A stretch of 63,983 nucleotides of DNA, the filler included, from Collodictyon triciliatum (lineage: Eukaryota): NCBI GenBank assembly GCA_043381765.1. It is 6 parts of 6 records of this genome, joined end to end, with 100 filler letters (N's around TTAATTAATTAA, not from the genome) between each part and the next. Parts side by side here need not be neighbours in the genome. Positions count along the whole stretch, not along the records: positions 23,917 to 35,765 come from JBHJMP010002295.1; 5 more parts are not named here. One strand, written 5' to 3'. The notes under the pieces are model-generated. The model had not been told where the DNA came from and ran no database searches. It saw nothing but the letters and a program-made list of their open reading frames with translations. The position numbers were made by a program, and so were the translations under genes. Below are positions 1-63,983 of this stretch, one piece after another. Each line of letters opens with the position of its first letter. Position 1 is the first letter of the stretch.

Positions 1-525
1 AGAAAAAAGAAAAGAAAAGAAAAAAGAAAAGAAAAAAGAAAAGAAAAGAAAAAAGAAAAGAAAAAAGAAAAGAAAAAAGAAAAGAAAAAAGAAAAGAAAA
101 AAGAAAAGAGAAAAGAAAAGAAAAGAAAAGAGGAAATAACTAAATGAAGAGGTGAATATTTTACTGGTTAACGAGCGCTCGTTTTGCCTGAGTCCTTATT
201 TCATCAGATTTGATTCCTTGTAAGAAAAAAAATATCTACTTTCTTTTCTTGTCTTTTTCACATTTCTTTTCTCGGTTAATCGGCATGTTTTGCGCTATAT
301 TTCGTCACCCGCCTCAAGAGACTTGATTTCATGCCTTTTATTTCCTTTTGCCGAGCAAGGCTCCCTGCCACTGCCCCTCATGGATGCTTGATTTCTTCTA
401 TGCAAGGTCGTCAAAAAGCCGGCACTGTCGTGTAGCTTTGCCTTGTCTGGTCGCACAGCCTCCACTATACGGAATAGATCCTTGAGAAAAAAAAAGAAGG
501 TATTTACAAGCCCCTGGGAGAAGAA

Positions 526-3735
<3,210 letters not shown>

Positions 3736-4871
3736 GTTGGAAGGAGCATTTCGTGTATCTAGTTTTGCACGGCTTTGTTGTGTTGTGAAACTGTTAATAT
3801 CATCGCGTTGTTTCATTGTCCCTAATCTTTGCGTGTGCGTTTTGCGCAAACAGGAAGCGCTTCTTCTTTCGGTGGTCATAGGCTCCGCACCGTCAGCGCC
3901 AATACATTGAAACCGTGCGAGAATGGAAGTCCGACCTACTGTACCAACCAAACGCCAAATTAAGACACGTTCTTAGTGGACTCCATGGGTCTACACCTAA
4001 AATAATAATAAAATTCCACAAAGAGAACCACATTTCTGGAATCCGGATTGATTCAATTAGACACAAAAAAAGCAACCACTAATCTGGAATACATAATCCC
4101 AAAGTGGGTCTTCGATTGCATTCAAATAGATCTGAAATGGAAATGATATGCAAATAATTGTATCATGCACCATTTGTGGATAAAATGCGAATATTTTCGA
4201 TGGGATGGCTGATGTGATTTTGAATTTTGAATTGAGCGTGGCTTTCGATGTGGTAAAATTTTGCTCCGATCAATGCAATCACACGCTCACATGGATTACC
4301 CCGAGGAAAAAGAAAAAAGAAAAGACCGAAAAAAAAACAAAAACAAAAACAAAGAAAAGAAGGAAGAACAAGAGAGAAATAAAAAAACCAATATGTGGAG
4401 AAGAGAAGAAAAGAAGGCAAACAAAATAATAGCTTCAAAACAAGAAGGAAAGAAAGCAGCATAGGGGCTTCCTTCTTCTTTGTTTATGGTTACAACATAT
4501 CCCGAAGGCCTGTTGTTTTGGCGGAGCGAGTTCCGTTAGTCATTTGCTGTGCTTCAGAAGTAGCAGACACAAAGACCATAGTTTGTTATTGAGAGCCCGT
4601 TTGGCTGTTTCTTAATCATCAACAAACTCATGGAAGAAGTTGGCTTCCTATTGGAATTCTTTGAGCGGGCAGAATTACTCTTCTTTGCTCGCCACAGTCA
4701 TGATTCGATACCTTTGATCGCAAATAATATTCCTCTCGGCTAAAATATATAAAAGAAAAGAAGGGAAAAAATATATGAAGCAAATGTTAACCATACATAA
4801 ATATTACCTTCCATGACGAATGATTTCCAGGGAACAAAATAACTGCTTCAGGAGAACGGGAGTCTGGGAAA

Positions 4872-7800
4872 ATGTACCGACTTGTGATCAAGGCTGTCGT
4901 CTTGCTGCTTCTTGCTGAGTCAGCAGTTGGGTTTTATCTTCCTGGTGTGGCTCCGGTCGATTACCCTGACAACTCAAAAGTGGAGCTTAAAGTGAACAAG
5001 CTTACGTCTGTAAAGACACAGCTTCCGTATGAATACTACTCCTTGCCGTTTTGCAAGCCGAACAAGATTGTTAGCACTGCAGAGAATCTGGGTGAAGTTT
5101 TGATGGGTGATCGCATCGAAAACTCAAAATATGAGGTACTCATATGACCATTTTTCTTTTTCTTTTTCTTCTTCTTTTTCTTTTTCTCTTTCTTTTCTTT
5201 TCTTTTCTTTTCTTTTCTTTTCTTTTCTTTTCTTTTCTTTTCTTTTCTTTTCTTTCATAGATGAAAACATAGACGAAAAAAAAAAGCACGTTTACCTCTT
5301 CCTTTTCTATACATGTATTTCGTATTCTCTTTTTCACATTATCCATTCCCAGGTTTTTATGAAGTTGAAGGAACAGTGCAAAATCCTCTGTGCGCGTACA
5401 TACGACCGATCGGAGGCGCGTTCCTTTGCGAAGATGATTGATGGAGAGTACAAAGTGAACATGTTTGTGGTTTATTCTTTACTTTGTCGAGAATTGCCAT
5501 TTCTTAAATAAGTCAGCCGTCCACGTGAAGAGTCTGGTAATGAATCGTGTCAATTAGGCTCTTAGATAACCTTCCTGCTGCTACCCCTCATTTCACAAAG
5601 ACAAAAGACAAGGACGGAAAAGAAGATGTAACAAAAACTTATGAACTTGGCTTCGCCCTTGGTAAAAGAGTTTATGTTGGAACTGGCAAGGTAACTGCTC
5701 TTCTACGGCCAATACTATATCCGCAATAATTTATTCTACTTTCTCGAGCAAAATTTTGTTTTTAACACTTAGTGTCGATTAAATCAACTTTCTAGAACAA
5801 GCGTCGAATGCATTTCTTGAACAATCACGTTAACCTGAAGGTCTTTTACCACTCTGATGAATCAGCTGCCAATCCAGGCTCGCGTATTGTTGGCTTCGAA
5901 GTCTTTTCAAGTAGTGTCCAGCACAAGCTGAAGGAAAATACGCTTATATCAGAAACATGCAGCAATATGAAGTCAGCACCTATGCAGAGTATCGATTCTG
6001 CTACTCAAGTTGTTTGGTCGTATGATGTTGTTTGGGAGGTACCCCTTTTTTCTTACCCTCCCCCTCAAAGATTATAGAAAAAAGGGGTAAAACAGACACA
6101 ACAGTCATCAAGCACAGATGCACGTCTTTCCATTCATGTCTTGTTGATGTTTTTTTTTTTCAATCAAGATTAAAAAAGAATCAATTAGTTTCGGCTAACA
6201 TGCACATGTTTTCATTTGTATTCATAGCCATCTGACATTCGCTGGGCATATCGTTGGGATGTTTATTTGCTGATGAATGACGGTCAAATTCATTGGTTCT
6301 CGATCATTAATTCCTTGATGATTGTTATTTTCTTGAGCGGAATGGTTGCAATGATTATGCTGCGAACAATCCACCAAGTAACATACTACATATGAAAATT
6401 TTAAAACTCAATAATTCACATTAACAGGAAATCAAATAAAATGCTGTCCTTTGTTTATTGTAATAATCCAGAAGAATGAAGAAAATAACCATTAAAAAAT
6501 CATATATAGGATTTCGCCAGATATAATCAAGTGGAAACTTCTGGTGATGTCCATGAGGAGTATGGATGGAAGCTTGTTCATGGTGATGTTTTTCGTCCTC
6601 CGTCACATCCGCTGTTGCTGTCTGCAAGTGTTGGGTTTGGTGTGCAGGTCATCTCTATGGCCTTCGCATCCATGTGTAAGAAAACATTTTGCAAGAGCCA
6701 CAGCTCGTATCCATGACCGCTTGTATTTTCCATCTGGAAATTAATTCTGATGATTTCCCTTTCTTCTAAAATACGTCACATTTGCTCAGTTTTTGCGCTT
6801 CTCGGCTTCCTTTCGCCAGCAAATCGCGGCGGTCTTCTCACTGCAGTTATTCTGATGTTTGTGTTTATGGGGTAAGCGGACTATTTGAGACAAACTGTGC
6901 ACAATCTGTCTTCATTATTTTTAAAAAAAAGATGAAATTCTTTTCGCACTTTCTTTCAATAAGATACATTCTAAACTCTTACACTATTCATAACATTTTC
7001 CTATCGAGATTATATATTGGTGTCTAACTTTTCTCTTTTCCTTCCTCTCCAGAATATTCGCCGGATATGCCTCTGCCAGGAATTACAAGATGTTCAAGGG
7101 AGTTGGCTGGAAGCGCTGTGTGATTATGACCGCATCCCTTTATCCAGGAATCATCTTTGTGATATTTTTTATCCTGAATTTTTTCATTTGGGGCCAGAAG
7201 TCCTCTGGAGCTATCCCATTCACCACACTTATTGCACTCTTGGCGCTATGGCTGGGAATCTCTGTCCCACTTGTGTGTTTGGGTAGTCACTTCGGCTTCA
7301 AAAAAGACACTATTGAACATCCCGTTCGAGTTAACCAAATCCCACGAACCGTGCCTGAGCAAGTCTGGTACATGAGACCAGCTGTGTCTATCCTGCTCGG
7401 CGGTGTCTTGCCATTTGGTGCTGTCTTTATCGAGCTTTACTTCATATTGTCCTCAATATGGCTCCATCAGTTTTACTATATGTTTGGAATTCTCTTTATC
7501 GTCTTGTGTATCCTTCTTATTACCTGTGGTGAAATCTCTGTTGTGATGTGCTATTTCCAATTGTGCAGTGAGGTAAGTCTGATTCTCTTTTTTTTTTCTG
7601 TTCTTCTGTTTTTCTCTCTTTTCTTTATCCTTTCTTTATCCTTTCTTTTTCCTTTCTTTTTCCTTTCTTTTTCCTTTTTAGTGCCGCTTGTCATTCAATA
7701 TGCATTTCAAAACCCAAGCCTTCATCACAATACCGTAACCAATCCGCACTCAATGTCCCAAACCCAACAGGACTACAACTGGTGGTGGAGATCGTTCCTG

Positions 7801-8010
7801 ACGTCCGGTGCCTCTGCATTCTACATCTTTGCCTACTCTGTCTTTTACTTTGTGACAAAGCTTCAGATCCATTCGTTCGTCTCGGCGCTTCTTTTCTTTA
7901 GCTACACAACCATCATGTGCATCCTGTTCTTTGTGCTCACAGGCACTATCGGCTACCTCTCGTGCCTGTGGTTTGTCCGCAAGATTTACTCCTCCGTCAA
8001 GATCGACTAG
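4872..8010 (+). CDS. TM9SF: Transmembrane 9 superfamily (EMP70/TM9SF2/4-like) protein, multi-exon
   Basis: Signal peptide followed by [62 protein letters not shown] and [10 protein letters not shown]-terminal KID (KxD/E Golgi retention motif). Confidence 0.96.
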
Positions 8011-8120
8011 ATTGTCGCATGGTATCGGCGGATGCTGCTGTTGTTCGTCTCCCATCAGAAAATCTTCCTATCAACCAACGAATCCTATACAAAAGCCGTT
8101 TTCAGGATCAAAAGTAAAAT

Positions 8121-8199
<79 letters not shown>

Positions 8200-9148
8200 T
8201 CCTCCTAGGCGAATGCAATCGCTCCATGGATTCCATCAATATTTTTGAAGACGTCATTGTGTGTGTGTGTGTTCTTTTCATTTTCTTTTCATGTCTTTCT
8301 CCACTCTCCACCGAATTTGATATTCATTTTCTCTCTTCTGCAGCCTTTTTTTAAAAAAAGAAAAACAAAGTCTGATATCATCTTCAGTCACCTTTTCCCC
8401 ATCGGCAACATCATCATCTCCACTTTTTCCTCTTTTCTTTTTCCTTCTCAATTCTCTTCCTGGCTTCAAGAAAGAAAGAAAAAAGGAGAGAGAGAGAGAG
8501 AAAGAGAAAAAGAATCAGGATAATCATCGGTCCACGTGTCTGCTTTCACCCGGCTTATATCCTTAAACTTTTTTTTTTTTTTCAAGCTCGAGTCCAGAGC
8601 CTCAAAACATTGGATTGCATCCAATACAGTCGCCCAAATCATTCGGAGACGTATGGGATGTCGGGTGTGGGATGTGGGGTGTGGGGTGCGTGGTACCAGG
8701 CAAATTATACCATACGTGGTGCCCTCCGAACGCCGTCATTTTCTTTGCCCCGGCCTGTTTCGAATCTATCGGCGATCGAGTGGCGCGTGTCGATTCAATA
8801 TTTAGCCTGCATGCGAGAATAAGAGACAACAGCGCTGTTGGGCCTCCCGCCTTGAATACACAAACGTGCTTACTATTGGGAAATATAGTCCACGAAAGGA
8901 GCTTACGCATTTCCCTCTTTTCTTTTTGTATTATTGTAATGCTATATTTTTTTTTTATTCTTCCTTTCAATTATTGTAATGCTCTATTATTTATTATTAT
9001 TATTACTCTTTTTAATTTTCTAGATCGTGCCCAGTACACCAGTGGTATATTGCAACTACCGCGTTGTTTATCCTCCTCAATAATTACATTTGCTTTGAAC
9101 GGGCTGGCCAACCAGTCCGTCAAACCACTCTTCTAGAAGGACGGAGAA

Positions 9149-11124
9149 ATGATGCGCCGATTCCTCTCAATATTCCAAACATCCCAACCCGACGAGGCTG
9201 CTGCTGCTGTTGCTCCTCCGCTAACCGATATGGAGCACATTCAAGAACCTGCCTCAAATACTCGGCCCCAACTTCGTTCTCCATCACCACAAAACCAGTC
9301 TCGGTTGTATGCCGAAGCGTAATGTTTTATTTTGTTTTCTTTTGTTTTCTTTTGTTTTCTTTTGTTTTCTTTTGTTTTCTTTTGTTTTCTTTTGTTTTCT
9401 TTTGTTTTCTTTTGTTTTCTTTTATGCTTACCTAACTTCTTAGCCTTTATAAATTGGATTTTTTTTCACTTTTTTTTTCAAAAAATGAATGTATACCCAA
9501 CAAAAAAAAATTAAAAAAGGGAATATCCTCCTTTAAAAAAAAAAACCATAGCAACTGCTCTTTTCATTTTTTATATGCTGTTTTCATCGTTTTTATCCTC
9601 TTTTTATTTGTTGAATGTATAGTTTGGTTGCATTTTAGATCCACCGAACAGAGCATTCCCAGCCGACAAACTCGGCTCTATTCTCCCCAACCTATGATGT
9701 TACCCCCAAATTCTCAAGAAAATGATGAACATCGCGCATCAAACATGGCTCAGATTCAGTCAGATCATGAGCTGGCGTTGAGATTACAGGCTGAGGAACA
9801 CGCCAGATATCAAGGTTCTCTTCATGTCTTTGGAATTAATGATCAAGAACTCTAATGTAGCGTTTTATTCCATCATCGTCCATACTCTTTTTTCTGTGTC
9901 GATTGTTGTAATTCATTTGAAAAATCCAAAGCAGTTATGCAACAAAATCAGAACCGCTCCCAAAGCAGGCATAATCTATACCATCAAGCAACGTCGCAGC
10001 CGCAGCCGCATAATGGAGATCTTTCAAATCACATTCATCCCAGCCACCAACATCATCAGCATCATCACCAGCAGCATCATCACCAGCAGCATCATCACCA
10101 GCAGCATCATCACCAGCAGCATCACCAGCAGCATCATCACCAGCATCACCAGCATCATCATCAGCAGCATCATCAGCATCACCAACACCATCAACATGAG
10201 CAACGCCATTCATCAGGGCATTCCCAAGTGAACATTCAATCAACGCAATTAGCCAATGCAACTCACATCGCCGTGCGTGAATACCCTCCCCAAGGATCCA
10301 ACGAGCCTATTCGCCAACATTTGATTCCGCTTCCGTCAGATCCAGCTGTTTGTCCATTTCTATGTATGTATGCGATGTCAGGAGTGGGTGATGTGGTTTC
10401 AACTCACTTTCACCACCTTCATTTTTTCTTTAATAAAAAAAATCAATAGATGAGGCAGCGAATTTTAACTCATCTCCTGGAGCAAGTGGCACGAAACCGA
10501 CAGGCTGCTCAGGGTGCCTCTCAAAACATGATTCGTGCGTTGCCGACTTTTCAAGTTACAGAAGGTTCTATGGCTGAAGGAGGGCAGTGAGTTCCCTTCA
10601 TGACGTGAATCGCCTTTGATTCTTTTTTATTTTGTTTTTTGTTTTTTGTTTTTTGTTTTTTGTTTTTTGTTTTTTGTTTTTTGTTTTTTGTTTTTTGTTT
10701 TTTGTTTTTTGTTTTTTGTTTTTTGTTTTTCCTTATTTTTCTTTTCCTTCTTCTTTTGTTTGCTTATTCATCACTCTTCTCATCTATCCAAAATGCTTTT
10801 TGTTTATTGTCAAGCTATCTCTGTATCAAATCTAAGTATTGTAATCAACTACACACTAAAATAATAATGTTGATATGGAATCAATCGTAGATGTAATATA
10901 TGTCTGGAAGACTATGTCAACGGCGATGAAATTAAAATTCTCCCTTGTGCGCATATGTTTCATACATCATGTACAGATGCTTGGATTGTGCGGAATAAAA
11001 CATGCCCCGTCTGCAAACATGGTATGTGTTCCTCCAAAACACATCTCGATTTTTTTTCTAAAATCATTTTTATAGAGAATATACTCATATATTGATATAA
11101 ACAGAGGTGGATAAGTTCGAGTAA
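9149..11124 (+). CDS. RING-H2 E3 ubiquitin ligase with His/Gln-rich tract, 6 exons
   Basis: The exon starting at 10891 encodes CNICLEDYVNGDEIKILPCAHMFHTSCTDAWIVRNKTCPVCK (C3H2C3), preceded by GASQNMIRALPTF. Exon phases are consistent from ATG 9149 to TAA 11124. Confidence 0.88.
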
Positions 11125-11861
11125 TTATTTTTGTGACTTATTCCTCAACGCGCGTAAGAAGGTTGGCCATTTTATATGCTTGTTGTGGTGCGGCTGTTTC
11201 AAAAAGACTTTCTTGTGAATGAATTGTGATAACTAAAATAATATTTTCATTTTTTTTAATTGAGCCTCACTTTTCTTAATCTTCTCAACTAGATTCCTTT
11301 TTGGATGCCTATCTTCTTCTTTATTCATTTACTCGCCACTCACATATCCTATTGCTAAGTTACACATCCACAGCTTCTCATTTTATCTCTTTTCTGTTTC
11401 TTTTTTTTAAAAAAAAAAAAAAATAGTCCCTTTTTATCTTAAGTCAATCGCTCGCACTGGATACTTCACACCATGCTTTCTGGCTAGAGTGACGGAGTCA
11501 AATAAACCCTCCTCCGCTCAGTTCGACCAAATACTTATGACTATTGCTTTTTCTTCGAAACAAGAATACAGGCCTGAACAGGTCTTTTATTTTTTTCTAT
11601 TAGAAAACTTGCTCGCGAAATCTCTTTGCTGGTGGTTGTGATTCCTGAGGAGGAATAAACGTTTTTGTCGAATCAACTTTCTATCATCTAATCTAATGCA
11701 TTGTAAAAAGTTATTATCACTCAGTGTAGTTGTGAAACCCTTTTTCCTGGCCAAAACATACATCATACATACATCATACATACATACATACATACATACA
11801 TACATACATACATACATACATACATACATACATACATACATACATACATACATACATACAT

Positions 11862-11961
11862 NNNNNNNNNNNNNNNNNNNNNNNNNNNNNNNNNNNNNNN
11901 NNNNNTTAATTAATTAANNNNNNNNNNNNNNNNNNNNNNNNNNNNNNNNNNNNNNNNNNNN
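11862..11961. other. Artificial contig-joining spacer (N44-TTAATTAATTAA-N44); same at 23817-23916, 35766-35865, 47713-47812, 59660-59759
   Basis: The same 100-nt linker with stops in all six frames recurs five times. Intervening contigs are 11855, 11849, 11847 and 11847 nt, i.e. sorted by length. Confidence 0.99.
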
Positions 11962-12705
11962 AGCAAACATAAACTATAACCTCGAAAACGCCTTTCCTTT
12001 GACGAGCTATCATCTGAATATGCTTCATTTTGTATCCACAAGCGAGTTTTGGCTTGTCTTCTTCCTTCCCTGAGCGCTTTGTCCAGCCCGCCTTTTCATG
12101 ATTATACAGTGTTGCAGATACTCTCGACGGTTGGACAGGCGCTGCAGAGTCTTTTCATTCAGCTCCCGACCGAAGCAGGCATACAAGTTGTTTGTGTATT
12201 GTTTGGCAACTTCCTCAACGGCGTTAGAATGCCTGAAGAGGTATCGATTCGGTGCTTCCATAGCCAGCAAGCCGGCAGGTTGACACTAATGCAGATGGGT
12301 GCGTTCTGTTTGGAAACAAATCCACCTTGGACAACAGGTGAGAGGTGGGAGAAGGGGCAGAGTAGGTTGCATGGGATTAGGGACTTTGCTTGGTGCTTGC
12401 TGCTCCTCCAATACCCGACCAGCCGATAATGCTGAAACATTATCTTCTTTGTTTATCTGCTTTCTTTGAATGGACAGCTTTGTCCCCAATCAAGAGCGAG
12501 AAAGATCTGTCATCCCATCTACAGGATCGCCCTGCTAAGAGTTCAGCGGTGCAGATCAAAGTCTCGAGGTCGCTGAGTCGGAGTCTGGCCATTCTGCTGC
12601 TTCTCCCTCGTCATCCCTTCCCTTCGCTTGACTTATCTGTCCTTGTCTCTCCTCCGTCTCGAACCACACAAGCCCTCTCACCTAAGAACCGCCCTTCCAC
12701 CGCAG

Positions 12706-14636
12706 ATGGCAACGGCCGAAGAGCAGCAGGCAGCCGAGGCGGCGGCCCTGGAGCAAGAGAAGGCGCGCCTTGTGACGGATCTGTGGAAGGAAAAGGAAGC
12801 CCACCGCGAGACAAAGAACCGCTGCCAATTCCTGCTGGATCTTCTGCACAAGCAGACACGAGACATGCGGCAAGTGATGCTCTCGGTGAAGCCGAACGCC
12901 AGCGGATCGGCACCGCCTTCGTCCAAGCAGGCCGGGCCACAGTCTGTCGTGCAAAGCCTCGAGAAGGAGAAGTCTGATCTGCAGCGCAACGTGACTCAGC
13001 TGCAGAACGAGCTGCAGGACACGCTCAGCTCCTTCCGCCTGGAGAACGAGCGCCTGAGCGCCCGGATCCGAGAGCTGGAGCAGACGCAGACACAGGCGCA
13101 GGCGCCGCCCAGCGAAAGTCTGACGCAGACCCAAGTGCAGGAGAAGACGCAGCAGCTCGAGACGGCCCACGAGACGCTCACCCATGTGGATCTGATTGTG
13201 CAGACGGTGCTGTATTCGCTGGACCAGTACGACAATGCCGAGGCAGCTGCTGATCTCTCGCTCTCGTCCACGCTCTCGCCCGGGCAGGTCCTCGACTGGA
13301 CGGAGCAGTCTCACGCAGATGCGCTTGCCCGTGCAAGGCAGGCCCGCGAACGGATTCAGGGCCATCTGCAGATTCACCAGCAGACCCTCTCCACCCTCGA
13401 GTCTGCCGTCCTTGTCCAGATCCGCACCGATGCCGAACTGGATGCGGACGAGGAGGATGCCGAGCACGACGGTGGCCAAGTGCCTTTGGAGAAGCCGGCC
13501 CCTGCTGCCGCTCCCGGCGGGCATCGCATCCTGGAAAGGGCCGACGAGGTGGTCAAGAATCTCAGCGCCTCCGGCCGTCTGCTGAAGGAAGCTTCTGCAG
13601 ATATCATCGACGTCAAGCAGCGCTTTGCCTCGCTGCTGATGAAGGAGTCCCGCAAGTTTGAACAGACAAAGAAAGAGTATGAGGAAGAGATTGCCCGCCT
13701 TCGTGCTCGGGACCAGCAGCGCGCGCGCGAAATTGAGATGCTTCGTGATGGGACAGCAGCTCCTGCAGAGGTTTGTTGCTGGCTTTTGCGAAGGGATTAT
13801 GCTTATAGTTCAGGACATAAATGTCTGTCATGGCCTTTCTTTCTGTATTCTGGGTATAATATGTGCAGAGAAATTCGCTTTTCAACCAAAGATAATGAGA
13901 ATTTTCTCTATTTATACTCACGAACTATGACGATATGAACGAATTAAAAAAAAAAAAAAAGGGAGGCCAGGAGGGCTCGAGAAACTCAACACGCAGGACA
14001 AGCGAGCTGGGAGAACGTTTCAGAAAGCAAACGATGTCTGCACCCCAGAGGATTTATGAAAAGTCTGGTTGGTTGACGAAGCAAGTACGTTGCAGTGTGC
14101 ATATTGTACGTTATTACATGCTAAGCGTTTTCTTTGTTCCAGGGGAGCAAATGGAAGACATGGAAAACGAGGTATTTTGTACTTCGCGGGTCTTCCTTGA
14201 TGATTTACAAGGATTTAGATGTAATTTCCATTCATCTATGTTTTTTTTTATTTGTGTGATGTATCATATTACATTTTGGAGATTCACAGCATTCCCGCAT
14301 TTCTTTTTATTGTCATCACTTCTATGCCATTCATTTTTTTTGACTTTTTTAATGATGATTTTCCACTATTCATGGTGATAATTACAGAAACGAAACTTGT
14401 TGGGTATCATATCCATCACCGGAATTCAATGCCGCAGCGTGGATGGAGGTGCATCTGGCGACAAAAAGTTTTACTTTGAGCTGAAAGGTGGAGAAAATGG
14501 CATGATGGGTCAAAAGCAGAATGGAGGCGAGTCTGAAATCATCCGCTATGAGAACCTCCTAGTCTACGCCAGCTCCGAAGCCGAACGCGCTGAGTGGATT
14601 GCCGCCATTAATGACAACTCTTTGCTGGACGTTTAA
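12706..14636 (+). CDS. Coiled-coil protein with C-terminal PH domain, 4 exons
   Basis: Long heptad-rich exon 12706-13770. Spliced PH motifs KSGWLTKQ|GSKWKTWKTRYFVLRGSSLMIYKD, LGIISI, FYFEL and VYASSEAERAEWIAAIN. Confidence 0.88.
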
Positions 14637-14966
14637 TCGCCCGCTCTGATAGCGCTTCAACATGGAATGACTTATTCGATCACAGACAACCAAAGCCCTC
14701 CAGCCACAAAATAAAGTAAGATTGAAGGAGGCAGAGAGCACAGCCCTCTTGTCACTTGTGGAACTAATTTGTAACAGCTAACGATTTCTTATTCTGGATA
14801 CTCTTTCCTTCAATCAGCTTTTGGGGCGTGTCAATATTGGCTCACATCATCTCGAAACGCCGATCAACACGAAGCAGGTCGCGCACATACTCACACCAAG
14901 CGGGATAAAGCCAATCTGAAATACTCGTTAACTCTCAGTTCAACAGCGACTCATAATCCGCACGCA

Positions 14967-15463
14967 ATGAGCCTACAGCAATCTATCCTGCCTTCTCTTC
15001 CTGAAAGCGCCATTCAGCCGCTTCGCCGCCCAACACCCACAAAGGTCATTCCCAGCCACCCGATTTACCGGACGACCTACCAAACCACACACGGCGCCGC
15101 CGTAACTCCGATCACATACCAGAGCTCTTTGGCCGACACAATTCAGTTTGTCTTCCATTTCAGAACCACCTCTTTTTTTTCTTTTTCTTTCTTTTTTTTT
15201 TTGCTCCCAACATGACTGGATTGCGGCTCATTTTAGAAACCTGTTTTCTTTGACTTGTTTCTTCTGTTTTTGTAAACCGTACCGCTGACCGACACAGATC
15301 TGCCCGGGAGATGCGAGACACGTTAGTTGAGACCGAACTGAGGTACCCCGGCTTTACATGACTGAGCAGAAAATGATATTTGCCTTGTTCTTTTCTCCTT
15401 TTTCGTTCGTGGCGTTATCTACACACCAGCTATCGATACGTGAATCGTAATGCACCATTCTGA
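14967..15463 (+). CDS. Small 85-aa hypothetical protein (3 exons: 14967-15145, 15298-15342, 15430-15463)
   Basis: Two GT-AG introns with matching phase (a GCTGAC branch-like site before 15297) join into an open frame ending YRYVNRNAPF*. No family recognised with certainty. Confidence 0.55.
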
Positions 15464-16157
15464 ATCTGTTGTAGTCGAAGTCAAGCGAATAATGTCCCCG
15501 AGAGACTTTATCTTTCGCCAAACCACCGTTCCAGCCGCTCAAACCGGGAGTTTTTTGAGACAGGCTTCCAACAGATCTCGGCCAACGGCGACGCAGCGGC
15601 ACAGTGCTACTTCCACAAAGTCCGGCCGTTGGAAGGCTCGCCTCATATTTCTTATCCAAGCAAGACTCACGCCATGGGCCACGCATTCTTTGGCTAAATC
15701 ATCTGCTGTTCCCCACCTTTATTGGTCTTCTCTTCCCACCGTGTGATATCACTGCCTGTCGTGTCTCTTTGTCTTCCTCTCTCCTTCCCCTCCTAAATGA
15801 TGCCATCTTCCCGTGTGTGTTGTTGGTTGCGGGACGAAAGGGAGAATGGTTTGTTCTTTTTCAAAATAAATAAATAAATCATCTCGTAAGTGAAGGAATG
15901 AAAAGAAAACCATATTCTTTACCGCATCCGCTCGAAACATCCGATCTGACTGCGATTTAGTTTGTGTCACAAGATAAATAATGGTGCGTATGGTGCTAAT
16001 GTTCGGTTATATGCACAATATTGATTTCTAATTGGGGCTGCTCGTATGAGTGGAACTAAGGAAACTGTCGCTACGGCTGCTCTGCATCGATTTGGACAGA
16101 AATGAAGAAAAAAAAGCCATATAAACTGTACCGAGAACAGAGATGGTGTTATATTAT

Positions 16158-16250
16158 AGCGTTCTTTTATTCTGAACCAAAGCCAACATCTTCACCATCC
16201 TGCACAAAATTGAAAGGAAGAATAAAAAAAAAAAAGCGTTCTTTTATTCT
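16158..16250 (+). mobile_element. 5'-truncated non-LTR retroelement 3' end (family A) with poly(A) and 16-bp TSD
   Basis: AGCGTTCTTTTATTCT is duplicated at 16158-16173 and 16235-16250, flanking GAACCAAAGCC...CACCATCCTGCACAAAATTGAAAGGAAGAAT(A)n. The same tail occurs at about 35136 and 50383. Confidence 0.9.
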
Positions 16251-16812
16251 ACGTGTGCTTCGGTGGCTTGATAGGAAATAGAGGAAATTATTGGTTTTGA
16301 GGCTTAGTTGTACTGTCGGTGCGGATGTTGGCATGATAGGAAATGAAGAGAGGGACTGTAATGACCGGACATATTTTTGATCATCTTTTTAAAATTATCT
16401 TGGCGTGTGGTTTTCATTTATTCACCCACAGATGAATATGATTGCAGTGATTGGAGGATGTATTCGTCCTCATCAACTTCTTCCTCATCCTCACTTTCAC
16501 TGTTGCTCTGCTCGAAGGAGATTTGGAAGTGGATAGTCCAGCTAGTGTTGCCATTGTGGTTGATGATTGGAGAAGGCAGGGCCGCTGTTGGTGCAAACTC
16601 TGGAACTATGCTGGAGGCGTGATGCTGCGCAGGGGATGGCCCAATGGCGCCACATCGACTCTGCAAAAGAGCAACTCCTGTAGCACCAGAAAGTCAAGTT
16701 TGTATGAGAAAATGAAGCTCTTCAGTACTTTGTGGAATTCTGCTGTTTATATGGCACTGAATAACCCGAAAAGGTTGCAAATCGGGCTGCAAAGATGTAA
16801 AGAAGAAAAAGT

Positions 16813-17028
16813 TTATTGGGGTAGATAGAAAGGAGAGGTAAAGATGAAGAAAGAGAAACCTGGGGGCGGAGAATGGCGGCTGCTAGGGTTGTCTGGCCCA
16901 CTCGATTCCAGCGAAAGCGCGAGGCATCTTTGGATGAGTCTCTCTGGTGGGGGACGGCACTTGAGAATCGGGGTGGGAGGCATTTTTGGGATGGGCGATT
17001 CAGACACACGCTCGCTGCTTTTCGTCAT
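16813..17028 (-). CDS. Hypothetical Pro-rich protein, N-terminal exon, paralog 1 (3' structure unresolved)
   Basis: MTKSSERVSESPIPKMPPTPILKCRPPPERLIQR is clearly homologous to the ORF at 21589-21858. Confidence 0.5.
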   Translation of the reverse strand: MTKSSERVSESPIPKMPPTPILKCRPPPERLIQRCLALSLESSGPDNPSSRHSPPPGFSFFIFTSPFYLPQ

Positions 17029-18539
17029 AACTTTGTGTTTTCCTCAGTCTACTTTTCTCTGGGTGCCTTCTCTTCTTTCGTTTCTTTCTCAAATCGACCT
17101 ATGGTGTATGCGGTTAGTCACAAAGTGAAGGAAGATTTAGATCTTTGTCCAGGAATAAAGGTGGGAGGATGTGCGGGATGCTCTTCTGCTGCTAGGGGGA
17201 AAAAATAGCCGATTTATTTAAGCCAGCGAAAGGAGAGATTCATGGCTGCTCACACAGCACCGAACATCATCAACAGCAATCTCCATCTAGGCAGCATCGC
17301 GACCAGTAAGGTTTTGAGTAACTCTCCCAAAGTTTTAATGAAAAAAATATTGAAATAATGCAAATAACAGTGTTGGTGCACCCAGGCGTGGGATGTGCAT
17401 CGTCCACACAGCTCCTTTCTGTTTCTTGCCCACGGCGGGGTTTCTCGGCGGTAGGCATGCGAGTGTTTACGGACTAGGAAGCGAGCTGCTCTAATGGGCT
17501 GTTTCTTTCTCCATCACCAATTTATACCCTTTCGAGCCAGCCTTAAGTGCGCACCTCACCTCTCGGCCGCCACGCGCAATGTCCACTCCTCTATATACCC
17601 TCTCCTCGGCAATTAACTAAAAGGAGCTCTCTTTACGCATTATATTTGTTTATTTGACGTTTGCTATCTATTTTGGTTTGAGCAATTAAGGAGAGAGTTT
17701 CGAAATCATGTATTGTGACGTAATGCAGGTACTTCTGATGCCAGAAAGCGAGGTCGCTATTTGTCCATATATGTCGAATTTTTTTCAAAATTGGAATATG
17801 TGTCTGAGAAAGGATAATGGGGCTTTTCATAATTTCCAGGTATATTGAAACTATCTAAAAAACTCTCCAACTTACCTTCCATATATTGCTAAATATTTCC
17901 AATCGGGTCTTCCACAAAAGTGCTTCAGCAGAATTGAGCGCAACTCATCCAATATGGAAAAGTCTTGCATTTTCCATTATTTGCGGAAAATATAGATTAG
18001 AATCAATAATTATTAAGTTTAATTTTTTTGTGATTTGTCTGTATATTGAGTTGCTTATAATTAACTTCGTACATTGGAAAAATGATAATATGTGCTGGTA
18101 GGAGAAGGGTGCCCTCTGAAATCTGGTATGCGCCGAAAGTGAAATGCAGCGGGCATATGAAAACTGCCATAGTACTCCATGAGAACAGATTAGCAGCTCC
18201 ATTTCAGATTTTTAGGAAATTAGATTGGGTTGTTATTGATACTGCGTTTAGACGGCTGTTTTATTACATACGCACAGTTCACATACTATTGAGCAAGATA
18301 TACTCATGACGCCCTGTCACTTTCTGTCGCACGGCCAATTCACCAACACTCTTGTCCTTCTGGCCCACATGAAGCCATTCTCCTTTTCTCAATCAATTAG
18401 CACGCTCCGCCTCGCCTTGTAATTACAAGCAATCACCAAGATAATAGCCAAAAAAAACAGTCAATACTGGCAAACGGATTTTCGAAAATCCCTCCGAACT
18501 TCACATCCATTTCATCCCAACCATCCAGGCCTTATCGCA

Positions 18540-19900
18540 ATGTCGACTGAATATCACGCAGCTAGAAGAGGTCAGAAATTATCCAAACATCTGGATGCCG
18601 AAGAGCTCCGAATCCCCACGTCAGTCAGTCTCAATCACGAAGGATTCGCATATGTTCCGAGTGGAGCCCTTTTGCTGCACCGTTGGTCGGGCTTTTTCTT
18701 CCAGGCAACCATTTGTCGTCTCTACCTCCGGAACTGTCCCTTTGGACGAGTCTTACCAAATTTTGCATTTCATCCAACCAACTCATCTTCCTACCACCAG
18801 AAATATCATGCTTGGGTGCCCTTGAAGAGCTCTTTGTTGATGATAATCAGCTGTCGGCTCTGCCCCAGAGCTATCACGTTTGAGGAGTCACGATTTACTT
18901 AATGCTAGTGAATATGAGCTGCCAGTGTTGCCGTCTGAAATATCTTGCTTGACGAGAATCGAAACTATGTTCGTCAACGAGACTTCGCCCCTTGTTTGTA
19001 CCATGAGATAAGGTTTTGAAAATTATTGAGGTTGTAGGGTATGTTTATAACTAATTTCTTTTACCTCTACCGTAAATGTGATGCTTAAAATGGTTCATGT
19101 ATCTCACGGTTCATCAAAATTCTGAAACTGATCATCTTTTATTTGTTCGAAATGAAATATCATCAATAAAAATACCCGCAGATGGAGGAGCTATGACTCC
19201 AAACGTCTGCTCTCGCAAGCTCGAAAGTGCTTTAGATTCTACGTTATATTCGAATCCAAGCCATTAGGAGAGGCCTATATGGAACAAAAAAAACCTTCCT
19301 TGCCATAGATATAAAGATAAAACAAACGACAGATATATTCGAGAGCTGCGAGTTTGTGAAATAGGAAGTAATTTAATTGTAAAAACGAATCAAATGTGCT
19401 TATTCAAATGGCGCTCGCAGATAGACTCTATACCGAAGCCGAAATGGGTGCCGAGTGGACTGAAATTCAAGATGAAGTCTCTGAGTTTGTGTGGGGTAAA
19501 TCCCACTGAAATACCAAAAAGCATTTCACTTTTACAAAACTCCACCTATTTGTCTCTAGGAAGAAATAAAGTAACTGTAAATATTCCAAATGAACTGCCA
19601 CAATATGTAATACTCATGCAACTAAACAGCTCTAGGAGCTCGCTGAATCCATTCGCCATCTTGCTCCGATAGGATACTCAGACCTTTCGAAAAGGAACGT
19701 AAAGTTTTAAATTCATAGAGTATAATAATTTTGCTTCCCATATTATTGTCCGTAATTAAATTATGAAAAAAAAGTCCACAAATCGGCAAACCTTTCTTTC
19801 TTTCTTTCTTTTTTTCTTTTTTCTTTTTTTTTGGTTTACAGTCATCCCTGATTCGATCAATAGAGTTAATACCCTTGAATCACTGGGTATCACAAACCAT
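18540..19900 (+). pseudogene. Degenerate leucine-rich-repeat protein gene
   Basis: LRR units (LFLPGNHLSSLPPELSLWTSLTKFCISSNQLIFLPPEISCLGALEELFVDDNQLSALP; ELPVLPSEISCLTRIETM; LSLCGVNPTEIPKSISLLQNSTYLSLGRNK) are split over frames by stops and frameshifts without adequate splice sites. Boundaries are approximate. Confidence 0.65.
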
Positions 19901-21588
19901 CAAAAAAAGTGTCAGGACTGCATCAAAGTGGGAACGATAAACAAAATCAGTACATTATTATTTTTTAGAAAAAATCACCAATATTCTTATTTTGTTGTGT
20001 TTGCCTATATGATGATTTCATTAAATAATAGCGTTGTCAGTGTTTCATTAAATGCTGGAATTTATGCATGTTAAAAGAAGTTTGCAGCCAACTATGAGAC
20101 TACAGAGGTCCAGAAAATACACATGGCGTGCTGAATTTCTATTCAACCTAGCGATTTCTATTCTTCTCATCAATCTTTAATCATGTTAAGAGAGGGTAAT
20201 CCTGCTATAAAAAAATCAACCAAGCACCATTTTCCCCCATCCCTTGACTTTTTTCATTCACTTTCTATGGGCTATGAGGCCAAGCATAAATCTCCAAGAA
20301 AAATCTAGACGAATAAAGATTATCATATTTCATTCATATTTGAATATCCATAATGCAAAATGTTATGAGCCCTACTCCGTGTCATTAAAAATTTTTTTAG
20401 TTTTTCGCAAATGATGCATTTTCAAAAAGTAAAAGTAAAGAAAATTGAACCTACCTTTCAAGAAAATAGGCCTTGGTCAAGAAAATTACAAGTTCCGGGG
20501 CTTTAAAAAGAGGCAAGGAAAGGGATAGCGTGTTATATCAAAAAATCAGCGACATTATTTGGACACACAACGCGTCATTAATGAAAATATTTGTGGCACC
20601 ACGCTTTCAATATAAGGACACAACCAGACACAAAATCCAAGCCACACTCAAATCATTCATTACCAGAACTTTCCTCTTTACTCCCCTTTCAGTGAGATAA
20701 ATATCTTCTCTCATCATGCCCGGTTTCAACTTGGTGCTTTAAGGGAATATAATACGCATCAATTACATTAGAGTGACCTAGATAGGATGCATGAAAAAAA
20801 AAAAGAAGAGTGCTTTTTGTTATTATATTATTGAATATTTCATTCAATGTTTAACCCTAATTTCCTGCGAAATCCAGGTGTTATGCCCATTTTTTTCTTT
20901 ATTCGATTTTATCATCAAGGGGCTTACTCATACAGGAGTGAGCATACCTCTGATGACATTATAGAACCACATTATGGATTGGGTGGGGATGAAAGCGCTA
21001 ATATGTAATAATAAAACGTTGACGAACTTGCTTCTAGGCGACTCAAATAAGCTATTATTGTGTTTTTATTTAAGAAGTTTATTCAAGATATGGAGAAACC
21101 CCGATTTTTGATTAGAAAACATTGTAGAGGTTTGAGGTAGCTCCTTACAAGGAAAACGAAATTAATGCCCAATATTCTTCTGGGCCTGTGATCGACGAAC
21201 CTGATGTGATTTTCTTAACCAATTCATTTGAGTGCGAGGAATATCCCACGGTTAGGTAGAACGATATTATTTTAGGATACGTTGGAGAGAGGACTATGAG
21301 CCAGGCTTATGTAAAACTGTTGTAAATCCCGGTTTCGTCTTCATGATCAAATACATCCTCAACTTCAATCAAGGCAACCACGAGATGAATTAGAGTGGCA
21401 GCATTCGAAAAGCTATTATTTGCTAGGGATGTTGGAGGAATTGAGTGGTTAGGCCCGTGCGGGTTGGGAGCAGGTTCCGTGCGTTTTAGATAAATATCGG
21501 TTGGACTCGGCTGTGCATGCAGCATACTTCTAGGTTCTGTGAGAAATTTTGTCTGAGACTGCGACTGATATGTAATATTTAAAAGATA

Positions 21589-21858
21589 TTATGGCTCTGC
21601 GCTCACAAAAGCAAGAGATTGAAATAGTAATCGTGGTTGTGAAGATATGATTACAGAGATAGAAACAATATCGTGTGGTTCCAAACCTCTTTGAATAATA
21701 TGGTTTTGATTATCGAGAAAGTTTGGAGCGTTTGGATTTGCTGCAAGTTCAAAGTAGCGCTGAAGGAGTGACTCCGGTGGAGGACGGCATTTTAGATAGG
21801 GAGCTGGAGGCATTTCTGGGATGGGCAACTCAGACGCTGGCTCTAGACGATCAGACAT
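21589..21858 (-). CDS. Hypothetical Pro-rich protein, N-terminal exon, paralog 2 (3' structure unresolved)
   Basis: MSDRLEPASELPIPEMPPAPYLKCRPPPESLLQR; same spacing from the ATG as the 17028 copy. Confidence 0.5.
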   Translation of the reverse strand: MSDRLEPASELPIPEMPPAPYLKCRPPPESLLQRYFELAANPNAPNFLDNQNHIIQRGLEPHDIVSISVIISSQPRLLFQSLAFVSAEP

Positions 21859-23386
21859 TCTACAGAAGGTAAGCTAAGAATCATGTCATTATTTCTTTCC
21901 TTCCCACTTAGCGCATCAGACTGAGGTTTGTGGTGGATTTTTTTTTTGGGACTTTGCAAGACAAGAGATCGCACTAACTCGACTTAGTAAAGTTAATGTG
22001 TATTCGGGTTTAGGCGATTGATGTATGTGCTACGGATATCCAGTTTTTTCGTTCTTCTGGGGAGATGGCAGAAATAAAACTTCCGCTCAGCCATAAGAGG
22101 GGGTTCGCAAAAGGGTGTGAGTAATTGCTGCTCTTGTGACATCCTCAGGTATTGCTCCTGGTTGTAATGAAGACACTCGAGAGGGATGAGAAAAGCATGC
22201 AGAGGATGGTGAAAGGCTTAGCAAAGCCCTAGGTTTATTATAATGTAACTGAGCTAGTGGCCCGCACCAACTTACACATTTGTTGAACGTAGTGTGTAGT
22301 TGGTGTGAAGGGATACTATTGGATGATGCCAATGGCTCTACCACACAGCACTGTAAGTGTAAGGAAAAGCTTGTTGTTTTTATACCCATGGCGCTGTTGG
22401 TGCTGTGTTTATGACCTAATTATTCTATTTATCATTCGCTTGCCCCAACATCTTCCTGTGACGCCCAAACCGCTTAACATTTATCGGAAGGACAATGGAA
22501 CATAAGTGAAGAACAGAAAAATGAAAGAACAATTTCGGAAGCTTTTCTTGAACGCCACCAAAACCACCAACTTGCATTAAGGAATTACAGCGAGCTCTAA
22601 TTTTCCAATTTCGGTCTTTTGCACGAGTAAGTTTGACATCATATTTACTTTTTTGGACTAAATGGGGATGAGTTCGTCACCATGACGACATATTCCGTCA
22701 TTGTTACATTTTTGGAATGTTATTTTTCGCACCACAACAAATTAAGAGCCCGGGTCCCGTTTCGGGCCAAAACATAATACATATGGTGCCTTGACAAGGT
22801 TCTGCAAATGGGAGTTTTTAATGAATAATTTAAAAATTGAATTCGAATTAAGCGAATAAATACTAAATGGGATTTCTGAGGCAAGAATTATCCTTCTTTG
22901 TTATTTTGATATAAAAATGGAATGTTGGTGGGTAGTTTTCCTTTCTTATTTTTATAATCTGGAATTTATTGTAAATTTTAAATAACAACCTTACTTTGTG
23001 AGTTCATTCACCTTATATAAATGAAATCCATAATATTTGTATATTATATAGTAAAATTAATGCCTGATTCGTTGCATGTCCCAATATTTGGAATCAATCA
23101 TCGACATACCGTACAAATTCCACAGCGAATCATCCTCCCCAAAAAGGATACCAGCTGAATCCATCTATATATACCCGAATCCGCGATTTCGTACATCAGA
23201 AACGACGTTTTGTACAATACGGTGGAATCCGCGGCCAACGCACCGTGAAGCCCAAACACAATCACCCCCGGCCATCTGCTCTCGAGTACATTAACCGCGA
23301 ATCGTAACAACATAAACAAACCAACAAAAATCAGAGACAAAAACAATACAGTACTCGAAACGAGACTCATAAATACAACCAGAACA

Positions 23387-23656
23387 ATGCTGCCGCGCCA
23401 CGTACTCGCAAGCCTCCTGCTTGGCCTGGGCCTCCTTGCCGGAATCCAGTGCATCGTGCTGCAGCCAGGCACCTTCACAGCAGCAGATGAAGAGCGCCTG
23501 CTTGACTCCGTGCGCGAGTCGCTCACCAGCAAGGATCTGGAGCAAGGCAAAGCGCTTCTTTCACAACTGCGCGGACCCAGCAACAACCCGGAAGCCGTGC
23601 TCAACTACACACTGGGCATCAAGGCCTATGAGCGGCAGCTGCAAGACGGGCTCTTG
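23387..23656 (+). CDS. First exon of a secreted protein, truncated by the contig end
   Basis: Signal-peptide-like MLPRHVLASLLLGLGLLAGIQC, GC-rich codons, donor TTG|GTGAGT at 23657, then an (ACTC)n intron running into the gap. Confidence 0.65.
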
Positions 23657-23916
23657 GTGAGTTTCTTTCCCTCTTCTTTTTCCCTCAAGAAAACAAGAGA
23701 GAAAACCCGCACTCACTCACTCACTCACTCACTCACTCACTCACTCACTCACTCACTCACTCACTCACTCACTCACTCACTCACTCACTCACTCACTCAC
23801 TCACTCACTCACTCACNNNNNNNNNNNNNNNNNNNNNNNNNNNNNNNNNNNNNNNNNNNNTTAATTAATTAANNNNNNNNNNNNNNNNNNNNNNNNNNNN
23901 NNNNNNNNNNNNNNNN

Positions 23917-23953
<37 letters not shown>

Positions 23954-24256
23954 TTTTTGCTTTTTTGCTTTTTTGCTTTTTTGCTTTTTTTCTTTTTTTC
24001 TTTTTTCATTTCTATCGGAAATATAAATAATCCCTCTGCCCTAAAGGCAACCATGCAAATAAATCGGGTCATTGATTCTGGCTGCCCAGAACTTTTACTT
24101 TTTTTTTCTTTTTATCATTATTATTATCCTTAGCGCAGAGTAAAGCCGACGTTTAAAATCACTCCGCCAAAGGACGCTGTGTGCAAACAATAGTGGTTGT
24201 GAAACTCGGCGAAATAAATCGGAGCCGCTTTTTCTTTGTCTCTTGTGTCTCCTCTG

Positions 24257-27200
24257 ATGAAACGAGGACACCCCGCTTCGCCACTGCGGCTAAGAACTCT
24301 TCGTCCGGGTGTTAAAGTGGAAAAACCCATGCCGCCCTCAGAAACCGGTCGAGAAGCGAGCGAAGCGGCGATGGCAGAACTGCAGACGTTGTTGGATACA
24401 GTCACGGTGGACTTGGACATTGAGAGGGACTTACGAAACCATGCTGAGTCTGAGCGTGTTTGCCTTCCACTTTTGTTATTTTCTCGAATTAACTCTTATT
24501 CATGCTTCTTCATGCTTATTCATGCTTATTCATGCTTATTCATGCTTATTCATTTTTATTCATTTTTATTCATTTTTATTCATTTTTATTCATTTTTATT
24601 CATTTTTATTCATTTTTATTCATTTNNNNNNNNNNNNNNNNNTTTTTATCTATGTTGGTGCTCATCTTCTTAGGATGATGCGCTTGGTCTCTTGGAAAAT
24701 CGCAACATAGAATTATATGATGCCAAAGCTGAGTTGGCAAACAAGGACAAGGAATTGGAGGAATCTGAGGAAAAGCATCACATAGAATTAAAAGTATGAC
24801 TTTCGATGAAATTAATGTTATGTTGTTCAATTAAGTAAGTTAAGTAGATGGATGGAACAAATCTACCACATACTTCTTCTTTCCATCCCTTTCAACTGTT
24901 TCTATCGCTTTCGTTCTTTTTTCATCTTTTTTTCATCGGATATCTGAATTATGACTCATACATAAAAATTATCACTATCTGCCAGGTTTACAAGCAAAAG
25001 ATAAAATATTTGATAGTCGAGCATCAGAGACAAACAGCTGCATTACAAACACATTATGAGGATGTCATCCAGAAACTCAATCAGGGACACCAAACGAGAG
25101 AAGCAGATTTTGACAAAGCCTACCAAACTTTAAAGACGGAAAACAAAGAGCTTGGGCAGAAACACCAGGATGTCATCAGAGGCATGAAACAGGTCACCCT
25201 TTATGAATTAAATTTTAAAGACAGAATCTGAGCATATGTTTTGAATGATTTAACAAAAAAATTTCTTCATCGTCGCTCTCTTTCTTTCTTTTAATAAAAT
25301 TTATTTAATCACAAAGTTGCAATTACAATTGAAACCAAAAAAAAAAATACGTCACACAATCACCCAGGAATACGAAAGAGCAATTACAAGGCTTCGAAAC
25401 GAACATGAAAAAATGTGCAATGATTTGATTCTTAAGTATGAAAAGAAAATAAAGACTTCACAAAATGAATTAGCTTTAAAAAGAGAAATCGAGATAAATG
25501 AATTGGAACAGGTATTATTGTTTCCTCAGCTCATTTATACTACAATATTTACTCCTGTATGTCTTTCAACAGAAAAATATGGTCAGAAATGCTTTAATGT
25601 GATACATGCATTATTCTCAGAGAAAGAACGAACAAGTCAACGATTTGATAAAAAGGCACGAAAAAGCTTTCGCTGATATCAAGAGTTACTACAGCGAAAT
25701 TTCACAAAATAATATGGACCTCATCAAAACATTAAAAGAAGAAATTTTTGATTTAAAGAAGCGAGAGGCTAGTAGCCTCAAGCTTTTGGTCGACTATGAA
25801 CAGCAGAATAAAAAGTTTTTGCTATTTTCATATAGATATCAAATGATTTTGAAAACGATGGCGTGATGTATTGTGGGCAAATCGTAGCAGCTCTATGCAA
25901 AATTGTAATTATTCATTTTATTAACTGACATGCATCCTCAAATAAAAATGGTAGGCTAGTTGAACCCCTAGAGAAATCACTGAAGGATAACGAACTTTTG
26001 AAACAGCAACTTGTCCATTATGAAAAGGTATTCTTTATGTAATATCGGTCAAGTATTTCCGATCCCAAAAATGCATATGCGATAAACAATATTTTTGACA
26101 TATTTCTTTTTCTTAAAATGGTTTTCAGGATAAAGCTGCTCTTTCAAACTGCAAAGCTCGGATCAAAGTAAAGCAGAATTATGCTAATAAATAGAATGCA
26201 AAAAGATTGGGCTTTTATTTATCTGAATTTTGTTTAATTTCATTGGAAAGGCTAATGAAACAAGTCATAAAGTATGAACGTCATTAAAATACATGGTTTA
26301 GGTGATGGAGGCTGAACTTCAGACACTTAATTGGGAGCATGACATACTCATTCAGCGGTTCGAACAAGTTAGTCATTTTTTAAAAAAAAATTAATAATTC
26401 TGTAATCATATATTTGAATACACAAAAAATTTACATATACTTTGAGCCTGTAAGATTTTATTGGATTGGATTGGATTGTGTTTTCAACTCCGTTTTATTG
26501 TGCTATTATTTTTTAAAGATCCAGAAAGAGAGGGATGAGTTGTATGACCAATTCGTGGCTACGATCCATGATGTGCAACAAAAGGTTGACTATTAGAATA
26601 TGAAGATATGTTTACAAATTATATCCTTTCGTTTTCTTTTTCCGAAAAAAAAAACTAACGCTATTGTCTCTTGAATAGATTAAATAATGGAATTATTTTC
26701 TCACTATTTGAATAAAACAGGCTGGATTCCGTAGTCTGATGTTTGAAAAGAAGCTTGTGGATGTCAAGCATTTAGTCGAAAATCAGGTATTTTTCATCTC
26801 GTCGATACAGATTAGTAGACAGATATTTCATCGCATCACAGGAATATTATTTCCCTTCATTTCTCCCACCTGAACCACAAATAATAAATGATTAATCATT
26901 CACAACAGGTAATAAATCACTCGAAAATGAATCTTGGACTTTGTTCCAATTCATTTTATTTTTATTATTTTTATCTTTATCTTTATCTTTATCTTTATCT
27001 TTATCTTTATCTTTATCTTTATCTTTATCTTTATCTTTATCTTTATCTTTATCTTTATCTTTATCTTTATTTTTATCTTTATCTTTATCTTTATTTTTAT
27101 CTTTATCTTTATCTTTATCTTTATCTTTATTTTTATTTTTATTTTTATTTTTGTTTTTATTTTTAAGTTTATATTTATTTTTATTTTTATCTTTATCTTT

Positions 27201-27963
27201 ATCTTTATCTTTATCTTTATCTTTATCTTTATCTTTATCTTTATCTTTATCTTTATTTTTATTTTTAAGTTTATATTTATTTTTATTTTTATCTTTATCT
27301 TTATCTTTATCTTTATCTTTATCTTTATCTTTATCTTTATCTTTATCTTTATTTTTGTTTTTATTTTTGTTTTTATTTTTATTTTTATTAAGTTTTCAAT
27401 CTACATTAACTCAGAAATATAAAAAACGGTTTATTATCGGTGCTGTTTGAACAATAGGTATCGCATCAAAGTGAGCCGCATTCTTCATCGGCGACAAACC
27501 AGGAACCATCCAACTCAGTCCCGCCTACTTTGGATGATATTTTGGCATCGAAAAATGAGTTTGTGGAGGAGCTGCAACTTGGCATGGAAAAGGCATCATA
27601 CGTATGCTTTGTAAAATATCTGGCTGATTTGCAAATGATTGCATGAGGCAGAGATACCCACCATTTGAACAATCATTTTCTCCATCATATTCATTTTCAT
27701 ATTCGATGATTTCCATGTGAACCCACCGACACATCCAGAGAGAGTTCCACTCAGACCTCTAGCGAAAACCATTATAGGTTTTCAAATAACCCCTTAACTG
27801 AATTTTATTCTATTTTTTCGCTTTTGAAAAGCAACGCGAACAGGTTCTGGGCAATTATCACGCAAACCTGGTCGGAATCGGCGCGGTTGGAAGCGCGGGA
27901 ATGCAAGACACAGACAGAGCGGAAATGAAGTATTCAGAAACACAGGCACCAAGACCGTCATGA
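24257..27963 (+). CDS. GAS8: Dynein regulatory complex subunit 4 (GAS8/DRC4/trypanin), multi-exon; start may be ATG 24329
   Basis: Spliced AELANKDKELEESEEKHHIELK|VYKQKIKYLIVEHQ, RKNEQVNDLIKRHEKAFADIKSYYSEISQNNMDLIKTLKEEI, LNWEHDILIQRFEQ, ERDELYDQF and LDDILASKN match the conserved blocks of GAS8. Confidence 0.92.
26960..27390. repeat. (TTTATC/TTTATT)n hexamer array in a GAS8 intron
   Basis: Directly visible tandem array of about 430 nt. Confidence 0.95.
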
Positions 27964-28418
27964 CCTTCTTGCTATTGGACTTTCGGTGTCATGCCCTTGT
28001 TTTCACTGTCTTTTGCCTCAATTCATTCTTGTATATACAACCAGAAGATATCATTATGTGATGAAAAGGAAAAGCACTGAAACACCCTTAAATATACATC
28101 ATTGCATTTTGAGAAATAAACGGATTGAAAGTGCACTCAGAAATACTGGTATGTGATATATTTTCATATTTCTCTCCATTTTTTATGATTATTTTTTAAA
28201 TGAAACAGTTATAACATTCCTGTAAATGTATTATTGTAATTGCTGAAATAATTGAGTGAATAGAAAAAAAACAAATCAATGTTATTTTAAACAAAAAAAC
28301 GTAGAATAAGTACTTTTGAGCGTTTTATCGAATGATGCACAATTTCAAGTTAGAGGCTGCAGCGCTTTATTACGAGTTGATAAGGTCAGTTGTAAAAGTG
28401 GTGATGATTGCATTTGAT

Positions 28419-29563
28419 TTAGAGCCCATTTGACGGCTTTGCACGCGTTGTATTGCGCAGCGGAGGAAGCATTTTGCCATTCGAATCACTGCCACTATTG
28501 CGATTATGACTGGGCGATGCGCCGACTCCCGACCCGGCCCTGCAGGTTTCAAATTGGGTGAACATCAAATGATTAAGCGAGAAAGAAAATCAAAGGCAAA
28601 AAAAAAAAGTATATGCGCATAAAAACTTTCACTCCAATATTTTCTCTGTACCAATCTTCTTTTATGAAACTGCACTCTTTCGAGCAAAACGAATGGAATG
28701 ACAAAATGACAGTGCAATCGTGAAATCGTGTGATTTTTCATATGCCAAATCATAGAGTAATTCACTGTACGGTTTTTCACTTTTCCGCGCAACGTTTGAG
28801 TTACTGGCTGGCGGGCTGAGAGCGTTTGGCGATGAACGAAATCCGGGCGAGTCGTACATCGAGAACTGGTCGGGCTCTGCTTGTGCCACAGGGATATTAC
28901 GATTACTTTCGTCAACATAAAGGGGAAAAAAAGCACTTTCTACACAGCAAGCGGACTAAAACATTATGCTGTGCAATAGGTAAAATAAAAAAAAAAAGAT
29001 GATGAAGAGGATTTCATTCATCAAGAATCAAGCGAGTGCAAATAATCCAAAGAAATTCTCTCTTTTTTTTCTTCTTTTTTTATACACAATAAAATAGGAT
29101 GGTCACATCCTTCACATGACACTCTCTTTGAATCAAGTACATATATATAATCATATACACCATTTTGAAAGTAATATAAGAGAACGGATGGTTGCCTCTG
29201 CTTTTCGCGCTTCGTCCCGCGTTGGGCCCGTTGAAAGCAGGCGGGTCAGGTTTCCAGCGTGACGGCATGGACGGCGGCCCTGCATGATGAGCTCCGGTCG
29301 AGGATGATGTTGGCAAGAGCGGTGTGTTTATCCCGTTTCCGATTGCAAGTCCGTCGATAGCGGAGGCCGATAACGCCCCGCCACTGGTCTTGTCGCTGCG
29401 GCGATTTCCAGGCCCCTCAGCAGGCGGAGCTGGTGTGAAGCCGTTGGGCGGATTCGTCGTTTTCTTGGTTCCTCTGTTGCAGTTATTGATATTTTGTCAA
29501 CAATATCACATAAAATTTGAGGGCACAGAGTATTTGTAGGTGCTGATGATGATGATGATGATG

Positions 29564-29647
<84 letters not shown>

Positions 29648-32379
29648 TTAACAATAATAACATTGACAGATTTGGTCAGTTACTTGAGTGTGCTGCTGCT
29701 GTTAATAGCTGGGCTCTTGGCTGGTGGCTCCACAGGCGATTTGGACTGTCGGCGAAGATATGACAGAAATTGCATGTACGGTTATGAAACATAAAAAAAA
29801 ATAATGAAATATATTGAATCTTTGTCGGAATGAAAAGAGGATGTATCGAGATTATCGACGGCGCATACGGAAAGGCGGTCCGGTGTTTTGTGGCCGGAAG
29901 ATGCGGATTGATGTCTGGTAGAGTTGTGGTGGAAACGAGACAAAATTTTGATTAGAACATGCAGATTATGGAAGAAAAATGTTAAAATGAATAAATTAGA
30001 ATATGCTCGATTCACACATGAATCCATAACTTTGACACTTACACTTCACTCTGTTTCATTCAGAAGGTGGCATTTGGGAGCGAATAAAAGAAAATAATGA
30101 ATATATATTCTTAGTGATTAGGGTGTGTGTTTCTGATATGTATGAGTTAATTTCAAACAAGAAAAAAAATCCACAAGTAATGCGATTTGATATATGGTTT
30201 AGGTAATCGTGAAACCGGCTCGGGTGTCTCTGCCAGAATAGACGAGCTGATATGTCGATGAAAAGAAAAAAAAGGAAAAAAAAACATTTAGACATATGGA
30301 GAGATAGTTGTCTCTTTATCAACTTTATGAAGAAGGTTTGCTTGATTAATAAAATTTGATGCAAACCTTGATTTCACGACTTTGTTTTCTCCTGACTGTT
30401 GTCCGTTTTCCTGAGTCTTTGTAATTTTTTTCAATTATGCTTTAACACACCAAATAAATTGTAATCGGATGAATGAATGTATTATTGCGCTTATAACAAT
30501 ACATTTGGAAAGGAAGGATACCTTTTTTCCACTATCACAACTTCTACAAATAGGGAATCAAAGTTAGTAGTCGAGTCATCGATGATGTGGTGTATTTTCA
30601 TGTATGCTTGGGATTCATCTGTTGAAAAGTCCCTACATGTCCGGCTCTGCCCTAGATTTTGCTTCCTCTGCATCTGCAGGGTTAGATTGCTCCTTGGCAC
30701 TTTCTTCTACCAGAATCCTAGCCGAACTAGCATTAGCAGCGTTTGTTGTACTGCGGCTAAGTCGTCTCTTTTGAATATCGTCCACCTTAATTGCATAAAA
30801 ACATAAATGCCATGAACAGAGGATGATAAAGACAACGACTATGCAAATAAACAAATATTTCTACTTTGATGAGAAAAATTCAAGCTGTTATAACATTGTT
30901 GGCTCAATTTCTATTAAAAGCAAAAAAAAAAAAAACCCTTCATTAATCGGATAATAAAAAAAAAATATAAATTGATTAAAAGAAGAAGTACGGTTGGGTG
31001 GAAGCTTACCTGCTTCAAGGATTGTGATGTAATGACACTTCTTCGTCTATACAGCTCTTTCTCCTTCTCAGCAGACAAATGACCTTCTGGGAAATCATGT
31101 AAATGCGCCTCAATCATCAATCATCAATCATCAATCATCAATAACTAATATATCAATAAGGAGATCGATTAATGACATTACTGATAACACTTTGGTCTAA
31201 CCTTTCGATTCTGTGCCAGAACTGGATGAAGCCTCCTTGTTCTCAGGCTTGAGCTCCACTTTTGTGTCTGGTTTATCTGCTTCGGATTCTCCACCGTTCG
31301 CTCTGGGCTGTTCAACCTTTGGCGGGACCGTCAGATTCTTTTCCAAGATTTCTTGCCAGCGCTGTCTGTTCCCCAAAAGATTTTGGCACGTATCTTGCAA
31401 CCCCCGAACCATTATTGCGAGTGATGTGAAAAGCGGTGTTGCAATAAAGTCGATGAAATTCAACGTAGAGCGCGCCTAAATAAATAGCCAGGCTTACTTT
31501 TTGACGTACCATCCTTATTGATAAATGAATAGAGTGATTTTATATACAAAAGCAACATGGCATTATTTTTCAGCCTTAAACGCGTATTTACTTGATTCGA
31601 GTCTTCCCTGTCCATAAACGGAGAAACAGGTAGCCCGTAGGACTTTTCAAGGTCTCCCTATTAACAATTCGCGTGCTTAAAAGGCATGTATCATAAAACA
31701 CTTTATTCTTTTTCTCCTTGCAGAAGATAAGCACTAAAAAGAATTTACCTTACATAATTCCAACTAGTTTAAAACTTAATCTAAAAATATGAACCTGGCT
31801 AAAGAATTCGTCTCGAACGCGGTCAGACCAGACTTTGCCGATATCGAACGGCTTCGTTACATTCGAAATATCCGCACAATGCAACATAACAGCGCACAGG
31901 AAATCCCTAATTATTTTTTAAATAATAGGAAGGTTTTGATACTATGTTGAACAGAGAATATTAATTTTAGAGGATTATTAAAAAAAAAAATCATATGGAT
32001 AAAAGAAGAAATCGAGTTTATGAAATTTGTAGATAAACTGTGTTGCTTGCTTTTATGTCAGATATTGAAAAAATAAAAAGGGAGTAATGGGATACAGAGT
32101 TATTGAATTAGTCTATGCCTGTCTTCCTTCTTTTCTGGAGACAAAACAATCTCCTCAGTTTCAGCCTTTAGATTATTTGTGAGTCTTGACAGCCTAAAGT
32201 TTATCTTTGATACGGATGTTTTATTTTTTTTAAAATTATTTACCTTTTTTGATAATTGGGATAGTTTGGCAGTCATTTCAAAATGCTTGGCCATGTCAGT
32301 CGAAAGTATCATATTCAGAATGTTTTTTCTCGCCTGTATATTTTTAAGGATAATCGATGATTCGATAAGTATACCCTGT

Positions 32380-32454
<75 letters not shown>

Positions 32455-35400
32455 AATTTTTCATGACGTTGTGAACTTTCTAATGAAATGGTAGTGTTTG
32501 TAAGCAAAAAAAAAAAAAAAATTGCAGTTGACGATGCCAGCGTATACCAATATCTGAAATATGGTAGGCAAAGCTCGATTAATAATTTACATCTTTGAAC
32601 TGGGTAGTTGTCAGCCCTTGGAGAATATTTGTATTCTTGGGATGCAAATCATATTCGCCGCTCCGCTTCTTGTTCAAATACTCGATGTAGTATCCTGAAT
32701 GAATTTTACATGAGTGTGTTTTTGGAAAGACAAACTTCAGAAGGAAAGCACTTGCTATTGATGGAGCGTATTTACTTCCTTGTACAGTTAATAAGGTCGA
32801 ATTTAAACCTGGATTTTTTGATATCTCTTCAAGTGGGTATTCATAACGCCTCATAATTTCGAACGTTTTTGCTGCATGGTGGCTTTCTAGAACCGAGACA
32901 TCATTGTAAACTCGAGCCAGCTCGGTTTGTGTGCTTATTTGGAATGCGTTGTTCTGAGTTTATATTTGGATAAGATGGTATTAAAAAAAATAAGGCTCAT
33001 AAATGTCACTCATTCGGACTCATAAATAAATAAACTTTCATTATTGTGTATATTTTGTCAATTAGAAAATCTATATTTTTTTTTGTTGATTTATATTATT
33101 TATGTGTATCTGTTTACTTTAAGGAAATAATAGTATGAAGAGTTTGCATGAATTGCCAACAAACCTGCCCCGGATGACCAACATCATGCGAAATGGCGGA
33201 CACCATCAAAGCAAGAACATCGAGTGGCTGCAAAATTTCTCTATAAATTTAACAATTTGTATTTGTTAACTTGCTTATTTTTTTATTTATTTGGTTGGTT
33301 GGTTGATGGCTTGACTAAATTGACAATTTTACATTCAAATATAAAATATATAAAAGAGTTTGGATGAAATGAATTGAAAAATGTGTATGCTCTATTGTGC
33401 AGGTATTAACCTAGCATTTGTCCGCGTTATATAATAATACACAGTTTGCGAAACGTCGACAGCATGAAAAAAGTTGTGATAAGGATTATCCCGGTATCTA
33501 TTTTATGCAAAACAAATAAAGAACATTACAGAAATCATATTAGATTAAGATTTAGCCATGAAAATAGTGGCACATGTTGAGAGGTGATGTTTCATAACGG
33601 AATTTTGTTATAAGATACGCAAGTTTATAAATAAAGTGTAGAAGAACTACTCCAGGGCCATATGATCGATGAAGTTGGACAGTGTGCTCGGCTTTATCAT
33701 GAAAGTTTTTAACAGGTCCAAATCCTAATTACGTATGTAACGAACCAAATGATTAAAAAAAAATAGAGAAACGACGAAACTCGGCAGATTAAAAAATATA
33801 CGTAATATCTATTTTTTATGAGATGATGAAACAAACCTCAAACATATAAATGATACATTTTTTAAGCTCATCGACACTCTTCGAGAACAAGTCGAAATGC
33901 TCGCTTCGTAAAACGGTCAAAATATCTACAGGAACTTGAGGCCGAATTTCCGTGCAAAACGACATAGAGAACAGCTTTCTTCTGCTTTTCATGAGGCTGT
34001 AGGACGTTCTATTGATGTATGTATTAAAAAAAAAAAAGGATCAAAATCGTATTCCATATTTTCTCACAGCTAATGTATTTTTTTTGTTTGATTGACTTAA
34101 AGTGACAGTTATGGGGTTCTACTGCTTAAAAATATTTATATAAAAAATTACTTGAGTGCTTGCATCGCTTTATTGGGCATCGGATTCCCTTTGAGACGCA
34201 CATACGTAATTTTCAATTTTGGTTTGTGAGGGAATTGCATGTTCACAAAAGGGGATACTTCAATTCATTAAAAAAAAAAAATGATGATGAGATGAAAAGA
34301 CCTTTCTCTACTGCAGGTTTTTCTAAGGAATCCTGATCAGGCTTTTCTGCATCTACTTTTGGTTGCACATCTGGCGACTTTACGGCCTCTTTTACATCAG
34401 ATTCCCTTGTTGGAGCAAAACAAGAAAGATATATCAATGTATGAAAGTTCGTTCGATAACTGCGTGCTTCGCATATGGAAATAATGGATATCACATACGT
34501 GGCTTTCGGTGTCCCTATATCGTCTATGACTTCAACATTTTTCTCTCTTTGATTGTTTCCCTCATCACCATTCCCTAGAACTTTTATCTCTTCATCTTTT
34601 TTCTCCCCTGAGTCGCTTGGGTTTGACTGGGCAGTTGTCTCTGTGCTCTGGTGAGCACTTCGCGCACTGAGTGGAGCAATCGCAATAGTTATTTCTGCAC
34701 CTTCAGACTGGTAGAATACAGGGAAAATAATTCCAAAATCATGATGAGCAATTATAAAACTCAACCATGATAATTTATACATGATATAACAAGAAAAAAT
34801 CGTGGCTTGAGGAAAATATGGCGACCTTCTTTGATATAAATGTAAATGTGGACGGTATGTTTCTTTCTACAAAAAGAACGGTCGTTTGCATGTGAGGAAC
34901 TAATCAGAACATGATTGGGTAAATACCTCATCCTTGTACTCCTCTTTGATATTTGGAAGGATTGCAGATGGCATTAGAGTGTTTGAGCCGAACTTTGCAA
35001 CTTCTGTGGGTATATCTATGGTGACCTATGTTATGGCATTAGTTGTACTCGCTTTTTAATTTATGGGAGGGTTAGGACAGATGGTGGCACAGTCGCATTA
35101 AATACCTCTGTTTCATCGGAAAGTCAAAACCTCCCACCATCTTGCACAAAATTGAAAGGAAGAATAAATAATAATAAAAACCTCTGTTTCATCTTCTTCA
35201 TCACTATCAGAATCAACAGTATTGTGGCCGGGGTTTACGAACTCAGTTGCGAGCCAGTTCTGCGTCATATGGTCCAATTCTGTGTCCTGGATGAAAATTA
35301 TTGAATGATAAGATGTAGATGTATGAAAATGCAGTGGAATATTATTGTTATTGTGCCATTCAAAAAGGGAGTGTACAGAACGAATTTAGAATATGTGAAC

Positions 35401-35600
35401 ATGCTAATGTTTCTTTGATCCGGTAACATAATGAGAAAGCGGATGGTCTATCTTCGACTTGCTGCAATTACTTTGACTATGGAATTGGCCAGTTCGGATG
35501 TCTTTATCTCATTCTTTTTTAACTCAGCATCTAAAATCTTTCTTTGAACAGCGAGCTGTCCATTTAATGTGAAGATGCGTACGCGAAGTCCCGAAATAGT
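28419..35600 (-). CDS. Class I 3',5'-cyclic nucleotide phosphodiesterase, many exons, 5'-partial, long low-complexity C-tail
   Basis: Minus-strand exons encode YHNFFHAVDV, SAISHDVGHPG, ELARVYNDVSVLESHH, MILSTDMAKHF, LHCADISNVTKPF...EFFSQ|GDLEK, VSPFMDR and NFIDFIATPLF. The last exon ends MLPPLRNTTRAKPSNGL* at 28419. Confidence 0.93.
35104..35193 (+). mobile_element. 5'-truncated family A retroelement 3' end with 14-bp TSD, antisense within the PDE gene at an exon/intron junction
   Basis: ACCTCTGTTTCATC is duplicated at 35104-35117 and 35180-35193 around ...CACCATCTTGCACAAAATTGAAAGGAAGAATAAATAATAATAAAA. Confidence 0.9.
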
Positions 35601-35666
35601 CTGATTTCATCGTTGGCATTAAGTCAATAATTAAAAATATGGACAACGCAAATATTTTAGCTTTAC

Positions 35667-35765
<99 letters not shown>

Positions 35766-36120
35766 NNNNNNNNNNNNNNNNNNNNNNNNNNNNNNNNNNN
35801 NNNNNNNNNTTAATTAATTAANNNNNNNNNNNNNNNNNNNNNNNNNNNNNNNNNNNNNNNNNNNNCAAAAAAACAAAAAAACAAAAAAACAAAAAAACAA
35901 AAAACAAAAAACAAAAAACAAAAAACAAAAAACAAAAAACAAAAAACAAAAAACAAAAAACAAAAAACAAAAAACAAAAAAAACAAAAAACAAAAAACAA
36001 AGAAACTAAATGAAAACGAAAGCAAGACCTTATCTTTAATTTTTTCCCTCTCCTTTATTATGCGCTAGCATCTCCTGTCATTTCACTTATTTTTCGCAAC
36101 TATTAAACCACACCCTAGCC

Positions 36121-38070
36121 ATGAAAATTGGAGCTGTAGACTTCGAGAGGGCAGCTCCTTCGCTCGGAGATGACAAGGTGATCGCCTGGGACGATTGTGA
36201 GACCATGAAGGAGGACAAAGTCGGAGAATCATCCCAAGGCTGTGGGGAAAGCGACCAAGCTCAAGAAAAATCAAAAAGGACGAAAGTTTACGGCAATTGT
36301 GTCTCAGAGGATCAAAATCAAAGTAAACAGGGCGATGGAGAAGATAAAAAAAAAGAATGGATAGACAACAAGAGTTCTTTAGTGACTCTTTCAATTCGAA
36401 AAGAAACAAGAATTATAAGCAAGAGTAAGACAATATTCAACGAAATAGTAAAAAATCAGAACATACGAGAGAAACTTGCTCAATTTTACAAGAGCAAGGG
36501 ATTCTCTTTATTTGCAGCTTTTTCATGGATCCTTAACGACATAGTGGTGCTATCATATTGTTACCACAAGGAGATCATACCTACGGCTATATTTGCTCCT
36601 TTTCAGATAGCATATGCCGCAAACTTCTGCATTCTACACTCTATTTTCATACGTATTGATATTGTTCGAGAACTTTCGAAATCATTCAATTTTTGGTACA
36701 CGATTTGGAACTACATGTCGTTTCACATCTGCCTTATAGCACTATGGGGGGTCTCGTTGAAAACATTTTGCATCATGATACATTCCATGTCAAGTGTCAT
36801 GCTTTTAATATTATTTGATGCTCATGCTGCAAAAATAGTTACTACGATGAAGGTTGTCGTATTGATAGGAGTGGTATCTTACGTTCCGATAATACTCCTT
36901 CTGGTGCTTAAATTGGTAGAGTTCGAGACAGAAAAACTATACCTGGAGGGAGGCAACTATCAAATTGTCGACATCAGACTACAAGCCATAGACAATGCCA
37001 TGACGACAGTAATATATCTTCTACGCATTCTTTACATGCACACTATTAGAAAGACACCAAGTTCGATCGCATTTGTGTCGAGTTTTTATGAAATCGTGAA
37101 AGTTGGTTCAAAAAATATGACAAATAGCAGATGTGTTGTTCCTATGGAAAGGGAATCAGAGGCACATGAAATGCAATCTATTGTCTTGGGTCAAACAAAT
37201 GCTAATTTGAGGTCTTTCGTATCTCCAAATAATTCTAAGGATGTTTTAAGTGGCAAACCCAGTAACATAGAACCATCACAAGCAGCATCAAACGATCAAT
37301 CTCAGTTACCTGCTGCCCTTCCTGAACATTCTGACCTTGAAAATTATCTTGTCATTGGAATTACAGAGTCCAATACGATAACATATGACCTGAAACAAAC
37401 GGTTTTTCATAGATATATCAAAAACAGATATCCTGTGGTGTCGCGGATACTTCGATCGAAATATTACAACGCCTTTGGAATTCTGATTAATATATTGTCC
37501 ACAATTATATCCCTTCCACTATCTTCAGGCATTGAACTTGGCCACATAATCGAATACATAGGTACGGTCATTGTAAGCCTCGGAGTTGCTTACATTATCC
37601 TTCAAATTACAATCACATGTAATTTTTTCATGTTTAGGCATATGGCCAACTCATTTGACTTTTGGTTTGTCATGTTTTTGGTCATGAAAGCGTTTCTTTC
37701 CTCAGGAATTTTGTGTCAATGGGATTCAAGAATGATGCATTGGTTTTTTATTGTACTTGCACTCGCTTGGTTTGTGATGATTGATACCTTTCATGTAAAT
37801 TATCGAAAATCTTCATACATTGCAATTTTTGGAATAACGTGGGGTATTATATCCACGATTTTCAGCAAGATTAATTTTGGCCGCACCTTCGAGCGAGACA
37901 GATTCATTTACTTCAGAGGGGTGCAAATCATTTCAGCTAAAATATCTCTAACAACGTCAACAATATCAGCCTGGGTGTTCTTTATACGTTTTCTTTGGAC
38001 ATATCACAGAAACAAAAATCGGATCTTATTCATCACAGAAAATATCAAAGTAGAGCCACTACTTTCGTAA
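36121..38070 (+). CDS. Intronless 649-aa polytopic membrane protein made of two homologous halves
   Basis: Single ORF with two multi-TM blocks sharing motifs (VRELSKSFNFWY / FRHMANSFDFWF; ILFDA / VMIDT; IYLLRILY / VFFIRFLW), separated by a Ser/Asn-rich linker. Confidence 0.85.
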   Translation: MKIGAVDFERAAPSLGDDKVIAWDDCETMKEDKVGESSQGCGESDQAQEKSKRTKVYGNCVSEDQNQSKQGDGEDKKKEWIDNKSSLVTLSIRKETRIISKSKTIFNEIVKNQNIREKLAQFYKSKGFSLFAAFSWILNDIVVLSYCYHKEIIPTAIFAPFQIAYAANFCILHSIFIRIDIVRELSKSFNFWYTIWNYMSFHICLIALWGVSLKTFCIMIHSMSSVMLLILFDAHAAKIVTTMKVVVLIGVVSYVPIILLLVLKLVEFETEKLYLEGGNYQIVDIRLQAIDNAMTTVIYLLRILYMHTIRKTPSSIAFVSSFYEIVKVGSKNMTNSRCVVPMERESEAHEMQSIVLGQTNANLRSFVSPNNSKDVLSGKPSNIEPSQAASNDQSQLPAALPEHSDLENYLVIGITESNTITYDLKQTVFHRYIKNRYPVVSRILRSKYYNAFGILINILSTIISLPLSSGIELGHIIEYIGTVIVSLGVAYIILQITITCNFFMFRHMANSFDFWFVMFLVMKAFLSSGILCQWDSRMMHWFFIVLALAWFVMIDTFHVNYRKSSYIAIFGITWGIISTIFSKINFGRTFERDRFIYFRGVQIISAKISLTTSTISAWVFFIRFLWTYHRNKNRILFITENIKVEPLLS

Positions 38071-38835
38071 ACGTTTCTTTCAAATTATTAAAAAAAAATT
38101 CCCATAAAAACCCACCACCACTTTTTTCTTTTTCGATTCATTCTAGTCCAAATTATTCGATTTTTTTTTTTCAAGAATGGGCTCTAAAAGACAATCCACT
38201 TTTGATTTTTCTGTCCTTTCAAATTCAAAGTATCTCAATTTGTTTTCATGAATCATTTTTTTCGCCAATTGATTCACAGTCACGAAAGCTGATTAGTTTT
38301 TTTCTTTTTCCGTTNNNNNNNNNNNNNNNNNNNNNNNNNNNNNNNNNNNNNNNNNNNNNNNNNNNNNNNNNNNNNNNNNNNNNNNNNNNNNNNNNNNNNN
38401 NNNNNNNNNNNNNNNNNNNNNNNNNNNNNNNNNNNNNNNNNNNNNNNNNNNNNNNNNNNNNNNNNNNNNNNNNNNNNNNNNNNNNNNNNNNNNNNNNNNN
38501 NNNNNNNNNNNNNNNNNNNNNNNNNNNNNNNNNNNNNNNNNNNNNNNNNNNNNNNNNNNNNNNNNNNNNNNNNNNNNNNNNNNNNNNNNNNNNNNNNNNN
38601 NNNNNNNNNNNNNNNNNNNNNNNNNNNNNNNNNNNNNNNNNNNNNNNNNNNNNNNNNNNNNNNNNNNNNNNNNNNNNNNNNNNNNNNNNNNNNNNNNNNN
38701 NNNNNNNNNNNNNNNNNNNNNNNNNNNNNNNNNNNNNNNNNNNNNNNNNNNNNNNNNNNNNNNNNNNNNNNNNNNNNNNNNNNNNNNNNNNNNNNNNNNN
38801 NNNNNNNNNNNNNNNNNNNNNNNNNNNNNNNNNNN

Positions 38836-42416
<3,581 letters not shown>

Positions 42417-42430
42417 ACCAAAGACACGGC

Positions 42431-43330
42431 ATGAGCGGCACACCGCCCGCCGAACACGCGATCCTGCAGATCAGCGACGACGACAACGACGACGACAACG
42501 ACCGCGACCGCCTCAACGACGAGGACAGCACGGCAGGGGAGAGCAGCGAATGCCGGATCTGCCGGGAGGGCGGGGGCGCGGCGGGGCCGCTGGTGAGCGC
42601 GTGCGAGTGCCGGGGCAGCGTGGGGCGGGTGCATCTCGAGTGCCTGGGGCGGTGGCTGGAGCTGCGGCCGGTGGAGGCGGGTGCGGGTGCGGGTGCGGGT
42701 GCGGAGGGGCGGCCGCGGTGCGAGGTGTGCCGGGGGGCGTACCGGGTGAGCTACGCGCGTGCGCAGGGGCAGGGGCAGGGGCAGGGGCAGGGGCAGGCGT
42801 GGGCGTGGGCGAGGACCGCGGCCGGGTGGCGGGCGTGTGGGGAGGCTGCGTGCCTGGTGGCCACGGCCCCCGCCCTGCTGCTGCACGCGCGCCTCATCGA
42901 CCGCACAGACCCGCCCGCCCTGCCCACGCGCGTGCTGCTGGGCGTCCTGGCCTTTGCCGTCTTCCTGGCCCTGCCTGCCGCCCTGCGCTCCATCCACGCC
43001 CGCTGCCGCGCCGCCCACGCCGCCCCCGCCGCCCTCGTCCTCACGCTCCTCCCACAGACGCAGACGGAGGCGGAGGCGGAGGCGGTGACCCCCCCACACG
43101 CGCAGGCGCCGTTCCCCCCCGCACGCGCCGCCCTCGCGCTGCTGCTCCTCGCCGGCACCCTCGCCGCGTACATCTCCCTCTGGGCCGCCCTTGAGACCCG
43201 CGCCGCCCCCCACACCGCCGTCCCTGTCCTGCTCCTCGCCGCCGTCGCCGCCGCAGTCGTCTCCTGCCTCGCCGCCCTGCTCCTCCGCCTCGCTGCCCGC
43301 CGCACGACTCCCCCCGACGCCCTGAATTAA
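42431..43330 (+). CDS. MARCH-type RING-CH (RINGv) membrane E3 ligase, intronless, very GC-rich
   Basis: CRICREGGGAAGPLVSACECRGSVGRVHLECLGRW...RCEVCR (C4HC3), followed by about 4 hydrophobic segments. Confidence 0.9.
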   Translation: MSGTPPAEHAILQISDDDNDDDNDRDRLNDEDSTAGESSECRICREGGGAAGPLVSACECRGSVGRVHLECLGRWLELRPVEAGAGAGAGAEGRPRCEVCRGAYRVSYARAQGQGQGQGQGQAWAWARTAAGWRACGEAACLVATAPALLLHARLIDRTDPPALPTRVLLGVLAFAVFLALPAALRSIHARCRAAHAAPAALVLTLLPQTQTEAEAEAVTPPHAQAPFPPARAALALLLLAGTLAAYISLWAALETRAAPHTAVPVLLLAAVAAAVVSCLAALLLRLAARRTTPPDALN

Positions 43331-43433
43331 CGCGCGGCCTTTATTGCGCCCTCCTCTTCTCGTCTCTTCCTCTTCTCATCTCGTCTCGTCTCGTCTCGTC
43401 TCTCCTCTGCGTCCCGGCAGCAATCGGGCAGCC

Positions 43434-43725
43434 TCACTGGTTGCTCTTCCATCCGCGTGACGGCAGCGGGCGTGTGCCGGGCAGCCGCTTCTGCACAGAC
43501 GTGCCTGTCAGTGGGGATGGTGGCGCGCATGGGTGTGTGGGTGGGTGTGGTTGATGGGTACGGTACCTCGAGGCTGGCAGACAGGCTCCACACAGGCGCT
43601 ATGATCGCGCCCACGGCGACGAACGCCACAAACGTGTTGCGCTTCCAGTTGCGCGGATTCACCCACCAGCCGCCTGCTGGCGACCACACGTGCTCGGGAT
43701 AAGGAAAGCGCGGTCCGCCGCCCAT
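43434..43725 (-). CDS. Mitochondrial complex I accessory subunit, NUUM/NDUFC1(KFYI)-like; exons 43725-43567 and 43490-43434
   Basis: MGGGPRFPYPEHVWSPAGGWWVNPRNWKRNT-TM-SLSASLE|KRLPGTRPLPSRGW resembles the fungal/plant VWSxxGG...WxxNT subunit. GT-AG intron; AATAAA on the minus strand near 43340. Confidence 0.85.
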
Positions 43726-44549
43726 GCTTGTGCTTCTCTCTGCGTGGTGTGTTTTGTTTTTTGTTTTTTGTTTTTTGTTTTTTGTTTTTTGTTTTTTGTT
43801 TTTTGTTTTTTGTTNNNNNTTTTTTGTTTTTTGTTTTTTGTTTTTTGTTTTTGTTTTTGTTTTGTTTTTGTTTCTGTTTTTTTTTGTTTTTTGTTTTTTG
43901 TTTTTTGTTTTTTGTTTTTTGCTTTTTGTTTTTTGNNNNNNNNNNNNNNNNNNNNNNNNNNNNNNNNNNNNNNNNNNNNNNNNNNNNNNNNNNNNNNNNN
44001 NNNNNNNNNNNNTTGTTTTTGTTTTTGTTTTTGTTTTTGTTTTTGTTTTTGTTTTTGTTTTTGTTTTTGTTTTTGTTTTTTGTTTTTTGTTTTTGTTTTT
44101 TATGGTGGTGGAATTTTAATGATGCGATCGTGACGAGGAGGAGAGGGAGTGGGCTTCCCTGGTTTACCTTTCTCTGTTCTTTTTTTCTTTTTTTGTTCAA
44201 CTTTCTTTTTGTTAACTTGGATTCACGATATGATTGCGCTGGATTTGATGAATTAAAAAACAAAAGTGGTTATGATGATTGGAACAAGATTCCAGAATTG
44301 TTATGAATTGCCAGGGGTTTTCTTTTGGTTTGTTTCTTGGCCGATTTTCCGAGGACAAAGGCCGAGAGGGAAAGAATAAAAAAAAAAAAAAAGAAGATAT
44401 CGAACCATTTATTCCGCTAGCATTCTTTACTTCCTTCTATTTATTCTTATTGGCACATTCAGTCAAAATCCAAGGCAACGCTGTCTTCTGACACGGTGTT
44501 TGGTGGACTGGAAGTCCGCTGCCGGGGCGGATTGGCGTGGGTGGCGGCA

Positions 44550-47500
44550 TTAGTGTTTTTTTGAAGAGTCGGCGGATTCCGATGCGGTGGGGGAAGTTCT
44601 ATGTCCACCGTATCTGCACAAACAACATTCTAAAACAGAAAGACACAGTAAAAAAAAAAGGATAGCTATTATTAAAAGAATTTTTTTTTTAAAAAAAAGG
44701 GAAAAAACAATAAACAAAACATCAACACTTTTTTCTCTCCTATTTTTTTCATGTATTTCATTCTTTTTCATATTCTTTCCACATATTTAAACGAGAACTG
44801 ACGCAGTGTAATTGCTTCTTGTAGATGTTAATTCATTAAAAAAAAAAAAAAAGACACCAAAAATTTTCTATATCATGCTATTTCATTTATAATTCAATCA
44901 AACATGGTAGGGGTCGCTGTCCAATAAAGCCACCAGCCTTTGGTTGAATGTGTGTAGAATATAAGGAAGGGGCAAATCATTGATATCGTATCCAAAGGGC
45001 TGCTCAATTTGCCCAGCCACCTACACATATGAATCATACCAAAAGGAACATGTAAATCTCTTAAAGAGAACCTACTGGTGGGGTTTATTTCTTTACTCCT
45101 ATCTTTCTTCCGACCCAATGGCATGTATTTAGACTTCATAATGTAATTTACATACCTCGTTCAGTGAAAAACACCCAGTCACTGTGAAAAATACCAAAAG
45201 AGCAGCCTGGATAAATTGGAAATATTCATGTTAAAACCATGCCAGCTAGACTACATCTTCACTAAATCATAATCATAATCATAATGAAAAGAATGAAAAG
45301 AATGAAAATGGGTGCGCTCTGAAAACGAATGAAGTAGACAAGCCGATTGCTCATTAACAATTATTGAGCAAAAGTAAAATTATAATAATTCACTTTACCA
45401 TGGAAGTCGATTTTATGTATGCGGTCACCATTATAGGCGTAGTGAACATGAATACAAGTAATAAAACTAGAACAAGCTGCGCATATCTGTAAATAATGGT
45501 GTAATTGGGGGTTACTAATAGTGAGACATGAGTAAATCACCCTTATCATCAGGACAATAATTAAAATAGTATGACATCATGAAATCTAAATCGATCGGAG
45601 GCAAACTTTATTAATAAATCATCTGTTTAAAACACTACTCGACTGTAGATGTGGTAAATTCGATCCATCACAATACTTATATTTGTCAACTTACGGGAAT
45701 GGAAATGGAATCTCCACCAACTTTAAACATTGAGAGTAAGCAGCGAGCCCATCCGTCAGTTGGTTCATGCATCTGGAAAGGTTTTTTTTTAAGAACAAAT
45801 AAAGGGTGGATTCAATCAGCCAAAACTCAAAAGAAGACAAACCTTCCTGTAACTGGTGGTGGGATAAACATGCCACCTTGCTTCAGTCTTTCAAAAAGAA
45901 GCCTTCATTAAAAACATAAATTAAATGGATAATTCTTACAAGAATGATTTTACTCCAGCTAATGAAAACATCTTAAGGTGAAAGTGGAGCATGAATTTCA
46001 TAGGAAATAGAAATGAAGATAAGTATCGTCATGAAAATGTCAAAGATCAGGGTGTCCCTTGTTTACATAGGCGAAGGTAATAAGATACCTCGTAATCCAC
46101 ACGTAGACACGAAACGTAGGGTCGTCAGTATATTCAACCCCATTGAATGAGCAGTTCAGCAAATTATGCTCGACCTTATGAATTTTTTTTTTAATTTTCA
46201 GAACGGATTCAACAAACCAACAACAGCCATATTAATGATTCTTTTAGCAAGAGTATGACCAATGAAAACGACATTGATGAAATCGGTGGAAACATAGATA
46301 CCAATTGTCATGATATATGCTCTTACCTCAGAAATTCCTCCTATCACTGGAAATGTATAAATAACCTCCTTAGACTGTGTTTGTGTAGATGTCGCTGTAG
46401 TCCGCGGAGTGTTCAAATACTCCATATTTAATTCAGATAATGAACCCTGTAAGAAATTTCACTCATCCATTAATCAAAAGCGCACAGGTTCAATACAAAA
46501 AAAAATAGAGCATTCATTTTTTAACAAAAAAAAAGCATAAAAATTAACTTGAAACATCGAACTCTCTTGGCGAATGGATGGACTTTCTGATCGCATCACA
46601 TCATCCATGGTTCCATCAATAATGAAGTTGGAAATGTGCAATTCTCCATTCATTCTTTTCGATTCAGCAGAAACTACCGCGGTGTGTCTATACACTTCAC
46701 GGACATCACCAACATATGATTTTATTTTCTTTTTAATGCGGACTATGTGCGCCCTTTTCAATCCTTTTCTATCTATGGTGGGAATCGTTTAAAGTCTGTT
46801 GTCCGCATTTACCGAAATATATAACAATAAAATGCAATAGATTGTCGAGGAATAAAGTAATTTTGCTAGATGCTTTACGCATTTTTCCGCTCAGGTTCTG
46901 GAAAGCGATGCCCATCATCAATGAAAAATAGTGAATCATGCAAAGTCGATAGTCCTTGAAATTGTGCTCGTCTGGAGACCTTTCATCGCCAACGACAAAC
47001 TATCAGCCCACGTGAAAACAAGGGGTTATTTCCTTAATTCCTTGTGATATTCCTGGCTTGTTCTTTTTTTTTTGCATCAGAAATCATATCCTTTCTTACT
47101 TAATCAGTCAATTATATCTGATGAACAAACATAAAAACAAAAGCAGATTATTATTCTCTGATATAAAGTATATCAAACCGTCATTGCAGCATCGCTCCAT
47201 GAATTAAACATTTGAAATAGGCGCGTGCTAAATCAATCAGACATCACCATTTTTAGAGTTATTTTACACCAATATAAAAAAGATATATGTAAAAGGCTTT
47301 GATTACTCTCTGAAAGAAAATATTACAGACCATCCATCCATGAATCGCGAGTACGCCATATTAGAACGAAAGACAATTAAAAACGTAACGATACCAGAAA
47401 AAACCTGCTCAATTATGTGAATCGTTGTCGATAGTCATAAGATAACAATTAAAAAATATGAGGTCAAATGAAAAAGAAAAAAGTTAATGACATTACATGT

Positions 47501-47607
47501 ACTGTTGATGTAATATAGATTAATTTTTAATTAGTATTACAGCGTGCCCGTGGGGATTCTTGAAGTTTGTAGTGTTATCGTAAAATCCCCCAAATAGAGA
47601 AAGCATT
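44550..47607 (-). CDS. Bestrophin/UPF0187-family anion channel, about 12 exons, 5'-partial
   Basis: Spliced FLIVFRSNMAYSRFMDG, GGMFIPPPVTGRCMNQLTDGLAAYSQCLKLVEIPFPFPYAQL and SLNE|VAGQIEQPFGYDINDLPL are bestrophin signatures; stop at 44550. Confidence 0.9.
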
Positions 47608-47611
47608 CTAT

Positions 47612-47710
<99 letters not shown>

Positions 47711-49369
47711 TTNNNNNNNNNNNNNNNNNNNNNNNNNNNNNNNNNNNNNNNNNNNNTTAATTAATTAANNNNNNNNNNNNNNNNNNNNNNNNNNNNNNNN
47801 NNNNNNNNNNNNGGATGTTTTAGTTGAGATAAAATAACACTGAACATTAAATTAGTCGCTCTGGTCGGTATTCGCCACGACATTAGGCAAGCGTGCGGCG
47901 TTGAGATAGCTTTTGTTGTTATGAGAACGTATTGGTGATAATATATAGATGTAAACGCCCGCGCTAATTGAGAGCAATCGTGATTTCTTTCCTTGAAAAT
48001 GTACATCTTGGTTGGTGATTGAATGATGGTGCAAGGTTGATGTCGACCGGTAAGTGGTTCAATTTGAAAATCGCCTCAATTTTTCCGTGGACTATTTTTT
48101 ATTTTTTACATCCTGACGACGTTCCATCAATCATTGCATCCAGAAAATAGACGAAACAATGAGGCTGGGATGGGGAACGTGATATGAGGATTTTACCATT
48201 GCGAGTTGCTTCGTTGTGATAATCCTAAAAGGTGTCTATATGCGGAAAATACGTGGAATCTGTTGCTTGAACAGTAATTATATTGGTAATCAGGATAATT
48301 ATGATAAAAATTAGCAACCAGTCGTAGCTTACTAATTATTAGTTCTCATATAACTTCTCTTGAATCTGCATAATGCCAGAAGTTGATAGACGTTATTTTC
48401 TATTGGGTCACTTGGCGTCACTTTGAATCGTCATCTGCCACAATTATTTTACAACTTCAGCCACAAAGTGCTGGAGATTTATATATCGTTTGACATGTAC
48501 GCGCACAGAAATGAGCGCCTCGAGGGTCTTTCAATATAGGAAGAAAAAAATTACAAAGGACAAAGTGTCACTTTTTTAAATCAATATTCACAATTACATG
48601 GTATTTTCCAAGAATTCATGAATTTTTGCAAAGAAAAAACAAAAAGATTTTCATTGAAGACCTATTTTTTGCTTAGCTTTTTGTCAAAATATTTTTTCTT
48701 TCATACATATTGAGAAAATTAGTTTCCCTTCGTTTCTTGGAGAAAATAATCACATCTTTTCATTCGAGATTGTAGAGCTTTGGGGAAGAACAACTATATA
48801 AATACCCTCCATTCATTTTTATCTTCAAGAAATAACAGAGGATGAAAAAATGAAATAATTTCTTGACCCTCAGAAACCCACATGCCTGAGCATTTATTTT
48901 GATAAGCTTCGAGGATGTGAATTCAACTTCGTAATTAAAATTGTGGCAGACAAGTTAAAAATTTTTTATTGGGAACAATATTTTTCAGTTTTTTGAAAGA
49001 ATCGCGCACCTGCAAAAATATTCTCGACCACTATTTGATTAACTATTGAAGCAGAGGTTTTTTTTATCAACGCTAAGCTGAAATTCTGGGTTGGATGAAT
49101 GAAATGTAGTGTAATCAACGATGCAACCAGTGAAAGGGAAAACCAAACAAGCGCATAAAACATAAAAAAACATAAAAAACATAAAAAACATAAAAAAACA
49201 TAAAAAAACATAAAAAACATAAAAAACATAAAAAACATAAAAAACATAAAAAACATAAAAAAACATAAAAAAACATAAAAAACATAAAAAGCAGAAAAAC
49301 AGAAAAAAACAGAAAAACAGAAAATAAATTTAAATTTTTGCCATATTCACGTTCAAATAAAAGGAAAAG

Positions 49370-49870
49370 ATGGAAAAAGCAGTCTGTCCTTACTGCACCA
49401 AGGAATTATCCTCAAAAAGAAATCGCCGATTGCATCTAAATATTTGCAAACTCAACCCGGAGCGTCATCAAATTGTATTTCTGTGTGCTGATTGTCCAAC
49501 ATGGAAAGGTTTCTCGGAGCAAGCTCGCAAAGAACACCTTAAATCAAAAAATCATCAAAGGAATACCGTCAATACTTTAAGAATTAAACAAAATATCTAT
49601 TCGTTCCCACATGAATATCAATTTTCACAAAAACAACCTCCCATGATTTCATCACGGAGAGGCCATCTCCCTTTTAACTATCTAGATATCGTGTTGAATC
49701 CTGAACTTTCCTCAGAACATAAGAGTGCGGATGTTGCCTCTGATTTAACTGAAAAAAGTAAAAACATGTTCAACCTGAGCACGAAAACTGAACCCACAAT
49801 AAATGCTGCGTTGTGTCTCCTCCATCTAGCACATCGATATACCCATAAACCGAATTCGGCAATCTATTGA
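49370..49870 (+). CDS. Intronless 166-aa zinc-finger protein
   Basis: CPYC-x12-HLNIC (C2HC) and CADC...HLKSKNH (C2H2, matrin-like spacing); C-terminal AALCLLHL. Confidence 0.75.
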   Translation: MEKAVCPYCTKELSSKRNRRLHLNICKLNPERHQIVFLCADCPTWKGFSEQARKEHLKSKNHQRNTVNTLRIKQNIYSFPHEYQFSQKQPPMISSRRGHLPFNYLDIVLNPELSSEHKSADVASDLTEKSKNMFNLSTKTEPTINAALCLLHLAHRYTHKPNSAIY

Positions 49871-50038
49871 GCATGAACATCATGAAATCATAAAGTTATA
49901 ATGGAATAGTTGAAATATGGGTCTCACAAATGACTTGTATTGACTTTATCATTATCAACAAAGATCTGTTTTATTTGGAACAAATAAATAGCAAAAAAAA
50001 TTTTAAGTTTCATTTTTTAATAAAATTACATTTGTTCA

Positions 50039-50444
50039 AAGGCGGTTGATTTGGATAGCGCGCACATACTCGCGCAAAGCAAGACTCAACAACCAGCCAC
50101 CCATTCCTGATAACAGGCTGAATGATATCATACAAACATCTTTCCTCAACGGCTTTCTTCGCCACTTGCACGTTCCCTACTACTCAGACCCTGTGGGAAG
50201 TAAGATGTGGAAAGGATCTGATAAGGAGATTAAACATCGCCTTGTCTCACTCATGCAAGCACAAGACCCAGGCTACAGGCCAAACCGTAGGATGCAATTC
50301 CTGATTACCGACTACTTCTCCGCCATCCGGACACCAAGTAGCGTCCATGCAAGCGATGGCTAGCGAACCAAAGCAAAAAACGCACCATCTCGCACAAAAT
50401 TGAAAGGATGAATAATAATAATAAAAAAAGAGGGCGATTGATTT
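50039..50444 (+). mobile_element. 5'-truncated family A LINE retaining the ORF2 C-terminus (ORF to 50363), 3' UTR and A-rich tail
   Basis: Family A tail (GAACCAAAGC...CACCATCTCGCACAAAATTGAAAGGATGAATAATAAT) immediately after the TAG at 50363; imperfect TSD AAGGCGGTTGATTT / AGGGCGATTGATTT (12/14). The peptide aligns with the LINE at 57.3-58.0 kb. Confidence 0.85.
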
Positions 50445-50785
50445 AATCACCGTGACAAATAGTTTCGTAAATTAAAATCTCATCGATTTAATAAAATATA
50501 TTAAAATCAATAAACGTTAATAATTAGAGAAAATCATGATAATTTCCTCTGGTGGAAAAAAGGCTGCAGATTACCCAAATATCCAAAAAAATCTCTTTAA
50601 ATGTACATTAATACAGTCATATATAAAATCATCGACAATATCCTCACAAATCTCATAATGGGTCGATTTGCCAGAACCATATGCATTACAGACTCGCCTA
50701 TAGATAAACTATGAAAGCAAGCCTCCATATATCAGCTACTTCTAAAGCACCGCATCCTATTTTCAAATATCTCTAATATAATATA

Positions 50786-50958
50786 TTATCAACCCTTTCA
50801 GATTCATAGTGATGAACCATGAATCCAGCTTCCGTACCCTGCTGGCCTGCACCCTTATTCGACACGTATTCCTGCTTTCAACCAAGTCGCATACAACTTC
50901 GTCGGACTGTAAAATATCTAAAACCCCTTCCTTCTCTTGAATCGAATAAAGGAAAAAA
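50786..50958 (+). mobile_element. Retroelement 3' fragment (family B) ending TTGAATCGAATAAAGG(A)n
   Basis: Similar inverted copy at 51702-51875; same terminal motif as the LINE tail at 57276-57302. Confidence 0.75.
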
Positions 50959-51701
50959 TCTCCAAAATATATACGTGCAGACATCCGATCAGGTCATTAC
51001 ATGAATTAACCCAATCTCACATTAAATATAGTAAAAGAGCAAATATTTTATTTCAAATTCTGCCACAGCTACACCCAGGCGATTAGCATATGAGTGGTCT
51101 GCATGATCAATTCATTATCCATGATATTTGGATGTGTCATCTACGACCCCATGGGCTAAAATATGGCATTGTCACTCTTTCTTCAACAATTTTTCATTAA
51201 TGTTGATGAAATTAAGCACCATAATGTTATAATGAATGAGATAATTGTAAGTTAAAAATTAAAAGACCTTTAGTTATCATCAATCACACACAAAGGTAAA
51301 ATTTTAAGCAAAAATTTTTTATTAAATATATTGGAGTTGCACCGATTTGCACCAACAAAATTCATTGCGTATGTTTAATTTATAAAAAACCGTAATATAA
51401 AAAAATAGCCTCATTTTTAAACCGCAAAATACCATTTTCTTAAAGATAATTTCTTCTCTGCCCCGGTAACTAATTATTAAATGAGGGTAAGAAACTGAGG
51501 CTAACCTCTGTCTTCTTGAAAAAATCAAAATTTATTATAATTCGTGATCTCCTCTTATGAGGTCTCTTTAATGTATTAGTCTTACCTAAGTCATTTTCAT
51601 CTATTTCTTTGCACATAAATCCCCTACATCGAATTTTTGCAATAAATTAATTATAACAGTTGAAATGAGATGATGTGAGATTGGTTCTCTGAGAAAAGCA
51701 C

Positions 51702-51875
51702 TTTTTTGCTTTATTTGATTCAAGGGAAGAAAGGGGTTTAAATATTATACAGTACAACGTAATTGCTTGTGTCTTTTTTAAAAGCATGAATGCGTGTCGA
51801 ATAAGGGTGCAGGCCAGCAGGGTACGGAATCTGGATTCATGGTTCATTACTATGAACCTGAGAGGGTTGAGAATA
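51702..51875 (-). mobile_element. Second family B retroelement 3' fragment (may extend to about 51955)
   Basis: The reverse complement shares GAACCATGAATCCAG.TTCCGTACCCTGCTGGCCTGCACCCTTATTCGACACG and ends TTGAATCAAATAAAGC(A)6. Confidence 0.75.
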
Positions 51876-53110
51876 ATTAAAACTCTAGAGAGCTGCCACT
51901 ACCAGAAGCCCTGACCTGGATTTGATCAGAGGCCAAATGTCCCCACGGAGGCAAATGATTAAAAACATACTTTAGGTTTTAAAAAGTTTTTCAATAATAA
52001 GTACTTCTTTCGCATTTGTTACAGTTTGAATATATAATTGTAATTCTGATTTATTTATATATTTTTTATGACGGTTTTTACTTAATATTCCTTAAATCAT
52101 TTTAAATAAAATGAAACACTCGCTTACTTTTGCATGGCTGTTATGAATCAATTATGAATAGCCATTTTTTAACCCATATAAAATATCCTTTCTCAGTCTT
52201 ATTATATCCAATACTAAAGAACACTGACATCTTTAAAAATGACACATTTTACCGCGATTTTTAGTATATTTCATTTAAATTGGACGAAATAACTGTATTC
52301 AATTGAATTTTTGAATTTTTCCCGCCCATTTAAAGTAAGATTCTATTCTCTATGTAACGGTTTTTTTAGTGCCCAACAGCTAAATGAACTAATTGTAGCC
52401 TTAGCTAAGTTTTGAAAAGCTAAAGCAGCTAATTTTGTTATTTTTTAGTGTAATGCGGAGCTGGTTCAATTTTATATTTAAGCAGATAGACTTTCCCCCT
52501 TTTTAAAGGTTTATTTAAGTATAAATGCTTTTCAACGTTTATAAACTGGCAAGATCTATTTTGATATAAAAACTTCATTTTTGGTCTATTTAAAGAGCTG
52601 CAATATCGTGTAGATATTTGTCCTTTTCATTTTGGTCAAAAAAGCATAATCAAAAGACCAAATTTATAGAACGTTTCTAACAATCACCCAATAATATCGC
52701 TCTATTGATTGCCTACAGAATCATTGAATATTAATGCCAAATATTAAAATTCTTATATTATTTGCAATAAGTGAGTTTAAAACTGCACTGCGATAATTTT
52801 CTCATTCACCAGTACATATCTACTACCTAAGAGCGATTTATCAATGATACACAGAAAATGGGCTAATTTTTGAAAAATGAAAAGCCACTAAAGGATGTAA
52901 TTTTATGGTCATATAGCCAAATTTTAAATATTATGAGAACACAATCACATATCTGCACAGATTATCTATAGGGAAAATTTGCCTTGGTTGACTAGTCTTT
53001 GTTTGCATAGATACCACACAATTCAAAACATGTTGTTGTCTCTATTGCATCGATCATAATAATGAAACAAGTTACATTTTCTTGAATTATGTTTTATTTT
53101 AATAATAGAA

Positions 53111-56100
53111 ATGGACAATCGCATCTCGGAAAAGCCTAGGGTGTCCATAGCATCTAATGAAACTTCTGATCCTAAAGGACCGAACAATAATGCTTGGGCT
53201 GAGGTAGTTATTGTACAATATCATATAAATTTAGTATTTTAAATAATTTCAATATTTAAATTTTATTTTGTGTTAAATCAACAAATAAAATCAATATTTT
53301 AATATTTTAATTAATGAAACGGACATTATTGTGATCGTATTCCACTCAAAACTTCTTAGGAAGATATAAGAAGCACCATCAATCGCACCATATCACTGAG
53401 GAATTCAATCTTGCTACTAACTTTCTTTTCAGTCTTATCTGTTGCATTAGTCAGCGTTATTCCGTCTTATACATTCGGTTTTTCGGTAATAAATACTATT
53501 TATGATAAATAATAGTATTTTTAATTAAGTGAACATTATCCATCAATCGTTTTTTCTAAAACAGAAATATCTTTTATCTCTGATCTGAAACAGTCTGTAA
53601 ATGATTTATCGAATCAACTGCAAGTGCAGGTTAATTTTTAATAGAAACTTTGTAATATTGTTTTAATAGTACATTACATGAAATCAAGATATATGTACTT
53701 CCTAGTAAATAAGTTAATGAATTTTGACAGACCGTAGAACGCATAAAACAAGAAATTCAGGGATCCTTGGATACACCTCATGAAATTCTTCGTTCACTAG
53801 AGGCTCAAATTTTTCAGCTAAAAATGGAAATGACACAAATGAAGTGCAACAACTTCACTATACGATTATTAACCTTTGGATTAGTTGAGGTACATTGATT
53901 TTTTTTAGAAAATTATTTTTCATTCACTAATATTATCATCAGAAAGCGAAATACATGTCCCAGGCAATGATTGGATTTGAAGATGGTGGAGTCATATGTA
54001 ATAATTTATTTTCTAAAGAGCCATACGAATTTCATTCTGCAGTATTATTTGACTTTTGGTCGTTAATTATATCTATTTTAAGGTATGGTCAAAGACAAAG
54101 GTCCCATTTCATTTGGCTGCGCATCTCCTGAGACCAACTATGAACTTAGAGATGGATATGTTACTAGAGATACAATAATGAGTCCATTCAACGAAATTAA
54201 GATACACAACATCAAACTGGGATACAATTCCACTGCGAGACCGTGGTATTATATAAATAAAAATAATTTAGAGGTCATAGATGGATTTTTTCTTCAAAAA
54301 ATATTTTTATTATAAAAACAAATAGGTACAGTTTAGCTAAAATCAGGAAAGGACCAACATGGACTCATGTGCATACGGCAGTTGTAGTGGGTGGTGGAGT
54401 TCTGAATGTTCTTGCTTCTAGACCGATATTTGGTGACTCGAATGAAAGTAATTCCAAATATTGAGATATATTAATTGATAATTCATGTTTATAATTTCTA
54501 TTTGATAACATCACACCATAAATCAATTTAATTTAAATTTCATTCGATTACATTTTGGAACGCCCTTGGGTTATTAGCCAAAGTTGTGGCTGTTGTTGGC
54601 CTTGGGAACAATCTGAACCTTATTCAAGAAAAATTGAAGAGCATTAGAATAAGCGAGAATGGAGAAGCATATATTCTTCAAAAAGTTTGTTCTGTATATA
54701 AGACAGTCAATATTAAATTACCACAATTAAACATGTTTCATTAAATTTAGTTTTTGTTATTTTAATTCAAAGGATGGAAAAATCATTGCAAATACTTTGG
54801 GAGTCCCTAATTTTGATAAAGATGTCAAAATGGTTCATTATAAGGATTCCAAAAACCAACTCATGATAAAGTCCGCAGATGTAATATAGTTTTTTTATAA
54901 ACATAATCACCTCTTGATGGCAACTTATAAACGTGATTAAATAAAACTGTAGAAGCTGAAAAAATTGCCAGATGCAAGTTTCGAAGCTATTCAAGGAATA
55001 AAAACGTTTTCCATTTACAAAGGAGACGAAGAATATTTGACATTTGCTACAACATTGGTCGATCCAAGGGGAGGGATAGAATGGGTACATAATCAAATAA
55101 ATATTTGCACAATATAAACTGAATTATATATACCCATGTTTGAAAACTAATCCTCAGCATGTATTAATAGACAGTTGTCATTCTGATTCCTCGCAGTGAT
55201 ATGTTCGCAAAGGTAGATAGAATGATTGTTCTATCATCCTCTCTCACTGCCGCTCTGTTCGTTGTGACACTAATTATCACTATGGTGGCTTCATCTTACA
55301 TTAGCAGGTAGTTCAATAATAATGGTATGACTCTCATTACATAAATTGATATCTACAAAATACTATTAATTTTCTATTGAAATCTATAAATTTTAAATAA
55401 CAGACCACTTAACGTTGTTGCTGACGCCATGCAAAACATCTCCAAGCTCAACTTTGAAAAAAAAACCTCGGTTATTAGACCTATAATTTATTAAAAAAAT
55501 GCTTCCTCACTCCTAAAATATTTTAAAATTTTTTTCTAATTTTATTTTAGAGTGACTCCAGTTCTACACTTCGTGAGATTCGAATGATTCAATCGTCGTT
55601 CCAGGTTCTAAAGAATGAATTTAACTTTCCTGAGACTTTTTTGGTGCAAAAAAAAATATCTTGGCGCTTATTATCATTCCACTATGCAGGTAATGGACAC
55701 AGCCCTTCAGTCGTTCGGAAAATTCGTCCCCATGGCGGTTGTAAAGAGAATTGTCGCTGACTCAAGTAATCAAGGTCAATTATTCCTGGACCGCAGGAAT
55801 GTAACTGTCATGTTCACTGGTAATATGAATCTAAGTGGCATTTTATATATCAAAGAGATTTTAAAATACTTCAAATATTGATAATAAACGTCTTCATTTC
55901 TACTTAAAGTATGGAAAAAAGAATCACCAAGACAATATCTTACCGAAATATACTATAGATATCGAAGGGTTCACTACTTTGTCGGAATCCATATCTGCCG
56001 AAGCCTTAGTAGAAATTCTAGCAGATTACCTTGAAGAAGTCTCCAGCATCATCATAGCTACAGGAGGAACTGTTGTAGACTTTATAGGCGACGCTGTTGT

Positions 56101-57130
56101 GGTAATTTAAGAAAACAGAGTTTATCGTCACACCCATTTCTCGCGACTAATCCATTTTTTATTTTCAAAATAAAGGCAATATGGAATGCTCCCACTGATG
56201 TTCCTGACCATGCTCTCTGTGCATGCATATGCGCAGTACGATATACCGTAAGTTCATTCAGATTGAATTTTTGTAACCTTGTCAATAATTTTTGGAATGA
56301 AATTTCTGTCAATCGACTTTGTTACATATAAATATGTATTTTCATATGAGCAGCGCGTGATGGGAGAGCTGAACAGCAAGTGGATATCAAAGAGACTTGT
56401 CAAGGACCCTCTCAACGTGCGAATTGGGATACACACAGGTCCCGTGTATGCTGGAAATATCGGGTCATCCAAGCGCATGAAGTACGACTCTATTGGAGAC
56501 ACAATGAACCTGGCGTCGAGGTGCAGATATATTCAATTTTCTCTGTTGGTCGCCCTCACCTATCTTAGTTTTATTATTCAATTATTGCAATATGACAGTT
56601 CAGTCTCAATAGTGTCGAGCAACATGGTTAATCAGAAAAATAGTAAAATATGGTTTTTTTTTCAGGCTCGAGGGTTTAAACAAGCGTTACAAAACAAATG
56701 TCATCATAAGCGAGGAGACGCGCAATTCTATTCAACCTCGCATGATATCTAGACCTCTTGAATACGTGGTGGTGAAAGGAAAGTATGTCAAATACAAATA
56801 CACTCATTATTCGAGTGATTGCTTTAAATCATATGAGATTGATAAAAAAAAATATGAATTATTTGCAGAACAAGCCGAACTCAAATCCACGAATTGCTTG
56901 CCGATACTCAAGAAAGTGGAGAGCATGATGTCAGCAAAGCAAATTCCAAACAAAGCGCATCGATGCCATTCCAACACTTTACCCAGATGACCAGCCCGCA
57001 GAAAAATGATGCCATTAGCCATCTGAGCGACTACTGCGACACCAACCCGTCTGACAGACCAATGAGGGTGCTGATGGGTATAGTGAGCGCACCGAATTAC
57101 GATGGTGTGACCATTTTGGACGAGAAGTGA
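53111..57130 (+). CDS. Receptor-type class III nucleotidyl cyclase (TM-Cache-TM-HAMP-cyclase), many short exons
   Basis: Cache-like YNSTARPWY...GPTWTHV and ENGEAYIL; HAMP ISRPLNVVADAMQNI...REIRMIQSSF; cyclase motifs VTVMFT|DIEGFTTLSE, DFIGDA, VRIGIHTGPVYAGNIGS, YDSIGDTMNLASR|LEGLNK, VKGK and DGVTILDEK*. Confidence 0.94.
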
Positions 57131-57275
57131 GACACTTGAAATCACACCAGTCCAGATAGGCACATCATGGATGATATCTGAGACTTACATCCAGTAAAAG
57201 TTGGATAACATTTACAACCAAGCAAGCTGAAATAAAAGCTATGAATCTAAAAGAGCTTTTTCCATTCGACGGGTG

Positions 57276-58028
57276 TTTTTTTTTTTCCTTTATTCGATTC
57301 AAAGTGCAGCGGGGTTATGCCATACAAAGGGGCGGGATGGGAGCGCATGGGAGAGAGCAAACGTGATAGGAGAAGACACTACCGTGGAGACCAGCACCGG
57401 AAAGAAGTCAGTGATAGCGAGTTGGTCGGGTGGGCGGCTCAAATGGCTGATTGGTTGCGTGGGCAGCAGGGGTTGGATGTGCTGTGGGAGATATCACACG
57501 ACACATTCCCACATCTCTCTTCGTTTGCGGTCAGAGTAGCGAAGAATGCGGGCGTGTTTCAGCAGACTGTTCAGGAAGCTGTATTGCACGAGGCTCTCAA
57601 GCCTGGATACATGGATATCTCGTTCGGGTGAATCATTAGAGTGAGAGAATGCACGCACACTCCATAAGGACCACAGCATATGTCCCCTTGTGACTGTCCA
57701 GAGTATTCTAGAGTCGTGGGTCATTTGCTATTGTGGGCCAAACAGGATGTCAGACGCGCTGAGTCGGTTGGGAGCATAATCAAGCTCAGAGAGCATCTTG
57801 TGGGTATACTCTGTCACTTTTTGAGCAAGAGAGCACTTCACAAATGTGTGTTCGATAGATTCATCTCCACTATGGCACATGGTGCATTCTGGAGAGGTCG
57901 TTGCTGCTTGGACTACACGCGCACCTATCCACAGCTCTCTGTTGGAGATATTGAGCAGTAGGGCGCGGTGTTTCGGGAGTAGCCGAGATATGTTTGACAT
58001 GACACAAGCTCGACACAACCCACCCTGC
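57276..58028 (-). mobile_element. Decayed L1/Tx1-type non-LTR retrotransposon 3' portion (zf-RVT + C-terminus)
   Basis: One frame with two in-frame stops (57728, 57494): ECTMCHSGDESIEHTFVKC (CCHC zinc knuckle), LWSLWSVR; final TGA at 57301-57299 inside TTGAATCGAATAAAGG, then (A)11. Confidence 0.9.
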
Positions 58029-58075
58029 TAAAAAAAAAAAAAATTCAAAGCAGCTCAGCACCTAGCCGGCCAGTG

Positions 58076-59311
58076 ATGCTTCCCGCCTGCTTTGCCCTTT
58101 TGATCGCAGCCACATGTCTTTTCGCCCAGGGGATCGGGGGACAAGAATGGACATACCTCACAACAGTGAGCCCCACCACAAGCGTGAGGAACTCGCAGTT
58201 TGGTCGCCGTCTCAGCACCTCGGAGAACCACGCCCTCTTCGGCGTCCCAGCATTCGCAACAGGTGGAGTCCTTTCGTCGGGTATTTGCTTTATCTACGAA
58301 CAGACAGGCAGGACCTGGTCTCTCCAGCAAACGGTCAGCAGCGAACAGCCGCGCTCAAACGAAGGCTTCGGGTCCAGTGTTGCGGTTCATCAGACCACGT
58401 TATTAGTCGGTGCTCCTGGAACATCAGCGATTGCCGGAACAGCCTATATCTTTGTGCTTTCCCAGGCCGATTCATCGTGGGTACATGCCACCAACTTGAC
58501 ACTATCTGGAAACAGTGCCGGCTTCCGATTCGGCCTCGCAGTCGCCTTATGCGATGACTACGCATTGGTTTCGGCTCCCTATCAAACAGTGATGGGCAAA
58601 GAGAATTCTGGTGCGCTTTATGTCTACATTCGTGTTCTAGCCACTCAGAGAGGGAAGATTCACGGCCAGCGCCTGAATTATTCCTGGGTTTACGAGGCGA
58701 TGTTGGTGCCACCCACTCCTGCCGCAAACCAATACACGGGATTCTCTGTGGCTGCCTCAAATGATTATGCGGCTGGTTCTTCGCCTTATGCAAGCTCCAA
58801 AGGTGTTGTATACGTATTTTCCAACCCAAAAGTACGCGGAGTACAATGGAGCTTAATGGCTCAAGTTACCGCTTCAAATATTGCAGACTCTTACTTTGGA
58901 GCCAGTATATCAATGGCCTTGCCTTATTTAATTTCATCAGCCGATTACGATAATGGCGGTGCCCTTGAGGCAGGGGCTGTGTATCTATTTAAGCTGGATC
59001 AAACTAATACGACGTGGGTTCAGATTAGTAAGATAATATCCCCAAGTCCTGGGTTCGACTTTCGTTTTGGAATTGCGCTCTCGGCATCTACAATTCCAAA
59101 AACTATAATGATTGCGGATACCGAGTCAAACATCTTTACATTCGTCCTTGATGGGGACACTCCAGTTTTCCATGATCGAAAGAACGGGTCGAATGTGGCC
59201 GTCAGTCCGTCATCCAGGCATCGGATTAGAGGAAATTATGCCTCTTATTCTGGGTCAGGACAGGCTGACTTTGATTACGATGCTTCTCTCTTTTCGAGTA
59301 GGTTTTTCTAA
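58076..59311 (+). CDS. Secreted or surface FG-GAP repeat (integrin-alpha-like beta-propeller) protein; may continue by splicing past the contig end
   Basis: Signal peptide, then about 6 repeats of FG.S(V/L)A....L.V(G/S)AP...G..Y(V/I)F (e.g. FGSSVAVHQTTLLVGAP...AGTAYIF; FGLAVALCDDYALVSAP...SGALYVY). Confidence 0.88.
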   Translation: MLPACFALLIAATCLFAQGIGGQEWTYLTTVSPTTSVRNSQFGRRLSTSENHALFGVPAFATGGVLSSGICFIYEQTGRTWSLQQTVSSEQPRSNEGFGSSVAVHQTTLLVGAPGTSAIAGTAYIFVLSQADSSWVHATNLTLSGNSAGFRFGLAVALCDDYALVSAPYQTVMGKENSGALYVYIRVLATQRGKIHGQRLNYSWVYEAMLVPPTPAANQYTGFSVAASNDYAAGSSPYASSKGVVYVFSNPKVRGVQWSLMAQVTASNIADSYFGASISMALPYLISSADYDNGGALEAGAVYLFKLDQTNTTWVQISKIISPSPGFDFRFGIALSASTIPKTIMIADTESNIFTFVLDGDTPVFHDRKNGSNVAVSPSSRHRIRGNYASYSGSGQADFDYDASLFSSRFF

Positions 59312-59879
59312 ATGCTGAAAGAAAACCATTTTCGTTTTATTTATATTTACCATATGATAGCTAATCCAAAATACTATTACATTCAAATTCTAGACTCTAA
59401 TATACCCAGCATGAGCCCACCTTCCAGATCGCGTAAGTTTCTTATCTTTCTCTTATCTTTATTTCTTTCTGTCCTTAATCTCTTCTTTTCTCTCTTCTTT
59501 TCTCTCTTCTTTTCTCTCTTCTTTTCTCTCTTCTTTTCTCTCTTCTTTTCTCTCTTCTTTTCTCTCTTCTTTTCTCTCTTCTTTTCTCTCTTCTTTTCTC
59601 TCTTCTTTTCTCTCTTCTTTTCTCTCTTCTTTTCTCTCTTCTTTTCTCTCTTCTTTTCTNNNNNNNNNNNNNNNNNNNNNNNNNNNNNNNNNNNNNNNNN
59701 NNNTTAATTAATTAANNNNNNNNNNNNNNNNNNNNNNNNNNNNNNNNNNNNNNNNNNNNATTGTTCCTGTAATTTGGTGCTTACGGATTTTATCTGTTTT
59801 TTGTCACATAATTTCCATTTTGCGCGGATAATCTGAATATTCAGCCGTATTTAACGGATGTGCTCCAAGTATAACCGAA

Positions 59880-62800
59880 ATGGAATCAGAAACTAGAACT
59901 TTGCCCACAAGTACCTCTAATATTTCTTCAATTCACCAAACGGGAGTATATGGATGGTCCAAAGGAAGTAAATTCATGGATATAAATAACAAGGAATCCT
60001 GGGTGAGTATATTTTATAGTAACACGTCTATATTCTCTGTTATTAATTATATATTGTTTAGAGCAATATTCTAAATTTATAAACAAAGAGTACTAATTTT
60101 CTTCTTTTTTTAAAAAAAAAAACCAATACAATGAGGGCTATAAAAAGCATGTTCATCAATTGAATATTCGAAGCTTACCTTCGTCGTGCATACGGCATAT
60201 TTGATTCAAGCTATCTCTTTTATGTTAGCTGTCGTGCTGTCTTCCAACTCGAATGCAGTTGTAAAACCTTGCGATCTTGTAAATCAACCCCCATTTAATG
60301 TTTATCTTTATCGTCAAGTGTTTCTTTTTAATTATTAATGTACGTTTTATTGGTTTATTGTTTTTAATTTAATTTATGTTCTCACGCGGATTAATATCAA
60401 TGTTCAACTGCAGAGACCACTCTCTCCTTTTTCAAGTCACATCGTTGTCATGGACAATCTGCACTCTGTCGCGGAATTCACAGACCTCATAAAAATGAGC
60501 GGAATATGAAAATGGCTCTCTACCAACGGTCCTCAAGACATTACCCCAGAAGGGCCTGTATGGGAGTCTTTCGAAAACACCCAAAATCGCCCTCAGAGAA
60601 GTTGGATTGATGCACACAGACCCGGACAAGTATATGGGCTGAAGTAGATTCAGGTCGACTGATAACGCAAGTTTCGGGTATGCTTTAATGAAATTATTGC
60701 TGCGTTATCTTCAGAAAGTTGGTCCTCTAAAGATACTTTGGCAGAATAGCTGAATGGCTGACTTCATTACTATAACTAAGTCCTCCTTTCTAGCCTTTTG
60801 ATTCATTTGATCCTGTTAAGTTTTTTAATCGTCAGTTTCTATACTCAGAGACCAGGATGGTACAATGAAACTTAGAGCTGCTTCCATAAATAAGCTGATC
60901 GAAAGACTTACTTCAGAAGATTCAGGTGAATGTATTCTTGCGGGAAATTAATTTAGAATAAGATGGTTTTTTTAAAAAAAAAATGTGAATCTAGACGAAC
61001 AATTAAAGTATCTTGTGAAAATTAACAAGATACTTGTTCCTTCTATCTTGATTTCAGATATGGACTTTGTAATGGCTTTTTTGGCTACTTACCGGTCTTT
61101 CATATCCCTCAGAACCTAATGGATAAATATTTGGAAAGGTTTCTGCTTAACACGTCTACACAACTTCAATTGATATATTTGTATTTAAACATAAATCGCC
61201 TTGAAATGAAACAGATATCACTTCCTGAGAGATTCAGCAGTCAAGCTCATGTAATAAAACTGAGAGTTTGTAACTTCATTCATCATTGGCTTCGCGGCTG
61301 GGTACTTATAAGTTTTTAGATTAATTGCATATTTTAAAATAAAATTTTTGATATTATATCTTTGAAGATTATGTAACTTCCTGTAATTGACACGACTCAA
61401 TAAAATCCATTAACTATGCATATCGCATTTATTGCACATCTGCTCTCTTTTTATATTTTATATTTTATATTTTATATTTTATATTTTATATTTTATATTT
61501 TATATTTTTATATTTATATTTTTATGACACCATCCAGAAGTTTGGCATATATCATATAAATCTTTTTCCATATATTGTTATTGTCAGATTGAAAAATGAA
61601 ACGATGAATGTTTTAAATAGTCTGATGCTTGGACGAGAATCTTATTTCGAGGCTGGAGAAGTTGTTGAGGATTTCAAAACGTTGTCATTTCGCTCAGAGG
61701 ACATATTGCCAGTAAGCTAGAAAGGACATCAAAACAGGTATGGCGTCCTGATAAATTTTAATATATTTGATTTAACACATCTTCCGTTTTTAAAAGAAAA
61801 ATTGATAATAATATAGTTTGGTTATAAAAACAGGTAAAAATTCAGCAACAAGAGAAATCATCGGAAAAAGGGCTCGCCAACTGAGCGTATTTTTTTTTTT
61901 TTTTGTTATCCTTTAATTTTTATATTTGGGTCTTATGAATGAATGTGTCCTTGTAATATCATCTTGATGTTATTCAAATTATGTATGACATTTGATTTTT
62001 TCTATGAAAAATATTTTAAGACAACTTCAATTGATATTAGCATTTGGAGGATGTTTGGCCTATCGAATATTGGAGGCTGACGTTTGACTCGATCGCGGAA
62101 CAGATTTCGCTGATTGATTTTTCAATTTTTGCAACATCAAGTAAACTGATCAAAGAAAATCACTGGAACCTTTGTTTATTTAGATATTTACTTTTTAGAA
62201 TTTATATACTGAAATTTCATAATAAAAAAAAACCTTATTTTTCATATCTGGGGTTGGGTCCACCGTATTTTGAGTCTCCTTTTTTATGTAAAAGAGATCA
62301 TATTAAAATATCATGATTGCAAAAGTGCCACGAAATTGGTTGACCAGTCATGGAATAAACCACACCGCCGCCACCATTCTCCCCATGTGGTCTCTATGAT
62401 TGCTCGATTCAATTGGATATCTTACTGGGTTGTTAGCTCCATTCTTTGGCAAGGTATTTTCATAATAGGACTGAATATGTTGGTGTTATGATTTCACTAT
62501 CCCAAAATCAAGTTCAATCATGAATAACTGCATTAGCTTTCCAATAATAACCCTTTTTTATTTTATTTTACAATATTAGACCAATAAGAAAACGTACAAA
62601 GCTCATCAGCAAATTTATACTTATTGCAGAGGCCAGTCATTTTATGCTAATCTTTTTGTTTTTGTTTTTGTTTTGTTTTTGTTTTTGTTTTTTGTTTTTG
62701 TTTTTGTTTTTGTTTTTGGTTTTTACTGAATAAGATAATGCATTCCCTCGTATTAGATTTCATGCCATTCATCTCGAAATGTGCATCGCCACGAAGAAAA

Positions 62801-63628
62801 ATTCATTTTCCTTTCTTTTCTAGTCTCGCGCAACACTTAACAACTTTAACTCGCTGATGGCAATCTTATCTGGACTCAATCTGACACCAATCCACAGGCT
62901 TCGTGTAGCAGTTGATGATTTACATCCAAAATCAAAACAGGTTTATTTTCTTATAGAAAAATGAAGGGGAATATATTTTCTAGTGCTAAAAAACATCGTT
63001 TCGTGTCAACAAATATGATTTTATCAGTTCAGAAATATATTTGCTAATTTTTCTATCTTTTCTTTATGATTTTTTTAACGACAGTATGGGCTGAAATACA
63101 AGATTTGATGAGTAGCAATGGTTCATACAAGAAATACCGAAATGCATTGAGACAAGCGAAACCACCTTGTATTCCTTTCCTGTAAGATACCGAAGTCTAA
63201 GTCATTTTTCATTTATACGCATTTTTCTCTGTTTGTGTTTAATTATCTGGAGAGACGAAAGGAAAAAAGGATTGCATGGGTCGAATTTATTAACCTTGGC
63301 TACTTTAAATAAACCCTTGAACACTACCATCATTATGACCCGCGCGTCATTTTTATAGAGGTATGCGCATTAAATATGTTGAATTTTTCTATAATATTCT
63401 ATCTTAATTTCTGCTATTCTATTTTATTTTCTCTAGTGCGTGAGAATATATCAGATATATTTTTATTGTTACTTAATAATCGGTTCGCAGGGGTAAATCT
63501 GACCGATTTAACATTCTCGAAGGACGGAAAAAAGATACCATCGTATGACTTATAAATTTCAAAAAACGATGAGCTTATTCATAACGTATTCGGTAGGCAC
63601 ATCGTAATAGAATAAATACGCCTAATTA

Positions 63629-63673
<45 letters not shown>

Positions 63674-63770
63674 GGAGGTGCACTAAACGTACTTCTCGAT
63701 AGAGGAATCATATGTTACCAGCACGAAGGGTACACGTTCAAGCCGGACCAATTCTTTACCAAGCTATTGT
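59880..63770 (+). pseudogene. RasGEF (REM + CDC25 domains) with several frameshifts; runs off the window
   Basis: LRAASINKLIERLT, DFVMAFLATYRSF, IAEQISLIDFSIF, MIARFNWISYWV, LNNFNSLMAILSGL, PPCIPFLGVNLTDLTF. Single-base indels near 61108, 63515-63572 and about 63705 break the frame; the start is uncertain. Confidence 0.8.
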
Positions 63771-63983
63771 GTAATGACTAATTGAATACTAGTATTATAC
63801 ACACTCTATTTTGTGCTGTTTTATGCATAATCCTCTCTTTATAACATATACAATTTTGCTTTCGCTTATAATCTATTGTTGCATTTATTGTATGTTTACT
63901 TGTTTGTTTACTTGTTTGTTTACTTGTTTGTTTACTTTGTTTGTTTACTTGCTTGTTACTGTTGTTTACTTGTTTTACTTGTT

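What the first reader, a model, noticed from the sequence alone, without database searches (positions are those of the whole stretch)
35104..35193. Retroelement inserted at a splice donor; its TSD duplicates AG|GT and can make the insertion spliceable
Seen: on the PDE (minus) strand the exon ends ...GAT GAA ACA GAG|. The 14-bp TSD copies this exon end plus GT, giving a new donor GAG|GTTTTT (35181) and, 76 nt further on, the original GAG|GTATTT (35105). Using only the old donor would add 76 nt, shift the frame and hit TGA, yet the PDE exons I read look intact. Inference: either the new donor absorbs the element into the intron, or the element is removed as its own GT-AG intron directly abutting the old intron (a recursive AG|GT site). 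Either would be a snapshot of TSD-driven splice-site or intron creation by a non-LTR element.
Basis: partly seen in the sequence, partly recalled or inferred. Interest (0 to 1): 0.7.

Follow-up and report, generated by a model that had tools for sequence, protein, structure and literature searches.

The report
Retroelement tail at a splice donor
A 62-base retroelement fragment landed exactly on an exon-intron border of a phosphodiesterase gene, but the insertion duplicated the exon end plus GT, so the transcripts seen are still spliced normally: a neat but ordinary outcome.

Summary
A perfect 14-bp direct repeat (GATGAAACAGAGGT on the minus strand, 35193-35180 and 35117-35104) flanks 62 bp that end in an A-rich tail on the + strand. 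Related copies elsewhere in the window have their own 14-15-bp duplications. This is a 5'-truncated non-LTR retroelement tail, antisense to a minus-strand class I phosphodiesterase gene. The duplication holds the last 12 exon bases plus GT.

Spliced contigs in two runs of one study join 35182 directly to 35025. The exon-proximal GT is the donor in the form seen, and the element, the second repeat copy and the old intron make one 156-nt intron. With that junction the reading frame is open over 22 exons and 773 codons. The distal donor would add 76 nt containing an in-frame TGA.

A DNA contig from an independent freshwater metagenome carries the same insertion, so it is not an assembly artefact.

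Three things stay open. The RNA sources may or may not carry the insertion, because an empty allele gives the same mRNA. Removal may be direct or in two steps. The family may or may not prefer such sites.

There is no sign of intron creation: 0 of 13 other introns carry this signature. I rate it an ordinary event at an unusual position, of low to moderate interest.

The parts
35180..35193 (-). Exon-proximal copy of the 14-bp target-site duplication: the last 12 exon bases (35193-35182) plus GT (35181-35180). This GT is the donor in the spliced form seen.
   Evidence: perfect repeat; joint 35023->35180, cut +2, ends CT..AC on +, X1 depth 37.7 with side 97, X2 depth 21.5 with side 27.
35118..35179 (+). 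62-bp 5'-truncated non-LTR retroelement tail, antisense to the gene. It ends ...TTGAAAGGAAGAATAAATAATAATAAAA. Clear family homology runs from about 35134 to 35176.
   Evidence: In one search, many contigs of all 4 runs match only 35134-35176 and then run on unlike; depth in this bin is 190-249 in X1/X2 against roughly 1-28 in the other bins of the gene.
35104..35117 (-). Distal copy of the duplication: a 12-nt pseudo-exon end plus the GT that still sits in front of the original intron sequence (GTATTT). It is an unused or decoy donor, and in-frame TGA lies at 35116-35114.
   Evidence: None of the 15 joints printed uses 35105; 6 further joints were not printed.
35182..35286 (-). 105-nt phase-0/0 exon of the phosphodiesterase gene (DTELDHMTQNWLATEFVNPGHNTVDSDSDEEDETE), in an acidic linker upstream of the catalytic domain.
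   Evidence: joints 35285->35471 and 35023->35180.
35026..35181 (-). The intron as removed: 156 nt, made of GT, the element, the second duplication copy and the 80 nt of the former intron.
   Evidence: 'skips 156'; GTTTTTATTA...CATAACATAG.
34927..35025 (-). Next exon, 99 nt (VTIDIPTEVAKFGSNTLMPSAILPNIKEEYKDE).
   Evidence: joints 35023->35180 and 34707->34927.
16159..16250 (+). Second family copy: 62-bp element at 16174-16235 with a poly-A tail, flanked by a 15-bp duplication GCGTTCTTTTATTCT.
8930..8983 (-). Third family copy: a 26-bp extreme 3' end (8944-8969) flanked by a 14-bp duplication.
50383..50429 (+). Fourth family copy, with more upstream body. Its 5' end and duplication were not found.
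   Evidence: One search found no Pfam family in the adjacent + strand ORFs 49361-49867 and 50007-50360.

Best explanation
A non-LTR retroelement RNA was inserted by target-primed reverse transcription, antisense to the phosphodiesterase gene. The first nick fell on the gene's sense strand between +2 and +3 of the intron (GAGGT|ATTTAA). The T at the nick primed on the element's A-rich tail. The second nick fell 14 nt upstream, inside the exon, and fill-in duplicated the last 12 exon bases plus GT. The exon therefore stays joined to a GT, now followed by the U-rich complement of the tail (GTTTTT in place of GTATTT, a change at +3 only). The spliceosome uses this first donor with the old acceptor at 35026. 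The 62-bp element and the second copy, a decoy donor 76 nt downstream, simply lengthen the intron from 80 to 156 nt, and the protein is unchanged. Shown here: the anatomy, the family, the mRNA junction, the open frame, and the filled site in independent DNA. Inferred: the order of nicks, that the transcripts come from filled alleles, and that removal happens in one step.
For: The perfect 14-bp duplication is far beyond chance (2 matches, 0 of 100 shuffles reach 2). An A-rich tail abuts it. Family copies of 26, 62, 62 and more than 47 bp share one 3' end, and two have their own 14-15-bp duplications. These are hallmarks of 5'-truncated LINE-type insertions (established knowledge). In one search, contigs of X1 and X2 (2 runs, 1 study) join 35182 to 35025. 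X1 record 5 (659 nt) runs 34586-34707 / 34927-35023 / 35180-35285 / 35471-35602 with its own coordinates continuous (220 follows 219) and 0-1 other letters per printed piece. The 15 printed joints include 13 simple GT-AG or GC-AG introns (GC-AG after a 1-nt shift for one of them), all on the minus strand, which shows these records are spliced RNA. With this junction the frame is open for 773 codons over 22 exons, and catalytic-domain motifs (HNFFHAVDV, HDVGHPG; labels recalled) are present. T at +3 is common in this gene: of the 20 other donors, A 12, T 7, C 1; among the 12 other donors printed, 4 have T. X3, a freshwater metagenome from another study, has a 219-nt contig spanning 35105-35320 (all but the last base of the distal repeat copy, the element, the proximal copy, the exon and the upstream intron) with 3 other letters and 3 gaps. 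The filled site therefore exists in independent DNA as a slightly different allele (table 8). No run showed an empty-site joint ('skips 76') among the joints printed. Precedent: in human F7, a minisatellite that repeats the exon 7-intron 7 border gives identical downstream donors that stay silent while the most upstream one is used (PMC1557585, abstract).
Against: An mRNA from an empty allele would be identical, so the junction alone does not prove that a filled allele is spliced this way. X1 and X2 are not the window's genotype: all of their depth differs at 32903 and 34551 (table 3). Contigs drop rare forms, and an old-donor product carries a premature stop and would probably be degraded, so its absence proves nothing. 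By the gene's own donors the distal site (A at +3) is slightly the better match, and it lies nearer the acceptor. Six joints and 192 contig pieces were not printed. Both RNA runs belong to one study. No reverse-transcriptase ORF of the family was found in the window.
Confidence: 0.72

Rival explanations
1. The normal junction seen in X1/X2 comes from alleles, or closely related lineages, that lack the insertion. The filled allele in the window is mis-spliced at the distal donor (+76 nt, premature TGA) and is a null or weak allele kept by drift, heterozygosity or clonal reproduction.
For: The mRNA cannot tell filled from empty, because the duplication equals the exon end. X1/X2 differ from the window at 32903 and 34551. 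X1 holds two variants of exon 34498-34615 that differ at 4-5 places (tables 3 and 8), so two haplotypes or copies exist in that source. The distal donor has the commoner A at +3.
Against: Both DNA sources that cover the site, the window and X3 record 12, are filled, and they differ from each other, which suggests a shared and older insertion. No 76-nt skip was printed for any run. The transcript contig matches the window's exons with 0-1 other letters per printed piece. The rest of the gene is intact over 22 exons, which is not expected of a long-dead allele. The F7 precedent favours the upstream donor.
Confidence: 0.13
2. Two-step, recursive removal. The 76-nt unit 35181-35106 (GT from the first copy, AG from the second) is spliced out as its own intron. 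This regenerates GAG|GTATTT, and the old 80-nt intron is then removed.
For: The unit has GT...AG ends, a TTTTGAC branch-like motif about 19 nt upstream of the AG (read; the motif consensus is recalled), and a length close to the shortest intron of the gene (78 nt). Acceptors in this gene are weak and varied. The final mRNA is the same as observed.
Against: No intermediate or lariat evidence exists, and contigs cannot give any. One-step use of 35181 with the old acceptor needs nothing extra. The acceptor context GATGAAACAGAG has no pyrimidine tract.
Confidence: 0.08
3. This is not a retrotransposition. The 62 bp are filler DNA captured during repair of a staggered double-strand break or a local duplication, and the repeat is a repair product.
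For: Short direct repeats also flank repair-derived insertions. The first ~16 nt (35118-35133) match the other window copies poorly.
Against: The insert shares its 3' 45 nt and tail with a multi-copy family whose other members have their own duplications. The tail abuts the duplication, as target-primed reverse transcription predicts. The region upstream of 35134 is variable and A/C-rich across family copies in the runs (table 7), so the first 16 nt may simply be a subfamily variant.
Confidence: 0.03

Closest known systems
5'-truncated LINE-type (non-LTR) insertions made by target-primed reverse transcription
   Same: A-rich 3' tail next to the duplication, a 14-16-bp duplication that differs per copy, copies of different length sharing one 3' end, and an AATAAA just before the tail.
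   Different: No reverse-transcriptase or endonuclease ORF of this family was found in the window, so autonomous LINE versus SINE-like passenger is not settled. The nick context GGT|ATTTAA is not the TTTT|AA of mammalian L1 (recalled).
Introners: transposons that become introns and recruit splice sites from their target-site duplication (Gozashti et al. 2022, PMC9860276; passages read)
   Same: A splice-site dinucleotide lies in the duplication, and insertion plus splicing leaves the mRNA unchanged.
   Different: Introners create new introns inside exons, occur as many near-identical introns, and mostly show signatures of DNA transposons with 3-9-bp duplications. Here a retroelement landed on an existing donor, no intron was gained, and 0 of 13 other introns of the gene show the signature.
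Human F7 intron 7 minisatellite spanning the exon 7-intron 7 border (Borensztajn et al. 2006, PMC1557585; abstract read)
   Same: The exon end plus donor is repeated downstream. The repeated donors are functional in principle, yet the most upstream one is the donor used.
   Different: That case is a 37-bp tandem repeat with identical donors in a mammal, tested by mutagenesis. Here there is one extra copy 76 nt away, made by a retroelement, the used donor differs at +3, and nothing was tested at the bench.
Intron gain by tandem duplication of an AGGT-containing segment (PMC3265369 and PMC4974935; search listing and abstract starts only)
   Same: Duplication of ...AG|GT... puts a GT upstream and an AG downstream, which together could bound a removable unit. 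The 76-nt unit has exactly this form.
   Different: In those cases the duplicated unit lies within an exon and becomes a new intron. Here it abuts an old intron, and the mRNA is equally explained by one enlarged intron.
Recursive splice sites and stwintrons, i.e. nested or abutting introns removed in consecutive reactions (PMC9024468; search listing and abstract start only; Drosophila recursive sites recalled)
   Same: An AG|GT lies inside the removed region at 35106|35105 and could serve first as acceptor, then as donor.
   Different: No evidence of consecutive reactions here. Known recursive sites typically serve very long introns (recalled), whereas this one is 156 nt.

Membership tests
Non-LTR retroelement insertion (target-primed reverse transcription) | Target-site duplication of variable sequence, about 7-20 bp, directly flanking the insert | tested here: met
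   Perfect 14-bp repeat. Other copies have 15 bp and 14 bp of different sequence.
Non-LTR retroelement insertion (target-primed reverse transcription) | A-rich or poly-A 3' tail abutting the 3' duplication | tested here: met
   Tails are ...GAATAAATAATAATAAAA at 35179, A12 at 16235 and A10 at the 8944 copy.
Non-LTR retroelement insertion (target-primed reverse transcription) | Multi-copy family with shared 3' end and variable 5' truncation | tested here: met
   There are 4 copies in the window, of 26, 62, 62 and more than 47 bp. Many contigs in all 4 laid runs match 35134-35176 only.
Non-LTR retroelement insertion (target-primed reverse transcription) | A master copy encoding reverse transcriptase (or, for a SINE, a pol III head and a LINE partner) | tested here: inconclusive
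   No Pfam family in the two ORFs upstream of the longest copy, out of 49 window ORFs scanned. The only RT-related hit, zf-RVT at 57731-58027 (-), is not linked to this family by the blastn. No genome is held.
Introner (intron-generating transposon) | Insertion creates a new intron at a site that was continuous exon | tested here: not met
   The site was already an exon-intron border. The intron grows from 80 to 156 nt, and the exon sequence and frame are unchanged.
Introner (intron-generating transposon) | Many introns of the genome are copies of the element, with the duplication at the intron ends | tested here: not met
   0 of 13 other RNA-supported introns of this gene show an exon-end repeat at the intron's 3' end (at most 4+1 nt, against 12+2 for the 76-nt unit). 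Only one gene was examined and no genome-wide test was possible.
Recursive splicing / abutting introns | Splicing intermediates or lariats that show two consecutive reactions at an internal AG|GT | not testable with these tools
Class I cyclic-nucleotide phosphodiesterase (host gene) | PDEase_I catalytic domain with an intact reading frame | tested here: met
   Pfam PF00233 matched 5 exon-bearing ORFs covering profile positions 1-184 of 238. PDB matches include PDE9A at E 6e-07 and PDE4 at about 5e-06. The frame is open for 773 codons. The subfamily was not determined.

The most novel reading that the evidence does not exclude
The duplication-bounded unit (GT of copy 1 ... antisense U-rich tail ... 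AG of copy 2) is a self-contained spliceable module. Insertions of this family at AG|GT sites, made by an endonuclease that nicks after GT at A/T-rich sequence, would be excised as their own short introns. Here that would happen recursively next to the old intron. Inside exons it would create new introns, making this a retroelement counterpart of introners.
Probability: 0.06. Interest if true: 0.7.

Novelty: new member of a known kind. Interest (0 to 1): 0.3.

Why it matters
This is a clean natural example of how a target-site duplication can make a hit on a splice junction harmless. Any duplication that spans the exon end and the GT leaves the exon attached to a donor, so such insertions can survive and merely lengthen the intron.

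By my rough estimate (an inference, not a tool result), about 4-5% of random 14-bp-duplication insertions within this intron-dense gene segment would span a donor in this way. That is 21 donors times about 12 placements over about 5.6 kb. Cases like this are therefore expected in any genome with active LINEs and short introns.

It also offers a natural two-donor competition: the same -12..+2, different at +3 and beyond, 76 nt apart, in an organism with short introns and weak donors. It would matter more if the 76-nt unit proved to be spliced on its own, or if the family proved to target AG|GT. Neither is shown.

Tried and rejected
**Blank or failed look-ups**
- Whole genome of the window: none is held, so the family-wide test of duplications against AGGT or exon ends could not be run.
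- The look-up of sequencing runs: no RNA holder listed on record. X1 and X2 are 'RNA?' guesses that I laid.
It was repeated on 30000-35765, as the tool advised.
- Protein search with the ORF holding the exon and the read-through (35116-35385, 'longer'): 10 candidates, none scored. No database gene model is available for this linker exon.
- Metagenome-contig scans for an exon 24-mer, to find filled or empty sites, and for the family's conserved 24-mer, to collect duplications: 0 loci each.
- The search of earlier findings by place, relatives and sequence: nothing.
- Protein Atlas with the EMP70 ORF, to place the organism: only 'Eukaryota'. The organism is not determined.

**Checks that gave nothing**
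- RNA fold of 35215-35085, to see whether one donor is hidden: -23.9 kcal/mol, z 0.35, and 128 of 200 shuffles fold at least as well. No evidence.
- Duplication of the 50383 copy: no exact 9-12-mer of its 3' flank within 8 kb upstream.
- The exon upstream of 35602, seen as a 202-letter loose end in X1: not found in the window at up to 2 mismatches or by 12-mers. It may lie in a masked stretch or outside the window.
- Nick-site motif from 3 copies (GAGGT|ATTTAA, ACGC(T)|ATAATA, ATGCT|CTATTA): too few copies to call a preference.

**Slips of my own**
- One search used a wrong frame and was not pursued; one search answered the question.
- One search returned 0 exon solutions because my length bookkeeping was off by one. 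This was resolved.

**Readings set aside**
- Assembly artefact: rejected, because X3 holds the filled site as a slightly different allele.
- The joint 31930->35183 in X3/X4 (side 20): treated as a chance 20-letter match from another organism.

**Literature**
- Three full-text searches turned up no paper, among the titles and abstract starts listed, describing a non-LTR insertion whose duplication preserves an existing donor. This is a blank from those listings, not proof that none exists. Subscription journals are not covered.
Full report
**What is there.**
On the minus strand the window reads ...GAAGAAGAT GAA ACA GAG|GTTTTTATTATTATTTATTCTTCCTTTCAATTTTGTGCAAGATGGTGGGAGGTTTTGACTTTCC GATGAAACAGAG|GTATTTAATG.... 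The 14-mer GATGAAACAGAGGT occurs exactly twice in 63,983 bases, at 35193-35180 and 35117-35104. With one mismatch allowed, 0.03 matches are expected, and 0 of 100 shuffles reach two. The 62 bp between the copies read on the + strand as a sequence ending ...TTGAAAGGAAGAATAAATAATAATAAAA, so an A-rich tail sits directly against the repeat.

**The insert belongs to a family with retroelement hallmarks.**
- blastn-short of the 62 bp against the window finds three more pieces: 16193-16226 (+, 34 nt, 97%), 50383-50426 (+, 45 nt, 93%) and 8972-8954 (-, 19 nt, 100%).
- The copy at 16174-16235 is also 62 bp, ends in A12, and is flanked by a 15-bp repeat, GCGTTCTTTTATTCT, at 16159 and 16236.
- The copy at 8944-8969 is only 26 bp of the extreme 3' end, flanked by a 14-bp repeat at 8930 and 8970.
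- The copy at 50383 has more upstream sequence. I found no duplication for it within 8 kb and no Pfam family in the neighbouring ORFs.
- A shared 3' end, variable 5' truncation, an A tail and copy-specific 14-15-bp duplications are the marks of target-primed reverse transcription (established knowledge). The RT-encoding master was not found.
- In the laid runs, many contigs match only 35134-35176 and then run on unlike. Depth in that bin is 190-249 in X1/X2, against roughly 1-28 in the other bins of the gene, so the family is abundant.

**The host gene.**
Pfam PDEase_I matched five minus-strand exon ORFs between 33502 and 31753, out of 136 ORFs scanned. One exon matches PDE9A and PDE4 chains in the PDB at E 2e-07 to 1e-05. 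The exon in question is 35286-35182, 105 nt and phase 0 at both ends. It encodes an acidic linker upstream of the catalytic domain. That linker has no relatives in the protein collection.

**What the transcripts show.**
No whole genome is held.
- Of the 15 joints one search printed, 13 are simple introns on the minus strand: 12 GT-AG, and one that reads as GC-AG once the cut is shifted by 1 nt. One further joint (30420->30637) has 18 contig letters between its sides, explained below. One (31930->35183, seen in X3/X4 only) I treat as a chance match.
- X1 and X2 are therefore spliced RNA of this gene.
- The joint at the finding is 35023->35180 with the cut 2 places further right. That is, 35182 is joined to 35025, skipping 156 nt with GT..AG ends (X1 depth 37.7, side 97; X2 depth 21.5, side 27).
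- X1 record 5 is continuous in its own coordinates across the joint, so nothing lies between the two sides.
- The donor in the form seen is therefore the exon-proximal GT at 35181.

**What the two donors would do to the protein.**
Using the listed joints, plus six junctions I inferred from ORFs, GT-AG ends and the contigs' length bookkeeping (one search says 6 joints were not printed), the frame is open for 773 codons over 22 exons, down to a stop in the last exon. Reading on from the exon into the element instead meets TGA at 35116-35114.

**Is GTTTTT a credible donor here?**
The two donors share -12..+2 and also +4 to +6. Within the hexamer they differ only at +3, T against A. Among the 20 other donors of the gene, +3 is A in 12, T in 7 and C in 1. 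Among the 12 other donors printed, 4 have T. The new hexamer is therefore ordinary for this gene and only slightly less typical than the old one.

**Is the insertion real and shared?**
X3, a freshwater metagenome from a different study, has a 219-nt contig covering 35105-35320. That span takes in all but the last base of the distal repeat copy, the whole element, the proximal copy, the exon and 34 nt of the upstream intron. It differs from the window by 3 letters and 3 gaps, and one of the letter differences is A for T at 35175, in the tail (tables 3 and 8). The filled site therefore exists in independent DNA as a slightly different allele, and assembly error is excluded. Among the joints printed, no run showed the 76-nt skip that an empty site would give.

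**What stays open.**
- Because the duplication equals the exon end, an mRNA from an empty allele is identical to an mRNA spliced from the proximal donor of a filled allele.
- X1 and X2 are close to the window (0-1 other letters per printed exon piece) but are not the same genotype: all of their depth differs at 32903 and 34551. X1 also holds two variants of exon 34498-34615.
- At 35175, every X1/X2 contig that covers the place is a short family match ending 5-7 nt away. No assembled transcript runs through the element by either route. Contigs show presence, not absence, and a +76-nt form with a premature stop would probably be rare.
- I therefore put 0.72 on the plain reading: filled alleles are spliced at the proximal donor and the element is just intron. 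I put 0.13 on the reading that the transcripts come from empty alleles and the filled allele is faulty.
- Two-step removal gives the same mRNA. In that scheme the 76-nt GT...AG unit goes first and the old intron second. The unit is about as long as the gene's shortest intron (78 nt) and has a branch-like TTTTGAC motif, but nothing calls for it and contigs cannot test it. I give it 0.08.

**Mechanism (inferred).**
On the gene's sense strand the sequence runs ...GAGGT, then the complement of the tail. This places the priming nick between +2 and +3 of the intron (GGT|ATTTAA) and the second nick 14 nt upstream, inside the exon. Any duplication that spans the exon end and the GT leaves the exon attached to a donor, so such hits are survivable.

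With 21 donors in about 5.6 kb and about 12 placements of a 14-bp duplication per donor, some 4-5% of random insertions in this gene segment would do so. That figure is my estimate, not a tool result. With only three usable copies, the nick context cannot be called a preference.

Two ideas could explain why the proximal donor wins:
- 5'-to-3' choice of the first donor, as shown for the repeated donors of human F7 intron 7 (PMC1557585, abstract);
- help from the U-rich run just downstream of the donor (recalled knowledge of U-rich intronic enhancers, untested here).

A fold of the region is no better than shuffles.

**Comparison with what is known.**
- Transposons whose duplication supplies a splice site are known as introners. 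In some families the 5' site, the 3' site or both are recruited from the duplication, and the mRNA is unchanged (PMC9860276, passages).
- Duplication of an AGGT segment is a known route to a new intron (PMC3265369 and PMC4974935; listing only).
- Here no intron is gained, and 0 of 13 other introns of the gene end in a repeat of the upstream exon end. The case is not an introner.
- It is best filed as an ordinary truncated LINE-type insertion at an unusual position, with the F7 minisatellite as the nearest functional analogue.
- Three literature searches turned up no description of this exact situation among the titles and abstract starts listed, which is weak evidence of absence.

**Verdict.**
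The proximal donor accounts for the mRNA seen, and there is no evidence for intron creation or for targeting of splice sites. Interest is low to moderate.

Noticed in passing
window 31907-32118 (-): An apparent GC-AG intron (gacag|GCATAG...AATTAG|gg). It is supported by one contig each in X1 and X2 (joint 31905->32118, printed with CC..TG ends; a 1-nt shift gives GC..AG).
   Followed up: partly
window 30522-30543 (-): A 22-nt micro-exon between two short introns (93 and 105 nt). X1/X2 contigs carry it with a synonymous GGA>GGT difference, which explains the '18 letters between' at joint 30420->30637.
   Followed up: partly
window 34498-34615: X1 and X2 each hold two versions of this exon: one like the window and one with 4-5 differences in 118 nt, at about 40-45% of the depth. 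These could be two haplotypes or a close paralogue in the RNA sources.
   Followed up: no
window 36040-38067 (+): An uninterrupted 676-codon ORF with no Pfam match lies on the strand opposite the phosphodiesterase gene, in what appears to be its upstream intron. The next upstream exon of the gene (about 200 nt in the contigs) is not in the readable part of the window.
   Followed up: partly
window 35672-35765 and 32373-32531: Very long A/T homopolymer runs (94 or more A; two T runs of 30-45) lie inside introns of the gene. Contigs break there.
   Followed up: no
window 31108-31147: A roughly 35-40-nt stretch inside the 115-nt intron is very deep in the two freshwater metagenomes (bin depth 89 and 272) and has variable flanks. 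It is probably another short high-copy repeat or a simple sequence.
   Followed up: no
window 57731-58027 (-) and 57998-59308 (+): A zf-RVT ORF (E 1.5e-08), the remnant of a different retroelement, lies next to and slightly overlaps a 437-codon FG-GAP-repeat ORF on the other strand, in a G+C-richer stretch.
   Followed up: no
window 5104-8007 (+), 40778-43327 (+), 56267-56749 (+): Other genes in the window: EMP70/TM9SF (E 3e-82), an 850-codon single ORF with a RING-variant domain in a stretch of 60% G+C, and a guanylate/adenylate cyclase catalytic fragment.
   Followed up: no
window 11862, 23817, 35766, 47713, 59660: N blocks of the same form (44 N, 12 letters, 44 N) recur about every 11,950 bases. 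This looks like masking or a scaffolding pattern rather than biology.
   Followed up: no

Follow-up and report, generated by a model that had tools for sequence, protein, structure and literature searches.

Near the ends of their ORFs, two divergent LINE copies in Collodictyon triciliatum (GCA_043381765.1) encode a short peptide that resembles the PIP box through which proteins dock to PCNA. Both lie in a 63,983-nt stretch of DNA, hereafter the window, in which six parts of the genome assembly are joined with filler. Do these elements end in a conserved PIP-type motif, and would such a motif engage the host sliding clamp?

Two LINE insertions and their relatives

Copies A and B are dead, 5′-truncated insertions, each from one of two related families of non-LTR (LINE) retrotransposons (Table 1). 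The hallmarks of such elements are present: A-rich or poly(A) 3′ ends, variable 5′ truncation, target-site duplications and multiple copies. As a preliminary description had proposed, the two ORFs align as protein, with 14 of 32 residues identical in the block that it singled out and 27 identities over 95 aligned columns (28%) between the two translations (blastp E = 7e-10). The same homology is recovered by tblastn against the whole window at E = 2.9e-7, and the two 3′ UTRs give no mutual blastn match.

The reading frame of copy A is free of stops from 50007 to the family stop codon. Its translation is 81-83% identical to the database copies P0001 and P0013, the latter of which extends upstream into a CCHC zinc knuckle (C-x2-C...H-x4-C pattern) ahead of an A-type tail. 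Protein homology begins at 50049, within the last bases of the left target-site duplication; this microhomology allows the exact 5′ junction to be placed only to within a few bases. Duplications of 12-15 bp surround four family A insertions, which range in size from ~26 to 380 bp.

Copy B occupies the minus-strand frame 58027-57299 and retains a zf-RVT domain, which is also detected in the relatives P0007 (4.3e-8) and P0012 (7.1e-9). Its 3′ UTR contains AATAAA, and the poly(A) lies at 57286-57276. Three lesions of its own are seen: an in-frame TAG, an in-frame TGA and the loss of 2 bp between 57391 and 57390, which places the family B stop codon out of frame. The TGA had been considered as a possible true terminus ahead of the motif, and this is ruled out by the arginine found there in 4/4 other B-family sequences. 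The metagenome locus L001 is 94.4% identical to copy B across 718 nt and, given flanks that differ beyond the poly(A), is an independent B-family insertion. Inspection by eye revealed no target-site duplication around copy B. A third decayed fragment of the same group, at 50574-50777, covers the region upstream of the zinc knuckle, contains stops and ends short of the tail.

A profile of the region shared by A and B points to a restricted family: just 6 of 1,835,955,588 proteins matched at E <= 0.001, and later searches added 16 proteins and L001, for a total of 22 database proteins. Scanning metagenome contigs with P0018 returned L001 and four distant zf-RVT LINE loci (L002-L005); another such scan matched 146 stretches, none of which was confirmed. 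Five freshwater metagenome or metatranscriptome runs contained only 0.05-0.07 of the sampled words. No RT fragment was found in the window by tblastn with the RT-bearing ORFs of L003 and L005, and a search for longer relatives gave none; the upstream walk from P0015 residues 1-160 led to P0012 only, and none of the copies from outside the window extends as far as the RT. A PDB profile search with 14 family sequences returned zero chains at E <= 10, human ORF2p included. Foldseek against the PDB with a low-confidence model found just generic helical bundles (E >= 0.14), and the ESM Atlas yielded zf-RVT clusters only.

Table 1. Positions of LINE features and of the host PIP box in the window
Feature	Position	Strand	Remarks
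Copy A, 5′-truncated family A 3′ end	50053-50432	+	ORF end, ~70 nt 3′ UTR, A-rich AATAAT/poly(A) tail
Left target-site duplication, copy A	50041-50052	+	12 bp; one base mismatched vs right copy
Right target-site duplication, copy A	50433-50444	+	
PIP-type motif QFLITDYF, copy A	50295-50318	+	14 residues ahead of stop; Arg at +4
Family A ORF stop codon TAG	50361-50363	+	P0005 terminates at the identical position
Very short family A 3′ end	35118-35179	+	14-bp target-site duplication 35104-35117 / 35180-35193
Very short family A 3′ end	16174-16235	+	15-bp target-site duplication 16159-16173 / 16236-16250
Family A 3′ tip, ~26 bp	8944-8969	-	14-bp target-site duplication 8930-8943 / 8970-8983
Third decayed LINE fragment, same group	50574-50777	+	tblastn to P0022 residues 147-216, 50% identity, E = 3e-8
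Copy B, 5′-truncated decayed family B 3′ end	57276-57997	-	CCHC region, C-terminal domain, tail, ~95 nt 3′ UTR
zf-RVT (CCHC zinc knuckle), copy B	57815-57985	-	Pfam PF13966, E = 1.5e-7, 32.4 bits (cut-off 27.5); residues 15-71 of translation from 58027
In-frame TAG, lesion of copy B	57728-57730	-	Tyr in 3/3 other B-family sequences covering the site (P0010, P0022, L001)
In-frame TGA, lesion of copy B, not the family stop	57494-57496	-	Arg in 4/4 others (P0004, P0016, P0017, L001); CGA read directly in L001
PIP-type motif QLAITDFF, copy B	57401-57424	-	Residues identical in L001
Family B stop codon TAG	57379-57381	-	Out of frame in copy B; DNA alignment with L001
C-terminal PIP box QPSITTFF of host gene, probably Pol delta subunit POLD3/Cdc27	42384-42407	+	Followed by KK and stop (QPSITTFFKK-stop 42384-42416); not part of the LINEs

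Conservation and position of the terminal motif

The residues and positions first given for the two motifs are correct, and the motif extends well beyond this pair. The census comprised the 20 sequences that reach the motif position (both window copies, 17/22 database proteins and L001), and the pattern Q..[ILM]..[FY][FY] is intact in 16 of them, a proportion biased towards intact tails because ORF callers report open frames only. These sequences fall into four lineages, which may be sub-families of one genome since the outside copies, all from short contigs (<= ~1.5 kb), may share the window's species. Of the four exceptions, P0020 has a single F-to-L change and the rest are damaged by indels: P0001 is one residue short, and P0006 and P0015 lose frame just before the motif. 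Elsewhere in the 22 proteins, the strict pattern is absent. As a small outgroup control, none of the four distant loci L002-L005 encodes a PIP-like motif towards the end of its ORF. Position 5 is T in all 16 intact motifs. Position 6 is D in 14 and N in the other two, P0003 and P0013 (a lineage and a family A copy).

With one representative per lineage, invariant columns amount to 8/36 in the domain, 0/28 in the linker, 4/8 in the motif (with 2 more conservative) and 0/5 after it, in agreement with the initial remark that the linker is not conserved. The spacing also stands as first described: Q is the 29th residue past the conserved Trp (MW) in both A and B. The distance is 29 residues in the third lineage too and 32 in the fourth. 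The motif is placed 7-14 residues from the C-terminus. The true stop is read at the DNA level in copy A and L001, and the family B proteins P0004, P0016 and P0017, together with L001, all terminate 7 residues past the motif. Database proteins end at their family's common residue in 8/8 cases for family C and 3/3 for family B.

Copies A and B differ synonymously at the I, T and F of the motif, and copy B and L001 do so at Q and D. Such codon differences indicate that selection acts on the protein, and the motif is shown to be under protein-level purifying selection in the active lineages. Judged by sequence, the conserved C-terminal PIP-type motif is real. The claim that this LINE group ends its ORF, putatively the RT-encoding one, with a canonical PIP-type motif is likewise supported at that level.

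Proposed PCNA docking and competing explanations

The residues of the motif suggest what it may do. Its core I-T-D-[F/Y]-F is that of the PL peptide, a high-affinity PCNA ligand with a QKKITDYF core and a Ki of 0.136 µM, and 1/8 positions differ from the engineered optimum p21-08 (QTSITDFF), as these peptides are described in PMC4103810 and PMC4615156. By its residues, the LINE motif fits a rare, high-affinity class of PIP boxes known as "TD". This suggests that it may dock PCNA, and that the elements may hitch onto host replication or repair machinery.

A plausible mechanism can be outlined from the order of the protein. The CCHC zinc knuckle is followed by a ~140-residue helical domain, a poorly conserved linker of ~28-31 residues and the terminal Q-x-x-I-T-[D/N]-[F/Y]-F motif, 7-14 residues before the C-terminus. 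The motif would serve as a PIP box on a flexible tether, entering the hydrophobic pocket and the Q-pocket of a PCNA protomer. That PCNA may be located at a replication fork close by, or at the 3′ primer terminus that target-primed reverse transcription creates. Docking would then either hold the reverse transcriptase on the primer-template or bring PCNA-bound repair factors to finish the insertion. A host Pol delta subunit probably has a C-terminal tail of like kind. Taken as a whole, dead LINE copies bearing a conserved tail motif that acts as a tethered PIP box on PCNA are the best explanation, and we consider it probably correct.

PIP-like motifs are able to bind partners other than PCNA, and conservation by itself names no partner. 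The tail could instead be kept for another protein that reads peptides of this kind (a translesion or mismatch-repair factor, for instance), or as a hydrophobic helix that packs on its own C-terminal domain or within the RNA-protein particle. The AlphaFold2 model of P0007 does draw residues 326-336 as a helix, but with pLDDT below 50 and no confident packing. Block-mean pLDDT is ~54-89 over residues 183-320 and <50 for residues 321-345, which include the motif; this is weak evidence of disorder because the model is poor overall (mean pLDDT 49.2, 14-row alignment). Precedent for a structural role comes from human L1, in which the 'PIP box' is described as a helix packed on palm and fingers (PMC10830420) and PCNA is now proposed to bind ORF2p elsewhere (PMC7617806). 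Against a purely structural or non-PCNA role, the preceding linker has 0/28 invariant columns, as expected of a tethered peptide, and each of the eight positions agrees with the PCNA consensus, among them the rare TD pair that PMC3973308 links to high PCNA affinity. We regard a non-PCNA role as unlikely.

A further possibility is that the motif binds PCNA chiefly as a PIP degron, so that a protein loaded on chromatin-bound PCNA would be ubiquitylated by a CRL4-Cdt2-type ligase and destroyed. Retrotransposition would thereby be held down, whether by the host or by the element itself. The degron signature is given in PMC3973308 as Q-x-x-hydrophobic-T-D-aromatic-aromatic-x-x-x-R/K. T-D is found in 14/16 intact motifs, and +4 is Arg in 2/3 intact family A tails; the eight family C tails (7 intact plus P0020) have Arg there in 6 and His in 2. 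However, +4 is basic in 0/5 family B tails (V, P, A, A, A) and is P in the single lineage D tail. A degron is therefore not common to the whole group, and it is improbable that this is the main role of the motif.

Coincidence, or neutral retention of a functionless peptide among young close copies, has to be weighed as well, since short motifs arise by chance and the sequences may all derive from one or few genomes. Translated in all six frames, the window contains 14 matches to the pattern, many of them in T-rich, Phe-rich translations. When the tails are shuffled with their composition preserved, though, it appears in just 26 to 334 per 100,000 trials (<=0.33% per tail). Across the shared region the lineages have 25-57% identity to P0007 of family C, and the position of the motif relative to Trp is maintained. 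Invariant columns are concentrated in the motif and lacking in the linker and post-motif residues that flank it, which is hard to reconcile with neutral retention. We consider this explanation very unlikely.

Some LINEs recognise their own 3′ ends, and the motif lies within ~45-70 nt of the stop codon, but conservation of an RNA or DNA sequence, such as a 3′-end recognition signal for the reverse transcriptase, is scarcely credible given that A and B share 16/24 motif bases (counted by hand), use different codons at 3/5 identical motif residues and have 3′ UTRs without a blastn match.

Relation to known clamp-binding proteins

The closest functional comparison for a PCNA-docking LINE tail is human L1 ORF2p. 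The preliminary description took as its premise that ORF2p binds PCNA through a PIP box between the endonuclease and RT domains. The association itself is upheld: ORF2p associates with PCNA in a manner dependent on its endonuclease and RT activities, and L1 retrotransposition requires PCNA (PMC10830420, PMC5821460, PMC5478143). The internal PIP box as the binding site, given as residues 404-419 or 407-415, is disputed; PMC7617806 argues for binding via a 'PUB' motif in the wrist domain and against residues 407-415, and PMC10830420 presents the box as a helix packed against palm and fingers. In both systems, then, a non-LTR reverse transcriptase would engage the host sliding clamp, as is predicted from the motif for the present LINEs. 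They differ in that the human site is either internal or a folded wrist surface, whereas the LINE motif is at the extreme C-terminus, beyond an unconserved linker that follows the zinc knuckle. Moreover, the human box appears to be a buried structural helix whose binding role is questioned in PMC7617806, whereas the LINE motif reads as a textbook TD-type PIP box.

Among other mobile elements, Pogo transposase has a PIP box (PMC5371812), and the I-T-D-Y-F core of family A is the same as that of the Pogo-derived PL peptide (PMC5371812, PMC4615156, PMC4103810). Pogo, Tigger and Lemi1 are, however, cut-and-paste DNA transposases unrelated to reverse transcriptases, and the review PMC5371812 describes the functional relevance of their PIP motifs as itself unclear. 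The C-terminal LINE motif is a variation on a known theme, exemplified by human L1 ORF2p-PCNA and Pogo transposase, with a function that is predicted from its sequence. Full-text searches of the main text of openly accessible papers turned up no non-LTR retrotransposon described as having a C-terminal PIP box.

In architecture, the tail most resembles that of the Pol delta subunit POLD3/p66/Cdc27/Pol32, in which a long, poorly conserved tether leads to Q-x-S/x-I-T-x-F-F within a few residues of the C-terminus. The window itself was said to contain a POLD3 ending in the same type of motif. The C-terminal QPSITTFFKK-stop is indeed present, but the POLD3 label is weakly supported: Pfam CDC27 (PF09507) scores 17.8 bits (E = 0.0024) on the exon 39829-40047, under the 24.5-bit cut-off, and the large middle and last exons have zero Pfam matches. 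A human p66 peptide of the type seen in this POLD3-like sequence is listed in PMC4103810 (Table 1). It belongs to a host replication protein rather than to a mobile element, and it has no TD pair and a low affinity (Ki 28.9 µM, PMC4103810), whereas the LINE motifs have TD like the tighter-binding p21 and PL peptides. The PIP degrons of CRL4-Cdt2 substrates (p21, Cdt1, Set8) share this TD pair and, for the most part in families A and C, the +4 Arg; the basic +4 is missing in families B and D.

These comparisons can be combined into a broader reading, which we put forward tentatively and consider possible rather than probable. PCNA tethering would be generally required for target-primed reverse transcription by such LINEs, with lineages using interchangeable modules for the purpose: a folded surface in mammalian L1, and here, in a protist-like lineage, a high-affinity PIP tail of the TD type at the C-terminus, in imitation of the host Pol delta subunit, so that the RT replaces the polymerase on the clamp at the nicked target. 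The +4 Arg in A and C would make the tail a PCNA-dependent degron that caps activity.

How human L1 engages PCNA is in dispute: the internal PIP box appears to be a buried structural helix (PMC10830420), and a 'PUB' surface has been proposed instead (PMC7617806). An unambiguous, conserved tail PIP box in a LINE group would argue, on independent evolutionary grounds, that clamp recruitment is important for this kind of transposition, and it would offer a simple test system consisting of a peptide, host PCNA and point mutants. Retrotransposons would also join the Pogo-like and bacterial IS transposases (PMC5371812) among the mobile elements that converge on clamp-binding tails.

LINE 3′ ends in the window

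The translations of copies A and B, the 5′-truncated 3′ ends of a family A and a family B LINE, align over 95 columns with 27 identities (blastp E = 7e-10), and the protein match has E = 2.9e-7 against the whole window (tblastn). Judged by these alignments, the two translations are homologous. Both conserve a Met-Trp pair, and the Gln of a PIP-type (PCNA-docking) motif is the 29th residue beyond it in each. Given this homology and spacing, the preliminary description of two related C-termini with a PIP box 29 residues after a Trp is correct as written, coordinates included.

The loci are LINE 3′ ends, as insertions that are truncated to differing extents at the 5′ end, carry A-rich tails and are flanked by target-site duplications bear the signature of target-primed reverse transcription. 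Copy B contains a Pfam zf-RVT zinc knuckle (E = 1.5e-7, exceeding the cut-off), and its 3′ terminus is AATAAA plus poly(A); in copy A the terminal stretch is an AATAAT/A-rich tail. Three further family A insertions in the window retain only their final 26-62 bp and the tail. In the database protein P0013 a CCHC knuckle precedes an A-type tail, which places family A among the zf-RVT LINEs as well. No reverse-transcriptase domain is found in the window by tblastn with the RT-bearing ORFs of two metagenome loci, L003 and L005. A third LINE fragment of the same group lies 130 bp 3′ of copy A and corresponds to the part of the protein that precedes the zinc knuckle.

Coordinates of the LINE copies and neighbouring features
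Feature	Position	Strand	Basis or remark
Copy A open frame	50007 to TAG at 50361-50363	+	translation
Copy A PIP-type motif QFLITDYF	50295-50318	+	translation
Copy A target-site duplication	50041-50052 and 50433-50444		12 bp, one mismatch
Copy B single frame	58027 to 57299	-	translation; broken by TAG and TGA
Copy B in-frame TAG	57730-57728	-	translation
Copy B in-frame TGA	57496-57494	-	translation
Copy B PIP-type motif QLAITDFF	57424-57401	-	translation
Family A short insertion	35118-35179	+	14-15 bp clean duplication
Family A short insertion	16174-16235	+	14-15 bp clean duplication
Family A short insertion	8944-8969	-	14-15 bp clean duplication
Third LINE fragment, same group	50574-50777	+	decayed, stops inside; database protein P0022 residues 147-216, 50% identity, E = 3e-8
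Intron-free gene, probable secreted FG-GAP-repeat protein	58076-59311	+	Pfam FG-GAP_2 E = 2.3e-28, four stretches
Very long poly-Asn, Asn/Asp-rich tracts	39022-39390, 40790-40900	+	in and just before POLD3-like gene
GC-rich, Ala/Arg/Gly-rich ORF	~42650-43330		RING-CH-like Cys pattern; after POLD3-like gene
Exon-like ORFs, putative class III adenylate/guanylate cyclase catalytic domain	55865-56750	+	by eye; between LINE copies
Paired 44-base N runs, 12 bases apart	11862-11961, 23817-23916, 35766-35865, 47713-47812, 59660-59759		

The 5′ end of copy B lies ~80 bp upstream of the first Met of the FG-GAP gene, in the opposite orientation. Base composition shifts abruptly between adjacent genes around the POLD3-like gene. 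The paired N runs recur with a period of ~11,950 bases, and those at 23817 and 59660 fall inside microsatellites according to the translations; no biological feature would be spaced so regularly, and the pattern resembles a masking, assembly or processing artefact.

Relatives and conservation of the C-terminal motif

A profile of the shared region retrieves only six sequences at E ≤ 0.001 from 1,835,955,588 representative proteins, all of them short ORFs. A word-indexed search from one of the six yields eight proteins, and 90%-identity clusters add 10 more. The database relatives total 22 proteins, from ENA and JGI contigs of at most ~1.5 kb. A metagenome scan provides one family B DNA locus, L001, which is 94.4% identical to copy B across 718 nt with different flanks beyond the poly(A), together with four distant zf-RVT LINEs (L002-L005). 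L001 (1-953) is decayed too, with a frame shift between an upstream ORF (1-609) and a downstream ORF (552-953). The sequences fall into lineages A (window copy, P0001, P0005, P0013), B (window copy, P0004, P0016, P0017 and L001, also P0010 and P0022, which end short of the tail), C (P0002, P0006, P0007, P0009, P0014, P0018-P0021) and D (P0003, P0015). Members of lineages A, B and D have 23-57% identity with P0007, a family C protein, across the shared region.

The TGA at 57494, raised in the preliminary description as a potential true stop, is not one. Arg occupies this position in all four other B sequences that cover it (P0004, P0016, P0017 and L001, where CGA lies opposite the TGA in the DNA alignment), and all four stay in frame through the motif. 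The upstream TAG likewise corresponds to Tyr in 3/3 other B sequences (P0010, P0022, L001). Alignment with L001 also reveals a 2-bp deletion between 57391 and 57390, which puts the real family B stop (TAG, 57381-57379) out of frame in copy B; intact B copies encode a protein with seven residues beyond the motif.

Twenty sequences reach the motif position: both window copies, 17 of the 22 proteins and L001 (P0008, P0010, P0011, P0012 and P0022 end before it). The strict pattern is present in 16 of these, upholding conservation across copies, in a census where intact tails are over-represented since ORF callers output open frames only. Outside the motif position, none of the 22 proteins contains this pattern. 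The exceptions among the 20 are an F to L change in P0020, a residue absent within the motif in P0001, and loss of frame immediately ahead of it in P0006 and P0015, the kinds of damage expected of dead copies. With one representative for each of the four lineages, invariant columns number 8/36 in the domain before the Trp, 0/28 in the linker, which was rightly described as unconserved, 4/8 in the motif (Q, I, T and the last F, with D/N and F/Y among the variable positions) and 0/5 thereafter. The stop follows the motif by seven residues in B and D, nine in C and 14 in A; it is seen directly in copy A and L001, and identical protein ends within families (8/8 in C, 3/3 in B) imply the same stop. 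The LINE protein is shown to carry a conserved terminal PIP-type peptide on an unconserved linker.

None of the four distant zf-RVT LINEs, a small control, has a PIP-like motif near its ORF end, and their ORFs end within ~85-115 residues of the CCHC knuckle. From this comparison, the long helical domain and PIP tail appear specific to the LINE group studied here. The AlphaFold2 model of P0007 (14-row alignment) is poor overall, with a mean pLDDT of 49.2. Residues 183-320 are helical (block-mean pLDDT ~54-89), and the motif-bearing tail (residues 321-345) scores below 50, which is weakly consistent with a peptide on a flexible tether. Foldseek finds nothing in the PDB below E = 0.14 for this model, and no PDB chain, not even that of human ORF2p, is matched by the family sequence profile at E ≤ 10.

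Candidate PCNA docking and its alternatives

The family A motif is the same at 6/8 positions, I-T-D-Y-F among them, as the Pogo-ligase PL peptide, which is reported to bind PCNA with a Ki of 0.136 uM, and a single position separates family C QTAITDFF from p21-08, an engineered optimum (PMC4103810, PMC4615156). The POLD3-like gene of the window ends in QPSITTFFKK, resembling the peptide of human POLD3, p66 (PMC4103810). The QPSITTFF tail noted earlier for a host POLD3 is present; the gene's identity has as its sole basis a sub-threshold Pfam CDC27 match (17.8 bits, 24.5-bit cut-off).

We infer from the sequences that the tail probably serves PCNA docking. The peptide would occupy the PCNA hydrophobic pocket and Q-pocket. 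PCNA itself would either sit at a fork close by or have been loaded onto the primer end that target-primed reverse transcription creates. Such binding could then retain the reverse transcriptase or recruit PCNA-bound repair factors. Conservation of the motif for another partner or an intramolecular role is a distinctly less probable reading. That the motif is mainly a degron is more doubtful still. The TD pair is described as conferring high-affinity PCNA binding; few PCNA partners carry one, and it is characteristic of PIP degrons. Such degrons additionally require R/K at +4, the fourth residue past the motif (PMC3973308). This residue is Arg in two of three intact family A tails and in six of eight family C tails (His in the other two), and is basic in 0/5 family B and 0/1 family D tails, so a degron is possible for some sub-families and is not a group feature. 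Chance is very unlikely. When each tail is shuffled separately, Q..[ILM]..[FY][FY] arises in 26 to 334 per 100,000 trials; across all six frames of the window it has 14 matches, many of them within T-rich, Phe-rich translations. A signal in the RNA or DNA is the least credible explanation, as copies A and B use different codons for three of five identical motif residues and copy B and L001 differ synonymously at Q and D, which places the constraint on protein.

PCNA is reported to co-purify with human L1 ORF2p and to be required for retrotransposition, and in S phase ORF2p is reported to encounter both PCNA and MCM proteins (PMC10830420, PMC5821460, PMC5478143). The preliminary description took human ORF2p to bind through an internal PIP box; the partnership holds, and recent work shifts the site to a wrist-domain surface (PMC7617806). 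Pogo-type transposases offer the other mobile-element precedent for PIP boxes (PMC5371812). The finding is real, with better support than its first author could know, and is a variant of a known theme, mobile-element clamp-binding motifs and the LINE-PCNA partnership, rather than a novel type of system. Moving the human site to the wrist domain, as that recent work proposes, makes a LINE whose tail is an unambiguous canonical PIP box a more interesting comparison.
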